Below, in pieces: positions 1 through 64,000 of a stretch of 64,000 bases of DNA. The stretch lies in the NCBI GenBank assembly GCA_963716725.1, contig CAVQUB010000021.1, positions 1 to 64,000 of the forward strand. The letters are read 5' to 3'. The translations under genes and the position numbers were made by a program. A model generated the notes under the pieces. That model was not told the origin of the DNA. It saw nothing but the letters and a program-made list of their open reading frames with translations, and searched no databases. The DNA is from an uncultured delta proteobacterium. GTDB taxonomy: Bacteria > Myxococcota_A > Polyangia > Polyangiales > Polyangiaceae. The first letter of the stretch is position 1; each line of letters starts with the position of its first letter.

Positions 1-1346
1 ACTCCTCGACGAGGACTTGCTCGACGCCGTGATCGGCCTGGGCCCGAACCTCTTCTACGGCACGGGCATCCCGGCCTGCATCCTGGTGGTCCGCTCGCCG
101 GGTGCGAAGCCCAAGGAGCGCAAGGGCAAGGTGCTCTTCGTCAACGCCGACCGGGAGTTCTACGAGGGGCGCGCGCAGAACTACCTCTACCCCGAGCACA
201 TCGAGAAGGTCGTGAGCGCGTGGAAGGCGTTCGAGGACGTGGACGGCTTCGCCCGCGTCGTCAGCCGCGCCGAGCTCCGCGAGAACGACGACAACCTCAA
301 CATCCGCCGCTACGCCGACAACGCTCCGCCGCCCGAGCCCCACGACGTGCGGGCGCACCTGTACGGCGGCATCCCGAAGGCCGAGGTCGATGACAAGCGA
401 GCTCTCTTCGAAGCCCACGGCCTGGACCCGGACCACCTGCTGGGCAAGCACAGCGAGAAGACCGACGGGCGGTACCTCGACTTCAAGCCGGACATCGAGA
501 CCAAGGCAGCCCTGAAGCAACGCACCGAAGCTGACGACGGCGTGAAGGCCAAGGAACAAGCGCTTGGCGAGGCGGTGGAGGCCTGGTGGAAGAAGCACCA
601 CAAGGGCATCGCCGGCCTACCTGAGTCGAAGGACCTGATGAAGGTCCGCACCCAGCTCCTCAGCTCCTTCGAACAGGCGCTCCGACCCGTGGGCTTGCTC
701 GACCGGTTCCAAGTCTCGGGCGTGGTGGCGACGTGGTGGGGCGACGTGCAGAACGACCTGCGCACCATTGCGGCGCGCGGGTTCCTGGGACTGATCGAAG
801 CCTGGGAGACGAGCATCGTCACCGGCCTCGAAGACAAGAAGAGCAAGGACAACCCACTCGACCATCGGCTCGTGAAGCGCCTGCTGCCCGAATACCTGGA
901 CGAGCTGGCGGAACTCGAGGCGAAGAGGGCCGAGCTGGAGGCGACCGTCAAAGGCGCCAAGAGCGGGGGAGATGAGGACGAGGGAGAAGACTCCAGCGAG
1001 GACGACGAGGAGCAGCTCTCGGACGACGAGCTGAAGGCGCTGAAGAAACAACTCTCGGCGGTGAAGAGTCAGCTCAAGACCAAGGAGGCCAACTTCACGA
1101 AGCGCCTCAAGCAGGCCCGAACCGAGCTGGATGAAGCGGGTGCGCTCGAGCTGGTGCTCGGTATCCTGCGCACCGACCTCGATGCGATCCTCAATCGCTA
1201 CGTTGCCGACCACCGGCAGAAGATCGTCTGCGGCGTTCGAGAACTGGTGGGACAAGTACCGCGTCACGCTGACGAGCATCGAGCGGGAGCGCGATGCCGC
1301 GGCGGCGAAGCTGCGCGGGTTCTTGGGCGGGCTAGGCTATGGGTGA
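1..1346 (+). CDS. hsdM: Type I R-M methyltransferase subunit, 5'-partial, long C-terminal extension; one apparent frameshift near 1228
   Basis: LLDAVIGLGPNLFYGTGIPACILV...LFVNAD...NLNIRRY. The typical C-terminus ENWWDKYRVTL...LGYG is in another frame (ORF 1131..1346). Overlaps the hsdS start. Confidence 0.92.
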
Positions 1347-2535
1347 GCCTTGGCCGGTCAAGCGCCTCGACTCGCTCGTCGAGGTCCTAGATCACATGCG
1401 CGAGCCGGTGAACTCCGATGAACGCGCGCTACGGCCAGGGCACGTGCCATACTACGGCGCCAACGGCCAGCAGGGATGGATTGACCAGCCGCTTTTTGAT
1501 GAGCCTCTGGTGTTGCTGGCCGAGGACGGCGGTTTCTTTGACGAGTTCGCCACGCGGCCAATCGCATATCGAATCACGGGCCCATCCTGGGTAAACAATC
1601 ACGCCCATATCATCAGGGCACTCGGCATCGCGGATCAGGATTTCATCTTTTGGAGCTTGGTTCACCGCGACATTCGTCGATACATTGCCGGTGGAACCCG
1701 GAGCAAGCTCACTCAAGCTGAACTGCGCAGTATCGAATTTTCGGTTCCCCCCTTCCCCGAGCAACGCCAAATCGCCGAAATCCTCGACACGCTGGACGAG
1801 GCGATTCGCAAGACCGAGGAGATCATCGCCAAGCTCAAGCAGGTGAAGCAGGGCTTGCTCCACGACCTACTCACCCGAGGCATCGACGACAACGGCGAGC
1901 TCCGCGATCCCGACCGCCACCCCGAACAGTTCAAGGACTCGGCGTTGGGGAGGATTCCGAAGGGGTGGTCGACCAAGACGCTTGGTGACGTTGCAGAAGT
2001 GCTCGACCACATGCGCATCCCAGTCAACGCGGACGAGCGCGCGAAGCGTCCGGGGCGCGTTCCCTACTACGGTGCCAACGGGCTACAGGGCTGGATAGAC
2101 CGCCCCCTGTTCAACGAGCCGCTCATCCTGGTCGCCGAGGATGGCGGGAACTTCGACGAGTTCGCAATACGCCCGATTGCCTACCGCATCGACGGCCCCG
2201 CGTGGGTGAATAACCATGCGCATGTCCTGAGAGCACTTGCCGACGTTGACCAAGCGTGGCTCTTCTTCTCCTTGGAGCACCGAGATGTCCGTCGATACAT
2301 CGCCGGTGGAACACGCTCGAAACTAACACAGGGCGAGCTGCGCGCCATCGAGCTAGCCGTGCCGTCAAATGGCGAGCAGGCAGGGACAGCGCGTGTTCTT
2401 GATGGCGTTGAGCGGCGCCAGGGAGACGAGGAAGGCAGACTCGCCAAGCTCCACCTCGTCAAGCACGGCCTGATGGAAGACCTCCTCACCGGCCGCGTCC
2501 GCGTCACGAAGCTCTTGGAGGACGCAGCCGAATGA
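1339..2535 (+). CDS. hsdS: Type I R-M specificity subunit with two highly similar TRDs
   Basis: Conserved spacers PPFPEQRQIAEILDTLDEAI...LKQVKQGLLHDLLTRG and KHGLMEDLLTGRVRV; lies between hsdM and hsdR. Confidence 0.95.
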   Translation: MGEPWPVKRLDSLVEVLDHMREPVNSDERALRPGHVPYYGANGQQGWIDQPLFDEPLVLLAEDGGFFDEFATRPIAYRITGPSWVNNHAHIIRALGIADQDFIFWSLVHRDIRRYIAGGTRSKLTQAELRSIEFSVPPFPEQRQIAEILDTLDEAIRKTEEIIAKLKQVKQGLLHDLLTRGIDDNGELRDPDRHPEQFKDSALGRIPKGWSTKTLGDVAEVLDHMRIPVNADERAKRPGRVPYYGANGLQGWIDRPLFNEPLILVAEDGGNFDEFAIRPIAYRIDGPAWVNNHAHVLRALADVDQAWLFFSLEHRDVRRYIAGGTRSKLTQGELRAIELAVPSNGEQAGTARVLDGVERRQGDEEGRLAKLHLVKHGLMEDLLTGRVRVTKLLEDAAE

Positions 2536-5500
2536 GCGGCGGCCCCGAGTTCACCGACGTCGAGCAGCCGTTCCTCAACCAGCTCGCCTCGATGGGCTGG
2601 AAGATCATCACGGGCAGCGTCGATCACCCTTCGGTGACAGGGCGCGAGAGCTTCCGCGAAGTGCTCATCAAGCCCGACCTGCGAAAACGCACTGCGCTCG
2701 CATCAACCTCCGCGACGGCAGGCCCTGGCTCGACGACGCGCGCATCTCCCAGGCCGTCGGCGCCCTGGAGCGCATCGGCCACCCTCGCCTGATGGAGGCG
2801 AACCAGGAGGCCACGGCGCTGCTCTTGAACGGCGTCGCCGGTCGAGGGGCTGCCCGGATTGGGACCAGGGCCGCGACCAGACCATCCACTTCATCGACTG
2901 GGACAACCCCGAGAACAACACCTTCACCGCCATCAGCCAGTTCAAGGTCGACTGCCCGGGCGGCCAGGCGAAGGCGTCGATCCGGCCCGACATCACGCTC
3001 TTCATCAACGGCATCCCGCTCGGTCGTGGTCGAGTGCAAGAGCCCGACCGTGTCCGAGCCCATCGCCGCCGCCATCGACCAGCTGCGCCGCTATCACAAC
3101 GCGCGAAAGCAGCAGGCGAGGTCGAAGAGAACGAGGGCAACGAACGCCTCTTCTACACCAACCAGTTCCTCATCGCGACGAGCTACGACGAGGCGCGTGT
3201 CGGCACCATCGGCGCGGGAACCGAGCACTACCTGGAGTGGAAGGACACTGCTCCGGTGCCGCTCGAAGCAGGTGCAGGTCGAGCTGGGCAAGGACACGCT
3301 GTCGAGCCAGAACAAGCTCATCGCCGGCATGCTGCGCCCAGCGCACCTGCTCGACATCATCCGGCACTTCACGGTCTACCAGCAGGTGTCCGGCAAGACG
3401 GTGAAGATCGTCTGCCGCTACCAGCAGTTCCGCGCTGTGCAGTACGCCGTCGAGCGGCTGCTCGCACGGGCAAGACGCGCGCGCAGGACGGCGAGCACGA
3501 CCGGCGCGGCGGGATCGTCTGGCACACGCAGGGCTCGGGGAAGAGCCTGACGATGGTGTTTCTGGTGCGCAAGATGCGCTCGACGCCCGAGCTGCGGCGC
3601 TTCAAGGTCGTCGTCGTCACGGACCGCAAGGACCTGGAGCGGCAGCTCTCGGCGACGGCGGCGCTGACCGGCGAGACCGTCGAGCGGGCGCGTAAGAGCA
3701 TCGAGCACGTGAAGACGCTCCTTCAGGCGGAAGGGGCCCGGGCATCGTGTTCGCGATGATCCAGAAGTACGTGGACCGCGACCTCGAAGTCGCTGACGCC
3801 GGAAGACGAGGTCGGCGATCTCGGCCTGCTCAACGACGACGAGTCCATCCTCGTGCATGGTCGACGAAGCCCACCGCAGCCACTCCAGCGCCCTGCACGC
3901 CAACCTGTTGCAGGCCCTGCCCAACTGCGCGCGCATCGGCTTCACCGGCACGCCCATCATCATGGGCGCCAAGAAGCGCACGCACGACATCTTCGGCGAG
4001 TTCATCGACCGCTACACCATCAAGGAGTCGGAGGCCGACGGCGCGACCGTGCCGATCCTCTACGAGGGCCGCACGGCCGAGGGCGCGGTGGCCGATGGGC
4101 GCGACCTCGACCAGCTCTTCGAGGATCTGTTCGACGAGAACGACACGGCGACGAGCTCGAAGCGATCAAGCGCAAGTACGCCACCCGCGGGGCCATCCTC
4201 GAAGCACCGAAGCTCATCGAGGCCAAGGCGCGGGACATGCTCCGGCACTACGTCGCGAACATCCTGCCGAACGGCCTCAAGGCCCAGGTGGTCGCCTACA
4301 GCCGTCGGGCCGCGATTCGGTACCAGGAAGCACTTTCCGCTGGCCCGGGACGAGCTGGTGGTCGAGGCGCAAGCGCTGGACGAGGACACCCGGGCGCTCG
4401 ACGATCTCGGGCTCAAAGCGAAGCCTGCCAAGGTGCGTGCGGCGGTGCATGCCTGGCGATACCTCGACCGACTCGAGCGGCTCGAGTTCGCGGCAATCAT
4501 TTCGGGCGAGAACAACGATCCGCCAGACTGGCGGGAGTGGACCGAGGCGGGCAAGACCGAGGCACGAATCGCGCGCTTCAAGAAGCCGCTCTGGTCCACG
4601 AGGACCTACAGAAGGCTGACCCGCTCGCGTTCCTCATCGTGAAGTCGATGCTGCTGACCGGCTTCGATGCGCCCGATCGAAGGCGTGATGTACCTCGACC
4701 GCCCCATTCGCGAAGCGGAGCTGCTCCAGGCCATCGCCCGCGTGAACCGCACTGGCCACGGCAAGACGGCGGGCATCGTGGTGGACTACTACGGCGTGGC
4801 GCAGCCACCTGAAGGAAGCGCTCTCGGCCTACAGCGACGAGGACATCGAGGGCGCGCTCCAGAGCCTGGACGACGAGATCCCGAAGCTCCGCGACCGACA
4901 CGCGCGGGTGCTCGGGCTCTTCCGGGCGCGCGAGGTCGATCCGATCGACGACGTCGAGGCGGCCATCGAGCTGCTCGCCGACGAGAAGCTGCGGGCGGAG
5001 TTCTCCGTCAAGCTGAAGCAGTTCCTGGCCACGCTCGACCTCGTGCTACCGCGCCCCGAGGCGCTGCCCTTCGTGCAGCGACGCCGCGACCCTTGGCGAG
5101 ATCTACGCGCGCGCGCGCAATCGCTATCGGGAGGGGTTGCCCCCGCTCGGCAAGGCCATTGGTCGCAAGGTGCAGCGCCTGATCGACGAGCACATCATCT
5201 CGCTCGGCATCGACCCACGCATCCCGCCCATCGCGATCACCGACGCGACGTTCTCCGAGCAGGTGAGCAAGCAGGTGTCGCCCCGTGCGAAGGCTTCGGA
5301 GATGGAGCACGCCATCCGCAGCCACATCAAGAAGAAGCTCGACGAGGATCCGGTGCACTTCCAGCGCCTCTCCGAGCGCTTGGAGGAGATTCTCGCGAAA
5401 TTCGGCGAGGACTGGGAGCAGCTGACCATGGCTCTCAAGGCGTTCGTCGAAGAGGTCACCGAAGGCCGCCAACGCGATGACGACATCGGGCTCGACCCGC

Positions 5501-5799
5501 AGCTCCACGCGCCGTTCTTCGACGTGCTCCGCGAGGAGCGCGAGAAGAGAAGCCCCGTCGCCGCCGCCGACAAGAAGTGGCTCGCCGGCCTCACCGTAGA
5601 CATGGTCGAGCACATCATCCGCGACGCCGTCAGCATCGTCGGCTTCTGGAAGAACGCCCCTCGCCAGGAGGAGCTCCGGGGCCAGCTGTTCGTGTTCCTC
5701 GACGAGAACGAGATCGTCGATTTCGACAGCGCCGATGCGGTCGCCGACCGATTGATGGAGTTGGCGAAGGCGAATCACACGCGGTTGGAGCGGACCTGA
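2532..5799 (+). CDS. hsdR: Type I R-M restriction subunit, broken into several frames by many single-base indels
   Basis: Motifs spread over frames: VVECK nuclease motif, GIVWHTQGSGKS (Walker A), [31 protein letters not shown]. Confidence 0.92.
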
Positions 5800-6502
5800 T
5801 GGAGGGGTTGACGGTCGGCGACCTGCAGTTCGAGGTGCGACGAAGCGCACGCCGGAAGCACCGTGCAGATCACGGTGGACCGCGGCGGCGAGTTGGTGTT
5901 GTCCGCGCCTGACGCTTGCCCGGTCCGAGAAGATGGAGAGCTTCGTTCGTGAGAAGCGCTTCTGGATCTACACGAAGCTCGCAGAGAAGGAGGCCTCGTC
6001 CGCGCCGAAGCACCCGCAAAGAAATACGTGGGGGGTGAGGGGTTCCCGTATTTCGGGCGCAGCTATCGGTTGCTGCTCGTCGGCGACCGAGAGCAAGACA
6101 TCCCGGTGAAACTGGAGCGGGGCCGCTTCAAGCTTCGCCGCGGTGATGCGAAGCGCGGGCACGAGCACATGGTGGCCTGGTACGCGGAGCACGCGCAGCC
6201 GTGGTTGGCGGAGCGGGTGCGCCGGTTTCGAGAAGCGCGTCGGGGTCGAGCCGTCGGGGATTGTCGTTCAAGACCTCGGCTACCGCTGGGGGTCGTGCGG
6301 CAAGGGCGGGAAGCTGTACTTCCACTGGCAGAGCATCTTGTTGCCGCCGAGAATCGTGGAGTACGTCGTGGTGCACGAGCTGGTGCATCTGCGCGAACCG
6401 CATCACTCGGCTGAATTTTGGAGGCGGGTGGAGAGGGCGATGCCGGACTTCTCTCATCGAAGAGAGTGGCTCGCGGAGCAGGCTGGGGCGGCTCGGTCGT
6501 GA
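5799..6502 (+). CDS. M48/YgjP-like (DUF45) metallopeptidase, frameshifted
   Basis: RWGSC...YVVVHELVHLREPHHSAEFW (HExxH); N-terminal EVRRSARRK; usual position after hsdR. Confidence 0.85.
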
Positions 6503-6759
6503 CAACGGCGCACGCGACGGTGCTCGCATTCGGCGAGCTTTTGCACGAATGCACTGGCGGTGCGTTCAGCGGAAGGCGTGGTGGGAGCCCCCCAAGTCTG
6601 CAGGAGCCCAGCGCCCCGTTCGACCCGGTCACCAGTTCGGGGGTCGAGGGAATCACCGGTATTTTCTGGCGGTTGTGTGGTGGTGGGCGATACGATTACT
6701 TTGAGCGCAAGTCCGATGCAGGACTCCGACAAGGTGTTACTTTCAGACCAAGGCACCCT

Positions 6760-7506
6760 GTGACCAAGACCTCCTCGCCTGCCTGGCTTGCGGAAAGCGT
6801 TCGGATCACGCTCTTTTGCCTGGTCATCCCCCCCCCCCCGACCGCAACGAACCTGTGGCGGCGCATCGCTGACGCCGAACCGGAGGAGACCTCGTCGCGT
6901 CCCGCGCTGGGGCTTCACCAAGTCCACGGACCATTTGCGGGAGGACGCTTCTCTGCCAGCGCGACGCAGGGACGGCTGGATCTCGTTCTGTCTGCTGAAC
7001 CCCAGCTTTTCGATCCATTCACACAGTCGACGCTGGGCCGGTACAAGTCAGCGGTGGAAACGCTTGTCGAGCGGTCCGAATTCATCGTGGAGGACTTGCC
7101 GCCGGTGCATCGAATTGCCCTCGGCGCTGTGCTCCTCCAGCCCGCGTCCGAACGAGCGGCTGGCTATCGGACGCTGGTTCCGTTCCTTCCCGCGTTGCAG
7201 ATTGAGGCGGAAACTTCGTCCGATTTCTCGTACCAGATCAACCGGCCACGTGCATCGCGCGTTAATCCTGACCTGGTTCTCAATCGCCTCTCAAAGTGGT
7301 CCGTCCAAATGACGGCGGCGATGGTTGCTGTAGCGGGAGTTTCGGCAGCGCTCGGCGCAGACCGGAAGTTCGCCGCTCGCTTGGAAGCCGACGTCAGCAC
7401 GCCGGCCGATCACGGAGGCGAGATCCCGCCTGAAAAGATCATGGAATTCTTCAACGAACTGAAGGAGCTCATCTTCGAGCTAGCCGAAAAAGGTGACGTG
7501 CGATGA
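6760..7506 (+). CDS. Hypothetical protein, possibly TIGR04255-like; gene 1 of a three-gene cassette
   Basis: GTG start at 6760 within ORF 6418..7506; WLAESVRITLF...RIALGAVL...QINRPR...LEADVST; overlaps the next gene. Family call from memory. Confidence 0.55.
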   Translation: MTKTSSPAWLAESVRITLFCLVIPPPPTATNLWRRIADAEPEETSSRPALGLHQVHGPFAGGRFSASATQGRLDLVLSAEPQLFDPFTQSTLGRYKSAVETLVERSEFIVEDLPPVHRIALGAVLLQPASERAAGYRTLVPFLPALQIEAETSSDFSYQINRPRASRVNPDLVLNRLSKWSVQMTAAMVAVAGVSAALGADRKFAARLEADVSTPADHGGEIPPEKIMEFFNELKELIFELAEKGDVR

Positions 7507-8015
7507 GTGTCGCGACCCGAATGTCATTTCCAGCCCCGGCGCCCCGCCCCGTTCTGTGCAGTGCGGAAAGCACCGCCCCAATTCCCCGCCCAGCCCAGAT
7601 TAGCGTCAGCGGCGTTGAACTCGGCGCGACCGCCTCGAAAGGGTCGTTGGAGGGCTCCAACCGCGACGCTGCGGCCGTTGGCTGCATGGCGCTTGACCGC
7701 CTGCGCGCTGGCAGCGAGTCCCTGCAGCTAAGTCTCGCAATCACGCACGCGCGTTGGTGGCTCGAGGCGTTCCCCGAGCTGCTTGCGTTGCGAGGGATAC
7801 CCTTCCTCCGGCCTCACGTCACAAAGAGCCCGGACGATGAAGTCTGCCTCGAGTGGTGGGGCGGGAATCGCAAGATCACAACGTACTTCAACTCACGTGA
7901 AGTCCAGTTCGTGAAGGTTTGGGGGGCGGATATCCAAAATGAGATGGAGGATGGCGTACTCGACTCCGTAAGGACGGCCGTCTCAGTTTGGCGGTGGTTG
8001 TTGGGCGAAGGCTGA
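7503..8015 (+). CDS. Hypothetical protein; gene 2 of the cassette
   Basis: ATGA overlap with the upstream gene; low-complexity N-terminus, compact C-terminal domain PHVTKSPDDEVCLEWW...VKVWG...EMEDG. Confidence 0.6.
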   Translation: MSVATRMSFPAPAPRPVLCSAESTAPIPRPAQISVSGVELGATASKGSLEGSNRDAAAVGCMALDRLRAGSESLQLSLAITHARWWLEAFPELLALRGIPFLRPHVTKSPDDEVCLEWWGGNRKITTYFNSREVQFVKVWGADIQNEMEDGVLDSVRTAVSVWRWLLGEG

Positions 8016-8024
8016 ACTGCGCCG

Positions 8025-8510
8025 ATGTGCGTCATCCAGGTTTCAGACGATGAACTACTGTTCCGGCGCGTTCTCGCCGACGGGAACCACGTCACGGTGG
8101 ATTCGGCGCAGAAGGTCAGGATTAGCAGCAACGCCTTTGGGGACCCGGGAGGCATGCCTTCTGTGGACCTCGCTTCCCTCTGCGGCGCCGCTGGAGCTAC
8201 CTGGACGCAAGAGGGCGAGGAAAATGGCGTTCTATCTCTGGAAACCAAACTTGTTCGGGTCGTGCGTGTGATCGGGTTGACGCCAGCACCACCCGGGTCA
8301 CCACCCAACAGCCCCAAAGTGCCAGTCGAACACGTGATCGACGTCCACCATGACCCGGTAGCCAACCGCCCCCCGCTGCGGGACAACCCAGCGCACGCCG
8401 AAATTCGACCAGCCCCGAACTGGTGCAACGGAAGTGTTTTTAAAAAGCTGAAGGAGCGACTCGCATTGCTCGCGGACATCGTGATCATGCCACTTCCACT
8501 GCGCCGGTGA
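8025..8510 (+). CDS. Hypothetical protein with ADP-ribosyltransferase-like motif order; gene 3 of the cassette
   Basis: ELLFRR ... PSVD ... NPAHAEI; 9 bp after gene 2. The ART fold is an inference. Confidence 0.5.
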   Translation: MCVIQVSDDELLFRRVLADGNHVTVDSAQKVRISSNAFGDPGGMPSVDLASLCGAAGATWTQEGEENGVLSLETKLVRVVRVIGLTPAPPGSPPNSPKVPVEHVIDVHHDPVANRPPLRDNPAHAEIRPAPNWCNGSVFKKLKERLALLADIVIMPLPLRR

Positions 8511-8661
8511 CCGCGTTGCCGCCATGTTGCCGCGACCCTGCACCAAACGCCGGAACCACACGGCACGCGACGGACCGCGCCGGGATCGAACATCGTCAAC
8601 GACTTCGCGAGGTTCTTGGCCAAGTCCGCGTACCCGCGCGGTTTCTCGCAAAGCCGCCAAC

Positions 8662-8686
8662 AGAATTCGATTCCCGGCGCCTCCAC
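8662..8686 (+). mobile_element. att-like core: 3' fragment of tmRNA (T-loop plus acceptor strand)
   Basis: AGAATTCGATTCCCGGCGCCTCCAC. TTCGATT T-loop and CGCCTCCAC acceptor strand are compatible with a G3-U70 alanyl identity. Repeated at 14888. Confidence 0.7.
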
Positions 8687-8917
8687 AAATAGTCGCAGCA
8701 GGGCTGCTCCTCTTGCGCCGCTCATCGGATCTCTCTGGAATTTGCCAAGCAAATTCCAGTTCGGTGGCATGGACTTGCGCTTCGTGGCGGGCCTTGGGTG
8801 GAGATTGGCCGAGGGCTGGACTGCGGCTAGGACCGTCGCGACGTTCCTCGGAGAGTCGTCCCTGGTGCAGCGCAAGCGGGGCATTCTGTCAGCTTCGCCG
8901 AAAACGGAGGCCGGGCG

Positions 8918-9985
8918 ATGACCGACTCCGAAGCACCCAAGGGCGAGCTGATCCTCTACCAGACCGAGGACGGGCGAACGCGCATCGAGTGCCGCTTCGA
9001 GGGCGAGACCATCTGGCTGACGCAGATGCAGCTCGCCGAGCTGTTCGAGACGAGCGTCCCGAACATCAACATCCACCTCAAGGCGATCTACGAGGAGGGT
9101 GAGCTCGACGAGCGGGCAACCATTGAGCCGTACCCAATGGTTCGCGATGAGGGGTCGCGGAGTGTCCAGCGCTCGGTGCTGCACTACTCGCTGCCCGTGA
9201 TCCTCGCTGTCGGCTTCCGGGTGCGCAGCCACCGGGGCACACAGTTCCGCAAGTGGGCCACTCGTCTGCTCGAAGAGTACGTCGTCAAGGGCTTCACGCT
9301 CGACGACGAGCGGCACAAAAATCCTCCCGGTCCGGGCCAGACCAACTACTTCGAGCAGCTCCTCGCGCGCATCCGCGACATCCGCTCGTCCGAGCGTGTC
9401 TTCTGGATGAAGGTGCTCGACATCTACGCGACGAGCGCGGACTACGATCCGCGCGTCGAGGCATCGCGCGCCTTCTTCAAGTTGGTGCAGAACAAGATGC
9501 ACTGGGCGGCACACGGGCAGACGGCTGCCGAGGTCATCGCAGCGCGCGCGGACGCGACCAAGCCGAACGTGGGGCTGACCTAGTGGTCGGGCGGCATCGT
9601 GCGCAAGGGCGACATCGAGGTCGCCAAGAACTACCTCGCGCTCGACGAGCTCGAGGCACTCAACCGCATCGTGAACGCCTACATCGAGTTCGCCGAGCTC
9701 CAAGCCACGCATGGCCGTGTGATGTACATGCGTGACTGGATCGCGAAGCTCGACGACTTCTTGCGCCTCTCGGACCGTGAGGTGCTGACCCACGCCGGGA
9801 AGGTGAGCCACGAGGACGCCGTTGCGGCGGCGAGCACGCAGTACGAGCTATTCCGGAAGCAGCAAGATCTCCTGCCTTCGGCCGCCGTGCGCGACTTCGA
9901 GGCGGCGATCGCCGAAACCAAGCAGCTCAAGGGGAAGACGACGGCCGAGAAACCCCAAAAGAGCCGGGAGCGCAAGAAACCATGA
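8918..9985 (+). pseudogene. rhuM: RhuM-family protein with one in-frame TAG at 9581-9583
   Basis: ELILYQTEDG...TIWLTQ...GFRVRS.RGTQFRKWA...RIRDIRSSE...AKNYL; ORFs 8918..9583 and 9599..9985 share a frame. Confidence 0.85.
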
Positions 9986-10102
9986 GCGCCCTCACCGAAT
10001 CGGTTGTCGAAAAAGCTGATGCAGGCCATCGCCCGCGTGAATCGCGTGTTTCGCGACAAGCCCGGCGGCCTCGTCGTCGACTACCTGGGGCTCGCCGACC
10101 GA
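9982..10102 (+). pseudogene. Deletion remnant of a second type I hsdR
   Basis: [12 protein letters not shown] (HsdR-type N-terminus) joined at about 10016 to [28 protein letters not shown] (HsdR helicase motif VI region). Confidence 0.75.
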
Positions 10103-10269
10103 CGACACGGGAGGACGAAGTGTGACCGGACTTGCTGATCTCCTCGCGCTTCCGCGAGGCGCGAAGTTCTGGCGGATACCTTCAAGAGAGTATTGCGCTG
10201 ACCGGTTGAATCCGCCGCCCGTAACCTCTCCTGTTTCGATGCAACCGCGTGCTTCTGCCTCGTGACGGC

Positions 10270-11630
10270 TCAACTCCCATCCGTCGCACACCGGAATCCC
10301 GTCCCCACCCGCGCCACCGACGCGTTCAGAGCGTAGCGCTTGGTGAACGCCGTCTCGCTCGATTCTCGACTCCGGTGTCCCGCCCCGGAGCACGCCCTTC
10401 ATGCCGGCGCTCCAGCGCACGAGGGGGTCTGTCGCGGCTCGTGTTCCGAGGTCGGCTTCGAATGCGTCCGCAACCCATTCAGCCGCGGCGCCGCTCATTC
10501 CCTCGATGCCCAGCTTCGCTCCCGCGCGAGCCGCGAACTCCCATTCCGCCTCCGTGGGCAGGCGCAGCCCCGACCAGCGACAGAACGCTTCGCTTTGCTC
10601 GCGGTTCACGCAGGTCATCGCGTCTGCGCTCGAGTCGGACGCAGCACACCCGGGCGGCGTACACGCATGCTTGGAAACGCAGCGCGCGTAATCGCCAACG
10701 GTGACCTCCTGCTGCTGAATGCGGTAGGGGCGCGAGATGGTAACTTCGCGGGCGCGAAGCTCTCCGGCATTCGGGCGCGCGCTCCCCATCTCGAAAGTGC
10801 CGGGGCTGATACCCACGAGACGACTCGGCTCCGGCCCGCCCGAATCCGCCTCCGCGGCTCGCGCGGCGGACGCTTCTGTGGTGGCGACCGGTCCCGCGGG
10901 CAGACCCGAGGCGCTTCCGGGTGCCTTGCTCGGTCCACCAGCCAGCAACAGAGCGCCGGCGAGTCCCCCTCCGATCACGAGCGCGATGCCAGCGACCACC
11001 ACGAGTGGCCTGAGGGACCGGGCTGGTGAAGCCGGTGGCTCGAACTGCGGAATGCTGGCCACGTGCGAAGCGGTCGTGCTGAGTCCGCCCGCCACGGGCT
11101 GCGTCGCACTGGCTGACGGCAGCGGCGCCGATGGCCCCGACGACGCCAGGACCGTGGCAGAGTTCCCCAAGGTCTCGAACTCAGCACTTGCCTTGCGAAG
11201 TGCGGTCCAAAACGAATCAGCGTCAGCGAAACGTTGGCGCGGTTCCACGGACAGCGCGCGGCGCACGACCGCTTCCACTGCGTCACTCACCGCGACTCCA
11301 CGCGCCCTGAGCGTCGGCCGGCTCGACTCGTCCACGGAGCTCACGAAGAGCTGTCCCGTGTCGTCGCCCTCTAGTGACTCATGCCCGCTAGCGACCTCGA
11401 CCAACACCAGAGCGAGCGCGAACACGTCAGTCCACGGGCCAGTGGCACCGTAGCGTCGCGTGAACTGCTCCGGTGCTCCGTACTTGGGAGTGAACGCCTG
11501 GATGCTCCCGCCAGTCGCGGCGAGCGCTCGCGTCACGCTCTCGTTCTCGGTCAGCACCTTCGCGATTCCGAAATCGAGAACCTTCAGCGTCGTTTGACCT
11601 GCAATCCTGGAAAGAAAGAGGTTCGCTTGG
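10270..11630 (-). pseudogene. N-terminally truncated Ser/Thr kinase - TM - FGE-sulfatase domain protein
   Basis: Begins at ANLFL (no N-lobe, no HRD), then KVLDFGIAK, YGAPEQ, a TM segment, GTFEMGS, LRLPTEAEWEFAAR; terminal GFRCA is in a shifted frame. Confidence 0.75.
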
Positions 11631-11656
11631 CAGGCATGCTGGGGCTCGGCGTGGGG

Positions 11657-12544
11657 ATGCGGCCGTCTGCAATTCTGGTCGTGTTGGCGGCGCTCTTGGC
11701 GTGCAAGAGCGGGGGCGACAAGACCGCGCCGTCCGCGTCCGCGGCCGTGGCGCCTAGCGCACCGCCTGCGGTCACAGCTGAAGTGACCCGCATCAAAATC
11801 CCCGAACGCGCGGTCGGATCGGGTTGGACGAAGGACTCCTCGCGCTTCGTGCAGGCGTTCAAGTTCGCGCTCCCGGAGGCCGCGCAGACAGGTGCCACAT
11901 TCAAGGACGCGCGCGCCGCGTGCGAGGGGATCGGTCGCGACTTGTGCAGTGAAGACCAGTGGGAGCTGGCGTGCGCAACGGATGAAACCGTCGGCAAGGC
12001 CGCGAGTTGGACGATCACGCCGGCTGGGGCGACGGGCTGGCGAGTCCGTGGGGCCGGCGGCTGTGAGACCCGCGCCGACGCTGCAGACGGTTCCGCGACG
12101 GCCGGTCGCATCGGCCTCTGCTGCGAGCGCCGCGCTGCCATTTCGACGAGCAAGAACCGACAGGAATCCGTGATGAAAGCCGCGCAGACCTACATCGAGA
12201 TCATCGAGAAGGCCTCCAATTCTGGCTCTCCCGCGGAAGTCACCAAGCTCCTCGCCGACCGCGCGAAGGTGTTCAAGACCGAGATGACGCGCGACGGAGC
12301 CGAGAAAGACCTCTCCAGCGACTGGAAGCGCTGGCCCAAGCAGAACGTGCGTTTCTTTCGCTGCGTCGCGGACGCCGCCGGTGAAGACGGCAACTTCGAG
12401 TGCGACGCAGTCGGGACGCGAACGCCCGCAAGTACCGACGTTCCCGAGCTCAGCGTCTTCCATGTGCGCTTCGAGTACGAGAAATACAAATACACCGTGT
12501 TCGCGGATCCAACGTCGATCCTGCGAAAGTGGGGGGCGTACTGA
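11657..12544 (+). CDS. Putative lipoprotein, with a partial FGE-like segment and an unknown C-terminal domain
   Basis: Lipobox LLAC, Pro/Ala linker, DLCSEDQWELAC and IGLCC motifs. Confidence 0.65.
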   Translation: MRPSAILVVLAALLACKSGGDKTAPSASAAVAPSAPPAVTAEVTRIKIPERAVGSGWTKDSSRFVQAFKFALPEAAQTGATFKDARAACEGIGRDLCSEDQWELACATDETVGKAASWTITPAGATGWRVRGAGGCETRADAADGSATAGRIGLCCERRAAISTSKNRQESVMKAAQTYIEIIEKASNSGSPAEVTKLLADRAKVFKTEMTRDGAEKDLSSDWKRWPKQNVRFFRCVADAAGEDGNFECDAVGTRTPASTDVPELSVFHVRFEYEKYKYTVFADPTSILRKWGAY

Positions 12545-12717
12545 CCGCTCCTCGCCGCGCGACGCCGGACCGACCCGATGAATGTTGCCGCTCACCACGT
12601 CGAGGGCCGAGCAAGGTGGAAGGACGCATCCACTGGGTCGGACCCACCGGTTCGTAACCACCGAACACGCGGACAGGCTTTGCCGACCGGCCGGCGGCAT
12701 GAGAGAGTACGACCGAC

Positions 12718-13899
12718 GTGACTGACGTGGAGTTCGAGGGCCTCGAGCAGGTTCGCACGGGCCTCGCCCGGTTGTCGTTGGGCACCGCAGCTCGCGAATC
12801 GGGCCTGTCCATCGATCGACTGCGCGCTGTCGAAGGCGGAGTTCCACCCTCGGTGTTCGAAATCGAGCGCCTGGCCAGTGTCTACTCCGTCGAGGCGGAC
12901 TCCCTATGGGACGAGCCGATCCGAGTCCCGTCGGGCGACGAAGTCGTACTTCTGACCAGCCTCGACGAATTCACTGAGCTCGGCGACCTCACTCGCGCGA
13001 AGATCCTGCGGGCTGCGTCGGCGGCGAGGGACTTCGTTTGGCTGCGGCGGCTGGTGGACGAGACCGAGCTCCCGTGGTTTCCGCCTCCACCTCCCCAGCA
13101 GCTGCCACCGTGGGAGCAGGGTGCGGCTCTCGCCGAGGCTGTCCGTCGGGAATGCTCGCTCGGAGTCGAACCGCTCCGCTCCGTGCGCGAACTAGTATCG
13201 ACACGGTTCTCCTGGATCGGTCTGCTGTACTCCCGCCTTGGCACGCGAGGAGCTCCAGCGGGACTCGGGTTCGCCGGCGGCGCGCGCGGACCGACCATCG
13301 TCCTGAATCTGGAGGGCAAGAACGTCAACGCCTTGGTGCGACGGTTCAGCTTGGCGCACGAGCTCTGCCACCTCCTGACGGACTGGCACCAGGGCACCCC
13401 GCTCACTTCAATTTCGGGATTCCTGACGGATACAGGCCTGGCCCGTGAGCAACGTGCGAACGCGTTTGCGGCGCGGCTCCTTTGCCCGCCTTCGGTCGTA
13501 CAGGGGCTGAGCAGCACCCGTGACGAGGACGCTGCGAGGCTGTTGATGGAGGAGTTCGGACTTCACTACTCGGCCGCGCGCCTCTACCTCGGCGACGAAG
13601 GCAGGATTCACTTGCCGCCGAAACCTCCTCCGGAGATCCGATCATTCATCGAGCCTGCGCCAAGGTGGATCGAAGCGGAGGCTCCCCGAGGCGTCGAAGA
13701 CTTTCCGGTGGCCGACGCACCCACCGAGCGGCGCGGCGCGTTCGCAGAAGTGGCCGCGCGCGCTTACGCAAACGGCGTTGTCGGCCGGGATGCTCTGGCC
13801 AGGTTGCTCGGCCTCACGCCAGGTCATCCGCTCGAAGAGATCCTGGCCTACTTCGATCTCGATGCCCCCGACCCGGCTGCGTCGCCCGCAGTCGCTTGA
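12718..13899 (+). CDS. XRE-type HTH fused to an ImmA/IrrE (M78) metallopeptidase
   Basis: N-terminal HTH (LSLGTAARESGLSIDRLRAVEGG); RRFSLAHELCHLL and EQRANAFAARLL. Confidence 0.88.
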   Translation: MTDVEFEGLEQVRTGLARLSLGTAARESGLSIDRLRAVEGGVPPSVFEIERLASVYSVEADSLWDEPIRVPSGDEVVLLTSLDEFTELGDLTRAKILRAASAARDFVWLRRLVDETELPWFPPPPPQQLPPWEQGAALAEAVRRECSLGVEPLRSVRELVSTRFSWIGLLYSRLGTRGAPAGLGFAGGARGPTIVLNLEGKNVNALVRRFSLAHELCHLLTDWHQGTPLTSISGFLTDTGLAREQRANAFAARLLCPPSVVQGLSSTRDEDAARLLMEEFGLHYSAARLYLGDEGRIHLPPKPPPEIRSFIEPAPRWIEAEAPRGVEDFPVADAPTERRGAFAEVAARAYANGVVGRDALARLLGLTPGHPLEEILAYFDLDAPDPAASPAVA

Positions 13900-14477
13900 C
13901 TACCGTGCGACCCGTACTGCTCGACGCCGACGCTTTCATCCATTTGAGGGGCCTCGACCTGCTCGAACTCATCGCCGATGCGGTCAGCGGAAAGGCCGAA
14001 CTGGCGCTGACCGAGTATGTGGCCCGCCACGAATTGTCCACACTCGAGAGGATCCTGACGCCGCTCGAGATTGCCGGAAAGATCGTGGTGTACCAACTGC
14101 TCAAGGGCACCCCAGAGCAGCTCCTCTATCGCGAGTACCAACAACGGGTAAAGCGTGGGGAATTTGATCGCCGTGTCGACAAAGGCGAATGCGAAGCCGT
14201 CGCTTGGGCCGCGAGCCGGCCAGTTGGCGACGCCCCCGTGTTCGTCTCCTGCGACGGGGGGGCGCGGTGGCTTGCGAGGAAGGCTTCCATCCGCTCGACA
14301 GACATATTCGGACTGGCCGCCGCGCTCGTTCGGTCGGGCGCAATCGCCTCCAATGATTTGGAAGACCGCGTTTCCTTGTGGGACACGTCCGCTTCCCACT
14401 GCAAACCCGTTGGGTATGAGGGCTTCAGGTTCGAACTCGCCAAGCGAGCTACCGCGGAGACCGACCTGTTCGATTGA
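13896..14477 (+). CDS. PIN-domain nuclease
   Basis: VLLDADAFIHL...DKGECEAVAWA...FVSCDGGAR acidic pattern; start overlaps the upstream stop. Confidence 0.75.
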   Translation: MTTVRPVLLDADAFIHLRGLDLLELIADAVSGKAELALTEYVARHELSTLERILTPLEIAGKIVVYQLLKGTPEQLLYREYQQRVKRGEFDRRVDKGECEAVAWAASRPVGDAPVFVSCDGGARWLARKASIRSTDIFGLAAALVRSGAIASNDLEDRVSLWDTSASHCKPVGYEGFRFELAKRATAETDLFD

Positions 14478-14807
14478 GCGCCGAGCTAGCGCGCCGCCTT
14501 CCGACGTGGCGCGCCAGCTGCTCCCCTATGTCTGCGACTCCGCAGCCCGCCCGCGGCCACCGCAAACGCGGCGCGCGAGCGCGGACGTTTGGGAGAGGCA
14601 GCGCACGCAGTCGCCCGCGGGGCGGCGAGCACGCTGGGGGTGGGCACCGTCGCTTGCTGCATTTCTTCGTGCTCCTCCGAGGAGTTTCGGCCGAGCAGCA
14701 CGGGATGAGGCCGGGGACTGGCGCGGCGTGTAGATCCCCGTCTCCAAAATGTCTCCACGACGCCGGTCGCATCACGGGCACCCACGTCGACCCACGTCGA
14801 CAGCGTC

Positions 14808-14867
14808 GCGCCGTGGAAGCGCCGGAAGATCGAACACTTGGGACTGAAAGACGAGCGACATCGCCGC
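14808..14867 (+). repeat. 60-bp direct repeat, copy 1
   Basis: GCGCCGTGGAAGCGCCGGAAGATCGAACACTTGGGACTGAAAGACGAGCGACATCGCCGC matches 16178-16237 with 5 mismatches. Confidence 0.85.
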
Positions 14868-14887
14868 GTTTGAAAGATCGTCCCACG

Positions 14888-14912
14888 AGAATTCGACTCC
14901 CGGCGCCTCCAC
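14888..14912 (+). mobile_element. att-like core, second tmRNA 3' fragment
   Basis: AGAATTCGACTCCCGGCGCCTCCAC; 24 of 25 nt identical to 8662-8686. Confidence 0.7.
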
Positions 14913-14973
14913 CGAAGGTCGGGGACCCGGGTGAGGCGAGCCCAGGCGTCGTGCCGAGACTGCGTTTGGCGCT

Positions 14974-15237
14974 ATGATGACTTCCGTGAACGCCGACGAG
15001 CTCCGCGCCGAAGCCCTCGCCCTCCCAGCAGACGCCCGCGCCGAGCTCGCGCAGGTGCTTCTCGAGAGCCTGCACGAAGAGGCAGATCCCGACGCGGCCG
15101 CCGCGTGGGTCGCCGAGATCGATCGCCGCGCTCAGGCCGTCGCGGACGGCACCGCGAAGCTCGTGGACTGGCAAGATGCCCGCGACCGTATCACCGCTCG
15201 CCTGAAGGCCCGGCGTGAAGCTCGTACTCCTCGCTGA
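14974..15237 (+). CDS. Addiction-module antitoxin (TIGR02574-like)
   Basis: ALALPADARAELAQVLLESL...AWVAEIDRR; overlaps the ParE toxin gene. Confidence 0.85.
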   Translation: MMTSVNADELRAEALALPADARAELAQVLLESLHEEADPDAAAAWVAEIDRRAQAVADGTAKLVDWQDARDRITARLKARREARTPR

Positions 15238-15526
15238 AGCCGAGGACGAGCTCACGGACGCGGCGGCCTGGTACGACGCCCGGCGCGAAGGGCTGGGCGA
15301 TGAGCTCCTTCGTGTGGTCTTCGACGCCCTGAACGTGATTCTCGAAGCTCCGGAGGCGTGGCCACGGTGGCCTGATGCTCCGGGACGCATCCCGCCCGTC
15401 CGCCGCGTCGTGCTGCCCCGGTTCCCCTACGCGATCGCGTACCAGGTGTACGCCGATCGCGTGGTCGTGCTCGCGCTGGCCCACGGTAGGCGCAAACCGC
15501 TCTACTGGGTCGAGCGCTCGGGATGA
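15215..15526 (+). CDS. RelE/ParE-family toxin
   Basis: AEDELTDAAAWYD...GLG...RRVVLPRFPYAIAY...VLALAHGRRKPLYW. Confidence 0.9.
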   Translation: MKLVLLAEAEDELTDAAAWYDARREGLGDELLRVVFDALNVILEAPEAWPRWPDAPGRIPPVRRVVLPRFPYAIAYQVYADRVVVLALAHGRRKPLYWVERSG

Positions 15527-15596
15527 GGGCTTGCCGCCGTGCGTCGAGCCGACTTCGGAATGCCTCGCCCCGGGACCAGCGTTGCCGGTGCAGGGC

Positions 15597-16133
15597 ATGG
15601 ATCCGCAGCCGCGACGGGATCTCGGACCTGGCATCGAGGCGAGCCTGAAGGCCAAGATCGAGCGCCTGCTTTCGCGCCCGATCATTGCGGAGATCGCTGG
15701 AAGCCGCGACGACGCCGGCGACAGCGAAGCACCCCCTGACACGTTCCTAGCGCTCCAGAACGCTGCGCGCCATTTCCGCACGGGAAGCGCTGACGCTTGG
15801 GGCGAGAACCCAGCGGATGGCACGTGCACGATCCACATCTTCATCGACTACGACGAAAAGTGGCGCGGCTGTGAGAAGGAGATCCAGCAGGCCGTCTCGA
15901 GCTCTGTCGAGAGCGCCATCACCTTCTTGACGGATGCGCAAAGATCGTTGCTCGCGAGTTCGCCGGAGTCAGTCCCATACCCTGCCCGGTTGCCGTACCA
16001 GGAGCTTCCAGCCACTAGTGCTCCGCAGAGCAGCCCCGCGACGAATCGTGCCATGCATCGACAGACGCCCGGCGCCGGCGCTGGTTCCCAGAATTCTTGT
16101 TTGGAAGGAACTCGCTGCGCGGTGCGGGCGTAA
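15597..16133 (+). CDS. Hypothetical protein
   Basis: Protein-like portion of ORF 15375..16133 from MDPQP; no motif recognised. Confidence 0.4.
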   Translation: MDPQPRRDLGPGIEASLKAKIERLLSRPIIAEIAGSRDDAGDSEAPPDTFLALQNAARHFRTGSADAWGENPADGTCTIHIFIDYDEKWRGCEKEIQQAVSSSVESAITFLTDAQRSLLASSPESVPYPARLPYQELPATSAPQSSPATNRAMHRQTPGAGAGSQNSCLEGTRCAVRA

Positions 16134-16177
16134 GAGGCGCGAGCTCGGACCGAGCCCAGCCTCGTGGAAACGGCGCA

Positions 16178-16237
16178 GCGCCGCGGAAGCGCCGGAAGAT
16201 CGAAGACCTGGGACTGAACGGCGAGCGACATCGCCGC
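16178..16237 (+). repeat. 60-bp direct repeat, copy 2
   Basis: Matches 14808-14867; no att core follows this copy. Confidence 0.85.
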
Positions 16238-16393
16238 ACTTGGATCTATCGGGCGGGTCGGTGACCGGAGGCCGCCGCTTTTCTCACGCGCCGATCTTTG
16301 GATTGAATTTCTTCCGAAGCGCGCCCATACCAAAGGCAGCGGTCACGAAGAGTTCACGGGGAGACCGCCAGAAGACATGGAGTAGGTGGGATT

Positions 16394-19300
16394 ATGAAAC
16401 TCTCCTGGGAGCTTTCGCGACGCGACTTCATGGTAGCTGCGCTGGTCGTGGCAGCGTGCGGCGGCGATGATGATTCATCCGGCAAGCCGAAGACCGACGG
16501 CGGCGCTGGTGCCGGTGGTGCCGGTGGTGCCGGTGGCGCCGATGGCGGCACGGGCCCGCGGGTGCCATTCGGAGTGTGGGAAGAGGTGCGTGCCGCGCTG
16601 CGCACCAGTCCGGACCATTTGCCAGCCCGGGCCGACGCCCTCGTCGCCGGCAAGGACGCCAAGGCGATCTACGAGTTCGTCCGAGATCAGATCGTCACGC
16701 TGCCCGCCAATCTGACCACCTTGGGAGGCGAGACGCCCCGGCTCTTCGGCGTGCGCGGCACGCTGCGCGGCGGCGCGGGCTCGATGCGCGACAAGGCCGA
16801 TCTCTTGGTCGAGCTCTACAAGCGTGCCGGGCTGGAGGCGGAAGTCGTCGCCGTTTCCACGCCGAAGACCGCCGACTTCGTCAAAACGGTTCTGATTCGG
16901 AGCGTGAGCCGGGTCTTCGACCCGCAGGTTTCGGATCAAAAGGTGTCCGAGTGGTTGAGCCTTCTGAAAATCGCTCCGTCGACTGTCAAGGAGGTCCTGG
17001 ACCCGGACAATGCGGCGGCCACAGCGCTGGCCCAAGCGCTGCTGGCTCAGTTGCCCGCCGACGCGAAGGCCCAGGGCTTCGATTTCTCACCGCCGATCAG
17101 CATCCCGATCGTGCGCGTGACGGTCGCAGGAGAGAAGAAGCTCGCCAACCCGGCGCTGCCAGATCTCGCTTTCGGTGAGTCCGGAAGTGCAGGCAACCCG
17201 AGCAAGGTCGCAGCGGCGCAGACCCTGCCCAAGCTGACCGCGACGCTATCCATCGTCAGCTCCGCAGAGCCGAAAGTGCCTGTGGATCTGGTGAGTGGCG
17301 AGTTCGAAGTGGAGGCTTTGCCGGGACGTTCCCTACGCATCGGCATGGCTCCGCCCGAAGGCTTGGCGCAAATCGCGACCCGTTCGCTGGATCAGCTGCG
17401 CACCTTCATCCCTGTCTTGTTTTTGGACGGCCCCGACCTGACCAAAGCGGAGCGTGATCAACACACCTTCGTTGGTTCCGCCCTGACGCGCAGCGGCGAC
17501 GTGATCGCCAAAGGATCCGACGGCAGCTACAGCGTGGGCGGCGTCCCCCTGGACACGAGCCCCCTCGACCCAGCCAAAGCCGCCAGCGTGAAGACGCTGA
17601 CCCTGGGCATTAGCGAGAGCGGCTTTCCGCGCGTCACCCTCCGGGCCGGCGCCGTGGATGGATCCGGCAATAGCGTGCACGGACTGAGCGCCAGCGCATT
17701 CCTGCTCGAAGAAGAAGGCGCCGAACGCGCATTCAGCCTGCTGGAGAACAAACCTGCCGCCCCCCGCGTGGTGTTCGTGCTGGACAAGTCCACGAGCTTG
17801 CCGCCGGAGTTCAGCGGCGCCCAGGCGGCTCTGTTGGTGAAGACCATCGCCGCGCAGCTCTTGGCCAAGTTCACCGACGCGAGTTTTCGCATCCACACCG
17901 TCGGTGGTTCCGCCAACGATGGTGCGTGGACGAGCGACCCCGCAGTGCTCGAGCAAGCAGCGCTGAATCAATATGCCTGGGGTTCCGATCTGTGGGAGGC
18001 CTTGAGCGACGCCGCGAAACTAGCGGGCACCGTCCTCATCTTCATCACCGACGGAGACGCGACGGACACGCCCGACGCCGAAGCGCTCGCGGCAGTGAGC
18101 ACGGCGCCTCCTTCGGTGATGGTGCACGTCGGCACCTTCCCGACCACAACGCTGGATCTGATGGCAAAGATCACGGGTGGCACCGTGGTCTCCGTCACCA
18201 TGCAGTCCCAAGCCATCGCCGCCGCGGACCAATTCATCGTCGCCCGTCAGAAGAACTCGTACTTGCTGCGCTATGAAGCTCCGCTGGCCGGTCCAAGCAC
18301 TCGCAAGGTTCAGCTCTCGATCCGGAGCGGCACTGCATCAGCAATCGGGCAGTACACGGTGCCCGCTCCCGCGGACATCAAGCCACCCAAGCGCTTCGGT
18401 GGGCTATTGCTCACTCTGGACATCGGCTCAGAGACCATCACGCGCGTCCTCGCGGGGCGTCAGGAAGTGCTAGCAGACACGGTGGAGTCCGTGTTCGCGG
18501 AGGTAGATGACGCGTTCTTCGGGAGCTTCGAGCTGCGCTTCGAAGCCGGTGCGCCCACCGCCGCACAGGTTGCCGACGATCTGATCACCGCGCGTCTCGG
18601 CCTGGAGCCACTGTGGGACGCAACGCGGGGTTCGGACTTGTCCGCGATCTACGACGCGCTCGTGCAGTCGCCGGCGATGCCGGCCCTCGGCGCCTTCGCA
18701 TTGCACGCGCCGGTCATCGCCGAAGCCGGCGCCCTGGTCTACCCCACGGGGCTGCGCGCCGCCCTGCACTCGGTGATGCCGCGCGGCAAGAAGAGCGTGG
18801 TGCGCCGCGTGGACATGCTGCCCCTCAGCCCCTACGCGGCCGTCAACGCCGATGGCCGCGCTGCGCTCACCCAGGCGATGAACGCGACCGCTCGTTTCGC
18901 GTTGATCGAGTCCACGCTCCTTGCCAAGAGCACCCAGAGTCTGCTGAAGGGTATTCCGCTGGTCCTGGTGCCCAAGTTCCAGGACATCGCGAACGTGGTG
19001 TCGGGCCTCACCCCCGAGCTGATCGAGCGCTGGCGCTTGGCGACCAAGGGCTATACGAACTCGTTCCGCGTCGCTTCGAGCACTGGCCTGCCGGTGGCAT
19101 TCTGGCATGTCGATCCGGACACCGGCGCGCTGCTCGGTGTACTCGAGAACGGCAGCGGCGGCGCTGAAGAAGCCGAAGCATTTCAGGCCGAGATGAACAG
19201 CTTGATCGACCTGATCAACCGACTGGCAAACCTGGCCGGAGCGACGGGCGCACTCAGCGGCGCCGGCGGCTTGTGGCTCTCGCTCGAGCTCACCAAGGCC

Positions 19301-19531
19301 AAGAAGCTACTCGGCGCGACCGTCGTCATCGCCGGCGGCACTTCGTCAGACGACCCCACGAACTGGGACGACTACGGTTGCGCAGCGGCGTCCGGCGCCG
19401 CCGGCGGCGTGTTCGGCGGCATGTCCGGCCTGGGTGGCCTCGCCGGAGCGATCGGCCAACTCGGCGAAGCCCTCGGAAAGGCCGACAACGTGATGGGCGC
19501 TGCCACGGGTCACTCGCCGATCTGCGGGTAG
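16394..19531 (+). CDS. Large Tat-type lipoprotein with transglutaminase-like and vWA domains
   Basis: SRRDF plus lipobox VAAC; AIYEFVRDQI...RGTLRGGAGSMRDKADLL; VFVLDKSTS and IFITDG (vWA MIDAS). Confidence 0.75.
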   Translation: MKLSWELSRRDFMVAALVVAACGGDDDSSGKPKTDGGAGAGGAGGAGGADGGTGPRVPFGVWEEVRAALRTSPDHLPARADALVAGKDAKAIYEFVRDQIVTLPANLTTLGGETPRLFGVRGTLRGGAGSMRDKADLLVELYKRAGLEAEVVAVSTPKTADFVKTVLIRSVSRVFDPQVSDQKVSEWLSLLKIAPSTVKEVLDPDNAAATALAQALLAQLPADAKAQGFDFSPPISIPIVRVTVAGEKKLANPALPDLAFGESGSAGNPSKVAAAQTLPKLTATLSIVSSAEPKVPVDLVSGEFEVEALPGRSLRIGMAPPEGLAQIATRSLDQLRTFIPVLFLDGPDLTKAERDQHTFVGSALTRSGDVIAKGSDGSYSVGGVPLDTSPLDPAKAASVKTLTLGISESGFPRVTLRAGAVDGSGNSVHGLSASAFLLEEEGAERAFSLLENKPAAPRVVFVLDKSTSLPPEFSGAQAALLVKTIAAQLLAKFTDASFRIHTVGGSANDGAWTSDPAVLEQAALNQYAWGSDLWEALSDAAKLAGTVLIFITDGDATDTPDAEALAAVSTAPPSVMVHVGTFPTTTLDLMAKITGGTVVSVTMQSQAIAAADQFIVARQKNSYLLRYEAPLAGPSTRKVQLSIRSGTASAIGQYTVPAPADIKPPKRFGGLLLTLDIGSETITRVLAGRQEVLADTVESVFAEVDDAFFGSFELRFEAGAPTAAQVADDLITARLGLEPLWDATRGSDLSAIYDALVQSPAMPALGAFALHAPVIAEAGALVYPTGLRAALHSVMPRGKKSVVRRVDMLPLSPYAAVNADGRAALTQAMNATARFALIESTLLAKSTQSLLKGIPLVLVPKFQDIANVVSGLTPELIERWRLATKGYTNSFRVASSTGLPVAFWHVDPDTGALLGVLENGSGGAEEAEAFQAEMNSLIDLINRLANLAGATGALSGAGGLWLSLELTKAKKLLGATVVIAGGTSSDDPTNWDDYGCAAASGAAGGVFGGMSGLGGLAGAIGQLGEALGKADNVMGAATGHSPICG

Positions 19532-19802
19532 CGCTCGAGTCACGGGGGAGAGTCTCTTTTCCCTCGTGCTTCGGCGGCGCGCGGGGAGTCGATAGCGTGG
19601 CGCTGATTGCCGCGCGGGCTTGGATCGACGAGCAAGCATCCGACTGTCGCACGACCACTCCTGCGAGTGATCGTGCCCGGGCCGTTGGGCGAGCGTCTCG
19701 TCGAGGCGCTGAAATAATGACTATGGCTCGGGCTGCTGCGTTCAAGTAAGCACGCATCCACGGGAGGTCCGCTTTCCGTTCAGCAGCTCGAGCAATTGTC
19801 CG

Positions 19803-20672
19803 ATGCGACCGATAGTTGTGCTTCCGAACGCGGCTCGACGGGCGGCGCGCACCAGTCACTCATCCCCAACGCCGCGGGTTCGGGCTCGGTGGCGCATCTG
19901 GCTGTGTTTGGCCGTGTCGCTGGCAGTGCTGGCCTGCGAAGCCTTCGTTATTGTGCCGCGGACCGCGGGCAGTAGACAACAACCGGCGCTGGTATTCCGG
20001 AAGCGTTATCCCACGGCGCGACCGCTCCCGGAGGCGCTGGCCGCCGCCAAGGAACGCCTGGTTCAGCGCGGTGCGCGCGTGGTTGTGGAGAGCGAGGGCC
20101 GGGTTCGGTTGGCACTGCCCTACGCTGCGGGAAAGCGGGTGGTTGCGATCGTCTCCGCGGATTCGTCGAGCGAGCAACCCGCGCTCATTCTGCGAATCAC
20201 CTTGGTTGACGCCCCGGAGAACGCTTACGCCATCGTTCGCCGACTGCGGCTGGCCGTCGCCGCGGCGGCTGGTGGCGGAGACCCGGCGGAGACCGAGGCG
20301 GCGCCTGACGCAGCCGCTGACGCCGGGCTCGACGCGGCAGCGCCCGATTCCGGGACCCCGGCAGACGCCGGCGTGCCCGCGACGATCCCTGTCCAGGAAA
20401 TTGAACCATTCGAAGGAGAACTCCCAATGAGCATCGCGATGAGGATTCTGGTCGGTCTTTCGTTCGTCGGCCTCGGCGCGTGCGTGAAGCCGCCGGAATC
20501 GCGAGGCGCTAGTGGGCTCGTCGCTTCGGAAGACCCACGCGTGTGGGTAGTTCGGCAGCGTCTGTTCGAGAATCAGACCATCTCCGAGGTATTCCGTTGT
20601 GCCGACGGCGCGAAGGAAAACGCCCCGCCCAAACCTGTGTGCGTCAAGGCCCCAATGGTCGATGAACGATGA
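19803..20672 (+). CDS. Hypothetical secreted protein; may be two genes, with a small lipoprotein starting near 20427
   Basis: Hydrophobic segment plus LAC; internal GAAGGAG before MSIAMRILVGLSFVGLGAC. Confidence 0.45.
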   Translation: MRPIVVLPNAARRAARTSHSSPTPRVRARWRIWLCLAVSLAVLACEAFVIVPRTAGSRQQPALVFRKRYPTARPLPEALAAAKERLVQRGARVVVESEGRVRLALPYAAGKRVVAIVSADSSSEQPALILRITLVDAPENAYAIVRRLRLAVAAAAGGGDPAETEAAPDAAADAGLDAAAPDSGTPADAGVPATIPVQEIEPFEGELPMSIAMRILVGLSFVGLGACVKPPESRGASGLVASEDPRVWVVRQRLFENQTISEVFRCADGAKENAPPKPVCVKAPMVDER

Positions 20673-21583
20673 CCCCGGGCGCATTTGCGGCGGGCTTGCT
20701 CGGTGCATTGGTTTGCCTTGCGCCGCGCGTTGCCCATGCGGACGATGAGAAGGCCGCACCACCCGATGCTGGGCAAGACGAGTGGGGCTCGATCATCCAA
20801 CGGGGCAAGACGCAGGAACAGGTCAGCGAGAGCGACGAAGAGCGCAAGCGACGGGCCGAAGCCGAGAAGCGGCTCGCGGCCGAAGACCCGGCGGCTCGCG
20901 CGCGTTTGCAGGCTGAACGCGCGGCCGCCAAGCGACAAGAGGAGGCCGCCTTCCAGAAACGGAAAGGCTTCCGCCTTCTCGCCTACGGTGGGGTGGGCTT
21001 CGGCTCCTACGACGCGGTCATGCGTGTCGATGAGGCCAAAGGCGACATCACCTTCACTTCGGACGCGCTCAGCGCGATGGCTGGGTTAGGCCTGCGCACG
21101 GCCGCGAGTCCCGCCGTCGACTTCCAGCTGCGAGCGATGTTCGTGGTGTCCGGTGAGGGTGAGGGCACGTACAACTGCGACGACGGAGAGTATAGCTACC
21201 CGAGGTACGAGGATTGCGGCACGCCGACCACCGCCGACGGCGAGCACCTGCCGCCCGGCAGAGTGACGGACGCGCACGTCGCGCTCGCCATGCTCGATGG
21301 CACCCTGCGGTTCCGGGGCGGCGCGGGCTACTTCGGTGCCGGCGCCGGAGTCACTCTACCGCTCGTTACTGGTCGCGTGATCCGCGACGCTGAAGCCAAA
21401 GCTGGATTGGAATCCACGGCGAAGAGAGCCAACCTGAACGCCGCTCCCACAACCGTCAGGGCGACGGGGATCCTGGAAGCTGGGTTCGTGGTGGGTCCCC
21501 ACGAAGACTTCGACCTCGGCGTTCGCGGCGCGATCGGGGCTGCGCCCGCCGTGCAAGTTCTGTTCGGATGGGCGTTCTACTGA
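20669..21583 (+). CDS. Secreted protein, probable outer-membrane beta-barrel
   Basis: Signal peptide ending AHA, charged coiled region, amphipathic strands, aromatic C-terminus FGWAFY. Confidence 0.6.
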   Translation: MTPGAFAAGLLGALVCLAPRVAHADDEKAAPPDAGQDEWGSIIQRGKTQEQVSESDEERKRRAEAEKRLAAEDPAARARLQAERAAAKRQEEAAFQKRKGFRLLAYGGVGFGSYDAVMRVDEAKGDITFTSDALSAMAGLGLRTAASPAVDFQLRAMFVVSGEGEGTYNCDDGEYSYPRYEDCGTPTTADGEHLPPGRVTDAHVALAMLDGTLRFRGGAGYFGAGAGVTLPLVTGRVIRDAEAKAGLESTAKRANLNAAPTTVRATGILEAGFVVGPHEDFDLGVRGAIGAAPAVQVLFGWAFY

Positions 21584-21722
21584 ATTTACCTGCGCCTCGC
21601 CTGCCGGCATGGTCATTTCTATTGTTGCGTGACCGTGCACGCCGCCCATGCTCGGTCTCCCGCTGGAGCGACGGAGAAATGACTATGGCTCGCGTTGGGA
21701 TCCCGGACATACCTTCACACGC

Positions 21723-22967
21723 ATGAGCAGCTGGTGCGCAATCGGATTTGGGTCGGCTCTGCTTGGACTCGCGGGACTCACGGGCTGCTCGTCTGGCGCC
21801 GATAACGGCACGACAGGAGGCAGCGGTGGGTCGAATTCGGAGGGCGGCCCTGGCGGCGGAGGAGGATCCGGCGGCTCGTGGAGCGGAGGAGGATCCGGCG
21901 GAACCGGCGGCACTATCGCTGCGGGCGGCAGCACGCCGACGGGCGGCAGTGGCGGCAACCCCGAGCCGAGCTGCGCAGGTCACTGCGGCGACACCGAACC
22001 GGTACCGGAGTCAAACCCGAAGTGCTTCTGCGATCCGGACTGCACGACGCACGGGAATTGCTGTTCGGACTTCGTATCCGCGTGTTCGGGCAGCGGCGGC
22101 AGCGGCGGCAGCGGCGGCAGCGGCGGCAGCGGCGGCAGCGGTGGCAGCGGCGGCAGCGGTGGCAGCGGTGGCAGCGGTGGCAGCGGTGGTTCCACGCCGG
22201 TGTGCGGGGACAACTCGTGCAACGGCGGCGAGACACAGTCGACCTGTTGCAAGGACTGCGGATGCCCGTCCGGCAGCACGTGCAACGGGACGGCTTGCGC
22301 GCCCAACGCCTACTGCGGAGACAGCTCGTGCAACGGCGGCGAGACACAGTCGACCTGCTGCAAGGACTGCGGATGCCCACCCGGCAGCACGTGCAACGGG
22401 ACGACTTGCGCGCCCAACGCCTACTGCGGAGACAGCTCGTGCAACGGCGGCGAGACACAGTCGACCTGCTGCAAGGACTGCGGATGCCCATCCGGCAGCA
22501 CGTGCAACGGGACGACTTGCGCGCCCAACGCCTACTGCGGAGACAGCTCGTGCAACGGCGGCGAGACACAGTCGACCTGCTGCAAGGACTGCGGATGCGC
22601 CGGTGGACTGACGTGCACCAACGGAAAATGTGACTGTACGACGGCGACGGTGAAGTTCACGAACGTGATGCCGGACTCGTCGCAGTTCTGCTTCAACCTG
22701 AACCAGTGGTACACGCAGAAGTCGCAGGCCTATGTCACGCTCAAGGGCCAGAAGTACCTCCTGCCTTACAAGGGCTGGCTGAGCGACGACTGGCCCAAGG
22801 GTGCGGCCTATTCAGTGGACGTGCAGTGCTGCTACTTCGACGGCTGCATCGGCAATATGTCGTGCCAGACTCAGTCCGGAAGCGCCCCGTGCATCTGCCT
22901 CGCGGCCAAGAAGGTCACTGGGACGGTGAATGCCTGCGGAACCGTGGATGTACCGGTCTGCAACTAG
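21723..22967 (+). CDS. Cys-rich lipoprotein: somatomedin-B-like domain, GGS linker, 37-aa repeats
   Basis: Lipobox LTGC; SCAGHC...CFCDPDC...CCSDF; repeats of CGDSSCNGGETQSTCCKDCGC. Confidence 0.8.
   Translation: MSSWCAIGFGSALLGLAGLTGCSSGADNGTTGGSGGSNSEGGPGGGGGSGGSWSGGGSGGTGGTIAAGGSTPTGGSGGNPEPSCAGHCGDTEPVPESNPKCFCDPDCTTHGNCCSDFVSACSGSGGSGGSGGSGGSGGSGGSGGSGGSGGSGGSGGSTPVCGDNSCNGGETQSTCCKDCGCPSGSTCNGTACAPNAYCGDSSCNGGETQSTCCKDCGCPPGSTCNGTTCAPNAYCGDSSCNGGETQSTCCKDCGCPSGSTCNGTTCAPNAYCGDSSCNGGETQSTCCKDCGCAGGLTCTNGKCDCTTATVKFTNVMPDSSQFCFNLNQWYTQKSQAYVTLKGQKYLLPYKGWLSDDWPKGAAYSVDVQCCYFDGCIGNMSCQTQSGSAPCICLAAKKVTGTVNACGTVDVPVCN
22089..22190 (+). repeat. 9-bp coding tandem repeat (GGCAGCGGY)n encoding a Gly-Ser-Gly linker
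   Basis: About 11 consecutive copies. Confidence 0.9.
22203..22598 (+). repeat. 111-bp coding tandem repeat, about 3.6 copies
   Basis: Units start at 22203, 22314, 22425 and 22536 and are near-identical. Confidence 0.9.
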
Positions 22968-24300
22968 GCCGACGCTCGCCGGAGCAGCCGCGGCAGCGCT
23001 GCTGTCGCTGAACGGCGCGCTGCTCTCCGGCGGGTGCAGCCTCGTCAACGAAGTCACCGCGTGCAATTCGTCCGCGCACGAAGTGCGGGTGAACCAGCGC
23101 GGCGACCAGAGCGAGTTCATCAACCATCCCAAGTCGGTCGCGCAACTCATCGGGTCGAACCGCATCGTGGTGGCGTTTTCGTCCCAGACCGCAGGCTCGG
23201 CGACCTCTGAAGTGCGCATCGCGCTCCTGGACGCATCTTCCGGGGAGAGAGCGGTCACCTGCAACGGGGACTTCGATTCCACACTGAGCGACCCCAACGT
23301 GGTCGCCTACGCGCCGTCCGTGGCCGCGGTGAACCTCACGATCTCCGGGATGGCGGCGCACGCCGCCGTGTCTTGGATCGAAAACAAGAGCGACCCTCGA
23401 GTGAGAGTGCTCTTCGTCGACGAGCGCGGCTGCCCCCTGGGAAAGCCGACTTCGCCGTTGACTGAAACTGGCACCCCGACGAGCGGCGCTACTCTGGCCT
23501 GGTCGCCAGTAAGAAAGGCTCTGTACGTCGCGTTCCACGACTTCAAGCGAATCCTCCTCACACAGTACGTCGATCAGCTCCCCCAACCACCTCTCGTGGT
23601 TGCCTCGCCCTACTCCGTCGATCAGTTGACCACGATCGCTTTCGGCGCGGACGGCCGGGGGCTCATCGGGTGGCCGGAGCATCCGTCCGGTGCCGCGCTC
23701 CTCGAGGGCGAAGTGGTGATTCGCGCGGCGCTGCTGAACCCAGATGGGACGCTGCGGGCCGGCCCCGACGGAAGCGCCGCGCCGTTCTCGGTGCCCTTCC
23801 CCGCGAACTACGGCAACGGCTTGACCGTTGACTTCTCGGCGGCCGCAGGACCGAGTCGCTTTGCTCTCACCGCTGCGCTCGCGACCTCCAAAGCGGCTCG
23901 GGAGGTGGTCTACGCGACGGAACTCAGTGCGGATGACGGGACCGTCGTCACACCGGCCTTTCGCGCCGAACCCGACACGGGAGCCGCGCATTTCTACCCA
24001 GCCGCCGCGTACACCGAAGGCGGCGCATTGGTGGTCGCCTGGATGACCGCGCAGCACGGCGGCGCGGTCGCGCGCGTATTCGATCCGGGCGGCGCGCCCA
24101 AGTTCAACTCGGTCTCCTGTGACGAGAGTTGGTTTTCCGTCGGTGCGCGCGCTCGCGAAGGAATGCAGGGACAAACGTCGGTGCTGTTCGCCTCCGATCG
24201 GGTCTGGATCTTCCATCCGGGTCAACCTGGCTACGACTCGTTCGCGATGGGGACCGTCGGATGGAACATGGCTTGGTCCGATCTCTGGCCGGCGAAGTGA
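22948..24300 (+). CDS. Putative lipoprotein, beta-rich
   Basis: Hydrophobic signal ending SGGC; long ORF in operon with the kinase. Confidence 0.65.
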   Translation: MYRSATRPTLAGAAAAALLSLNGALLSGGCSLVNEVTACNSSAHEVRVNQRGDQSEFINHPKSVAQLIGSNRIVVAFSSQTAGSATSEVRIALLDASSGERAVTCNGDFDSTLSDPNVVAYAPSVAAVNLTISGMAAHAAVSWIENKSDPRVRVLFVDERGCPLGKPTSPLTETGTPTSGATLAWSPVRKALYVAFHDFKRILLTQYVDQLPQPPLVVASPYSVDQLTTIAFGADGRGLIGWPEHPSGAALLEGEVVIRAALLNPDGTLRAGPDGSAAPFSVPFPANYGNGLTVDFSAAAGPSRFALTAALATSKAAREVVYATELSADDGTVVTPAFRAEPDTGAAHFYPAAAYTEGGALVVAWMTAQHGGAVARVFDPGGAPKFNSVSCDESWFSVGARAREGMQGQTSVLFASDRVWIFHPGQPGYDSFAMGTVGWNMAWSDLWPAK

Positions 24301-24316
24301 GGGAGGAAGCAAGCTG

Positions 24317-25678
24317 ATGTACACGGGAGAGTTCACCACCGGGTCCGTCGTCGCGGCCCGCTACAGGTTGCGAGAGCAACTGGGCGCGGGAGGCATGGGC
24401 GAGGTCTGGGTGGCCGAGCACATGGAGCTCGGCAAGGTGGTCGCTCTCAAGCTGATGCTCGCGAGCATGGGCGCCCAGCTGGAAATGAGGAACCGGTTCT
24501 TGAACGAAGCGCGAGCCGCGGCGAGCATCGAGCACCCCAACATCGTGGACGTCTTCGACCTCGGCTATCACGGAGAGAGCGCGTTCATCGCCATGGAGAA
24601 GCTCGAGGGCGAAGATCTCGAGCATCGCATCGTCAGGCAAGGGCCGCTGCCGCTGGAAGAGGCGATTCGCATCGGGCTCGAGCTCGCAGACGCCGTCGGA
24701 GCGGCGCACGAACGCGGGGTCATTCACCGAGATTTGAAACCCGCGAACGTTTTTCTGAACACCCGAGGACGACAGCGCGATGTCGTGAAGGTGCTGGACT
24801 TCGGGATCGCCAAGCTCACTCAAGCGAGCAGCGACGTACAGACCAAGACAGGCGCGGTGTTTGGCTCACCTCACTACATGGCGCCCGAGCAGCTCGCCGA
24901 CTCGAAGGCCGTCGATGCACGAACCGACATCTACGCGCTGGGCGGGATCATGTACGCGATGCTGACGGGGGGTCCTGCCTTCGACTCACCGACCCTCCCC
25001 GAGCTCTTCTTCAGGGTGGTCTCGAGCTCACCCGACCCGGTTCGCGGGAAACGCCCCGACGTTCCGGAGTGGCTCGAGCGGCTGACACTCGCCGCGCTGG
25101 CGAAGCGGCCCGAACAACGCCCGCAATCCGCGGGAAGCTTCGCCGCCTTGCTCGAGAGCCGGGGCGGAGAGCTGGCACCCGTTCCCGATCCCGCGGCGCC
25201 CACGACCGCGCCGTTCGAGCCCGGTGTTACCGCGGCGCCAGCGGCGAACTCCGCCGCGGCACTGACCCCGCTCTACTCCACCAATCCGCCGGCGCTCCGC
25301 AGCGGGCGCACGCGAACCAGCGTCGCACTCGCGGTCGCGGCCACGGTCGCGGTTCTGGCGGTCGGTGTGGGCGTCGTTGTCGTGGGGGCGCGGGCCGCCA
25401 CCGGCAGCGCGGGCGACGCCGTGCTGGCGTCAGCGGGCCTGCCGAGCGCGGAGCCGGCAACCGGGCTGCACGACGCCGATGCCCCGAGCTCTCGGCCCAC
25501 GCCGCAGACCGGTCCAGCTGAAGATGCCGCGGTGAATCCTCCGCCGGAGGCGCCCTCGAACTCCACGCCGTCTCAGGCTCGGGCTCCACGCCCGGCGCCG
25601 CCGAGCCCAAAGGTCAATCCGACGAAGCGGCGCAACAATCCGCCGCCGGGAGGCCCGCCACCTCTGGTGCCCCAATGA
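24317..25678 (+). CDS. Ser/Thr protein kinase with a TM segment
   Basis: GAGGMGEV, VALK, HRDLKPAN, DFGIAK, YMAPEQ. Confidence 0.95.
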   Translation: MYTGEFTTGSVVAARYRLREQLGAGGMGEVWVAEHMELGKVVALKLMLASMGAQLEMRNRFLNEARAAASIEHPNIVDVFDLGYHGESAFIAMEKLEGEDLEHRIVRQGPLPLEEAIRIGLELADAVGAAHERGVIHRDLKPANVFLNTRGRQRDVVKVLDFGIAKLTQASSDVQTKTGAVFGSPHYMAPEQLADSKAVDARTDIYALGGIMYAMLTGGPAFDSPTLPELFFRVVSSSPDPVRGKRPDVPEWLERLTLAALAKRPEQRPQSAGSFAALLESRGGELAPVPDPAAPTTAPFEPGVTAAPAANSAAALTPLYSTNPPALRSGRTRTSVALAVAATVAVLAVGVGVVVVGARAATGSAGDAVLASAGLPSAEPATGLHDADAPSSRPTPQTGPAEDAAVNPPPEAPSNSTPSQARAPRPAPPSPKVNPTKRRNNPPPGGPPPLVPQ

Positions 25679-26940
25679 CCCCCGTCCGCAATCTGACCGC
25701 CTTCCTGCTCGTCGCCGCAACTCTGGTCGCGTCACCGCGGGCGGCACGCGCCGACGCGGCCACCGAGGCTCAGCTGCAGTTCGAGCTTGGTTCGGAGCTG
25801 TACAAGCAAGGGCGATATCCCGAAGCCATCGAGCGCTTCATCGCCTCCTATCGTCAGGTTCCAAACTCGAACGTCGTGTTGAACGTCGTACAGACCTTCA
25901 TCTTCCTGAAGCGCTTCGAGGACGCGTACAATTGGAACGAGACCTTCCTCTCCATTGCAGCGACCGACGCCCAGCGGCAGGCGGGCAACAGCAGGCGGGG
26001 CGACTTGGGCAAGCGAGTGGCGGTCCTCGACGTCACGACGACGCCAGCAGATGCGGAACTGTTCATCGATCGCGCCGACCTTGGCAGCGTGGGACGAGCG
26101 CCCCGACGCGTCGCCGTGAAAGCCGGCGACCACCGGATCATCGCGCGAGCAAAAGACTTCGATGAGCGCACCGTGAGCGTCAGCGTCAAGACGGCCGAAT
26201 CGAAGGCCGTGCAAATCGAGCTGCCCCCCCTACTCGGAACTGTCCGAATCAGGAGCGTTCCCCCTGGTGCCATCGTTCGGGACGACGCAACGGGTGCCGA
26301 GCTCGGCAAGACCCCCGCAGAGTTGCGCCTTCGACCTGCGGCGCAGCGACTCGTCGTCGAGCTGGCAGGCTGGGTAAGCCAAACCCGCACCGTCAACGTG
26401 CTGCGAGATCGAACTTCTCAGCTCGAGGTGGTGCTCCAACGCGCCGCGACCTCCGTCGCCGTGCTGAGCGTGCGCGGCAACGTGCCCGGCGCGAACATCG
26501 TGGTCGACGGACGTCTGCTCGGGCGAGCTCCGCTGTCCCTCGACACACTGCCTCCGGGCCAGGTGCTGGTCGCCGTGAACGCACCAGGGCGCGACGCCTG
26601 GCAAGAGCGCGTGACCCTCGAGCGCGGCGCCGCGACTCGCGTCGACTTCGATCTGGCGGATCCGTCGACGAAGACCTGGAGCGGTTGGCGTTGGCTCGGC
26701 TACGGTGGCGGCGCGGCACTCGTGACGGCGGGTGCGCTTGTCGGCCTCTCCGCCCTGAGCGCTCGCGGCGAGTTCGATCAGCGACCGTCCAGCGAAGCGC
26801 TCGACCGCGTGAAGACGCGGAACACGACCGCGGACATCTTGCTCGGGTCGGGGGTGGTGGTGCTCGGGGGCACCTTGACATGGGACCTCTTGCGCGCTCC
26901 GGACCCGAAGTCCGGGGGCGCAGTGACAATGGACCGATAG
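25675..26940 (+). CDS. TPR plus PEGA domain secreted protein
   Basis: Signal peptide; FELGSELYKQGRYPEAIERF (TPR); repeated S.P.GA...G.TP PEGA motifs. Confidence 0.85.
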   Translation: MTPVRNLTAFLLVAATLVASPRAARADAATEAQLQFELGSELYKQGRYPEAIERFIASYRQVPNSNVVLNVVQTFIFLKRFEDAYNWNETFLSIAATDAQRQAGNSRRGDLGKRVAVLDVTTTPADAELFIDRADLGSVGRAPRRVAVKAGDHRIIARAKDFDERTVSVSVKTAESKAVQIELPPLLGTVRIRSVPPGAIVRDDATGAELGKTPAELRLRPAAQRLVVELAGWVSQTRTVNVLRDRTSQLEVVLQRAATSVAVLSVRGNVPGANIVVDGRLLGRAPLSLDTLPPGQVLVAVNAPGRDAWQERVTLERGAATRVDFDLADPSTKTWSGWRWLGYGGGAALVTAGALVGLSALSARGEFDQRPSSEALDRVKTRNTTADILLGSGVVVLGGTLTWDLLRAPDPKSGGAVTMDR

Positions 26941-26952
26941 GCGGAGGCAAAC

Positions 26953-27804
26953 ATGAGCGGCGTGAGATGGGTCGTGGTGGTGCTCGTGGTTGGCGCGTCC
27001 GCCAGCGCGTGTTCGAGTTCGGAGACTCAAAACGGTGGCGGCTGCCAGAGCGAGTCCGACTGCAAGGCCGACGAGCACTGCGTTGACCGCAACTGCGTTG
27101 CCATCGCGACCGACGCAGGCGTCGATGCGGCGCCGGACGGCACGGGCGACGCTTGCCTTGGCAAGGGGCCGAGTCCCACCGCCGGGCGGGGCTGCGCGTG
27201 CCCGACCGACTGTGAAGGCCAGGAGTTCTGCGCGACAGAGGCTGCGACCGGGTTAGCGGGAGGAATGTGCCTGCTGTCGTGCCTGAATGCCCCGTGCCCG
27301 GGCAACCTGGTCTGCCTCCAGACGACCCCGGGCGCAGCCAAGACGGAGGCGTGCTTCGTCGGGTGCAACGAGACAGCGGACTGTCCACCGTCGATGATCT
27401 GCGACACGCTGGAGTACGGCGGCGCGAAGGTCTGCTCGTCGTTTTGTCAGTCTGACGCCGAATGCCCCTACTCGAAGCAGTGCGATCGATATTCGGGCAC
27501 ATGCGCTGCCGGGCCGCCGAACCCCGGGGCCAAAGACAGCGGCGAAGCCTGTGCGCAGGACAGCGGCTGCCTGAGCGACTTCTGCATCACGAGCACGCCG
27601 CAGTTTCCGGATGGGTACTGCACTGCGTTTTGCTCGCTCTCGAAGCAGGGCTGCCCGGACGGCGCCTACTGCGCGCCCATCTGGGGTGACGCCGACAAGG
27701 GACTCTGCCTGAAGACGTGCTCGTCCGTAGACGAGTGCCGGGCGGGATATGCATGCAAGAGCGCAGGGGGAGGGTCGGGCGTCAAAGTCTGCGGACCGCA
27801 GTAG
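26953..27804 (+). CDS. Cys-rich lipoprotein
   Basis: Lipobox ASAC; many Cys modules (GYCTAFC, CLKTC...C). Confidence 0.8.
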   Translation: MSGVRWVVVVLVVGASASACSSSETQNGGGCQSESDCKADEHCVDRNCVAIATDAGVDAAPDGTGDACLGKGPSPTAGRGCACPTDCEGQEFCATEAATGLAGGMCLLSCLNAPCPGNLVCLQTTPGAAKTEACFVGCNETADCPPSMICDTLEYGGAKVCSSFCQSDAECPYSKQCDRYSGTCAAGPPNPGAKDSGEACAQDSGCLSDFCITSTPQFPDGYCTAFCSLSKQGCPDGAYCAPIWGDADKGLCLKTCSSVDECRAGYACKSAGGGSGVKVCGPQ

Positions 27805-27837
27805 TCGGGGCGAACACCACCGTGGCCCGCACCCACC

Positions 27838-27970
27838 TCAGCGCTGGCGCGACTTCTGCTCGTCGAGCGTTGCGATCAACAAGGGGAGCACTGCGCGGTC
27901 CTTGGCGCGGTTCGCGCGCGCCTTGACCTCGATCAGCCGCGGCAGCCCGAGAACGCTCACCGTCAACGAG
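27838..27970 (-). pseudogene. C-terminal fragment of a nucleotidyltransferase-like protein
   Basis: VSVLGLPRLIEVKARANRAKDRAVLPLLIATL resembles the helical tail of small myxobacterial nucleotidyltransferases; no catalytic N-terminus is seen. Confidence 0.45.
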
Positions 27971-28229
27971 TGACAACCCGCATCCCGCGATAGACCGCTG
28001 CTGTCGCGAAGCAGGCTCTCAGGCGTTCCTCCGGCGCGCGCTCCAGCGCAGCCCTGATTTGCGACCGATCGACATCGGCAACCGCCAGGATCAGGTCGGG
28101 GTGCTCTTCCCCCAGCTTCGACAAAAAGGGCCCGATGCACCGGTCGGCGTACGTTTCCGCGTGAACGGGCTGAAAGTACGGGGAGAGCGTCGTCTCGTCG
28201 CAGCTCGCAGCACCCACGTTCGGGAGCAT
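27963..28229 (-). CDS. Small hypothetical protein, probable partner of the nucleotidyltransferase
   Basis: DVDRSQIRAALERAPEERLR motif, directly upstream of the fragment. Confidence 0.45.
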   Translation of the reverse strand: MLPNVGAASCDETTLSPYFQPVHAETYADRCIGPFLSKLGEEHPDLILAVADVDRSQIRAALERAPEERLRACFATAAVYRGMRVVTR

Positions 28230-28312
28230 GCCACGGCAGTGCCGCGCGTGGTAGCCGCCGCGCCGTGCGGCTCGCGTCGCTCACGCCTTCCCGTATGATG
28301 GTGCCCAGTCCG

Positions 28313-31300
28313 ATGCCCGCCCTGCCCCGCGGCCTATACGAGCAGCTGCTCACTGAAGCCCTCGCTGGCCGCCTCCAAGAGGTCGACGCACGCAGCCCGC
28401 TGACCGCCGACCTGCGCGCCGCTGAGGCTGCGGATCGGATAGCGCTGCACGTCTCACGCATCGTAGAGCGAGCGGTGGCGCGCCACCCCGAGAAAGAGCG
28501 CGTGGCCGCCGGACTGTCGCTCGCCCTGCGCGTGCTGGAACAGATCGACGCCGTGGTGGCGCAGGGCGAGAGCCCGGTGGCTCCGGCCAGCATTCTGCGC
28601 GCGGTGCGCTCGATTCTCCCCGACGGGACCCCCGAAGAGCTGGCTGATCCGCTCCTGCCCTTGCTCGACACGACCCTGCTCACGAACGCTCCGGGTGAGC
28701 CGCGTGTCGGCAGCCAGGTCCTCACCGAGATCGCCTCGGCCGACCAGATCGATGTCCTGATGGCGTTCATCCGTCGCAGCGGCATCGCGCCTCTGCTCGA
28801 TGCGCTGCGCAGACACTGCAACGCGGGACGCAACCTGCGGGTGCTGACCACGACCTTCACCGGTTCCACGGAGCGCAGAGCCCTCGACGCGCTGCGCGAA
28901 CTCGGCGCGCAGATCCGGGTCTCTTACGACACGCACACCACTCGCTTGCACGCCAAGGCCTGGCTCTTTCATCGTCGCTCGGGCTACTCCACGGCCTACG
29001 TCGGGTCCTCGAACCTGACGCATTCCGGCCAGGTGAGCGGGCTCGAGTGGAACGTGCGCGCTTCGGCGGCTCGGAACGCAGCCGTCGTCGACAAGGTGGC
29101 CGCGGTGTTCGAGAGCTACTGGGAGAGCGGCGACTTCCTGCCCTACGACCCCGAGGAGTTCGCTGGTCGCGTCGAGCAAGCGTCGGCTTCGGGTTCGACG
29201 GTCGTGCTCAGTCCGATCGAGGTTCGGCTCGAGCCCTTCCAGGAGCGGATGCTGGAGCGGCTGGCGTTCGCGCGCGCGGGCGGACACCACAAAAACCTGC
29301 TCGTGTCCGCCACCGGCACCGGCAAGACCGTGATGGCGGCCGTGGACTACGCGCGCCTCCGCGAGAACCTGCCGCGCGATCGACTCTTGTTCGTGGCGCA
29401 CCGAAGGGAGATCCTCGAGCACGCGCTCGCCACCTTCCGCCACGCGCTTCGAGATCCCGCCTTCGGTGAACTCTGGGTCGGCAGGCACCGCCCACAGCGC
29501 TTCGAACACGTCTTCGCCTCGATCCAGAGCCTCGACGCGGCGGATCTCGCGGACCTCGATCCAGCCCACTCCGACCTGGTGATCGTCGACGAATTCCACC
29601 ACGCCGCGGCCCGCACCTATCGCGCTTTTCTCGACCACGTCCGACCACGCGAGCTGCTCGGCCTCACGGCGACGCCGGAACGCAGCGACGGTCTCCCGGT
29701 GCTCGACTGGTTCGAAGGTCGCATCGCCGCGGAGCTCCGCCTCTGGGACGCCATCGATCAACACCGTCTCTCGCCCTTCGCCTACTACGGGATCCACGAC
29801 GGCCTCGACCTGCGCGACGTGCCGTGGCGCCGTGGTTCGGGCTACGACGTCGCCGGGCTGACCAATCTCCTGACCGCCAACGACGTCTGGGCCAGGCAGG
29901 TCATCTCCCAGCTCGTGGCGCGCGTCGACGACCCGTCCGCGATGCGTGCCCTTGGCTTCTGTGTGAGCACCGACCACGCGCGCTTCATGGCGCGAGTGTT
30001 CCGCGAGGCCGGCATCGCCGCGACCGCAATTTGGGCCGATAGCCCCGAAAAAGAACGCCACGCGGCCCTCACCGACCTCGCCGCCCGCCGCGTGAACGCG
30101 GTCTTCTCGGTGGATCTGTTCAACGAGGGCATCGACGTGCCGGTGGTGGACACGCTGCTCTTCCTGCGCCCCACCGACAGTCCGACGCTCTTCCTGCAGC
30201 AACTCGGCCGCGGCCTGCGTCGGAGCCGCGACAAGACCGAGTGCACGGTGCTCGACTTCGTCGGCCACCATCGCCGGGAGTTCCGCTTCGACCGGCGCTT
30301 CCGCGCGCTGCTTGGCGGAACCCGCAAGGATCTGATCGAGGCCGTGGAGAAGGGCTTCCCGTTTCTGCCGGCCGGTTGCCACATGGCACTCGACTCCGTG
30401 GCGCGTGACATCGTGCTCGCCAGCGTCCGCCAAGGGATCCCGTCGCACTGGTCTGCGAAGGTCGATGAGCTGCGACGCCTGGCCAGCAGCGTAGGGCCCC
30501 ACGTCACCCTCGAGCAGTACCTCGAGGAAACCGACCTCGACCTCGACGACGCTTACGCTGCCAACCGCAGCTGGTCCGATCTGCGAGCCGCGGCCGGGCT
30601 GCCCATCGCGCCATCGGGCGCCCACGAGCCCGTCCTTCGCCGCGCGATCGGGCGTCTCCTCCACATCGACGATCAGGGCCGGATCGACGGCTATCGACGG
30701 CTGCTCTCATCGGACTTTGCCCCCGAGGTGGCCGGCCTCGCCGAACGTGACCGCCGGCTACTTCGCATGCTCGTCGCGTCGATCACCGATCGCGCCGTCG
30801 ATCGGGCGGCCACCCTCGAGGAGGCCTGCGCGCTCTTGTGGGCGCACCCCCAGGTTCTGGCCGAAATCCGCGAGCTTCTCGCGTTGCTCAGAGCGCGCAT
30901 CGACCGCATTCACCCCGCGCTTTCGACCCACCCAGACGTTCCGCTCGCCGTGCACGGCCGTTACTCACGGATCGAGATCCTCGCCGCGTTCGGCGTTGAT
31001 GACCGCGCGAAGGTTGCTGCCTGGCAAACCGGCGTGCGCCACTTGAAAGAGCAGGCCGCCGATCTTCTGGCCTTCACCCTGGACAAGACCAGCGGGCAGT
31101 TCTCGCCGACCACGCGCTACCGCGACTACGCCATCAGCCGCGACCTCATCCACTGGGAGAGCCAGTCCGTGGTGCGAGAGGCCAGCGACACCGGGCTGCG
31201 CTACCAGCGACACGCGGCAGAGGGCTCTTCCATCTTTCTGTTCGCGCGCCTGCGAGCTGACGAACGTGCGTTCTGGTTTTTGGGGCCCGCCAGGTATGTA

Positions 31301-31396
31301 CGCCACGAATCAGAGTGCCCGATGGCGATCACGTGGCGACTGCACTTCCCGCTCCCGGGTGACCTCTTCACCACCTTTGCGGCGGCGGTGGCGTGA
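28313..31396 (+). CDS. PLD nuclease - SF2 helicase - DUF3427 protein (SauUSI-like type IV restriction enzyme)
   Basis: LHAKAW...VGSSNLT (PLD), ATGTGKT, VDEFHH, GLTATP, QQLGRGLR, C-terminal YRDYAIS...IHWESQ. Confidence 0.88.
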   Translation: MPALPRGLYEQLLTEALAGRLQEVDARSPLTADLRAAEAADRIALHVSRIVERAVARHPEKERVAAGLSLALRVLEQIDAVVAQGESPVAPASILRAVRSILPDGTPEELADPLLPLLDTTLLTNAPGEPRVGSQVLTEIASADQIDVLMAFIRRSGIAPLLDALRRHCNAGRNLRVLTTTFTGSTERRALDALRELGAQIRVSYDTHTTRLHAKAWLFHRRSGYSTAYVGSSNLTHSGQVSGLEWNVRASAARNAAVVDKVAAVFESYWESGDFLPYDPEEFAGRVEQASASGSTVVLSPIEVRLEPFQERMLERLAFARAGGHHKNLLVSATGTGKTVMAAVDYARLRENLPRDRLLFVAHRREILEHALATFRHALRDPAFGELWVGRHRPQRFEHVFASIQSLDAADLADLDPAHSDLVIVDEFHHAAARTYRAFLDHVRPRELLGLTATPERSDGLPVLDWFEGRIAAELRLWDAIDQHRLSPFAYYGIHDGLDLRDVPWRRGSGYDVAGLTNLLTANDVWARQVISQLVARVDDPSAMRALGFCVSTDHARFMARVFREAGIAATAIWADSPEKERHAALTDLAARRVNAVFSVDLFNEGIDVPVVDTLLFLRPTDSPTLFLQQLGRGLRRSRDKTECTVLDFVGHHRREFRFDRRFRALLGGTRKDLIEAVEKGFPFLPAGCHMALDSVARDIVLASVRQGIPSHWSAKVDELRRLASSVGPHVTLEQYLEETDLDLDDAYAANRSWSDLRAAAGLPIAPSGAHEPVLRRAIGRLLHIDDQGRIDGYRRLLSSDFAPEVAGLAERDRRLLRMLVASITDRAVDRAATLEEACALLWAHPQVLAEIRELLALLRARIDRIHPALSTHPDVPLAVHGRYSRIEILAAFGVDDRAKVAAWQTGVRHLKEQAADLLAFTLDKTSGQFSPTTRYRDYAISRDLIHWESQSVVREASDTGLRYQRHAAEGSSIFLFARLRADERAFWFLGPARYVRHESECPMAITWRLHFPLPGDLFTTFAAAVA

Positions 31397-31406
31397 GAGC
31401 GGCGCC

Positions 31407-32621
31407 TCACGCATATTCGATCCGAACCGTCTCGATGATGGTCTTCATCGCGGCCTTCACCACCTCGGTGTCCGGATCGCGCACGATCACGTAGCCGTCG
31501 CCTTCGTAGCTGTCCTTGCGGGGGGTGCCGAGCTTGGGCAGCCGGCTCTCGACCACGAGCCGACCCACCCCTTCGTTGGCGCGGTCGACGCCGGTGATCC
31601 GGGCGACTCGGCCGCGGCCCATGCCGCGCAGGTAGGCAACACCGACCGCGAAACGGCGCTCGTAGGGGCCATCGAAGGCCTCGTCGATCACCGCGCGCGC
31701 CCAGGCGCGATACATGTCCGCGTCGTGCACGTAGCTGTTCGCGAGCACCATCTGGGCTCCCGGGGGACGAGCCGCGACCTCGCCGATGGCCAGGCCGCCG
31801 TCGCTGCGGCGGAACCACTCCATGTGCGTGAAGCCGGTGTCGAGACCAAGGACGCGTACGCAGCGCACTCCGAGCTGCCGCGCGTCGGCGAAGTCGGGAC
31901 CGCTGATCACCCGGGGCAACACCACCACCCACTGGATCCAGGGATTCTCGACGACTTCGAGGGGCGTCGGGTAGTACCGGCTGATGGACTGGAAGCGGAC
32001 CTCGCCGCCGACCGTGATCGTCTCGAAGCTGTGCTCGCTGCCCACCAGCAGCTCTTCGGCGAGAGCGGGTCGGGTCGGCGACGCGGCAATCGCAGTGAGT
32101 GCGGCGCGAAGTTCGTCGCCGGTGCGCACGCGCCAGGTCGCAGCGCAGGCCATGCCCGCCGGGGGCTTGAGCACCATCGGTAAGCCGACCTCGCCGACGA
32201 AGGCCTCGGCGTCCGCCCAGGAGTGGATCAGGCGGTGTCGCGCGCAGGGCAGGCCGTGCCGGCGGAGCTCGTCCTTCATGCGGGCCTTGTCGCGGAACAA
32301 ATCCGCGGTGGCGGGGTCGGTGCCGGGCACCCCCAGCGCTCGGCGCACCTCACCGAGCTGAACCTGGAGCGGCTCGAGGATCCCAAGCACCCGGTGCAGC
32401 TTGCCGTGCCGGCGCTGGAGCAGCTGCGCGGCCTCGATCAGCTGTCGGCTGTCGAGCCCGTCGGCGACCTGGACCTGGTCGGCAAAGAGGGCGCGGCTCT
32501 GGCCCGCCACCAGCTCTTGACCGATGCCGAGCAGACGCACACCGCTGACGGCCGCCGCCGCGCGGGCGAAGCGCAGGGTGGTTTCCAGTGGAAAGGGCGC
32601 GACGAACACCACATTTCGCAT
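31407..32621 (-). CDS. ATP-grasp ligase
   Basis: MRNVVFVAPF; FRDKARMK, VLKPPAG, THMEWF, GEVAARPPG. Confidence 0.88.
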   Translation of the reverse strand: MRNVVFVAPFPLETTLRFARAAAAVSGVRLLGIGQELVAGQSRALFADQVQVADGLDSRQLIEAAQLLQRRHGKLHRVLGILEPLQVQLGEVRRALGVPGTDPATADLFRDKARMKDELRRHGLPCARHRLIHSWADAEAFVGEVGLPMVLKPPAGMACAATWRVRTGDELRAALTAIAASPTRPALAEELLVGSEHSFETITVGGEVRFQSISRYYPTPLEVVENPWIQWVVVLPRVISGPDFADARQLGVRCVRVLGLDTGFTHMEWFRRSDGGLAIGEVAARPPGAQMVLANSYVHDADMYRAWARAVIDEAFDGPYERRFAVGVAYLRGMGRGRVARITGVDRANEGVGRLVVESRLPKLGTPRKDSYEGDGYVIVRDPDTEVVKAAMKTIIETVRIEYA

Positions 32622-32644
32622 GCGTTGCCTTGTACCATCAGCCC
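32622..32644. promoter_or_regulatory. Putative bidirectional leaderless promoter
   Basis: 23-bp gap between divergent ATGs; TACCAT on + and TACAAG on - share the same TA pair and lie 6-7 nt before each ATG; no SD sequence. Confidence 0.5.
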
Positions 32645-33862
32645 ATGAAGGTCGTCTTCCTTGCACCGAGCTACCCGCCCGAAATGCAACAGTACACGCG
32701 GGGTCTCGCCGAGGTCGGCGCGGAGGTCTACGGAGTCGGCGACACGCCACGGACGTCGCTGCCGTCATCGCTGAAGCAGCACCTGGCCGACTACCTGCAA
32801 GTGCCCCGCATCCTCGACGAAGAAGACGTCGTGGCGCGCGTGAGCGCGTGGCTGCGCGGACGCGAAGTGGATCGCGTGCTGGCAAACTGGGAGGTCGCAG
32901 TGCTGACCGCCGCGCGGCTCCGCGAGCGCTTTGGAATGCCAGGCATGAGCGTGGACACGGTGCGTGGCTTTCGTGACAAGCAATTGATGAAGGAGCGCGT
33001 CAGTCGCGCCGGGTTGCGGACGCCGCGGTCGGAGCGAGTGCGCACGTCGACCGAGACGCGCGCCGCGGCCGCGCGCATCGGCTACCCGCTGATCTCGAAG
33101 CCCATCTCGGGCGCTGGCAGCGCCGACACCTTCAAGGTGCGGGACGCGAGCGAACTCGAGAGCGCGTTGGTCAAGATGCAGCATGTAGAGGTCGCCAGCT
33201 GTGAGGAGTACATCAGCGGCGAAGAGTTCACCTTCGACACGGTTTGCGTGGGCGGCGTGCCGCTCTACACCAACGTCGCGCAGTACCTGCCGCCTCCGCT
33301 GCTCGCGCGTAGCGAGGAGTGGATCAGCCCCATCATCATCACGGTGCGCGACATGGACCAGCCGAAGATTGCCGCCGGAGTAGCCCTGGGCAAGCAGGTG
33401 CTCGGCGCGCTGGGCATGGGCGACGGCTTCACCCACATGGAGTGGTTCCGCAAGCCCGATGGCGAGGTGGTGTTCGGTGAAATCGGCTGCCGGCCCGGCG
33501 GAGCGAACCTGGTCGACCAGATGAACTACACCGGCGACATCGACCTGTTCCGCGAGTGGGCTCGGGCCGTGTGCTGGGGCCGCTTCGATGCGCCCACCCG
33601 CCGCAAGTACAACGCAGCCATCATCTTCAAACGGGCCAAGGGCCAGGGCCGAATCACGCGCATCGACGGGCTCGGCTCGTTCATGCGCAAGTACGGCGCT
33701 CACGTGGTGGAAGAACGGTTGCTCAGGCCCGGCACGCCGCGCCGCAACTGGAAGCACACCCTGATCTCGGACGGGCATATCATGCTGCGTCACCCCGATT
33801 GGGAGTCGACCTACGAGATGGCCCAGGCCGCAGCGACCGAAGTGACACTCTGGGCCGAGTGA
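32645..33862 (+). CDS. ATP-grasp ligase
   Basis: MKVVFLAPSYP; FRDKQLMK, ISKPISGAGS, THMEWF, GEIGCRPGG. Confidence 0.9.
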   Translation: MKVVFLAPSYPPEMQQYTRGLAEVGAEVYGVGDTPRTSLPSSLKQHLADYLQVPRILDEEDVVARVSAWLRGREVDRVLANWEVAVLTAARLRERFGMPGMSVDTVRGFRDKQLMKERVSRAGLRTPRSERVRTSTETRAAAARIGYPLISKPISGAGSADTFKVRDASELESALVKMQHVEVASCEEYISGEEFTFDTVCVGGVPLYTNVAQYLPPPLLARSEEWISPIIITVRDMDQPKIAAGVALGKQVLGALGMGDGFTHMEWFRKPDGEVVFGEIGCRPGGANLVDQMNYTGDIDLFREWARAVCWGRFDAPTRRKYNAAIIFKRAKGQGRITRIDGLGSFMRKYGAHVVEERLLRPGTPRRNWKHTLISDGHIMLRHPDWESTYEMAQAAATEVTLWAE

Positions 33863-33872
33863 CGCGCCAACG

Positions 33873-34634
33873 TCACGCCCTTGGCGGCCCATGCGGCCGG
33901 CCTTCGACCCAGCGTCGGTAAGCTGGGGGCGGAAAGAACGCCAGGCCGATGCACAGCGCCGAGATCGTCGCGAGCAGCGAGACGGTGCTCAGCGCCCACA
34001 CGTGCGCGCGGAGCCCTGTGCCGTAGACCAGACGATGCACGATGCTGACGGAGAAACCCAGGGAGGAGCTGCCGATGCCGATGCCCCAGAGCGCCACCCG
34101 GTTGACGACGAGGGGCTGGGCCAAGCCGATGCGCTGGCGCAGGCGCAGGTTGTGGTGCAGCCGAAGGCATTCGATGGCCATCCAGGTCGGCGCCGCGCCG
34201 CGGGCCGCGAGAGCGAGCGGCACGTAGGGGCCGGTGATCGGGGTCAGATCCGAGTAGCGGAGCAGCTCGCCCGACAGCGCTTCCCCGACGAATGCCAGCG
34301 CGATCAGGGCGGTCAGCGTGCCCGCGAGGGCGCCGGCCCACGCTTCGCGCGGACGAAAGACCCGCCATGAGAACGCGATCAGCGCGACGTCGCCAATGCA
34401 CTCGATGGAGAGCCCGATCATGGTGAGGACTTCCCGCTGCTCCACGGTGCCTTCGACGAAGAGCTTGCCGGCCGTCCCGACTGCGTAGGCGAGAAAGCCG
34501 ACGCAGAGCATGGCGACGGCCAAGAGCAGCTCCGGGAGCTTGCGCGTCCGCCACCAAAGCGCGAGCACTCGCAGGCCCACCAGCAGCGACGTGAGCATGA
34601 AGAGCACGAGCCCGCTGACGCTGATGACGCTCAC
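33873..34634 (-). CDS. Integral membrane protein, about 7 TM helices
   Basis: Repeated hydrophobic segments; overlaps the upstream small gene. Confidence 0.7.
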   Translation of the reverse strand: MSVISVSGLVLFMLTSLLVGLRVLALWWRTRKLPELLLAVAMLCVGFLAYAVGTAGKLFVEGTVEQREVLTMIGLSIECIGDVALIAFSWRVFRPREAWAGALAGTLTALIALAFVGEALSGELLRYSDLTPITGPYVPLALAARGAAPTWMAIECLRLHHNLRLRQRIGLAQPLVVNRVALWGIGIGSSSLGFSVSIVHRLVYGTGLRAHVWALSTVSLLATISALCIGLAFFPPPAYRRWVEGRPHGPPRA

Positions 34635-34966
34635 TTTCGGCCCCGCCTGGTGGTGTCGGACTCGAGTCGGTCGAAGAGCTCGTAGGCGGTGTCCTCGTGG
34701 GTGTCCGGACGGGAGGCGCCAACCACGACCAGGTCATGGCAGAGCGCCCGGCAGAGCGACGCGGCGTCGTCCACCTTGCGTTTGGCGAGGGCGGCGGACA
34801 TCAGGCGTTCGAGCACCACCAACATCTGCCGGGAGGTCACGCTGCTCGGGTCGAGGCCCACGTCGCGCAGCACCAGGCGCACGGTGCCGCGGGCCTCGAG
34901 CGCCGACATTTTGGTGCGCGCTTCGAGTTCCGCGCACACCCACTCGAATGTGTTCGAACCGGTCAC
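34631..34966 (-). CDS. Small hypothetical protein
   Basis: FEWVCAELE...LEARGTVRLVL; coupled to the membrane protein gene. Confidence 0.6.
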   Translation of the reverse strand: MTGSNTFEWVCAELEARTKMSALEARGTVRLVLRDVGLDPSSVTSRQMLVVLERLMSAALAKRKVDDAASLCRALCHDLVVVGASRPDTHEDTAYELFDRLESDTTRRGRK

Positions 34967-34994
34967 GGGCTTGAAGCCGGAAGCGTAACCCGAG

Positions 34995-36665
34995 TCAGCC
35001 TCTCGGAGCGACCGCCGTGACCGACCCGTCAGGGGAAATGCGGAGGCCGAGGACGCCTCGCTCCCCGGACAGTTCGAGCAGCAAAACGGCAGCGGAACGC
35101 CGCGCGACGAGGTTCATGGAGACGACGCTTCCGGCCAGCACCCGGCGCCCCGACGACACACCGTCGTCGAACACGAGCAGGTCCGTCGCGGCCGGCAGGC
35201 CCCCGGGATCGGCGAGCCGCGCTCGGATCCCCCGGCTGGCCGAGCGCCAAACCACCAGCAGCTTGCCCTCGAGACCGGCGGCGACGACCTCGCCCGACCG
35301 TTTGCCGGTCGGACGGATCGCGTCCGGCGCGCCGTCGAGCATGGCGTCGACTTCGATCTCGCTGCTCACGCAGCCGAGCTTGGTGCAGATGGCGTGCTGC
35401 GCCACGTAGCCGATCGTGTCGGTGTCCGAACGCTTGCGTGATACCTCCACGACCCGAGTCAGCGTGACCGCGCTCCCGCTGCACGAGAGAGCGCGCGCCC
35501 CAGCCTTGGCGTCCGCGCGCAGCTTCGCACGATGCACGGCCGAGGCGGTCTCGCCGGACAAGAACACGACGCGGGAATCCGAGCCGCGCGAGAGCACCAC
35601 GGCCAGCTCTTCCTTGGTACGACAGCCTTCGATGCTGTCGGGCACCAGCTCGATCACTCCGTGATCGACGGGCTTTCCGAGCCCGAGCGGCTCGCGCGTC
35701 AGCGCAGCGGACATCAAGTGATCCCAGTCGTCGTCGTGACCCCGCGCCACCCACACCATTCGGTCCGAGAACAGGCCGAGCCGCTTGAACGACAGGTCGA
35801 GCTCGAGGGGGGTGTCACGCTTCGCGCCCGTCCACGACGAGAGCCTCCACCCCCGATCGGGCTGCTCCGAGGGTTCGAGGGTGACGAAGGAGTCTGCTCC
35901 GTGCGTGTGGGCGTACACGGCGCGATCCGGACTTTTGGCATCGAAGAGCGTGCCGGTGTCGGCGCGGAAGAAGCGCTGCACTCGGCTGTCAGGCAGCAGG
36001 TGATCGCTGATCCATAGCGACCCGGCCTCGTCTCCGGGGGGCCAGAGCACGAAACCCTGGGCGCCAACCGGCGCGTGCTTTGCCAGCGATCCACAGCTCG
36101 CAGCGTCGAGCCGCTCCGAGAAGGAGCAGAGCTTGCTGCGTCCGATGACCAGGTTGAGGCGCGCGCTGGGCACGGGATCGCTGGTGGTCCCCGCGAGCGT
36201 TGCCCGCTCGGCGATGAGCGGCAAACTATCGTCGGGGGCAGCTGCGGCTGGCGGCGCTCTAGGCACGTCGGGCGCTGGCTCGACTCCGGCCACGAGCGCC
36301 GGGATGCTCAGCGCCGTCGGCTCGCGTTCGAAGCGCCCGAGGTCGAAGCCTTTGCCCCAGGCCGCGCGCACCTCGGAAGCGTCGGCCTTCTGCCCCGCGC
36401 GCTCGAGCGCTTCGGCAAGACGGGTCGCCACCGCATCGCATCGCGCCGGCCAATCCGCGGGCGGTCCGCCGATCATGATGCGGTGCAGGCGAAGCTCCGC
36501 GCCTTCGCCCGCCGCGAGGGGCGCGCCCAAGAGACAGTGCGCCAAGGAAGCGGCGGCCACCTGCGCGGCACGAGTCGCTCGCTTCGCCATGAACAGCCAA
36601 GCACCCACGCCGCAGGCGGCGAGCAGCACGACGGCGACGACCCCAGCCACGACTCGCCTCGACAT
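34995..36665 (-). CDS. Membrane-anchored hypothetical protein
   Basis: N-terminal TM/signal; 556-aa ORF; TATCAT 7 nt before the ATG. Confidence 0.65.
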   Translation of the reverse strand: MSRRVVAGVVAVVLLAACGVGAWLFMAKRATRAAQVAAASLAHCLLGAPLAAGEGAELRLHRIMIGGPPADWPARCDAVATRLAEALERAGQKADASEVRAAWGKGFDLGRFEREPTALSIPALVAGVEPAPDVPRAPPAAAAPDDSLPLIAERATLAGTTSDPVPSARLNLVIGRSKLCSFSERLDAASCGSLAKHAPVGAQGFVLWPPGDEAGSLWISDHLLPDSRVQRFFRADTGTLFDAKSPDRAVYAHTHGADSFVTLEPSEQPDRGWRLSSWTGAKRDTPLELDLSFKRLGLFSDRMVWVARGHDDDWDHLMSAALTREPLGLGKPVDHGVIELVPDSIEGCRTKEELAVVLSRGSDSRVVFLSGETASAVHRAKLRADAKAGARALSCSGSAVTLTRVVEVSRKRSDTDTIGYVAQHAICTKLGCVSSEIEVDAMLDGAPDAIRPTGKRSGEVVAAGLEGKLLVVWRSASRGIRARLADPGGLPAATDLLVFDDGVSSGRRVLAGSVVSMNLVARRSAAVLLLELSGERGVLGLRISPDGSVTAVAPRG

Positions 36666-36695
36666 CGGGGCGATGATAGCGCCGAACGCCGAAGC

Positions 36696-37820
36696 TCAGG
36701 GTGAATCGCAGTCGCTCAGCTCGCTGAGCGGGACCAAGAGCTGCGCATCGTCCGCGAGCTTCAGCCACCGCGCCTGGGGAACGGACACCTGGACGAGGGC
36801 CATCCGCTCTTGACGGCCTGGCGGATCGGCGCCCGGAGGCGCCGCCGGCGGCTCGAGGCTGTTGAAGAACGTGCCCTTGCGAATGATGCCGATCTTGGCG
36901 CGCGCCCCGCCGGCCTCGGCGACGAGCGTGAGGTCGCGAGCGCACTTGCGATTGCCTCGCGCGCTCGAGGAGCGAGACCCGAATCTTCCAAGCCCGATGC
37001 CGTAGCCGCTGCCGCCTCGCCGAGGGCCGAGGTCTGCCGAGGCGACCCAACCGAAGAGCACGAAGCTCGAAGCATCGACCAAGATCCTGGTGTGGAGCCC
37101 GCGAACCTCGACGACCTCGACTCCGATGCCCTGCCGAAGCCGCGCCGAAGCCGTCCCAGCGCGCTCCGCCGAGAGCTCGGCGCCAGCCCGGGCGACGTCG
37201 CGTTCCGTCAGGTTCTTCCGCCGGGTGACGTGCTCGCGCGCCGAGTATTCGACGGCGTTCAACACGATGAGCTCGCAGGCAAGGCGATCCGTCACCAGCT
37301 CCGGCGATTCGAGCAGCTTGCTCGCGTCGAGGCCCACATCGAGTGAACCCGCCGCACCACCCACCCAGGTCAGCGCAGCCGACGACTTGGGGACTAGGAT
37401 GCCTGCCAACGCGTGGGCCTTCGCAGCGCGCAGCGTCACGTCCGCTTCGCGCGCGAAACCCCTCACGATCAGCTGTCCGTCATCGAACACCGCCGTCGGC
37501 GCCGCGGGCGCACCCGCGGGCATGACCAAGGTGACCGGCGCGTTGGTGACGCTCGCAAACGCGGGTCCACCCTGGCGGATCAGCAAGCTCGACAGTGACC
37601 ACTGCTTCTCGACGATGCGGCAGGCGACGCTCGCGGGCTCGTGCACCACGGGCAGAGTCGGCACGGCGTCGACGGGGGACGTCTCGGCCCCGGCGCTGGC
37701 GGCCGGAAGGGGGATCTCGATCTTGGTGGGACCCGGTTCGCCGCTCGGAGCTGGCGCTGGCCCTCGCGCCGCGCAACCCGAGATCGCGACGGCGGTGAGC
37801 GTCCACGCCGCGCTCCGCAT
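36696..37820 (-). CDS. Putative lipoprotein
   Basis: Lipobox ISGC followed by a Pro-rich linker. Confidence 0.65.
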   Translation of the reverse strand: MRSAAWTLTAVAISGCAARGPAPAPSGEPGPTKIEIPLPAASAGAETSPVDAVPTLPVVHEPASVACRIVEKQWSLSSLLIRQGGPAFASVTNAPVTLVMPAGAPAAPTAVFDDGQLIVRGFAREADVTLRAAKAHALAGILVPKSSAALTWVGGAAGSLDVGLDASKLLESPELVTDRLACELIVLNAVEYSAREHVTRRKNLTERDVARAGAELSAERAGTASARLRQGIGVEVVEVRGLHTRILVDASSFVLFGWVASADLGPRRGGSGYGIGLGRFGSRSSSARGNRKCARDLTLVAEAGGARAKIGIIRKGTFFNSLEPPAAPPGADPPGRQERMALVQVSVPQARWLKLADDAQLLVPLSELSDCDSP

Positions 37821-37825
37821 GGTCT

Positions 37826-38746
37826 TCAGTCCACCGCGCGCCCGACGAAGAATCCGTCGGAACCCAGCGCCTGATAGAGCGGCAGGAGCACCAGGCAGTC
37901 GTTGGGCGCTCGGATTTCTCCGCTGCGGTCCCGCGCGATGAGCGTGCCCGCGGTGGTGGGATGAATGGTGGTGAACCCGGGCTCCATCCTGAAGTCGTGA
38001 TCCGGCGCCACGGCGTGGCGCGAGAGCACCTCGATCAGCTTGGGCAGAGCGCCCCGGGCCCGCTCGAGTACCGCGTTTGCGTCGTCGATCTCGGGCAGGT
38101 GCTGCTTCGCAAAGACCCCGCTCGCCACCAAGGCGACGGTCACCGCGGCGACCAGGTGGTCACGCGCCTTGGCGCCATCGTGCTGTCCGCCCTCCACCGC
38201 AAAGGTCACGCAGCCACGCCGGCCGAGGTAGCTCGTGAGCACACCGGGGAGCTGGCTCTCGAGGCCCACCATGCACGGCAGCGCAAAATGCGAGGCGAAG
38301 GCCCGATGCTCTTGGGTGGGACCCACGACGCCGAAGGGCGTGCCTTCGGAAGAGGTCGTGTGCAGGTCGAGCACGTACACCGGACCGCGGGCGCGGGCCA
38401 TGATGGCGTCGATGGCATCCGCTAGCTCTACGGTCTCGTGGAACTCGGCCTCAGCCGGATCGTCCGTGGCGGCAGCAACCATGCCGCGCGCCTCGACGAC
38501 GCGGTCTTCGGTCCATTGGCGGTTCAGATCGCGGTCGAGATAACGTCTCCGCGCGACCAGCGCCCGAAGGTTGCCCGCGAGCGCGATGACCTCACCCACC
38601 AGCGGCGTCTTGTCGTGCCGGAGGCGCGACAGCACGATGCGCGCCGCTTCCATGCCGGCGGGCTCGTTGCCGTGCAGCCCACCGACGAGGATCAGCGTTG
38701 GCCCCGGCGCGCTGCCAGCGATGCGATTGATCTGTCGAGCGGTCAA
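37826..38746 (-). CDS. Succinylglutamate desuccinylase/aspartoacylase family (M14) deacylase
   Basis: GGLHGNE, DLNR, LDLHTTS, AVEGGQH. Confidence 0.9.
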   Translation of the reverse strand: MTARQINRIAGSAPGPTLILVGGLHGNEPAGMEAARIVLSRLRHDKTPLVGEVIALAGNLRALVARRRYLDRDLNRQWTEDRVVEARGMVAAATDDPAEAEFHETVELADAIDAIMARARGPVYVLDLHTTSSEGTPFGVVGPTQEHRAFASHFALPCMVGLESQLPGVLTSYLGRRGCVTFAVEGGQHDGAKARDHLVAAVTVALVASGVFAKQHLPEIDDANAVLERARGALPKLIEVLSRHAVAPDHDFRMEPGFTTIHPTTAGTLIARDRSGEIRAPNDCLVLLPLYQALGSDGFFVGRAVD

Positions 38747-40739
38747 AGATCGTCCTCCTGGCTCGGACCGAGCAGACTACCAGCGTCCACGAAGCTCTTG
38801 AGCTCCGGCTCGCGGACCGGGCTGATCCCCAGCTTTTGCTCGATCAGCTTGTGAGCGATGGGCAAGAAGTCCTCGGTGTTGACGATGCCGACCAGGCGCT
38901 CGTTCTGCAAGACCGGCAGGCAGCCGATCCGGTAGCGCTGCATCAGTTTCAGCGCGTCGAGAGTGTCCGTCTCGGGCGTAATGGTCTTGACCTCGCGGCG
39001 CATGATCTTGGACACGGGAGTGTCTTTGGTGGAGCCGCCGGCCGCAAGAAAGCGCAGCAGGGACCGGTAGCTGACCAGCCCGATCAAGCGGTGGTCCTTG
39101 TCTTCCACGGGGATGTGCCGCAGCCGCTCCCAGTCCATCAGAATGTTGACCATCTCGACCGGGTCATCCGCGTGGACCGTGAACAGATCCGTGGTCATGT
39201 ACTGATCCACTTTGAGATAATTGTGGTGCGAGGCCGACGCCTCGTCGAGGCGAGCGCGTTCCCATTCGGCGACCGGACGCCGAGTGAGCTGTCGCTTGAC
39301 CGTGGCCGCGACCAGGGCGTTGGCCTTCTCGCCGGGGGTGCCCTTGTCTTTCAGCGCGTTCCACGACAAGAGCTGCCAGCGCGCGCCGGTGCGCGTGCTG
39401 CGAACACGCGCGTCGACGACGCCAAGGTAGCGCTTGATATCTGCCTCGTCGACCTTCTGGCGCCGGAGCCCGGACTCCGCGATGGGCAACAGCTTGTCGA
39501 GCACGAGAGGAACAGCAGCGACGTCCTTGCCGTCGAGCCAGCTGAAGGTCGAGCCGAGCCCCTCGCGGGCGGCGGTGTAGAAGTTCGAGCCCGCCGCGTC
39601 GAAGTCCATCCGTTTGTCGGCCTCGAAGCCCCGCGCCCCGAGCTCCGCCATCATCCCGAACCAGAAGGCTCCGTTCGCGACCTCGTCGACGACGCTGGGC
39701 CCCGCGGGCATCACGCGGTTCTCGATGCGCAGGTGCGCCTTGCCGTCGGTGACGCCGAAGCAGGCGCGGTTCCATCGGTAGATGGTGCCGTTGTGCAGAC
39801 GCAGGGCCTTGAGCTGCGGCAGCTCGCCGCGGTCGAGGACCGCCATCGGGTCTTCGTCGAGGTCCGTGCCGACGAGCGTGCGGAAGCGCGCGATGTCTTC
39901 CTGGAAGATCTCGACGATGGACTTGCGCACCCAGCGCGTGCCGAAGCTGACCCGGGCCTCGCTCTCGCGCAGGTGCAGGTGTGGCTGCGCGTGTCGACCG
40001 CCTGTCGGAAGAGCGCGATGCGCGTCTCGGCCCACAGCCGGCGTCCGAACAGGAGCGGCGAGTTGGCCGAGATCGACATCATGGGCCCGGCCAGGAGCTG
40101 CGCCAGGTTGTACATGCGCGCGAACTCCGCCGGCTCGACCTGAAGGTGGACCTGGAAGCTCGAGTTGCAGGCCTCGACCATCACCGAGTCGTGCTCGATG
40201 ATGAGCTCGTCGAGCCCCTTGATGGAGATCTCGAACTTGCCGTCGCGCAGCTCGTGCATCGACCTTGCCGAGGGTCTGGTAGCGCGGGCTCGGCACCATG
40301 TTGTCCAGGCCGAGGTCGCTCTTGCGCATGGTCGGCAGGATGCCCATCAGCACCGGCTGCAGGTCGATCTCCGCGGCGGCCTTGCGCGCCTTCTCCATCA
40401 GCTCGTCGAGCTGCCTCTCCATGCGCGAGAGGCCATCGCCCGCCAGCGGCTGAGGATCGCAGTTCGCCTCGAGCTGGAACAGGCCGAGCTCGGTGGTGAA
40501 GTGATCGTCGTCCAGACGCTTCGAGCATCTCGAGGGCGCCCGGCGCCGGGGCCCAGGCCTGATCGACCAGGAACATCTCCTGCTCGGCGCCGATGCGCCG
40601 CACGCCGGTCTCGAACAGACCCTCCTTCAGCATGCGCTCGAGCGCGCGCAGATCCCCGAGAATCGCGTGCGGTGAACTCCCGGCGCTGCTGCGCGTCACT
40701 CTCGGGGTCCACCGCTTTGTGTGATCTCGTAGTCGTCAT
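38743..40739 (-). CDS. Glutamate-cysteine ligase (GCS2-type carboxylate-amine ligase) fused to a CBS pair; frameshifted
   Basis: RIGAEQEMFLVD, SFQVHLQV, ANSPLLFG, HNGTIYRWNR, HLRIENR; C-terminal YMTTDLFTV...RHIPV...IMRREV...GCLPV. Confidence 0.88.
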
Positions 40740-40752
40740 CCCCAGCCCCGTC

Positions 40753-41493
40753 TCACTTGGTCCATTCGGTCGAGGTACTGCGGCAGCATCTTGCGCCAAG
40801 TCACCCAGTCGTGGTGCCAGTCGCGGCCCCACGAGTCGACTCGGTTGGGGATGCCCTGCGACCCAGCGTGTTCGCCATCGCCCACGACTCGCCGATGTCC
40901 TCGGCGCGACCCTCGCCGCTGCACATCAGGATGAAGCGCGTGCGCAGCACGTCGAGGTGCCGGCCGGCCAAGCGTCGGCACGAAGTGGAGCGGCGACGAC
41001 ACCCAGAACTCGTCGCTGAAACTCGCTCGGCGTCGTAGAAGCGACGAAGGTCGTAGGTCCCGCTCATGGCGAGCGCGCGGGAGAAGACGTCGGGGAAGCG
41101 GCACACCATCGCGACCGCGTGGAACGCGCCGATCGACGCGCCGGCGGCCCAGATCTCGATGTCCGGCGTTCTTGCAGTCGGCTCGGATGGCCGGCACGAC
41201 CTCGTGTCTTGATGTAGTAGTGGAACTGGTTCTGCATCCACATCTGGTGGCGGGCGGAGCCCGCGGCGCCCGAGCAGCGCTTGCCCGGCCACGCTGTCGC
41301 ACGAGTAGACCTTGATGCGTGCCGGCGTCGAGCAGCGGCGCGAGCGCGTCGATCATGTGGAAGCGCTCGATCTCCTCGGCGTCGCCGCCGGCGGTGGGGA
41401 AGATCAGCACGGGCTGCCCGAAGCTGCCCCACCGCAGCGAGCGTGACCTCGCGCTCGACAGCGCGGCGAGTACCAGCGCTCGACGGTCTTCAT
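40753..41493 (-). CDS. Alpha/beta-hydrolase esterase; frameshifted
   Basis: FPTAGGDAEE, GASIG nucleophile elbow, WHHDWVTWRKML. Confidence 0.85.
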
Positions 41494-42762
41494 GCTCGCG
41501 GCTGCCTGCCTGCGTCGGCGCGCCACGTTCTGGACCCGATTCCAGAACAGCTCGGTGAACTGCTCGACCTCGTGCGCCGGGAAGAGCGCCGCGACCTTCT
41601 TGCGGACGGCGTCCTTCGCGTCGGGCGTGCCGAAGAACTCCCAGGCGACCTCGTCGAGGTGCGGCAGGTGCTGCTGCGCAGAACTCCTCGAAGCGCGCCG
41701 TCTCGAAGCGCTCCTCGGCGATGCGCCGCGTAGGCGCGCGAGCTTGTCGCGGTAGGGCATGCTCCGCATCGGCCGCGACCTCGTAGAAGGGCGCCCAGTC
41801 CAGGTTCATGCGCAACGGGCCGCTTCGTCACCGCGCAGAAGATCGCACCAGCGGATGTTGGCCTTCACGCAGCCACGGGAAGTGGTAGTGCAGCGACGTC
41901 ACCTGCGAGTCCGGGCAGGGGTTGGCGAAGTCGATGGGGTACCAGACGCCGTCCTTGCGCAGCGACTCGCAGGAGTTGAAGTCCCAGCCGAAGAACGCGT
42001 TGATGGTCAGCGTGATGTCGCGCAGGGGCTGCGCGTCGTCGCCGGCGAGGAAGTCGCCTCTTGGTCCATGGTGTAGCGGTCGTGGAGCGGCGCGTCGGGG
42101 TCGTAGCGCACGATGCGGGTCTGCGGGCCGAGGCCGATGCAGCGCACGAAGCGGTCGAAGGGCTCGCACCGCCGCCTGCAGGTGCATCACCAGCTTGCCG
42201 CTCTCGTCGTAGCGCCTTGCGCAGCGCCGCCTCGTCGTCGATGCGGCTCACCGCCCTCCAGCCGCCGCCGTCGTAGGGCTTCATGAACATCGGATAGCCG
42301 AGCGTTCGCCCGATCTTGCCGAGGTCGAAGAGCTTGGCGTAGCTGCTGGAGCGTCGGCTTGCAGGTCCGGCAGCGGCTCGTAGCTCTTCGGCGGCACCAT
42401 CCAGGTCTCGGGGATGGGCATGCCGAGGTGCATCATGGCGCAGTAGGTCGTGTGCTTCTCCATGGACTGCACGGACCACGGGTTGTTGAACACGTAGAGG
42501 CCGTCCATGAGGATGGCCTTCTTGATCCACTCGCGGCTGGTGTGATACCAGTGCGTGAGCCGGTCGAGCACGACGTCGTAGCGGCACGGCTGGCGCAGAT
42601 CGAAGGGCTCGATGGTGACGCGCTCGACCTCGAAGCCGACGCGTGTCGCCCTGCCAGTCGGGATGGCGAGGTCGAGCTGCTGCAGGATCTGCTCGTAGCA
42701 GAGCGGCCAGCAGATGTCGGCGCCGAGCGAGAGGCCGATGTGCGCGTGACGATCGTCGCCAT
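41490..42762 (-). CDS. ATP-grasp protein (RimK/glutathione-synthetase-like); frameshifted
   Basis: LDRLTHWY, FNNPW, YPMFMKPYDGGGW, FNSCE, IDFANPCPD. Confidence 0.82.
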
Positions 42763-42776
42763 CGATCGTGTTCCCT

Positions 42777-43920
42777 CTACTCGTAGACGAACAAGCAGCG
42801 GACCGGGGAAGAGCCAGGACAGGCCCTCGCGCAGGCGGTCGCGCCAGTTCTCCCAGTTGTGACCGTCGCGCGCCTCGACGAAGCGCACGTCCATGCCGGT
42901 GGCCTGCGAGCAGCGGCGACGAGCGAGCGGTTCTCGTAGATCAGCGACTCGTAGATGCCGCAGCTCACGAAGATGCGCTCGGAGATCGGCGATCGGGCCG
43001 CGCCCGGAGCTGGTTGACGAACTCGACCACCGGGTCGAAGAGCGGGCCGCGGTGGTTGCGGTCGCCGATGTCGGTGAAGGCGAACGAGCCCGACTGCAGC
43101 AGCAGCCGCCCGAAGAAGCCCGGGTAGCGGCACGCGGTGGAGAGCGCGGCGACGGCGCCGAAGCTCGCGCCCATCAGGCAGCGCGCCTGCGGTCGACGTC
43201 GAGCGGGAACGCGCGCTCGAGCTGCGGCACCAGCTCGTCGGTCGAGGAAGCGCGCGTGGCGCTCGTCGTTGGCGTACTCCACGAGCCGGTCGGGCGAGCT
43301 CGTCAGCGCCACGATCATGTCGGGGATCTCGAGGCGGTGCGATCAGGTTGTCGAGGATGGTGCCGAGCGCCGCGTAGCGCAGGTAGTCGTGGCCGTCGTG
43401 CACGATCAGCAGCGGGTAGCGGCGAGTCCTGCGGAAGCGCGCGGGCAGGTAGATCTCGAGCCGGCGCCGGCCGAAGACCTTGGAGTCGAGCACGAGCTCG
43501 TCGATCTGCCGGGTCGCGACTCGGGATCGGGGTAGATCCAGGTCGGGACCTCGTAGCCCTCGCCGTGCGCCACCGAGTTCGCGCCGAAGGGGTCGCGGGC
43601 TGGTTGCGGGGTTGAGCGGATCCTCCATCCACTCGCCGTTGCCGCCCGCGAACGACCTCGAGCTTGTACTCGACCCGCGAGCTGGGCGGCAGCTCGAGCG
43701 TCAGGTACCAAACGTCCGTGCCGTCGACGCGGGTGAGCTGCTGGGACGACGGCAGGCCGAAGACCCAGTGCTTGAGGTGGATGGCGTCGGCGTCGCCGCG
43801 GAAGACGAAGGTGATGGCCGGCCCCTCGACGATGGGGAAGGACCTGCCCGCGAAGAAGGCATCCACCGCCTCGGCGGTGCGCGGGCCCTGGGCGAGCTCA
43901 GTGATGGCGCGGGCGCTCAT
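42777..43920 (-). CDS. Esterase (enterochelin-esterase-like) with a probable N-terminal CBM48/early-set domain; frameshifted
   Basis: ITFVFRG...WYLTLELP...VEYK...DPLNP; YLP...YPLLIVHDG; GASFG; DGHNWENWR. Confidence 0.82.
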
Positions 43921-44850
43921 CCGGACCATCCCCGCTCGATGGTGCCGTCGCCCCGAGTCGGCGGCAGATGGCGCTGGCAGACGCGGCCCTCTGCGACGTG
44001 CACGCGGGCGCCCGTGTCCATCGCCACGCAGGTCGCCGGCGCGATGCGCTGCACGAAGCGCGCGATGCCCGCCGCGTCGTCGAGTCCGAATTCGACGCCG
44101 CGGATCGGGCAAGCACAACCAGGTCGTTCACCAACCCAAGACCACGGTCGAGGATCTCCGCGATGCCGGTGCCGTGGGGTGGAAAGTCATGGAACAAGTA
44201 GATGCGTTCGGTCAGCACCATGGCGCCGGCCGCAGCGGCGAACCAGCGCTTGTCCTTGGCGAGGCCGACCAGGTCGAAGAGTTTCATCCGATTCAGGAGC
44301 GAGACGACGTGGCCGCCCATGACCACGATGGCCTCGACGCCCCGCAGAATGTCCGCGAGCTCGGCGCGGTGCTGGGCGACCGCGGGGCGCTCGGCGAGGC
44401 GCCACTGCTCCTCGAATCGCTCGTGAGCGGTCTGACAACGCTCGAGGTGATCGCCGTCGAGTTGTTCGAGGGCCTCGACTGACTCGTGACGCTCCTCGGC
44501 CAGGAGATCTTCGTCGACGTGTCGGACCGAGATGGCGTGTGCCGCTTCGAACTGCGTGCTCCAGCCGGATGCGGTAGAAGTCGTTGACCAAGCGCAGGCG
44601 CGCCTGCTTGCGACTTGTGCGCCGCGGAAAACTCGGGATCGGCCGCGAAGACCTGCTCCGAGCGCGCGTGCAGCGTGAGGTTTACGAGCTTCGATCGCCG
44701 ATGCTCTCGATCAAAGCTTGGTCGTCGGCCTCGCGCTCCTGCCAGCCGGCGGTGACCAGCGCCACCGGCCCACGAACGCCAGCGATCGCGAGCGCCGCGC
44801 CGACGTCGGGGACGGGTTGCTGCGGACCGAGCAGAACTACGTTGGGAACG
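43898..44850 (-). CDS. Peptidase S51 / class I glutamine-amidotransferase-like protein; frameshifted
   Basis: VALVTAGWQERE, IVVMGGHVVSLLNR, AAGAMVL, LGLV; the usual nucleophile Ser position reads Ala. Confidence 0.6.
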
Positions 44851-44854
44851 ACGC

Positions 44855-46082
44855 TCAGTTGGCCCACACTTTCACCGTCTGACCGACGATGTCGAACATG
44901 CGCCGGAGCTCGTCGTAGTTCTCGTGCTTCAGCCGCAGCCAGGCGTTGGCCATGTAGCCAGCCTCGACGGGCTGCGTGCTGCGTGCCTGGCGGCGGGGTA
45001 TGCGCGTCGATGATGTGCTGACCGAAGGACTTTCCGATGGCTTCCAGCCCTTCGTAGCCGCTGATGCGACCATCTTGGCTGGGGCGCAGCGCGATGATGC
45101 CGGCCGACAGTCTCCGCGACGGGCGCTGGCTCGGCCGCCCGTGGCAGATGGTCATCGCCCACTCGCGGTAGAGGTCCATGTCGTTGCCGACGTTGTAGAG
45201 ATCCCACGCGCGCACGCCCGGCGGGCGGCAGCCGATCTCCGAGAACTTGAGGCCCTTTGGCCCGAAGAACCACTCCATGTGCGTGGCCGAGGTCTCGATG
45301 CCGAGCAGCTCGATGACCTTGCGACCCATCGCCTTGACCTCGTCGTAGCCCGAGGCCGAGTCGATGCGATTGGTGGCGATGAACTGCGGCGAGATCCAGC
45401 GCGTGCGCATGGCCTCGAGCACGTTCGGGTAGTAGTGCGTGACGAACTCGTGCACGACCTGCCCGCTCGATGCTGAGCGTGTCGTAGAAGCCCTCGTGGC
45501 CCTCGATGAACTCCTCGACGGCGATGGAGCGGCCCGGCTGCCCAAGGCGAGAAGCCGCCCAAGATCTTGCTCAAGTCGGCCAGGCTGTCGGCTCGGTAGG
45601 CCCCGGAAGCTCCGGCCGCGTCGCGCGGCTTCAAGATCACCGGGAAGCCGATCTGCTCCACGAAGGCGCGCACCTCAGCCACGCTCGACGCGCCGGTGGA
45701 TGCGCGCAAGACACCCCGCCAGCGCGCAGCGCCTCTTTCATCGCCGGCTTGTCGCGGCACAGGAAGGCCGTCCGCACCGAGGTGCCGGGGATGCCTGCGG
45801 CCTCTCGCACCTTGGCGATCGGCATGATGTGCGCCTCGACGGTGGCCTCGAGGCGATCGACGTGGGCCCGCTTCTGGATGAAGCGCAGCGCTCGCAGCAC
45901 CGCGCCCTCGTCGCAGACGATCCGACCTCTTCGTAGTGCAGGAGCCAGCGCTTGAGCTCGTCGTCGAGCGAGTCCTTGCTGCCCTCGCCGATGGCCGTGA
46001 CCGTGGCGCCGACCTCGGCGAGCGCTCGCACGAAGAGCTTCTGGTTGCCGGGAAAGCGGGGCTCGATGAAGACGACGTGCAT
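44855..46082 (-). CDS. ATP-grasp ligase; frameshifted
   Basis: MHVVFIEPRFP; CRDKPAMK, ILKPRDAAGA, THMEWF, SEIGCRPPG. Confidence 0.88.
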
Positions 46083-46127
46083 GGCGGTTTCTTTCACGAA
46101 GGAGTCGCGACGATCAAGGGCTTGATT

Positions 46128-47584
46128 TCACAACCTCTGGAGTCGCTCGTAGAGCTGTTCGTACTGTTTGGCCTGCACCGCCCACGAGAAGTCCTGCGCC
46201 ATGCCGTTTTGCATGAGCCTTCCTCCAGGTGGCGGGGTCTTTGTAGTGCGCAAGGGCGGCCTCGATGCCCCAAGTGAGACCCTGAGCGTCGTGGTTGCTC
46301 GAAAGGGAAGCCCGTGCCGCGCCCCGTGCGTGAGTTGAAGAGCTGCACCGTGTCGGCGAGCCCGCCGGTCTTGTGCACGATGGGCACGGTGCCGTAGCGC
46401 AGACTGTAGAGCTGGTTGAGACCACAGGGCTCGTAGCGCGAGGGCATCACGAACATGTCCGCGCCGGCCTCGATCAGGTGCGCGAGCTCGTTGCTGAAGC
46501 CGCGGTAGAAGCAGACCTGCCGGGGGAAGGTGCGCTGGAGTGCGCCGAACATCTCTTCGAGGTGGTGCTCGCCGCTGCCGAGCAGGACGAACTGAAAGCC
46601 TGGCGCCGCAGCAGACGGCCGAGCACCCCCGCCAGGAGGTCGAGCCCTTTCTGGCCGACCATGCGCGTCACCGAGCCGATGACCGGCGTGCCGCGCCGGT
46701 ACTCGAGGCCGAGCGCGCCGAGCAACGCCGCCTTGTTGCGCTCTTTGCCGGACAGATCCGTCGCGCCGTAGGCGGTGCGGAATGAAGCGGGTCGTGCTCG
46801 GGGCTCCACTCGTCGTAGTCCACACCGTTCAGGATGCCGACCACCGTCGATTTGCGCATGCGCAAGAATGGATCGAGGCCGGCGCCGTGCTCGGGCGACT
46901 GGATCTCTCGCGAGTACCTCGGGCTCACCGTGGTGATCCCGTCGGCGTAGAGCACCCCGTGCAGGAGGAAGCTCAGGCGACCCTCGCTTCAGGTAATCCT
47001 GATGGAACAGGTGCGCGGCGCGCCGCCAGGCCGGTTTCGGGCAGCACATGTGCCGGGAAAATGCCCTGGTATTGCAGGTTGTGGATGGTGAGCAGGCTGC
47101 GCGCACGGGAGAGCAAGGGATCCCGCGCATAGCTGCTCTTGAGCGCGAGCGGGACGAGGGCGGTCTGCCAGTCGTGGCAGTGCACCACGTCGGGCGCGAA
47201 GCGTAGCCGGCGGCAGGCTTCGAGGGCGGCAAACGAGAGCACGAGGAAGCGCAGATGCTCATCCCCGTCGGCGGTGTAAATGCTGGAACGGGAGAACAGC
47301 TCGGGGCTGTAGACGAAGTAGATCTCGAGGTCGGTCCCGGGCAGGATAACGCTGGCGATGCCCACGCTGAAGCGGCGGGACCCGAGCTGGATCTGCACGG
47401 GTCCGAGTCCAGGCAGCGGCCTGAGGCGGTATTTGCGTTGATCGATCTGCGCGTAAGCCGGCAAGAACACGCGCACGTCGTGGCCGAGCCTGTGCATCTG
47501 CCGCGGCAACGCGCCGAGCACGTCTGCGAGCCCCCCCGTCTTGGCGAATGGCGCCATTTCTGGCGCGATGTACAGGAGCCGCAC
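46128..47584 (-). CDS. glgA: Glycogen synthase; frameshifted
   Basis: EMAPFAKTGGLADV, HCHDWQT, TIHNLQYQG, MPSRYEPCGLNQ, TGGLADTV. Confidence 0.95.
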
Positions 47585-47766
47585 GGGAGCCGCACGATGA
47601 CACAAGACCGAGCGCGCGTCCCATCCGTCGCGGCTCGAGGGCTGATTCTCCCCGGGAACAGCGCTCGCACCGGCGCGAGTTGCGGGCGAAGGGGCGGGCT
47701 CGAGCCCGCGCTCCCCGCACTGCCGTTGATGGGCACGCCACGCCGAGGCAGAATGCGCCGGGGTAG

Positions 47767-49305
<1,539 letters not shown>

Positions 49306-49317
49306 GCCACGCGGCGC

Positions 49318-49779
49318 TCACTTGTCGAGCCGCGCCTTGAGCGCCGCCAGCTCGTCGTCGACGGAATCGTCGGGCGCCGGGCTCGGAGCTCGCGCGGGCG
49401 GCGCCGGCACGCGGAGCTTGGCGGAGGGGCTGACCGCAGCGGAAGCAGTCGCCGCTGGCCTGAGCTTCCGCGCGGCGCGATTTCGCCAGCGGTGGCGTCC
49501 GTACAGGGCCGCGAGGCCGACCAGCCCGGCGAGAAAGAAGTACTGCCAGTAGGAGAGCACCATGCCGACGACGCCGAGCACGAGCAAGAGACCGACGGCG
49601 CCGAGCACCAGCAGCTTGGTGCGCTTCTTCCTCTTCTGTTCGGCTTCGCGTTCGGCCCGCTCCGCCCGCTCTTCGTCCGTCGACAAGGCGTCCTCGAAGG
49701 CGCGCTTGGCGGCGCGCTTGGCTTGGCCGAGTGCAGCCGTGGCCGTCAGCTCTTCCGCCGCTTTCTTCAGGTCTGCCAT
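49318..49779 (-). CDS. Small membrane protein
   Basis: Two TM segments; C-terminal VDDELAALKARL. Confidence 0.65.
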   Translation of the reverse strand: MADLKKAAEELTATAALGQAKRAAKRAFEDALSTDEERAERAEREAEQKRKKRTKLLVLGAVGLLLVLGVVGMVLSYWQYFFLAGLVGLAALYGRHRWRNRAARKLRPAATASAAVSPSAKLRVPAPPARAPSPAPDDSVDDELAALKARLDK

Positions 49780-49797
49780 GCGCGCTCGCCGACGCCT

Positions 49798-50703
49798 CTA
49801 CAGCCGGAGCAAGTCGCCGAGACCCAGACGGTCCATCCACGGGAAGGGCAGCCGCACCTGGGAGCCGAAGTGCTCGGTGGACATCGGCTCGAAGACCACG
49901 GTGATGGTCGAGAACATGACCAACTCGGCGAGCAACTTCAGCTTGCCCCGCATGCTCTCGAGCGAGATGGTCACACGCTCGAGCTCTCGCTGAACCTCCA
50001 GGGACTCTTCGACGGTCTTGGCCTTTTCGAGCAGGTCTTCGAGGCGCTTCTTCACGACCTCGAGGTTCTTCATGCGGGTCTGCATGTCGAAATAGAGATC
50101 GGTCACGTCCTCGATACTGACGTTTCGGTGCACCAGATCACCGAGCCGCACCAGCTCGTCGAGCGCGTCGTCGAACCTGGCGCTGGGAACCCGCACGGTG
50201 ATGCGACTGTCCTCGCGCACGACCAGATAACCGCCTCGTCGTTTGGCGAGCTTTTCGACGGCGTCAATGGCCTTCGGAACTTCGCGCACGCGCAGCCGCA
50301 GCTCGGCGGTGTACACGAGCATCTGCGAGGCGACGGTCGGCTTGGCTTGCCCATCGGTGGCGGGCTTCGAAGACTGTCCGGCGACGGGCTGCTGGGTCGG
50401 AGGCTGTGGTCGCTTGTCGGCCTCGGGGCGCGCCTTCGCAGGGGCCGGTGCTCCGGTCGCTTCGCTTCCGGCCGAGTCTGTCGCGGACTCGGGCGAGGGA
50501 GCGGGCGGCGGCGGCGGGGACTCGGACGCCGACTCGTCCATCATCGCCACCTCGTCCACGCTCTCCGCGGAGCGCCCGGCGCTCACCGACTGCGCGTAGG
50601 CGCCGCCGCTGGGTCCACGGTCGGCGCTCTTGGCCGATGCGCCGCAGCCCACGAGGGTGAGCAGCAACAGACAGAAGAGACCCCAACGCAGCGCCTGGTT
50701 CAT
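49798..50703 (-). CDS. DUF4349-family lipoprotein
   Basis: Lipobox LVGC; LVYTAEL...GGY...ITVRVPS...EDVT, followed by a coiled coil. Confidence 0.85.
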   Translation of the reverse strand: MNQALRWGLFCLLLLTLVGCGASAKSADRGPSGGAYAQSVSAGRSAESVDEVAMMDESASESPPPPPAPSPESATDSAGSEATGAPAPAKARPEADKRPQPPTQQPVAGQSSKPATDGQAKPTVASQMLVYTAELRLRVREVPKAIDAVEKLAKRRGGYLVVREDSRITVRVPSARFDDALDELVRLGDLVHRNVSIEDVTDLYFDMQTRMKNLEVVKKRLEDLLEKAKTVEESLEVQRELERVTISLESMRGKLKLLAELVMFSTITVVFEPMSTEHFGSQVRLPFPWMDRLGLGDLLRL

Positions 50704-50758
50704 GGCGGGCCGAGCGTACCACGCGAACAGGCCGGCGGCGGCCCAGGTCGAGACCTCA

Positions 50759-51227
50759 GAGCCTGTGAAAGAATCCCCGCCGCCCACGAAGGAAGGAGCA
50801 CCGGCAGCGCTTCGGGGTCGCCGGCATGGGGGCGAGGCGCGCGAGGACGCTGGGTCGGGTCTGTGCGGAGCCGCGAGCAGCAGTGTCGCGGACTGGGCGC
50901 GAGCGCTTCCGACCTGGACGCCTTCCCGCCCGGAGCTCTACCGCGCTCGAAGGCGAAACGGTCCTGCCAAGCGTCAGTTCCGGACCCACTGCGCTGCCGC
51001 TGACAAGGACCTGAGGGGGCGTCCCGTGCACGACCCTTGGAAGTCCCTGGCGAGGGACGACCCTTGGAAGTCCCTGGCGAGGGACGACCCTTGGAAGTCC
51101 CTGGCGAGGGACGACCCTTGGAAGTCCCTGGCGAGGGACGACCCTTGGAAGTCCCTGGCGAGGGACGACCCTTGGAAGTCCCTGGCGAGGGACGACCCTT
51201 GGAGGGGGGCGTGCAAGCACCGTCCCA
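50759..51227 (-). mobile_element. Non-autonomous (MITE-like) relative of the neighbouring IS1182-family element, inverted
   Basis: Reverse complements of 51204-51227 and 50977-51031 resemble the IS left end 52740-52826; GAGCCTGTGAAAGAATC at 50759 resembles the IS right end read inward (GAGGGTGAGAAGAAATC). Confidence 0.55.
51031..51203 (+). repeat. Perfect 27-bp tandem repeat, 6 copies plus a partial copy
   Basis: CGACCCTTGGAAGTCCCTGGCGAGGGA at 51031, 51058, 51085, 51112, 51139 and 51166; partial at 51193; no spacers. Confidence 0.97.
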
Positions 51228-51458
51228 CGCTCGGCGTCACGAGGGAAAGAGCACCGCATCCCCATTTCTTTCTTGACGCGGTTCCAGGCGACTCGGGCTC
51301 GCACTTCGCCGGGCATGTCACCGAAGGCCTCTCTGTTGCGCGACGAAGCTCGCCCATCGTGTTTCGCTCGAGCGACGACGCGCGACGCGTTTGGACGCGT
51401 GAAACGCGCTCACCGTGTCGGCCGCGAGGCCAAAAAACAGCGTGTTATGCCAGAAAGC

Positions 51459-52742
51459 ATGCACGCTCTCTCTTCGGTCTCCGATCGCGAGCTTCGCGAG
51501 CGCCTCTCCTCCGCCGTGAGCGCCGAGCAGCTGGCTTCTGCCGACGTCATCTTCCACCTGGCGGAGCTCGACCGCCGAAAGCTCTACCTCGAGGACGCCT
51601 GCTCCTCACTCTTCGCGTACTGCGTGGAGCGGCTCGGCTACTCCGAGGACGGCGCGAGCAAGCGAGTCCGTGTCGCCCGCTTGGTTCTGCGTTTTCCCCA
51701 GGCCCTCGACGAGCTCGCGAGCGGCGCCATCCACCTGACCGGACTGTTCCTGCTCTCCGGGCACCTCACGGAAGACAACGCCGATCGACTCATCGCCGAG
51801 GCTCGCGGCAAGTCGAAGCGGCAGCTCGAGGAGCTGCTCGCTCGGTGGGCGCCCCGGTCCGACGTACCGGCGACCATCACCCCGAGCGGGCCCGAGCCAG
51901 CTCGAGCGGAGTTATCAACAATGTCCGGGACAGGTGGCTCCGAGCTGTCGGCGCCGCCGCCATCGGCGCACCGTCCTCGTGTCGAGCCGCTCTCGGCCAC
52001 GAGCTTCCGCGTGGAATTCACCGCCAGTGCCACGCTCCGCGACAAGCTCGAACACGCCCGGAACCTCCTCAGCCACGCCGTGCCGAGCGGGGATCTCGCG
52101 ACCCTGATCGAGCGAGCCATCGATCAGCTCATCGCCGTGGAGACGAAGCGCCGCGCGGGCGCGGGCCAGCCACGCAAGCGCCGTGAAACTCGCGCCGGCT
52201 CGCGCCACGTGCCGGTGGAGGTCCAGCGCGCGGTGCGGGAGCGGGATGGCAACCAGTGCACCTTCGTCGATGCCGAGGGACGCCGCTGCTCCGAGAATAG
52301 ACCGTCCGGCCGGGCCGGAGGAGCGCCGTCCGCTGATGCGAACAGTCGCAAGGAGCCATCTCGAGTCAGGACGCTGAACACGAGTGGTTTCCTGACCATC
52401 GAGCACGTCGACCCGTACGCGATGGGAGGACCAACGACAGTGGATAACTGCTGCCTGCTTTGTTCGGCTCACAACGCCCACCGGGCGCGACAGGTCTACG
52501 GCGAGCAGCACGTCCGGAAGAAGGTCTCGGAGGCTCGCGCGGGCCGGGAAGCGAGCGGTGTGTCTGCGGGGACTGCGGCCGAGCTGAAGAGCGAAGTGTT
52601 CGAGAAGGTGCTGGCGGCTCTGCTTCACTCGGGGTTCAAGCGGCACGAGGCGCGGCGAGCCCTCGAACAGGTGCGCTCGCTCGGAGTCGAGCCGCAGCTC
52701 GAGCCCGTGCTGCGCGGAGCGCTGGCGGTACTCACTCCCTGA
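51459..52742 (+). CDS. HNH endonuclease (myxobacterial DUF222-like architecture) with a RuvA-C-like tail
   Basis: HLAELDRRKLY...SSLFAYC; RHVPVEVQRAVRERDGNQC...EHVDP...GG...N...LCSAHN; ALLHSGFK...A tail. Confidence 0.85.
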   Translation: MHALSSVSDRELRERLSSAVSAEQLASADVIFHLAELDRRKLYLEDACSSLFAYCVERLGYSEDGASKRVRVARLVLRFPQALDELASGAIHLTGLFLLSGHLTEDNADRLIAEARGKSKRQLEELLARWAPRSDVPATITPSGPEPARAELSTMSGTGGSELSAPPPSAHRPRVEPLSATSFRVEFTASATLRDKLEHARNLLSHAVPSGDLATLIERAIDQLIAVETKRRAGAGQPRKRRETRAGSRHVPVEVQRAVRERDGNQCTFVDAEGRRCSENRPSGRAGGAPSADANSRKEPSRVRTLNTSGFLTIEHVDPYAMGGPTTVDNCCLLCSAHNAHRARQVYGEQHVRKKVSEARAGREASGVSAGTAAELKSEVFEKVLAALLHSGFKRHEARRALEQVRSLGVEPQLEPVLRGALAVLTP

Positions 52743-53709
52743 GACGGTTCGTGCACACCCCCGACAAAGGGGGGTGCACGGGATGCCGCCTTTGGTCCCG
52801 GCAGCGGCAGCGCCGCGGGCACGGGACGCGGCGCCCGACTTCGACAGGCCCATCGTGAGCAACTCGGCTGGGGGCGCATCGATCTGGACGCGCAGGTACC
52901 TCACGACCACCCCGTGCGTGCCATCGCCGCGGTGATCGACCGCCTGGACCTCTCGAAGCTCTACGCTCGCATCGATGCACGCGACTCGAACCCCGGAGCG
53001 CCGGCCATCGACCCCAAGCTCTTGCTCAGCCTGTGGGTGTACGCCACCAGCGACGGCGAGAACAGCGCTCGGGAGATCCAGCGCCTGACCGAGCTGCACG
53101 CCGCCTATCGGTGGCTGTGCGGCGGGGTGAGGCTCAACCACCACACGCTCAGCGACTTTCGCAGCCACAACGCCGAGGTGTTCGACGACCTGATCACGCA
53201 GGTGCTGGCCTTGCTCATGAGCCACGACCTGGTGGACCTCATGCGTGTCGCGCAGGACGGCACGCGCGTACGGGCCAGCGCCGGAGCGTGTTCTTTTCGC
53301 AAGGGCACCACGCTGGAGGCTCTGCGCCAGGAAGCTCGTGCACATCTGGCCGCGGTCACGGCAGACACCGAGAGCGGCTCGCGGCGAGCCGCGGCGCAGA
53401 AGCGTGCGGCCCAGGATCGCCTGGACCGGCTCGACGCGGCGCTCGCGCAGTTGCCCGGGGTCACGAAGACCAAGAGCAAGAGCGGCGCCAAGGACCCGAC
53501 CCCTCGAGTGTCGACGACCGATCCGCAGGCACGGGTGATGAAGATGGGCGACGGAGGATTCCGGCCCGCCTACAACGTGCAGCTCGCCACGACCGCCGAC
53601 GACGCGCGGGTCATCGTCGGTGTCGCCGTCACCCACCGCGGCAGCGACATGGGCGAATCGACTCCGATGCTAGAGCAGATCGAGAAGCGGACGGGCGTCC
53701 GGCCACTAG

Positions 53710-54345
53710 TACCGCGCGGCAGAAGTTTCGCTGGCTTCTTTTCCGTGTGCGTGTCGTCGGCGTAGTGGGGTGACATGATCGACTACAGCGCGTTCGCGGG
53801 CCGAGCGCACGGTGGTCGTCCGACGGTTCCGCTCGCACGGGGATGGCACAGGAAGGGCGAAAGCTCGGAAGATTTGGGGATGGGACGGACGAGGTGATCG
53901 GTGCGCTGATCGAGGTGCATCGGCATCTCGGTCCAGGGCAGATGGAATCCGCATACGAGGCCTGTCTATCTGCCGAGCTGTCCGAACGACGGCTCAGGTT
54001 CGAGCGGCAGCGACCGCTACCAATCCGCTACCAATCCGCCAAAAAGGCGTGCACCTTGACTGCGCCTATCGCCTCGACCTGGTCGCTTCCAGATCATATC
54101 CTCCTGGAGCTCGGGGCGGTCGAGCGGCTGCTCCCGATTCACGAAGCGCAGGTCATCACCTATCTGCGCCTTTCGCAGTTGCCTGTCGGCCTGCTCGTCA
54201 ACTTCAACGTGACCGCGCTCAGAAATGGCCTGCGGGGGCTCACGCCTGACCCCCCCCAATCCTTCCGCTCTTCCGCCCTTCCTGTGAGAGCCCAAATGAG
54301 CGCGGGTCTCAGGCGCGAATCCACTCGAACTTCAGCCGCGCGGCA
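53710..54345. mobile_element. 636-bp non-autonomous element with terminal IRs and a CTAG target duplication
   Basis: Left CTAG-TACCGCGCGGCAGAAGTT; right AACTTCAGCCGCGCGGCA-CTAG. Removing it restores the transposase frame (GVRPLELLVDGGY). Confidence 0.88.
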
Positions 54346-54349
54346 CTAG
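53843..54349 (+). pseudogene. GxxExxY (PD-(D/E)XK-like) protein, degenerate
   Basis: VHRHLGPGQMESAY, HEAQVITYL, GLLVNF; an 11-nt duplication shifts KGVHLDCAYRLDLV out of frame; ExK reads ELG. Confidence 0.8.
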
Positions 54350-54839
54350 AGCTCCTCGTCGATGGGGGATACGCGAAGCATGAAGCCATCGACGAAGCGG
54401 CCGCGCGCAACGTCACCGTCTACGCTCCGCTGCCCAAGCCCCGCGACGACGACGGCTCTGACCCTCACCGGCCGAGGGATACCGACAGCGCAGCCGTTGC
54501 CGCCTGGAGACAGCGCATGGCCACCGACGAGGCCAAGCAGATCTACCGGCAACGGGCCGCGACCGCCGAGACCGTCCACGCGGACGCCAAAACGCACCGC
54601 GGGCTCGACTCGCTGACCCTGCGGGGACTCGACAAGGCACTGGCCAGCGTGACGCTCTTCGCGCTCACCTACGACATCCTGCGCGCCATCACACTCGGCG
54701 TCTGACCCCGCCACCGCTCTGCTTCCGCGCTCGGACCACCCGAATCGCGTCGCGCCCCACGCGCTCCCGCCCTGCGCCTGGGACTCGCCCTCGCTCGATT
54801 TCCCGGCGGCGCACGCTCAACCGATTTCTTCTCACCCTC

Positions 54840-55781
54840 TCAGTTGGGCAGCACGACTTTGTCGTAGATCTTGAAGTCGTCGAAGTCGCCCATGCCGTGC
54901 GCGGCGTGGTTGCACTGGTAGTTGCCGATGTACATGTACTGCGGAAGGCCAGCGTCGGCCGCGGGGTAGGCTTGGGTGGTCATGCCGAGTTCGACGCCAT
55001 CCAGGTAGATCTTGGTGGTGAAGTTGCCGGCGAAGTTGCTCCAGGTAACCGTCACCCGGGTCCATTGGCCCTGCACGAAGGTCAGCTTTGCGGTTGAGAT
55101 CGAGGCAAGTGGGGTGCCCTTCATCCCAAGCACCAGGGCGTTCTCGGGTGCTCCCGACTTCTTGAGCTCCATGAACATATCGCTCAGAGTGAACAGGTAG
55201 TGCACCTGATTGTCAGCCTTCTGGAAGTTCGGACGGAAGTAGAAGTCGATCGTGCCCAAGTTGAAGCCGATGTTGCCCGGCGCGGGGAACTTCGCGCAGT
55301 CGGTCTTTTCGTCGACGCGGAGCGCGCCGCCGCATTGACCGTCCACATGGGTATTGCCGGGACCTGGATAGCCGCTTCCGTTGCCGGCGATGATCGCGGG
55401 CTGCTCGATAGACTCCTTGTCGTTCAGCGTCGTGTACAACAGGACCGCGCTCATCAGGATGTCGCCACAAGTTGCGACGCTCCCGCCGGCACCGCCGCTC
55501 GCGCCGCCGGAACCGCCGCCCGCGCCGCCCGTGCCACCCGTGGTCGTGCCCCCGACGGCGCCGACGCCGCCGGAGCCACTCGCGCCGCCCGCACCACCCG
55601 TGGTCGCGCCCCCGACGGCGCCGACTCCGCCTCCACCGGACGAGCCGCCGACGCCGCCACCCGCGCCCGCGGCACCACCCGACGCCGCGCCGCCGGTGCC
55701 ATCGGTCGCGAACTCCTCCCCGCTGCAAGCCGTCAGCCAACCCAAGACGCCCAGCAGCGCACCGACTCTCCGTGCTCGCAT
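54840..55781 (-). CDS. Lipoprotein with a Gly-rich linker and a LamG/concanavalin-like domain
   Basis: Lipobox LTAC; GTIDFYFRP, WTRVTVTW, IYLDG, FDDFKIYD. Confidence 0.8.
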   Translation of the reverse strand: MRARRVGALLGVLGWLTACSGEEFATDGTGGAASGGAAGAGGGVGGSSGGGGVGAVGGATTGGAGGASGSGGVGAVGGTTTGGTGGAGGGSGGASGGAGGSVATCGDILMSAVLLYTTLNDKESIEQPAIIAGNGSGYPGPGNTHVDGQCGGALRVDEKTDCAKFPAPGNIGFNLGTIDFYFRPNFQKADNQVHYLFTLSDMFMELKKSGAPENALVLGMKGTPLASISTAKLTFVQGQWTRVTVTWSNFAGNFTTKIYLDGVELGMTTQAYPAADAGLPQYMYIGNYQCNHAAHGMGDFDDFKIYDKVVLPN

Positions 55782-55924
55782 GATCGCTCATCTTAGCAGC
55801 ATCCAACGGCGCCGCGGCTCGAACCCGTAGGGCGGCAGCAGACGGCGGCCCGCGAGCCCGCCAGAAGCGCGCCAACAATCGCCGCGCTAGGGTCGGTGTC
55901 GCCGCCGAGTTTCACCCGGTCAAA

Positions 55925-55954
55925 TTGACAGCTACTCCGGGACTCGCGCATGCT
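55925..55954 (+). promoter_or_regulatory. Sigma70-type promoter, probably leaderless
   Basis: TTGACA - 18 nt - CATGCT, then 6 nt to ATG 55961. Confidence 0.45.
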
Positions 55955-55960
55955 CGGCCC

Positions 55961-56524
55961 ATGAAGGGTACGGCGATGGGTGTGGGGATCTGCGTGCTGG
56001 TCCTGCTCTTGGCGTGCAAGCAGGAAGCGAAGAAGGAAGAGCTCGCGCCCCCGCCGCCGATCGCCACTGCAACCGCCGCGGCGCCGACTCCCACCGCACC
56101 GCCCGCGCCGGCCGAGCCCGCCGCGACGGGTCCCGAGTCCAAGACCGGCATGCCCAGCGGGGGAACCTCGAAGCCCCCGACGGTCGCCGAGTGGGGAGCG
56201 GTCGGTGAGATCACCGTTCGCCACAGCACGCCCTTGGCCTGCGAGACGAAGCTCGTCCGCGAGTGGCTGCGGGTCTCGTGCCGCACACCCGACAGTTCCG
56301 CGAACCAAATCCAAGGCGTGAAGCTGACCCGCGGGGCCGACTCCGGTGGCATTCCGCCCTTCGTGAAGAAGGGCGTCGCCAGCATCGTCACGCGGGTGAA
56401 GCCGGGCATCGACGCCGATTGGACCTTCGACTGGAGCCAGTGGGGCAGGCGGGTGCTGACGGTCAAGTGGCCCAACGGAGCGCCGGCGCCGACCTACGAG
56501 TTCGACCAGACCGCGCCGAAGTGA
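55961..56524 (+). CDS. Putative lipoprotein
   Basis: Lipobox LLAC; Pro/Ala linker; CETKLVREWLRVSC domain. Confidence 0.75.
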   Translation: MKGTAMGVGICVLVLLLACKQEAKKEELAPPPPIATATAAAPTPTAPPAPAEPAATGPESKTGMPSGGTSKPPTVAEWGAVGEITVRHSTPLACETKLVREWLRVSCRTPDSSANQIQGVKLTRGADSGGIPPFVKKGVASIVTRVKPGIDADWTFDWSQWGRRVLTVKWPNGAPAPTYEFDQTAPK

Positions 56525-56530
56525 GCGAGA

Positions 56531-58246
56531 TCACCACCAGGGCTCGCGACAACCTGCGAGCTCGGCGGACTTCTCCGCCCCCGAGCGCTGCTCCTTGGGC
56601 AGACTCGCAACGGCGGTCGCGGCCTGGGGCCAGGCGAGTTCCGCGTCACGGCGCGCGGCGTCGGACTTTTGGGTCTCCGCTTGGCGGGTCGCGTCGTCGC
56701 AAGTCCGCACGCCGAACGCGCAGGCGAGCAGCACGGCCTCCGCAGCCTCGAAGGCCTTCATGGCCTGACCACAGCGCGACGCCGCACCGTCCGACGCGAG
56801 AGCGAGCTTGCCGACCGCAGCGTCCCCCAGCTTCCGCTTGTCGAGCAGCTTGACCCGACTCGAAAGCGCTTCGCGGTATGCTGCCACCGACTTCGGCAGC
56901 ACGCTCGTGAGCCCCAGTGACGCGGCCGCCGTCACTGCTCCAAGGCGCACGCGGCCCGATGCGTCGACGTCGGCCAGCGGCAGCGCCATCGCGCGATGCA
57001 GTGCTGGGACGAGACGATCGCTCGGCAGATCGAGGTGGATGGCCTCGAGCTTCGCGGCGCCCAGCGCCGAGAACAGCGGGACCATGCTGGCGTCGCGTGC
57101 ACGCAGCGCGGTCTCGAAGTCGATGGAGTTCCGGATGGCGTCGATGTTCTGCGCGATGACCGCCACCAACACGCTGAGCCCGTCGTCGACAGGTTGCGCG
57201 TCGCGTTCTGCTCGAGCCACCGACGCCATGAACGCGGGAAGCGCCGCCAGATAACGCGCCTTGGGCTCGCCTGCGACGCGCAGCGAGGGGTAGCGCGCGA
57301 GAAACTGTCGGTCGTCTCGGTGCGGGATGCGACCCACGCGCATCACGGGCCCCGTCGGCCCCTCGAAGCGCCGAGCGACCACGACCTCACCCTCTGAGCA
57401 CGCCTTCCGGATACCCAAATAAGCGTCGATGGTCGTGGCTCGTTTTCCGCAGGCCATCAGCACGGCGCCGCTGCCGCTCTCAAGCGCCAACGGCACCAGC
57501 TTCGCCTCGAGCTTGCCACCCGCTTCGACCGCCAGGGGCTCGACGCCTGGACTCGCGGACGCCTGTACGGCGAGAGTGATCACCGACGCAGTCAGCGCCC
57601 ACGGCTGCGCCGTCGATACACATCGTCGCTGGTAGGTCTCGATGGCGGGCAAGGCCTCCTGACAGTCGAACTGATGGACGCACACGCCGGCCTTCGCCAC
57701 CTCGGCGAGGAGAGCGGGGCAACCGCGCCCGTCAATGCGCACGCGCTCGCCGAGTTTGCGCTGGGCCATGACCTCGAGCATGCGGACCACCAGCGGCGTG
57801 CTCCAGACCGAACACCGCGTCGCCCAGCCCTGCGCCACGCTCGCGCAGTCAGCCTCGCCGTCGCAAGCCTCGAAGAGCAGCCGCTTGGCCTCGGCCTCGC
57901 AGGGAGACGGAGGCTGAACGGCCTTCGCCGACAGCGCCGCCTCCCGCCGCTCGACCTCCGCGCTGAGCTCCGTGGCCAGCGGCTTGCAGACCCTCAGCCA
58001 ATCCCGAGCCAGCGACGCACCGTAGGAACACAGCGCGCCCTTGCACGGCTCTTCGCCCTTCAGCGTCTCGACCAGCGCAACGCACTCGGCCATCCGACCG
58101 CCGCGGATGCCTTCGGCCGCATAGAGCCACTCCGCGCTCTTCGGCTGCGGCGCCCTGGGCCCGGCTGGCGCCGGCGGCGCTTCGGGCGGTGGGGGTGGCG
58201 CAGCGCATGCCAACGCCGCCACGGAGATCAGCAAGGTTGCCCTCAT
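56531..58246 (-). CDS. Putative lipoprotein, helical and Cys-containing
   Basis: Lipobox ALAC; 571-aa ORF. Confidence 0.7.
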   Translation of the reverse strand: MRATLLISVAALACAAPPPPPEAPPAPAGPRAPQPKSAEWLYAAEGIRGGRMAECVALVETLKGEEPCKGALCSYGASLARDWLRVCKPLATELSAEVERREAALSAKAVQPPSPCEAEAKRLLFEACDGEADCASVAQGWATRCSVWSTPLVVRMLEVMAQRKLGERVRIDGRGCPALLAEVAKAGVCVHQFDCQEALPAIETYQRRCVSTAQPWALTASVITLAVQASASPGVEPLAVEAGGKLEAKLVPLALESGSGAVLMACGKRATTIDAYLGIRKACSEGEVVVARRFEGPTGPVMRVGRIPHRDDRQFLARYPSLRVAGEPKARYLAALPAFMASVARAERDAQPVDDGLSVLVAVIAQNIDAIRNSIDFETALRARDASMVPLFSALGAAKLEAIHLDLPSDRLVPALHRAMALPLADVDASGRVRLGAVTAAASLGLTSVLPKSVAAYREALSSRVKLLDKRKLGDAAVGKLALASDGAASRCGQAMKAFEAAEAVLLACAFGVRTCDDATRQAETQKSDAARRDAELAWPQAATAVASLPKEQRSGAEKSAELAGCREPWW

Positions 58247-58359
58247 GGCTCGTCGCCTCCCTGGGGCGAGCCCGTGTTCTTAGGGCCGAAGGCCCCCGAG
58301 CCGCAAGGGTCGCCGCTTTCGCGAGACAGCCGCGCCAGCGGGATCTATAGACCGACCCC

Positions 58360-58980
58360 GTGAATCGCCCTTACATCGTCGGAGTCGCCGGTGGCACCGG
58401 CTCGGGCAAGACCACCGTCGCCCGCGCGATCGCCTCGGCGCTTCCCCAAGGCACCGCAACGCTCCTCGAGCACGACAGCTACTACCGAGATCGTCAGGAC
58501 ATCAGCTACGAAGCCCGCTGCGAGGTGAACTTCGATCACCCGGACTCCCTGGAGACGGAGCTGCTGGTCGAGCACCTCGACGCGCTCCGCAACGGCAAGC
58601 CCGTCGACGTGCCGATTTACGATTTTTCGACCCACCGACGCCGTGACGACCGGCAACGGGTCGAGCCGGCACCGGTGATCGCCGTCGAAGGCATCTTGGT
58701 GTTCACCGACGCGCGGCTGCGCGAGCGCTTCGACCTCAAGGTCTTCGTAGACACCGACGCCGACATCCGGGTGTTCCGCCGCATCCGCCGGGATCTCGAG
58801 CAGCGCGGGCGTTCCTTTCAGTCGATTCGCGACCAGTACTACAAGACAGTGCGCCCCATGCACTTGATGTTCGTGGAGCCGAGCAAGCGCTGGGCTGACA
58901 TCATCGTGCCCGAAGGCGGAGAAAACAGCGTCGCAATCGAGCTCCTGGTCAGCAAGCTGCAGAGCGTGATTCGGGGTTGA
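58360..58980 (+). CDS. udk: Uridine kinase
   Basis: GVAGGTGSGKTT, DSYY, NFDHP, VRPMH..FVEPSKRWADIIVP. Confidence 0.95.
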   Translation: MNRPYIVGVAGGTGSGKTTVARAIASALPQGTATLLEHDSYYRDRQDISYEARCEVNFDHPDSLETELLVEHLDALRNGKPVDVPIYDFSTHRRRDDRQRVEPAPVIAVEGILVFTDARLRERFDLKVFVDTDADIRVFRRIRRDLEQRGRSFQSIRDQYYKTVRPMHLMFVEPSKRWADIIVPEGGENSVAIELLVSKLQSVIRG

Positions 58981-59035
58981 TCTCGCGCCCACGGAGTAGC
59001 TTGCGACGAGTCGGGCGAGCGCTATGCATCCACCA

Positions 59036-59341
59036 ATGGCGAGTCGGGTGTGCAGCTGGGCGATGGCGGCGGCGTTGCTCGTGGGCTGCGCTTCGAGCGA
59101 CGACTCCGGCGGCGCCGAGGGCGTGCCCATGGATCATCCCTTCCATCAGCATGGGTTCTTCTTCCAAGCGCGCTCCTCCGCTGGAGCATCGCCGCTGGTC
59201 TGGAAGGACACGGTCATCGTTCGCAGCGGCTCCAAGCTCGAGCTGGTGTCGCGCTACGACGAGCTGGGGCACTGGATGTATCACTGTCACATCCTGGAGC
59301 ACGCCGAGGGCGGCATGATGGGCGCCATCACCGTGCACTGA
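59036..59341 (+). CDS. Miniature multicopper-oxidase-like lipoprotein (C-terminal cupredoxin fragment only)
   Basis: Lipobox LVGC, then HPFHQHG, WKDTV, WMYHCHILEHAEGGMM. Confidence 0.75.
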   Translation: MASRVCSWAMAAALLVGCASSDDSGGAEGVPMDHPFHQHGFFFQARSSAGASPLVWKDTVIVRSGSKLELVSRYDELGHWMYHCHILEHAEGGMMGAITVH

Positions 59342-59485
59342 TCGTGGCACCACATGCGCCCCCGCTGCGTCGTTGCCGCCACGCCGCGCAGGTGCTAGCT
59401 GGGCGCGCGTTTCGCGCTCCATCGACGGGCGCCGGAGGGTCGGGCTGCAGCTGTGATTGCGGCACCGTGCCCGGGAGCATGTGCC

Positions 59486-62185
59486 ATGAAGAAAGCCCTC
59501 GCGTTCTCTGTTCTCGCCTTCGCTTCGAGTCTGGCGTTTTCGTGCGCCGAGAGTGAGACGGGCGCCACTGCGGTCGGCAGCTGCGGGGACGGCAAGGCCG
59601 CCGGCGTCGAGTTCTGCGATGGCGCCGACCTCGGAGGTCGCTCGTGCGTGACCGAGGGCTTCACCTCGGGACAGCTCGGGTGCAGCGCCAGCTGCACGAC
59701 TGACACCACCAAGTGCTGCAACGACCAGTGCATCAACGTGGGCGATACGACCTGCGAAGGCAACGCGCTGCGCACGTGCATGCAGGTGGCCGGGGCCTGC
59801 CGCACCTGGATCGAGAGCGAAGACTGCGCGAAGAGCGGAAAGACCTGCGCCAGCACCGGAGGCACCGCGACCTGCAAGAGCTCGAGCTGCCAGGACGCTT
59901 GCCCGACGGTCAACCAAACCCACTGCAACGGGACGGCGATCGAGCTTTGCACCGCTGGACCCGAGGGCTGCACGCTCTGGGCAGAGGCGAGTGACTGTGC
60001 CGACAAGAGCGAGACCTGCGACGACACCAGCGGGACCGCCCAGTGTTCGGGGACCTGCGTGGACGCCTGCAAGGCCGGGCAGCTCGAGTGCAGCGGCAAC
60101 GTGTTGCGCGAGTGCGCCACGACCGGCAGCGGTTGCCTGGGCTGGGTGACCAAGACCGACTGCGCACAGTCCGGGGGAGCCTGTTCGACGACCGGCGGAA
60201 CCGCCGCGTGCAGCTCCGGGTGTCCCGCCAACTGCAACAAGGCCGGCCTGCAGATCTGCTCGAACAACTCGGTTCAGACCTGCACCAAGGGCACGACTGG
60301 CTGCCTGGACTGGGTCAAGAGCCAAGACTGCGGGAGCTTGCTGTGCAAGCTCGGGGCCGGGGGCACCGCCAAATGCGAAGGCGTGTGCACGAACCCCTGT
60401 CCGACGCTGGCCGCGAAGCAGTGCAACGCCAACGTAGTCGAAGAGTGCCAAGCCACGACCGGCGGTTGCCAGGAGTGGAAGATCACCACGACTTGCCCGA
60501 TCGGCCAGGCCTGCGACGACACCGGCGGCACCTACAGCTGCAAGACGGCGACTCCGACGGGCGAAGACTGCGGACACGTCATCGTCGTGCAGAAGGGACT
60601 CAACACGATCAATTGGACGGCGAGCAAGAACGACTACCTCACGACCACGCCCGCGTGCTCGTTCTACGACGTGGACGGACCCGACGTCGTGCTGGTGTAT
60701 CAGCCGACCTTCACCGGCACCGTCGACTTCACCTTCGAGAAGCCCGCGGACAACCGCTGGGTTGCGGTCGTGGGCAGCGGCGTGTGTGGCAGCCTCGCGA
60801 ATCAGCTCTCCTGCGCCTCGGAGTACAGCGAGCCCTCGATGGGAGACAGCTTCCCGGTCACGGCCGGCACGACCTACTTCTTGTACGTCGCCGACACCAA
60901 CAGCGGCGCCGCGCCGCTCTCGAAGCCGCTGAAGCTGCAGATCGCCGAGATCAACTGCAGCACCTTCACCGCCAGCGCAGTGACCCTGAGCCCCGCCAAC
61001 GGCGCCACGACAACGTCGCTCAAGCCAAAGCTTCAGGTCACCTTCGAGACCGCCGTGAGCAACAGCGCCGGCACCGTCAAGGTGACGGGCAACAAGGGCA
61101 CGAACCTGACCTACAACGTCGCGTCCGCGAGCGAGATCAGCTTCTCGACCGACGACAAGACGATGCTGATCGAGCCGGTGAGCCCCTTCCCGCCCGGCGA
61201 GATCGTGACCGTGACCTGGACCGGCCTGGTCGATGCGAAATGCTCGAAGCCCGTCGCGGCGGCACCCTGGTCCTTCACCGTGGTCACTCCGCCCTGCACG
61301 CCGGGCAGCGCTGGCATGGTCGGCAAGACCGTGACCAAGCTGCCCACGGGCACCGCCTCGAGCTACCCGGTGGTCTACTACGTGGTGCCGGATCAGAACC
61401 CCACCGGCAACGTGTACTTCGGCGGCTCGACGGAGCTGTGGCGAGTGCCCAAGACCGGCGGCACCGGCGTCGAGATCACGAACACCGCGGGCCTCTCGTC
61501 GCTGCACCTGGGCTACGACCTGGTGATGAGCGGAACCGACCTCTTCACGGTCGAGTCCAAGTCGTCGGGCACGACGGGCTTCGTCTGGCGCATCTCCAAG
61601 GACACCGGCGCGACTTGGAACATCACTGACTTCGCGATCTTCCCCTCCGCTCCCCTCGACACCTTCGACTCGGCCAACTTGTACAAGGGCCGCATCTACA
61701 TGGTCACGACCGAGTCGGCGTCGTCGGCCAACCCGACGCAGATCTGGTCCGTCGACGCGCTGACCGCGGCCCCACCCGCGACCGCCAAGCTCGAGGCCAG
61801 CGTGCCGGGCGAGTCGTTTTGCATGGGTATCGCCGCGGACGACAAGCACTTCTACCTGACCTGCGGCACCGGCGACCGGCTGATCCGCGTCGACCGCGCG
61901 ACCTCGGCCGTCACCGTCCTCAGCGACGCCCTCGATCTGTCGACCACCCAGAACTACCTGCAAGCCAAGGACACGAACAACGACGGCAGCGCCGACTTCC
62001 TGTACTTCAAGGCCGGCGACGACCTCGTCTACTTCACCTGCAACCCCGCCGGCGCCACGCCCTACAGCGACGTGCTCGCGTCCTACGGCACGGGCTGGGG
62101 CAGCTACGGTCTCGGTTTCGACTCGGCTGCCAACAAGCTCTACGCCTGGGACGACGCCAGCTACGAGATCGTCACCATTCACTGA
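59486..62185 (+). CDS. Large Cys-rich lipoprotein with Ig-like and beta-propeller-like domains
   Basis: Lipobox AFSC; E.CDGADLGG.SC; repeated C..W...DC modules; GPDVV.Y; SPANGAT (Big_5-like). Confidence 0.8.
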   Translation: MKKALAFSVLAFASSLAFSCAESETGATAVGSCGDGKAAGVEFCDGADLGGRSCVTEGFTSGQLGCSASCTTDTTKCCNDQCINVGDTTCEGNALRTCMQVAGACRTWIESEDCAKSGKTCASTGGTATCKSSSCQDACPTVNQTHCNGTAIELCTAGPEGCTLWAEASDCADKSETCDDTSGTAQCSGTCVDACKAGQLECSGNVLRECATTGSGCLGWVTKTDCAQSGGACSTTGGTAACSSGCPANCNKAGLQICSNNSVQTCTKGTTGCLDWVKSQDCGSLLCKLGAGGTAKCEGVCTNPCPTLAAKQCNANVVEECQATTGGCQEWKITTTCPIGQACDDTGGTYSCKTATPTGEDCGHVIVVQKGLNTINWTASKNDYLTTTPACSFYDVDGPDVVLVYQPTFTGTVDFTFEKPADNRWVAVVGSGVCGSLANQLSCASEYSEPSMGDSFPVTAGTTYFLYVADTNSGAAPLSKPLKLQIAEINCSTFTASAVTLSPANGATTTSLKPKLQVTFETAVSNSAGTVKVTGNKGTNLTYNVASASEISFSTDDKTMLIEPVSPFPPGEIVTVTWTGLVDAKCSKPVAAAPWSFTVVTPPCTPGSAGMVGKTVTKLPTGTASSYPVVYYVVPDQNPTGNVYFGGSTELWRVPKTGGTGVEITNTAGLSSLHLGYDLVMSGTDLFTVESKSSGTTGFVWRISKDTGATWNITDFAIFPSAPLDTFDSANLYKGRIYMVTTESASSANPTQIWSVDALTAAPPATAKLEASVPGESFCMGIAADDKHFYLTCGTGDRLIRVDRATSAVTVLSDALDLSTTQNYLQAKDTNNDGSADFLYFKAGDDLVYFTCNPAGATPYSDVLASYGTGWGSYGLGFDSAANKLYAWDDASYEIVTIH

Positions 62186-62280
62186 TCTCGGCGAAATTTC
62201 AGCGGCGGCTCGCGGCGGCAGCCTCCCGACCCTGAGCGGTCGCCGTGAGGGCCGCGAGCGCTGCTAGACTCAGCAGCGTC

Positions 62281-62841
62281 ATGGCCGCTCCAGCGCGAAA
62301 GCGCGCCACCTACGACGATCTTCAGGGGACTCCGGACCACCTGGTGGCGGAGATCCTCGACGGCGAACTCGTCACTAGCCCGAGGCCAGGGTCCCCGCAC
62401 GCCCGAGCGGCATCCAGCTTGGGCGGCGAGCTCTACGGTCCCTTTGACAGAGGCCGCGGCGGGCCGGGAGGCTGGATCATTCTGGACGAACCGGAGCTGC
62501 ACTTGAACGGTGACGCGCTCGTGCCCGACCTCGCTGGCTGGCGGCGCGAACGCATGCCCACGCTCCCTCGAGTGCCAGCCTTCGAGCTCGCGCCCGATTG
62601 GGTGTGCGAGGTCTTGTCGCCATCGACCGCGCCCATCGACCGCACCCGCAAGCTGCCGATCTATGGTCGCGAACGAGTCGGCCACGTCTGGCTCGTGGAT
62701 CCCACCCTGCAAACGCTCGAGGTGTTGCGCCTCGACGGCGCCGGCTATCGCATCGTGGGAGCGTGGCAGGGCGATACGACTGTGCGGTGCGAGCCCTTCG
62801 AAGCGCACGCCATCCATCTCTCCGACCTGTGGTCCGCCTAG
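62281..62841 (+). CDS. Uma2-family endonuclease
   Basis: EILDGEL, VPDLAGW, APDWVCEVLSPST, K..Y, VWLVDP. Confidence 0.92.
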   Translation: MAAPARKRATYDDLQGTPDHLVAEILDGELVTSPRPGSPHARAASSLGGELYGPFDRGRGGPGGWIILDEPELHLNGDALVPDLAGWRRERMPTLPRVPAFELAPDWVCEVLSPSTAPIDRTRKLPIYGRERVGHVWLVDPTLQTLEVLRLDGAGYRIVGAWQGDTTVRCEPFEAHAIHLSDLWSA

Positions 62842-62952
62842 CGCTTCCGGCACGCTGCCGACCAGGACCTGGGCGAGGCCCGAGCGGCCGTGCGTCTTCA
62901 GGCCCTTCCGAGGTGCGCGACAGGGAAGGACGTCGCCGTCTTCGAGCTGCGC

Positions 62953-63552
62953 TCACGCCGCAGCGGCTGCGCTCACTCGCGCGACGCCCGCGATCTCGTA
63001 GGTGTCGGTGTACTCGTCACGCACTCGGCCCTGGTCGTCGATGAGCCACGGCGGCGCGTGCCGCCGCGGGACGCGGATCCGACCGTGATCGACGTAAGTG
63101 CCGAAGACCAGATCCCAGATCGGGCTGGTGACCCCGTGGTTGGTGCCCGGGTTCGAGAAGTGGTGCGACAAGTGGTGCCTGCGAGTCCAGCGGCTGTAGG
63201 GCCCGCGGGGCGCGTGCGTGTGCGTGCGACGGTGGGCGATCTCGTAGCTCGCATAAGTGACGGCGAAGCCCGCCACGAAGGACAGCGCGCGCCGGGGTCC
63301 GAACACCAGCGAACCGAGAGTGCCAAGGGCCGCGGCTGCGACTGCTGCGGTCTTCAGCTTGCGCTCGGTCGGCGTGAAGTAACGCGTGTCGGTGTGGTGG
63401 GCCTGGTGCTCGGTCCCGAAGTCTCCGTCGAAGAGCGTGGCCTTCTGGTCGCTCTTGCGTTGCTTCGGAGCGTGACCAGCGAATCGGTGAAGGGCGTACT
63501 CGGCGAAGCTCCAGGTGGCGGCGCCGGCGACGAAGGAGATGGGAGAAATCAT
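62953..63552 (-). CDS. Sterol desaturase / fatty-acid hydroxylase family protein
   Basis: EYALHRFAGH, HQAHH, YEIAHRRTH, HHLSHH, HGVTSPIWD. Confidence 0.9.
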   Translation of the reverse strand: MISPISFVAGAATWSFAEYALHRFAGHAPKQRKSDQKATLFDGDFGTEHQAHHTDTRYFTPTERKLKTAAVAAAALGTLGSLVFGPRRALSFVAGFAVTYASYEIAHRRTHTHAPRGPYSRWTRRHHLSHHFSNPGTNHGVTSPIWDLVFGTYVDHGRIRVPRRHAPPWLIDDQGRVRDEYTDTYEIAGVARVSAAAAA

Positions 63553-63627
63553 GATCGACCTCGAAGGCCTACCTGTAGCGCGGGACAGCCGCCGTGTCGC
63601 GTGCGCCTCGCTTTGCGGGGCTCCGCT

Positions 63628-64000
63628 TCAGAGCGTGAAGCCCAAGGCCGCGCCGAAATACGGCATGCTGAGCGCGCTACCGGGGGTGCACTCCGCTTGG
63701 CTGCTCGCGGGTGTGCACTCGATCGCACCCGCGTTCAGAACGTGACCCGCGCCCCCGTAGACCTTCCATGAGAAGCCGCTTTCGCCCCGGCCTTCGATCG
63801 CCAGCAGCCCCCCGCCGACGATGGCCGGTTTCCACGTTCGGTGCCGTCGGGTCGCTTGGTCCTCTCCACAGATCAGGCAGTCGTTGTCGGCGTCGTAGTT
63901 CCCGACCCCGAGGAAGGGTCCGCCCCCGACGGCGAATCCGCGCGTCAGGGGCACGCGGGCGCGGGGCCAAAGCGCGCCCTGGGGACCGTCAACGTTGTAA
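63628..64000 (-). CDS. Hypothetical outer-membrane protein, 5'-partial
   Basis: Amphipathic strands ending PYFGAALGFTL; runs toward the window edge. Confidence 0.5.
   Translation of the reverse strand, partial: YNVDGPQGALWPRARVPLTRGFAVGGGPFLGVGNYDADNDCLICGEDQATRRHRTWKPAIVGGGLLAIEGRGESGFSWKVYGGAGHVLNAGAIECTPASSQAECTPGSALSMPYFGAALGFTL

Follow-up and report, generated by a model that had tools for sequence, protein, structure and literature searches.

The stretch of DNA analyzed here (the window: 64,000 nucleotides from an uncultured delta proteobacterium of the Polyangiaceae) contains what we judge, with slightly better than even confidence, to be one copy of a cytoplasmic "build and break" system that is widespread, undescribed and tied to alpha-glucan synthesis; over 7 kb this copy is disrupted, probably through errors of assembly. 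The product is most likely an amino-acid-derived ester or amide compound that is made and broken on or beside glycogen. In the chemistry we infer, ATP-grasp and GCS2 ligases would convert carboxylates to acyl phosphates and join amino-acid-type units by amide bonds, with one ATP-grasp (ATPg_C) probably forming an ester bond. The esterases, together with the S51 or AstE hydrolases where these are active, would disassemble the product, the synthesis of which would keep step with that of glycogen.

Gene content and order of the locus

Domains were called with Pfam on the window open reading frames and on the intact orthologues of a same-genus genome (G005, locus L009). A tblastn comparison with these orthologues recovered in the window the minus-strand gene order given in the first-pass annotation: glgA, a LAL-type ATP-grasp, an S51-like protein, a two-domain esterase, a RimK-like ATP-grasp, a small esterase, GCS2-CBS and AstE/AspA. 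The features are as follows.

46131..47605, minus strand: glgA, ADP-glucose-type glycogen synthase (GT5); broken by indels in the window, tblastn pieces 89-91% identical to G005
44858..46118, minus strand: ATPg_D, L-amino-acid-ligase-type (LAL-type) ATP-grasp; THMEWF at 45284; frameshifted
43920..44850, minus strand: S51-like protein, PepE/cyanophycinase fold family; weak PF03575 match; frameshifted
42777..43975, minus strand: EstN, E-set/CBM48-like N-domain plus PF00756 serine esterase; frameshifted
41505..42759, minus strand: ATPg_C, RimK/ArgX-like ATP-grasp with a C-terminal helical domain; frameshifted
40760..41505, minus strand: Est244, small PF00756 serine esterase, 244 aa; frameshifted
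38743..40736, minus strand: GCS2-family carboxylate-amine ligase with a C-terminal CBS pair; frameshifts in the 5' third
37826..38746, minus strand: AstE/AspA-family zinc deacylase, M14-related; intact; PF24827 70.8 bits
33873..37820, minus strand: four predicted envelope genes; genus-specific insert
32588..33862, plus strand: ATPg_B, LAL-type ATP-grasp; THMEWF at 33431; intact
31407..32621, minus strand: ATPg_A, LAL-type ATP-grasp; THMEWF at 31829; intact; divergent from ATPg_B
39977..47025, no strand: stretch with 75 indels relative to the G005 locus; probable unpolished assembly

Along the G005 run the gene ends abut or overlap, which suggests translational coupling. The two further ATP-grasps annotated about 4 kb beyond the run are both present, but one of them (32588-33862) lies on the plus strand, divergent from the other. 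Likewise, the THMEWF signature ascribed to the ATP-grasps holds for three of the four (33431 on the plus strand, 45284 and 31829 on the minus strand), whereas the fourth lacks the motif and is of another family. Between AstE and the divergent ATP-grasp pair, 4 kb of DNA carry genes for predicted envelope proteins: a lipoprotein-like protein of 374 aa, an exported protein of 556 aa, a protein of 111-120 aa and a membrane protein of 253 aa, with N-terminal hydrophobic stretches visible in the sequences and no match to Pfam or NCBIfam models. Among 79 loci compared, the four genes were found only in two same-genus loci (L013 and L014, of G005 and G001) and are a genus-specific insert outside the conserved module. 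No further glg, tre or amylase gene was present among the window open reading frames scanned (roughly 16-64 kb), and none of 13 proteins matched PADLOC anti-phage defence models (E up to 0.001).

A RimK-like ATP-grasp flanked by two paralogous esterases is the conserved core

Three genes make up the conserved heart of the locus: ATPg_C, the RimK-like ATP-grasp, has on either side one of two paralogous serine esterases of Fes/CE1 type, EstN and Est244. This heart is accompanied by the S51-fold protein and one to three LAL-type ATP-grasps. Of 40 Myxococcota loci, 28 have the genes for the S51-like protein, EstN and ATPg_C grouped together, as do all 20 loci of a second phylum-level group, a few of these loci having unrelated genes between EstN and ATPg_C. 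No obvious N-terminal signal-like hydrophobic stretch was seen by eye in the core proteins, and a cytoplasmic location of the enzymes, as predicted from sequence, is part of the explanation we favor.

ATPg_C (416 aa) is the most conserved gene product of the module, with 52-76% identity within Myxococcota and 54-71% to the second group; clustering at 50% gave a single full-length representative. It has no Pfam match and folds as a RimK-like ATP-grasp (AF2 pLDDT 90.4), with an extra C-terminal helical domain at residues 292-411. Its best structural matches were RimK, ArgX and LysX (RimK 4iwx, Z 20.1, rmsd 2.9 over 266 residues; ArgX, Z 17.8). The match is one of fold only, the rimK_fam score being 24.1 bits versus a cut-off of 143.4.

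For the "CBM48-like" esterase of the first-pass annotation, model matches support the two-domain layout: EstN has the architecture of CBM48-CE1 esterases (Foldseek E 3.6e-24) and of Fes (TM 0.67-0.71). PF00756 was detected in all 30 EstN orthologues and Enterochelin_N in 23 of the 30; Ser268 and His368 are invariant, and the score on the NCBIfam enterochelin esterase model (105.9 bits) is below its cut-off of 222. Sequence evidence for a glucan binder is weak, as 3 of the 30 orthologues matched CBM_48 (E up to 0.1) and 4 matched CBM_20, and hhalign of the N-domain against CBM48 gave P 0.015 and a probability of 2.9%. A PF02922 scan of five relatives gave 13 matches, in open frames of 680-1004 aa that all lie away from the EstN loci. 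EstN is probably cytoplasmic, since it has no obvious signal sequence. Est244 and the EstN catalytic domain are paralogues (hhalign probability 97.2, E 4e-11); His226 of Est244 is invariant in 28 orthologues, and 90% or more of the rows retain Ser117.

The accessory ligases and hydrolases

The nearest solved sequences to ATPg_D are the L-amino acid ligase 4wd3 (RizA by title; E 1.8e-12), BacD and BL00235, and ATPg_A and ATPg_B have ATP-grasp family matches like those of ATPg_D by Pfam and NCBIfam models. These LAL-type proteins score 28-38 bits on ATP-grasp Pfam models versus a cut-off of 27, and weakly on LAL_C2 (22.8-23.4 bits, below the cut-off of 29.4). The three paralogues are 45-80% identical across the two phylum-level groups and are found in primary-metabolism loci.

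The S51-like protein matches PF03575 weakly (E 4e-4, below cut-off). Spacing like that of PepE and CphB leads us to regard one Ser and one His as catalytic; 32 of 63 loci retain them, and the window and its genus have lost them, the window copy reading AAAAGAM and LPDPR (putative Ser to Ala and His to Asp). The amide hydrolase role first assigned to this fold is weakened for the host lineage, in which the protein is probably inactive.

The GCS2-CBS orthologue scores 40.2 bits on PF04107 (cut-off 21) and 91.1 bits on CBS in two stretches (cut-off 24); the window pieces of this gene fall in three frames. The AstE/AspA protein shows HGNE and DLHTT motifs and scores 70.8 bits in the window and 72.8 in G005 on PF24827 (cut-off 25), its nearest solved sequences (as AstE306) being AstE 1yw6 and aspartoacylase-2. 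In the host lineage the heart is joined both to glgA and to this GCS2-CBS plus AstE/AspA module. However, GCS2-CBS and the ATP-grasp/esterase core, with 92 and 93 carriers, co-occur in just 31 of 401 Myxococcota genomes (21 expected, kinship uncorrected). Such weak co-occurrence means that the set is not a single indivisible pathway; the locus is a composite and GCS2-CBS/AstE a separable module.

Linkage to alpha-glucan genes

The G005 GlgA matches TIGR02095 over residues 9-486 (523.8 bits versus a cut-off of 328.45), whereas that of the window matches only in pieces, owing to the indels. In four of four relatives the cluster glgA is the top-scoring GT5. The check for conserved linkage with alpha-glucan genes across genomes, suggested in the first-pass annotation as one that could refute it, was run, and linkage was found both in Myxococcota and in the second phylum-level group; the proposal therefore survives this test. 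Of the 40 Myxococcota loci, 11 have a glgA gene no more than 10 kb from the core, as do 10 of the 20 second-group loci, and 14 of the latter 20 contain at least one alpha-glucan gene (glgA, glgC, glgC-like, GDE, GH57 or GT4). These counts come from related genomes and thus from non-independent samples. The module adjoins glgA in no fewer than five distinct gene orders. Alpha-glucan genes flank the module on both sides in six loci; locus L145 has the order glgA, ligases, hydrolases, glgC-like, GDE, GH57. Against the explanation that we favor, glgA is missing from the 20-kb neighborhood in 29 of 40 Myxococcota and 10 of 20 second-group loci. The genetic tie of a widespread system to glycogen synthesis is held jointly with the build-and-break chemistry, the two together being a little more probable than an even bet. 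Note that locus L137 is almost identical to a contig of Myxococcota, and bin assignment can therefore mislead.

Possible products

Within this general reading we divide our confidence about equally between two products: an aminoacyl or peptidyl ester attached covalently to the glucan, and a small peptide or depsipeptide that serves as a reserve apart from it. In the first case, stated specifically and only tentatively, glycogen or a related cytoplasmic alpha-glucan would carry a reversible, ATP-dependent aminoacyl or peptidyl ester: ATPg_C would join an amino-acid carboxylate to a glucan hydroxyl as an ester, the LAL-type and GCS2 ligases would extend the ester, and EstN and Est244 would strip it. 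Decoration of this kind would, if true, tie carbon storage covalently to nitrogen storage. Counting against the explanation we favor, the substrate of Fes, the best structural match of EstN, is a small molecule and not a polysaccharide. The energy sensing by the CBS pair, the acyltransferase role of the esterases and the attachment to glycogen put forward in the first-pass annotation are hypothetical.

An equally tentative alternative, by analogy with cyanophycin, is a nitrogen or amino-acid reserve that accompanies glycogen but is distinct from it. The ATP-grasps would polymerize amino acids, and S51-type and AstE/CphZ-type hydrolases plus alpha/beta-hydrolase peptidases would break the polymer down, adjacency to glg genes reflecting only co-regulation of reserves. 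An S51-fold protein and an AstE/AspA-family enzyme are both present, and CphZ, the cyanophycin dipeptidase, is a member of the AstE/AspA family (PMC9974463). The ATP-grasps also match the ATP-grasp region of cyanophycin synthetase, but weakly (31-37 bits versus cut-offs of 850-877), and there is no CphA-type synthetase. The loss of Ser and His from the S51-like protein of the host lineage also argues against such a reserve, as do the lack of a CphZ match to AstE306 among solved sequences at E up to 0.01 and the absence of AstE and GCS2-CBS from most core-bearing genomes. Moreover, the two Fes/CE1-type esterases are left unexplained.

Frameshifts and other explanations

The frameshifts first reported are real in the sequence as given but are confined to 39977-47025 and look like sequence error rather than biology. 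Alignment to intact L009 opens 75 gaps here, of which 58 are bases added in the window and 17 are bases it lacks; nearly all are of 1 bp and outside homopolymers, whereas 31407-39900 reads open. That the frameshifts are genuine and the module is decaying to pseudogenes in the host organism is improbable, despite 75 indels in 7 kb of the sequence as given. Insertions make up 58 of the 75, mostly single non-homopolymer bases, and the codon-position-3 share of substitutions relative to G005 is 57-69% in the broken genes, similar to the 57-75% of four of the five intact genes counted in frame. Since substitutions in the stretch still fall at third codon positions, assembly error is the most likely cause. 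Six of the seven broken segments counted diverge from G005 by 13-15%, less than the intact enzyme genes do (17-18%), and 235 of 1551 5-kb blocks of the host genome lack long GC3-biased open reading frames versus 6 of 101 in related loci, the assembly being 84% complete in 35 contigs. The poorly conserved insert gene unk374 has a codon-position-3 share of 38%, and the S51 gene, the seventh broken segment counted, diverges from G005 by 22%.

Slightly less probable still is that the genes are neighbors without a common function, a small-peptide natural-product or osmolyte cluster that stands beside glgA in some lineages and moves with it by horizontal transfer. The modules are indeed separable, glgA is missing from over half of the loci, and a quick, midpoint-rooted ATPg_C tree places the glgA-linked Myxococcota forms with the second phylum, so that one transferred arrangement could account for many linked loci. 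However, adjacency to glgA persists through the different gene orders, six loci have the module between alpha-glucan genes, and ATPg_C identity (52-76% and 54-71%) is far above that usual for secondary-metabolite genes. Protein tagging, in which by analogy with RimK on S6 and the tubulin ligase/carboxypeptidase cycles the RimK-like and LAL-type ligases would modify a glycogen enzyme with amino acids, on its C-terminus or on side chains, for hydrolases to trim, is the least probable account: RimK, ArgX and LysX, the best structural matches of ATPg_C, act on protein C-termini and AstE/AspA is M14-related, but LAL-type enzymes are known for free amino acids, Fes/CE1-type serine esterases misfit such a cycle, and there is no conserved small carrier or target gene nearby (no unassigned open reading frame family in more than seven of about 67 loci).

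Comparison with known systems

In agreement with the first-pass annotation, no characterized pathway matching the gene set was found described in the searches made. Cyanophycin metabolism (CphA, CphB/CphE S51 and CphZ) resembles the locus in combining amino-acid ligation by an ATP-grasp with S51-fold and AstE/AspA hydrolases in a reserve context. The locus differs in having no CphA-type synthetase with its Mur-ligase-like domain, the ATP-grasp matches covering the ATP-grasp region only, and in having four ATP-grasps of two families plus a GCS2 ligase, two Fes/CE1-type esterases and linkage to glgA and glgC. Its S51-like protein has Ala and Asp for Ser and His, and so is probably inactive in the host lineage, and AstE306 does not appear close to CphZ, a beta-Asp-Arg dipeptidase. 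EstN shares its two-domain architecture and Ser/His hydrolase core with Fes and the CBM48-CE1 feruloyl/acetyl-xylan esterases, but it lacks an obvious signal sequence and is flanked by ATP-grasp ligases and glycogen genes, with no siderophore or xylan genes nearby. ATPg_C superposes on RimK and ArgX of the RimK/LysX/ArgX group, but it has the extra helical domain, is far below the rimK_fam cut-off and has no LysW-like carrier gene in its neighborhoods (about 67 loci). The L-amino acid ligases RizA, BacD and BL00235 are the nearest solved relatives of ATPg_D by sequence, yet the paralogues here are found in primary-metabolism loci rather than antibiotic clusters. Iyer, Aravind and co-workers (2009) are said to have predicted amidoligase/peptidase gene neighborhoods in which, similarly, ATP-grasp and GCS-type ligases cluster with M14-type hydrolases. 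As for a graspetide precursor peptide, no unassigned open reading frame was common to more than seven of about 67 loci, a search that very short or fast-evolving peptides could escape.

Glycogen metabolism is among the best-studied bacterial pathways. Term counts over 300,000 of the 445,374 characters of an extensive 2024 review on alpha-glucan enzymes of prokaryotes (PMC11046441) gave no occurrence of ATP-grasp, esterase, acylated or cyanophycin. The module comprises four ATP-grasp ligases and three hydrolase-type genes, with a GCS2 ligase and an AstE/AspA deacylase added in some lineages including that of the host. That it lies within or next to glycogen loci in two phylum-level groups or more, and that one member is more than 50% identical across the whole family, points to an unrecognized part of storage metabolism, either chemical decoration of glycogen or a companion reserve. 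Such a system would supply new ATP-dependent ligases for ester or peptide synthesis.

Gene run and its intact reference

In the window, which has a G+C content of ~68%, a third-position GC frame plot and Pfam scans delineated a gene run at 31.4-47.6 kb. The first-pass annotation had described a minus-strand run, and this holds throughout but for ATPg_B, which lies on the plus strand. The orthologous locus L009 of the same-genus genome G005 is collinear with the window (79-83% nucleotide identity) and all of its genes are intact, and thus the G005 proteins were used in place of those of the window. All G005 cluster proteins were placed on the window by tblastn.

Genes of the run, listed along transcription. 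Sizes and domain scores are those of the G005 orthologues; strand is minus unless given.
glgA, 490 aa, TIGR02095 at 523.8 bits versus a cut-off of 328
ATPg_D, 421 aa, LAL-type ATP-grasp following glgA
S51-like protein, 309 aa, PF03575 at E 4e-4, below cut-off
EstN, 394 aa, two-domain esterase, Enterochelin_N plus PF00756
ATPg_C, 416 aa, RimK-like ATP-grasp without a Pfam match
Est244, small esterase, PF00756
GCS2-CBS, 665 aa, carboxylate-amine ligase with a CBS pair
AstE/AspA deacylase (AstE306), 306 aa
Four genes without a family match, following AstE/AspA
ATPg_B (plus strand) and ATPg_A, divergent pair of LAL-type ATP-grasps at the end of the run

The cluster genes are tightly packed with overlapping gene ends. 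The THMEWF motif occurs three times in the window (in ATPg_B, ATPg_D, and ATPg_A) and is lacking in ATPg_C. The divergent genes ATPg_A and ATPg_B probably start just ~23 bp apart (window 32621-32645), which leaves almost no space for two promoters. The four unassigned proteins have N-terminal hydrophobic, lipoprotein-like or multi-helix membrane stretches. Their genes are present solely in two same-genus loci among 79 GCS2-centred loci and are a genus-specific insert of predicted envelope genes outside the system.

Other genes near the run in the window.
24119-25678 (+), Ser/Thr protein kinase
28265-31396 (+), 1043-aa protein with a PLD-type nuclease domain, a ResIII/helicase core, and DUF3427, abutting the ATPg_A end
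47767-49305 (+), Ser/Thr protein kinase, beginning ~160 bp from the glgA start on the opposite strand
51273-54349, mobile-element-like genes: HNH-like protein, DUF772 transposase, and PD-(D/E)XK nuclease

Frameshifts in the window copy

Alignment of the window with L009 gave 75 gap openings at 39977-47025 (58 bases extra and 17 missing in the window), nearly all of 1 bp and outside homopolymers. Gaps upstream of 39.9 kb fall in compensating pairs, and the frames there are open. We consider the indel stretch at 39977-47025 likely to be patchy, unpolished sequence rather than the result of gene decay. In a search of public sequencing runs with 39900-47100, the best word share was 0.22. Third codon positions account for 57-69% of the substitutions between the window and G005 in the broken genes, and five intact genes were counted in frame for comparison, of which four gave 57-75% and the poorly conserved insert gene unk374 gave 38%. 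Divergence from G005 is 17-18% in the intact enzyme genes and lower in the broken genes, where six of the seven segments counted differ by 13-15% (S51 by 22%).

Blocks of 5 kb without long GC3-biased ORFs numbered 235 of 1551 across the window's genome versus 6 of 101 in related loci. Such patches recur throughout the genome, and further ones in the window lie at ~10-15 kb and ~20-25 kb. The assembly comprises 35 contigs, and its completeness estimate of 84% is probably depressed by the ORF-poor patches. The window copy of the module is probably error-ridden and should be used with caution.

Ligases

The solved sequences closest to ATPg_D are L-amino acid ligases: 4wd3 (RizA by title; E 1.8e-12), BacD, and BL00235. 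ATPg_C gave a confident model (pLDDT 90.4) having the fold of RimK/ArgX/LysX-type ATP-grasps (RimK Z 20.1, rmsd 2.9 over 266 residues) plus an additional C-terminal helical domain; the next structural matches were synapsin, the graspetide ligase PsnB, and inositol-phosphate kinases. By sequence comparison ATPg_C is extraordinarily conserved; about one-quarter of the alignment columns do not vary among 37 Myxococcota orthologues, and at 50% clustering a library of 1.84 billion proteins contained one full-length representative (657 bits).

Sequence searches of solved structures were uninformative for ATPg_C, the S51-like protein and Est244, and matched GCS2-CBS through its CBS domains only. A tblastn search of plasmids with ATPg_C gave zero matches, PADLOC matched 0 of 13 proteins, and no conserved small ORF that could be a carrier or precursor gene was found around the loci, where the most widespread unassigned ORF family reached at most 7 of ~67 loci; very short or rapidly evolving peptides may have escaped this comparison. 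In one MAG locus (L032, 9291-12839) the GCS2-CBS frame extends to 1182 aa, owing to either a downstream-gene fusion or read-through.

Esterases and hydrolases

EstN had been annotated as a CBM48-like esterase. The two-domain fold agrees with this assignment, since both domains of the model (pLDDT 87.3) match CBM48-CE1 feruloyl/acetyl-xylan esterases (E 3.6e-24) and Fes (TM 0.67-0.71), but by sequence the N-domain is only marginally CBM-like. An hhalign comparison of this domain with CBM48 was too weak and was discarded as support. Ser268 and His368 of EstN are kept in all 30 of the 30 orthologues, and the catalytic domain of EstN has a paralogue in Est244 (hhalign probability 97.2).

Of 63 loci, 32 retain both the putative nucleophile Ser and the His of the S51-like protein. 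Ala and Asp occupy these positions in the window's genus, and the His is lost in most Polyangia-type relatives. The probably inactive S51-like protein might serve as a structural partner, for example of ATPg_D. AstE306 retains its zinc and catalytic motifs, its nearest relatives being AstE and aspartoacylase-2. By eye, the core proteins have no obvious N-terminal signal-like hydrophobic stretch, which suggests that they are probably cytoplasmic.

Conservation and modularity in Myxococcota

Of 401 sampled Myxococcota genomes, 92 have an ATPg_C orthologue. The cultivable Labilithrix luteola also encodes one, named AKJ09_10735. Among 40 fetched loci centred on ATPg_C, 28 have the genes for the S51-like protein, EstN, and ATPg_C side by side, in most cases accompanied by Est244 and one to three LAL-type ligases. 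Unrelated inserts in some lineages divide the set into LAL, S51, and EstN on one side and ATPg_C, Est244, and LAL on the other. Inserts between EstN and ATPg_C contain unrelated kinases and exported proteins and were dropped as uninformative. The EstN-ATPg_C junction is a variable spot: ~18 bp in the window (42759-42777), 374 bp in another same-genus genome (G001), 794 bp of apparently non-coding DNA in G005 (L009 12751-13513), ~6.6 kb in genome G002, and ~5 kb in locus L015.

In this sample of 401 genomes, 93 have a GCS2-CBS orthologue and just 31 have both GCS2-CBS and ATPg_C, versus 21.3 expected (odds ratio 2.0, Fisher p 0.011, uncorrected for kinship). Outside Myxococcota, GCS2-CBS is alone or with AstE only in most of 79 loci from other phyla, and it was rejected as a cluster marker. 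From this distribution GCS2-CBS/AstE is a separable module, which has joined the cluster in some lineages including that of the window.

Linkage to alpha-glucan genes

Co-occurrence with glg genes across genomes, proposed as a check in the first-pass annotation, was observed in two phylum-level groups. Of the 40 Myxococcota loci, 11 have glgA no more than 10 kb from ATPg_C, in both co-directional and divergent orientations. The second group is the GTDB phylum of a MAG recorded as Planctomycetota, in which 59 of 301 genomes have an ATPg_C orthologue. All 20 loci fetched from this group contain S51-EstN-ATPg_C; 10 have glgA (46-55% identity), 14 contain some alpha-glucan gene (glgA, glgC, glgC-like nucleotidyl transferase, GDE-type debranching enzyme, GH57 or GT4/GT5 transferase), and in six the module is flanked on both sides by alpha-glucan genes. 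The order in L145 is ATPg_D, glgA, ATPg_A, ATPg_B, S51, EstN, ATPg_C, Est244, glgC-like, GDE, and GH57, and L142 has the gene order of the window, GCS2-CBS and AstE included.

One second-group locus, L137 (genome G444), matches L097 on a Myxococcota contig (genome G401) at 99.67% identity over 10,980 bp. As these genomes belong to different phylum-level groups, a foreign contig is probably present in one of the bins. Without L137, glgA is present in 9 of 19 second-group loci. In a quick ML tree of ATPg_C (68 rows, SH-aLRT support, midpoint root) one clade (support 97) contains all 21 second-group rows plus 23 Myxococcota rows of Polyangia type (glgA is within 10 kb for 12 of these 23); the remaining Myxococcota forms fall outside it. 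The glgA-linked arrangement has likely spread by horizontal transfer, in either direction.

The cluster-linked GlgA is the top-scoring of two GT5 paralogues in four of four relatives of the window, and in these relatives glgC is elsewhere in the genome; glgC was not found in the window's own genome (G000). This genome has a second, weaker GT5 glycogen-synthase-like gene (G000:C15:221077-222423) with one in-frame TAG within the match.

Proposed chemistry

The module, which is recurrently embedded in alpha-glucan loci, combines four ATP-grasps of two families and a GCS2 ligase with two Fes/CE1-type serine esterases predicted to be catalytically intact; an S51-fold protein and an AstE/AspA deacylase are further hydrolase-type members. 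From family chemistry the ligases would generate acyl phosphates and couple these to amines or hydroxyls. Ester formation is within the capability of the ATP-grasp fold, as in the D-Ala-D-lactate and graspetide ligases. The esterases would undo an ester bond, and the S51 and AstE-type enzymes would undo amide bonds. Given a RimK-like ligase plus two esterases whose closest structures cleave sugar or amino-acid esters, our best guess is that the product would be an ester-linked, amino-acid-derived compound. The hydroxyl of this ester could come from the glucan or from a Ser/Thr-type residue in a distinct oligomer.

Comparison with known systems

A 2009 amidoligase survey by Iyer and co-workers reportedly described related neighbourhoods of ligases and peptidases and may bear on the novelty of the gene set. 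The first-pass annotation had recognized no characterized pathway, and in keeping with this, searches of the published literature for ATP-grasp, esterase, GCS2 or cyanophycinase with glycogen or Myxococcota yielded no publication describing this gene set. The relevant terms are also absent from the examined portion of a large alpha-glucan review (PMC11046441). The defining synthetase of cyanophycin is absent from the gene set, and the S51 residues are lost in the S51-like protein of the window, but in logic cyanophycin metabolism is the closest described system, and CphZ belongs to the AstE/AspA family (PMC9974463).
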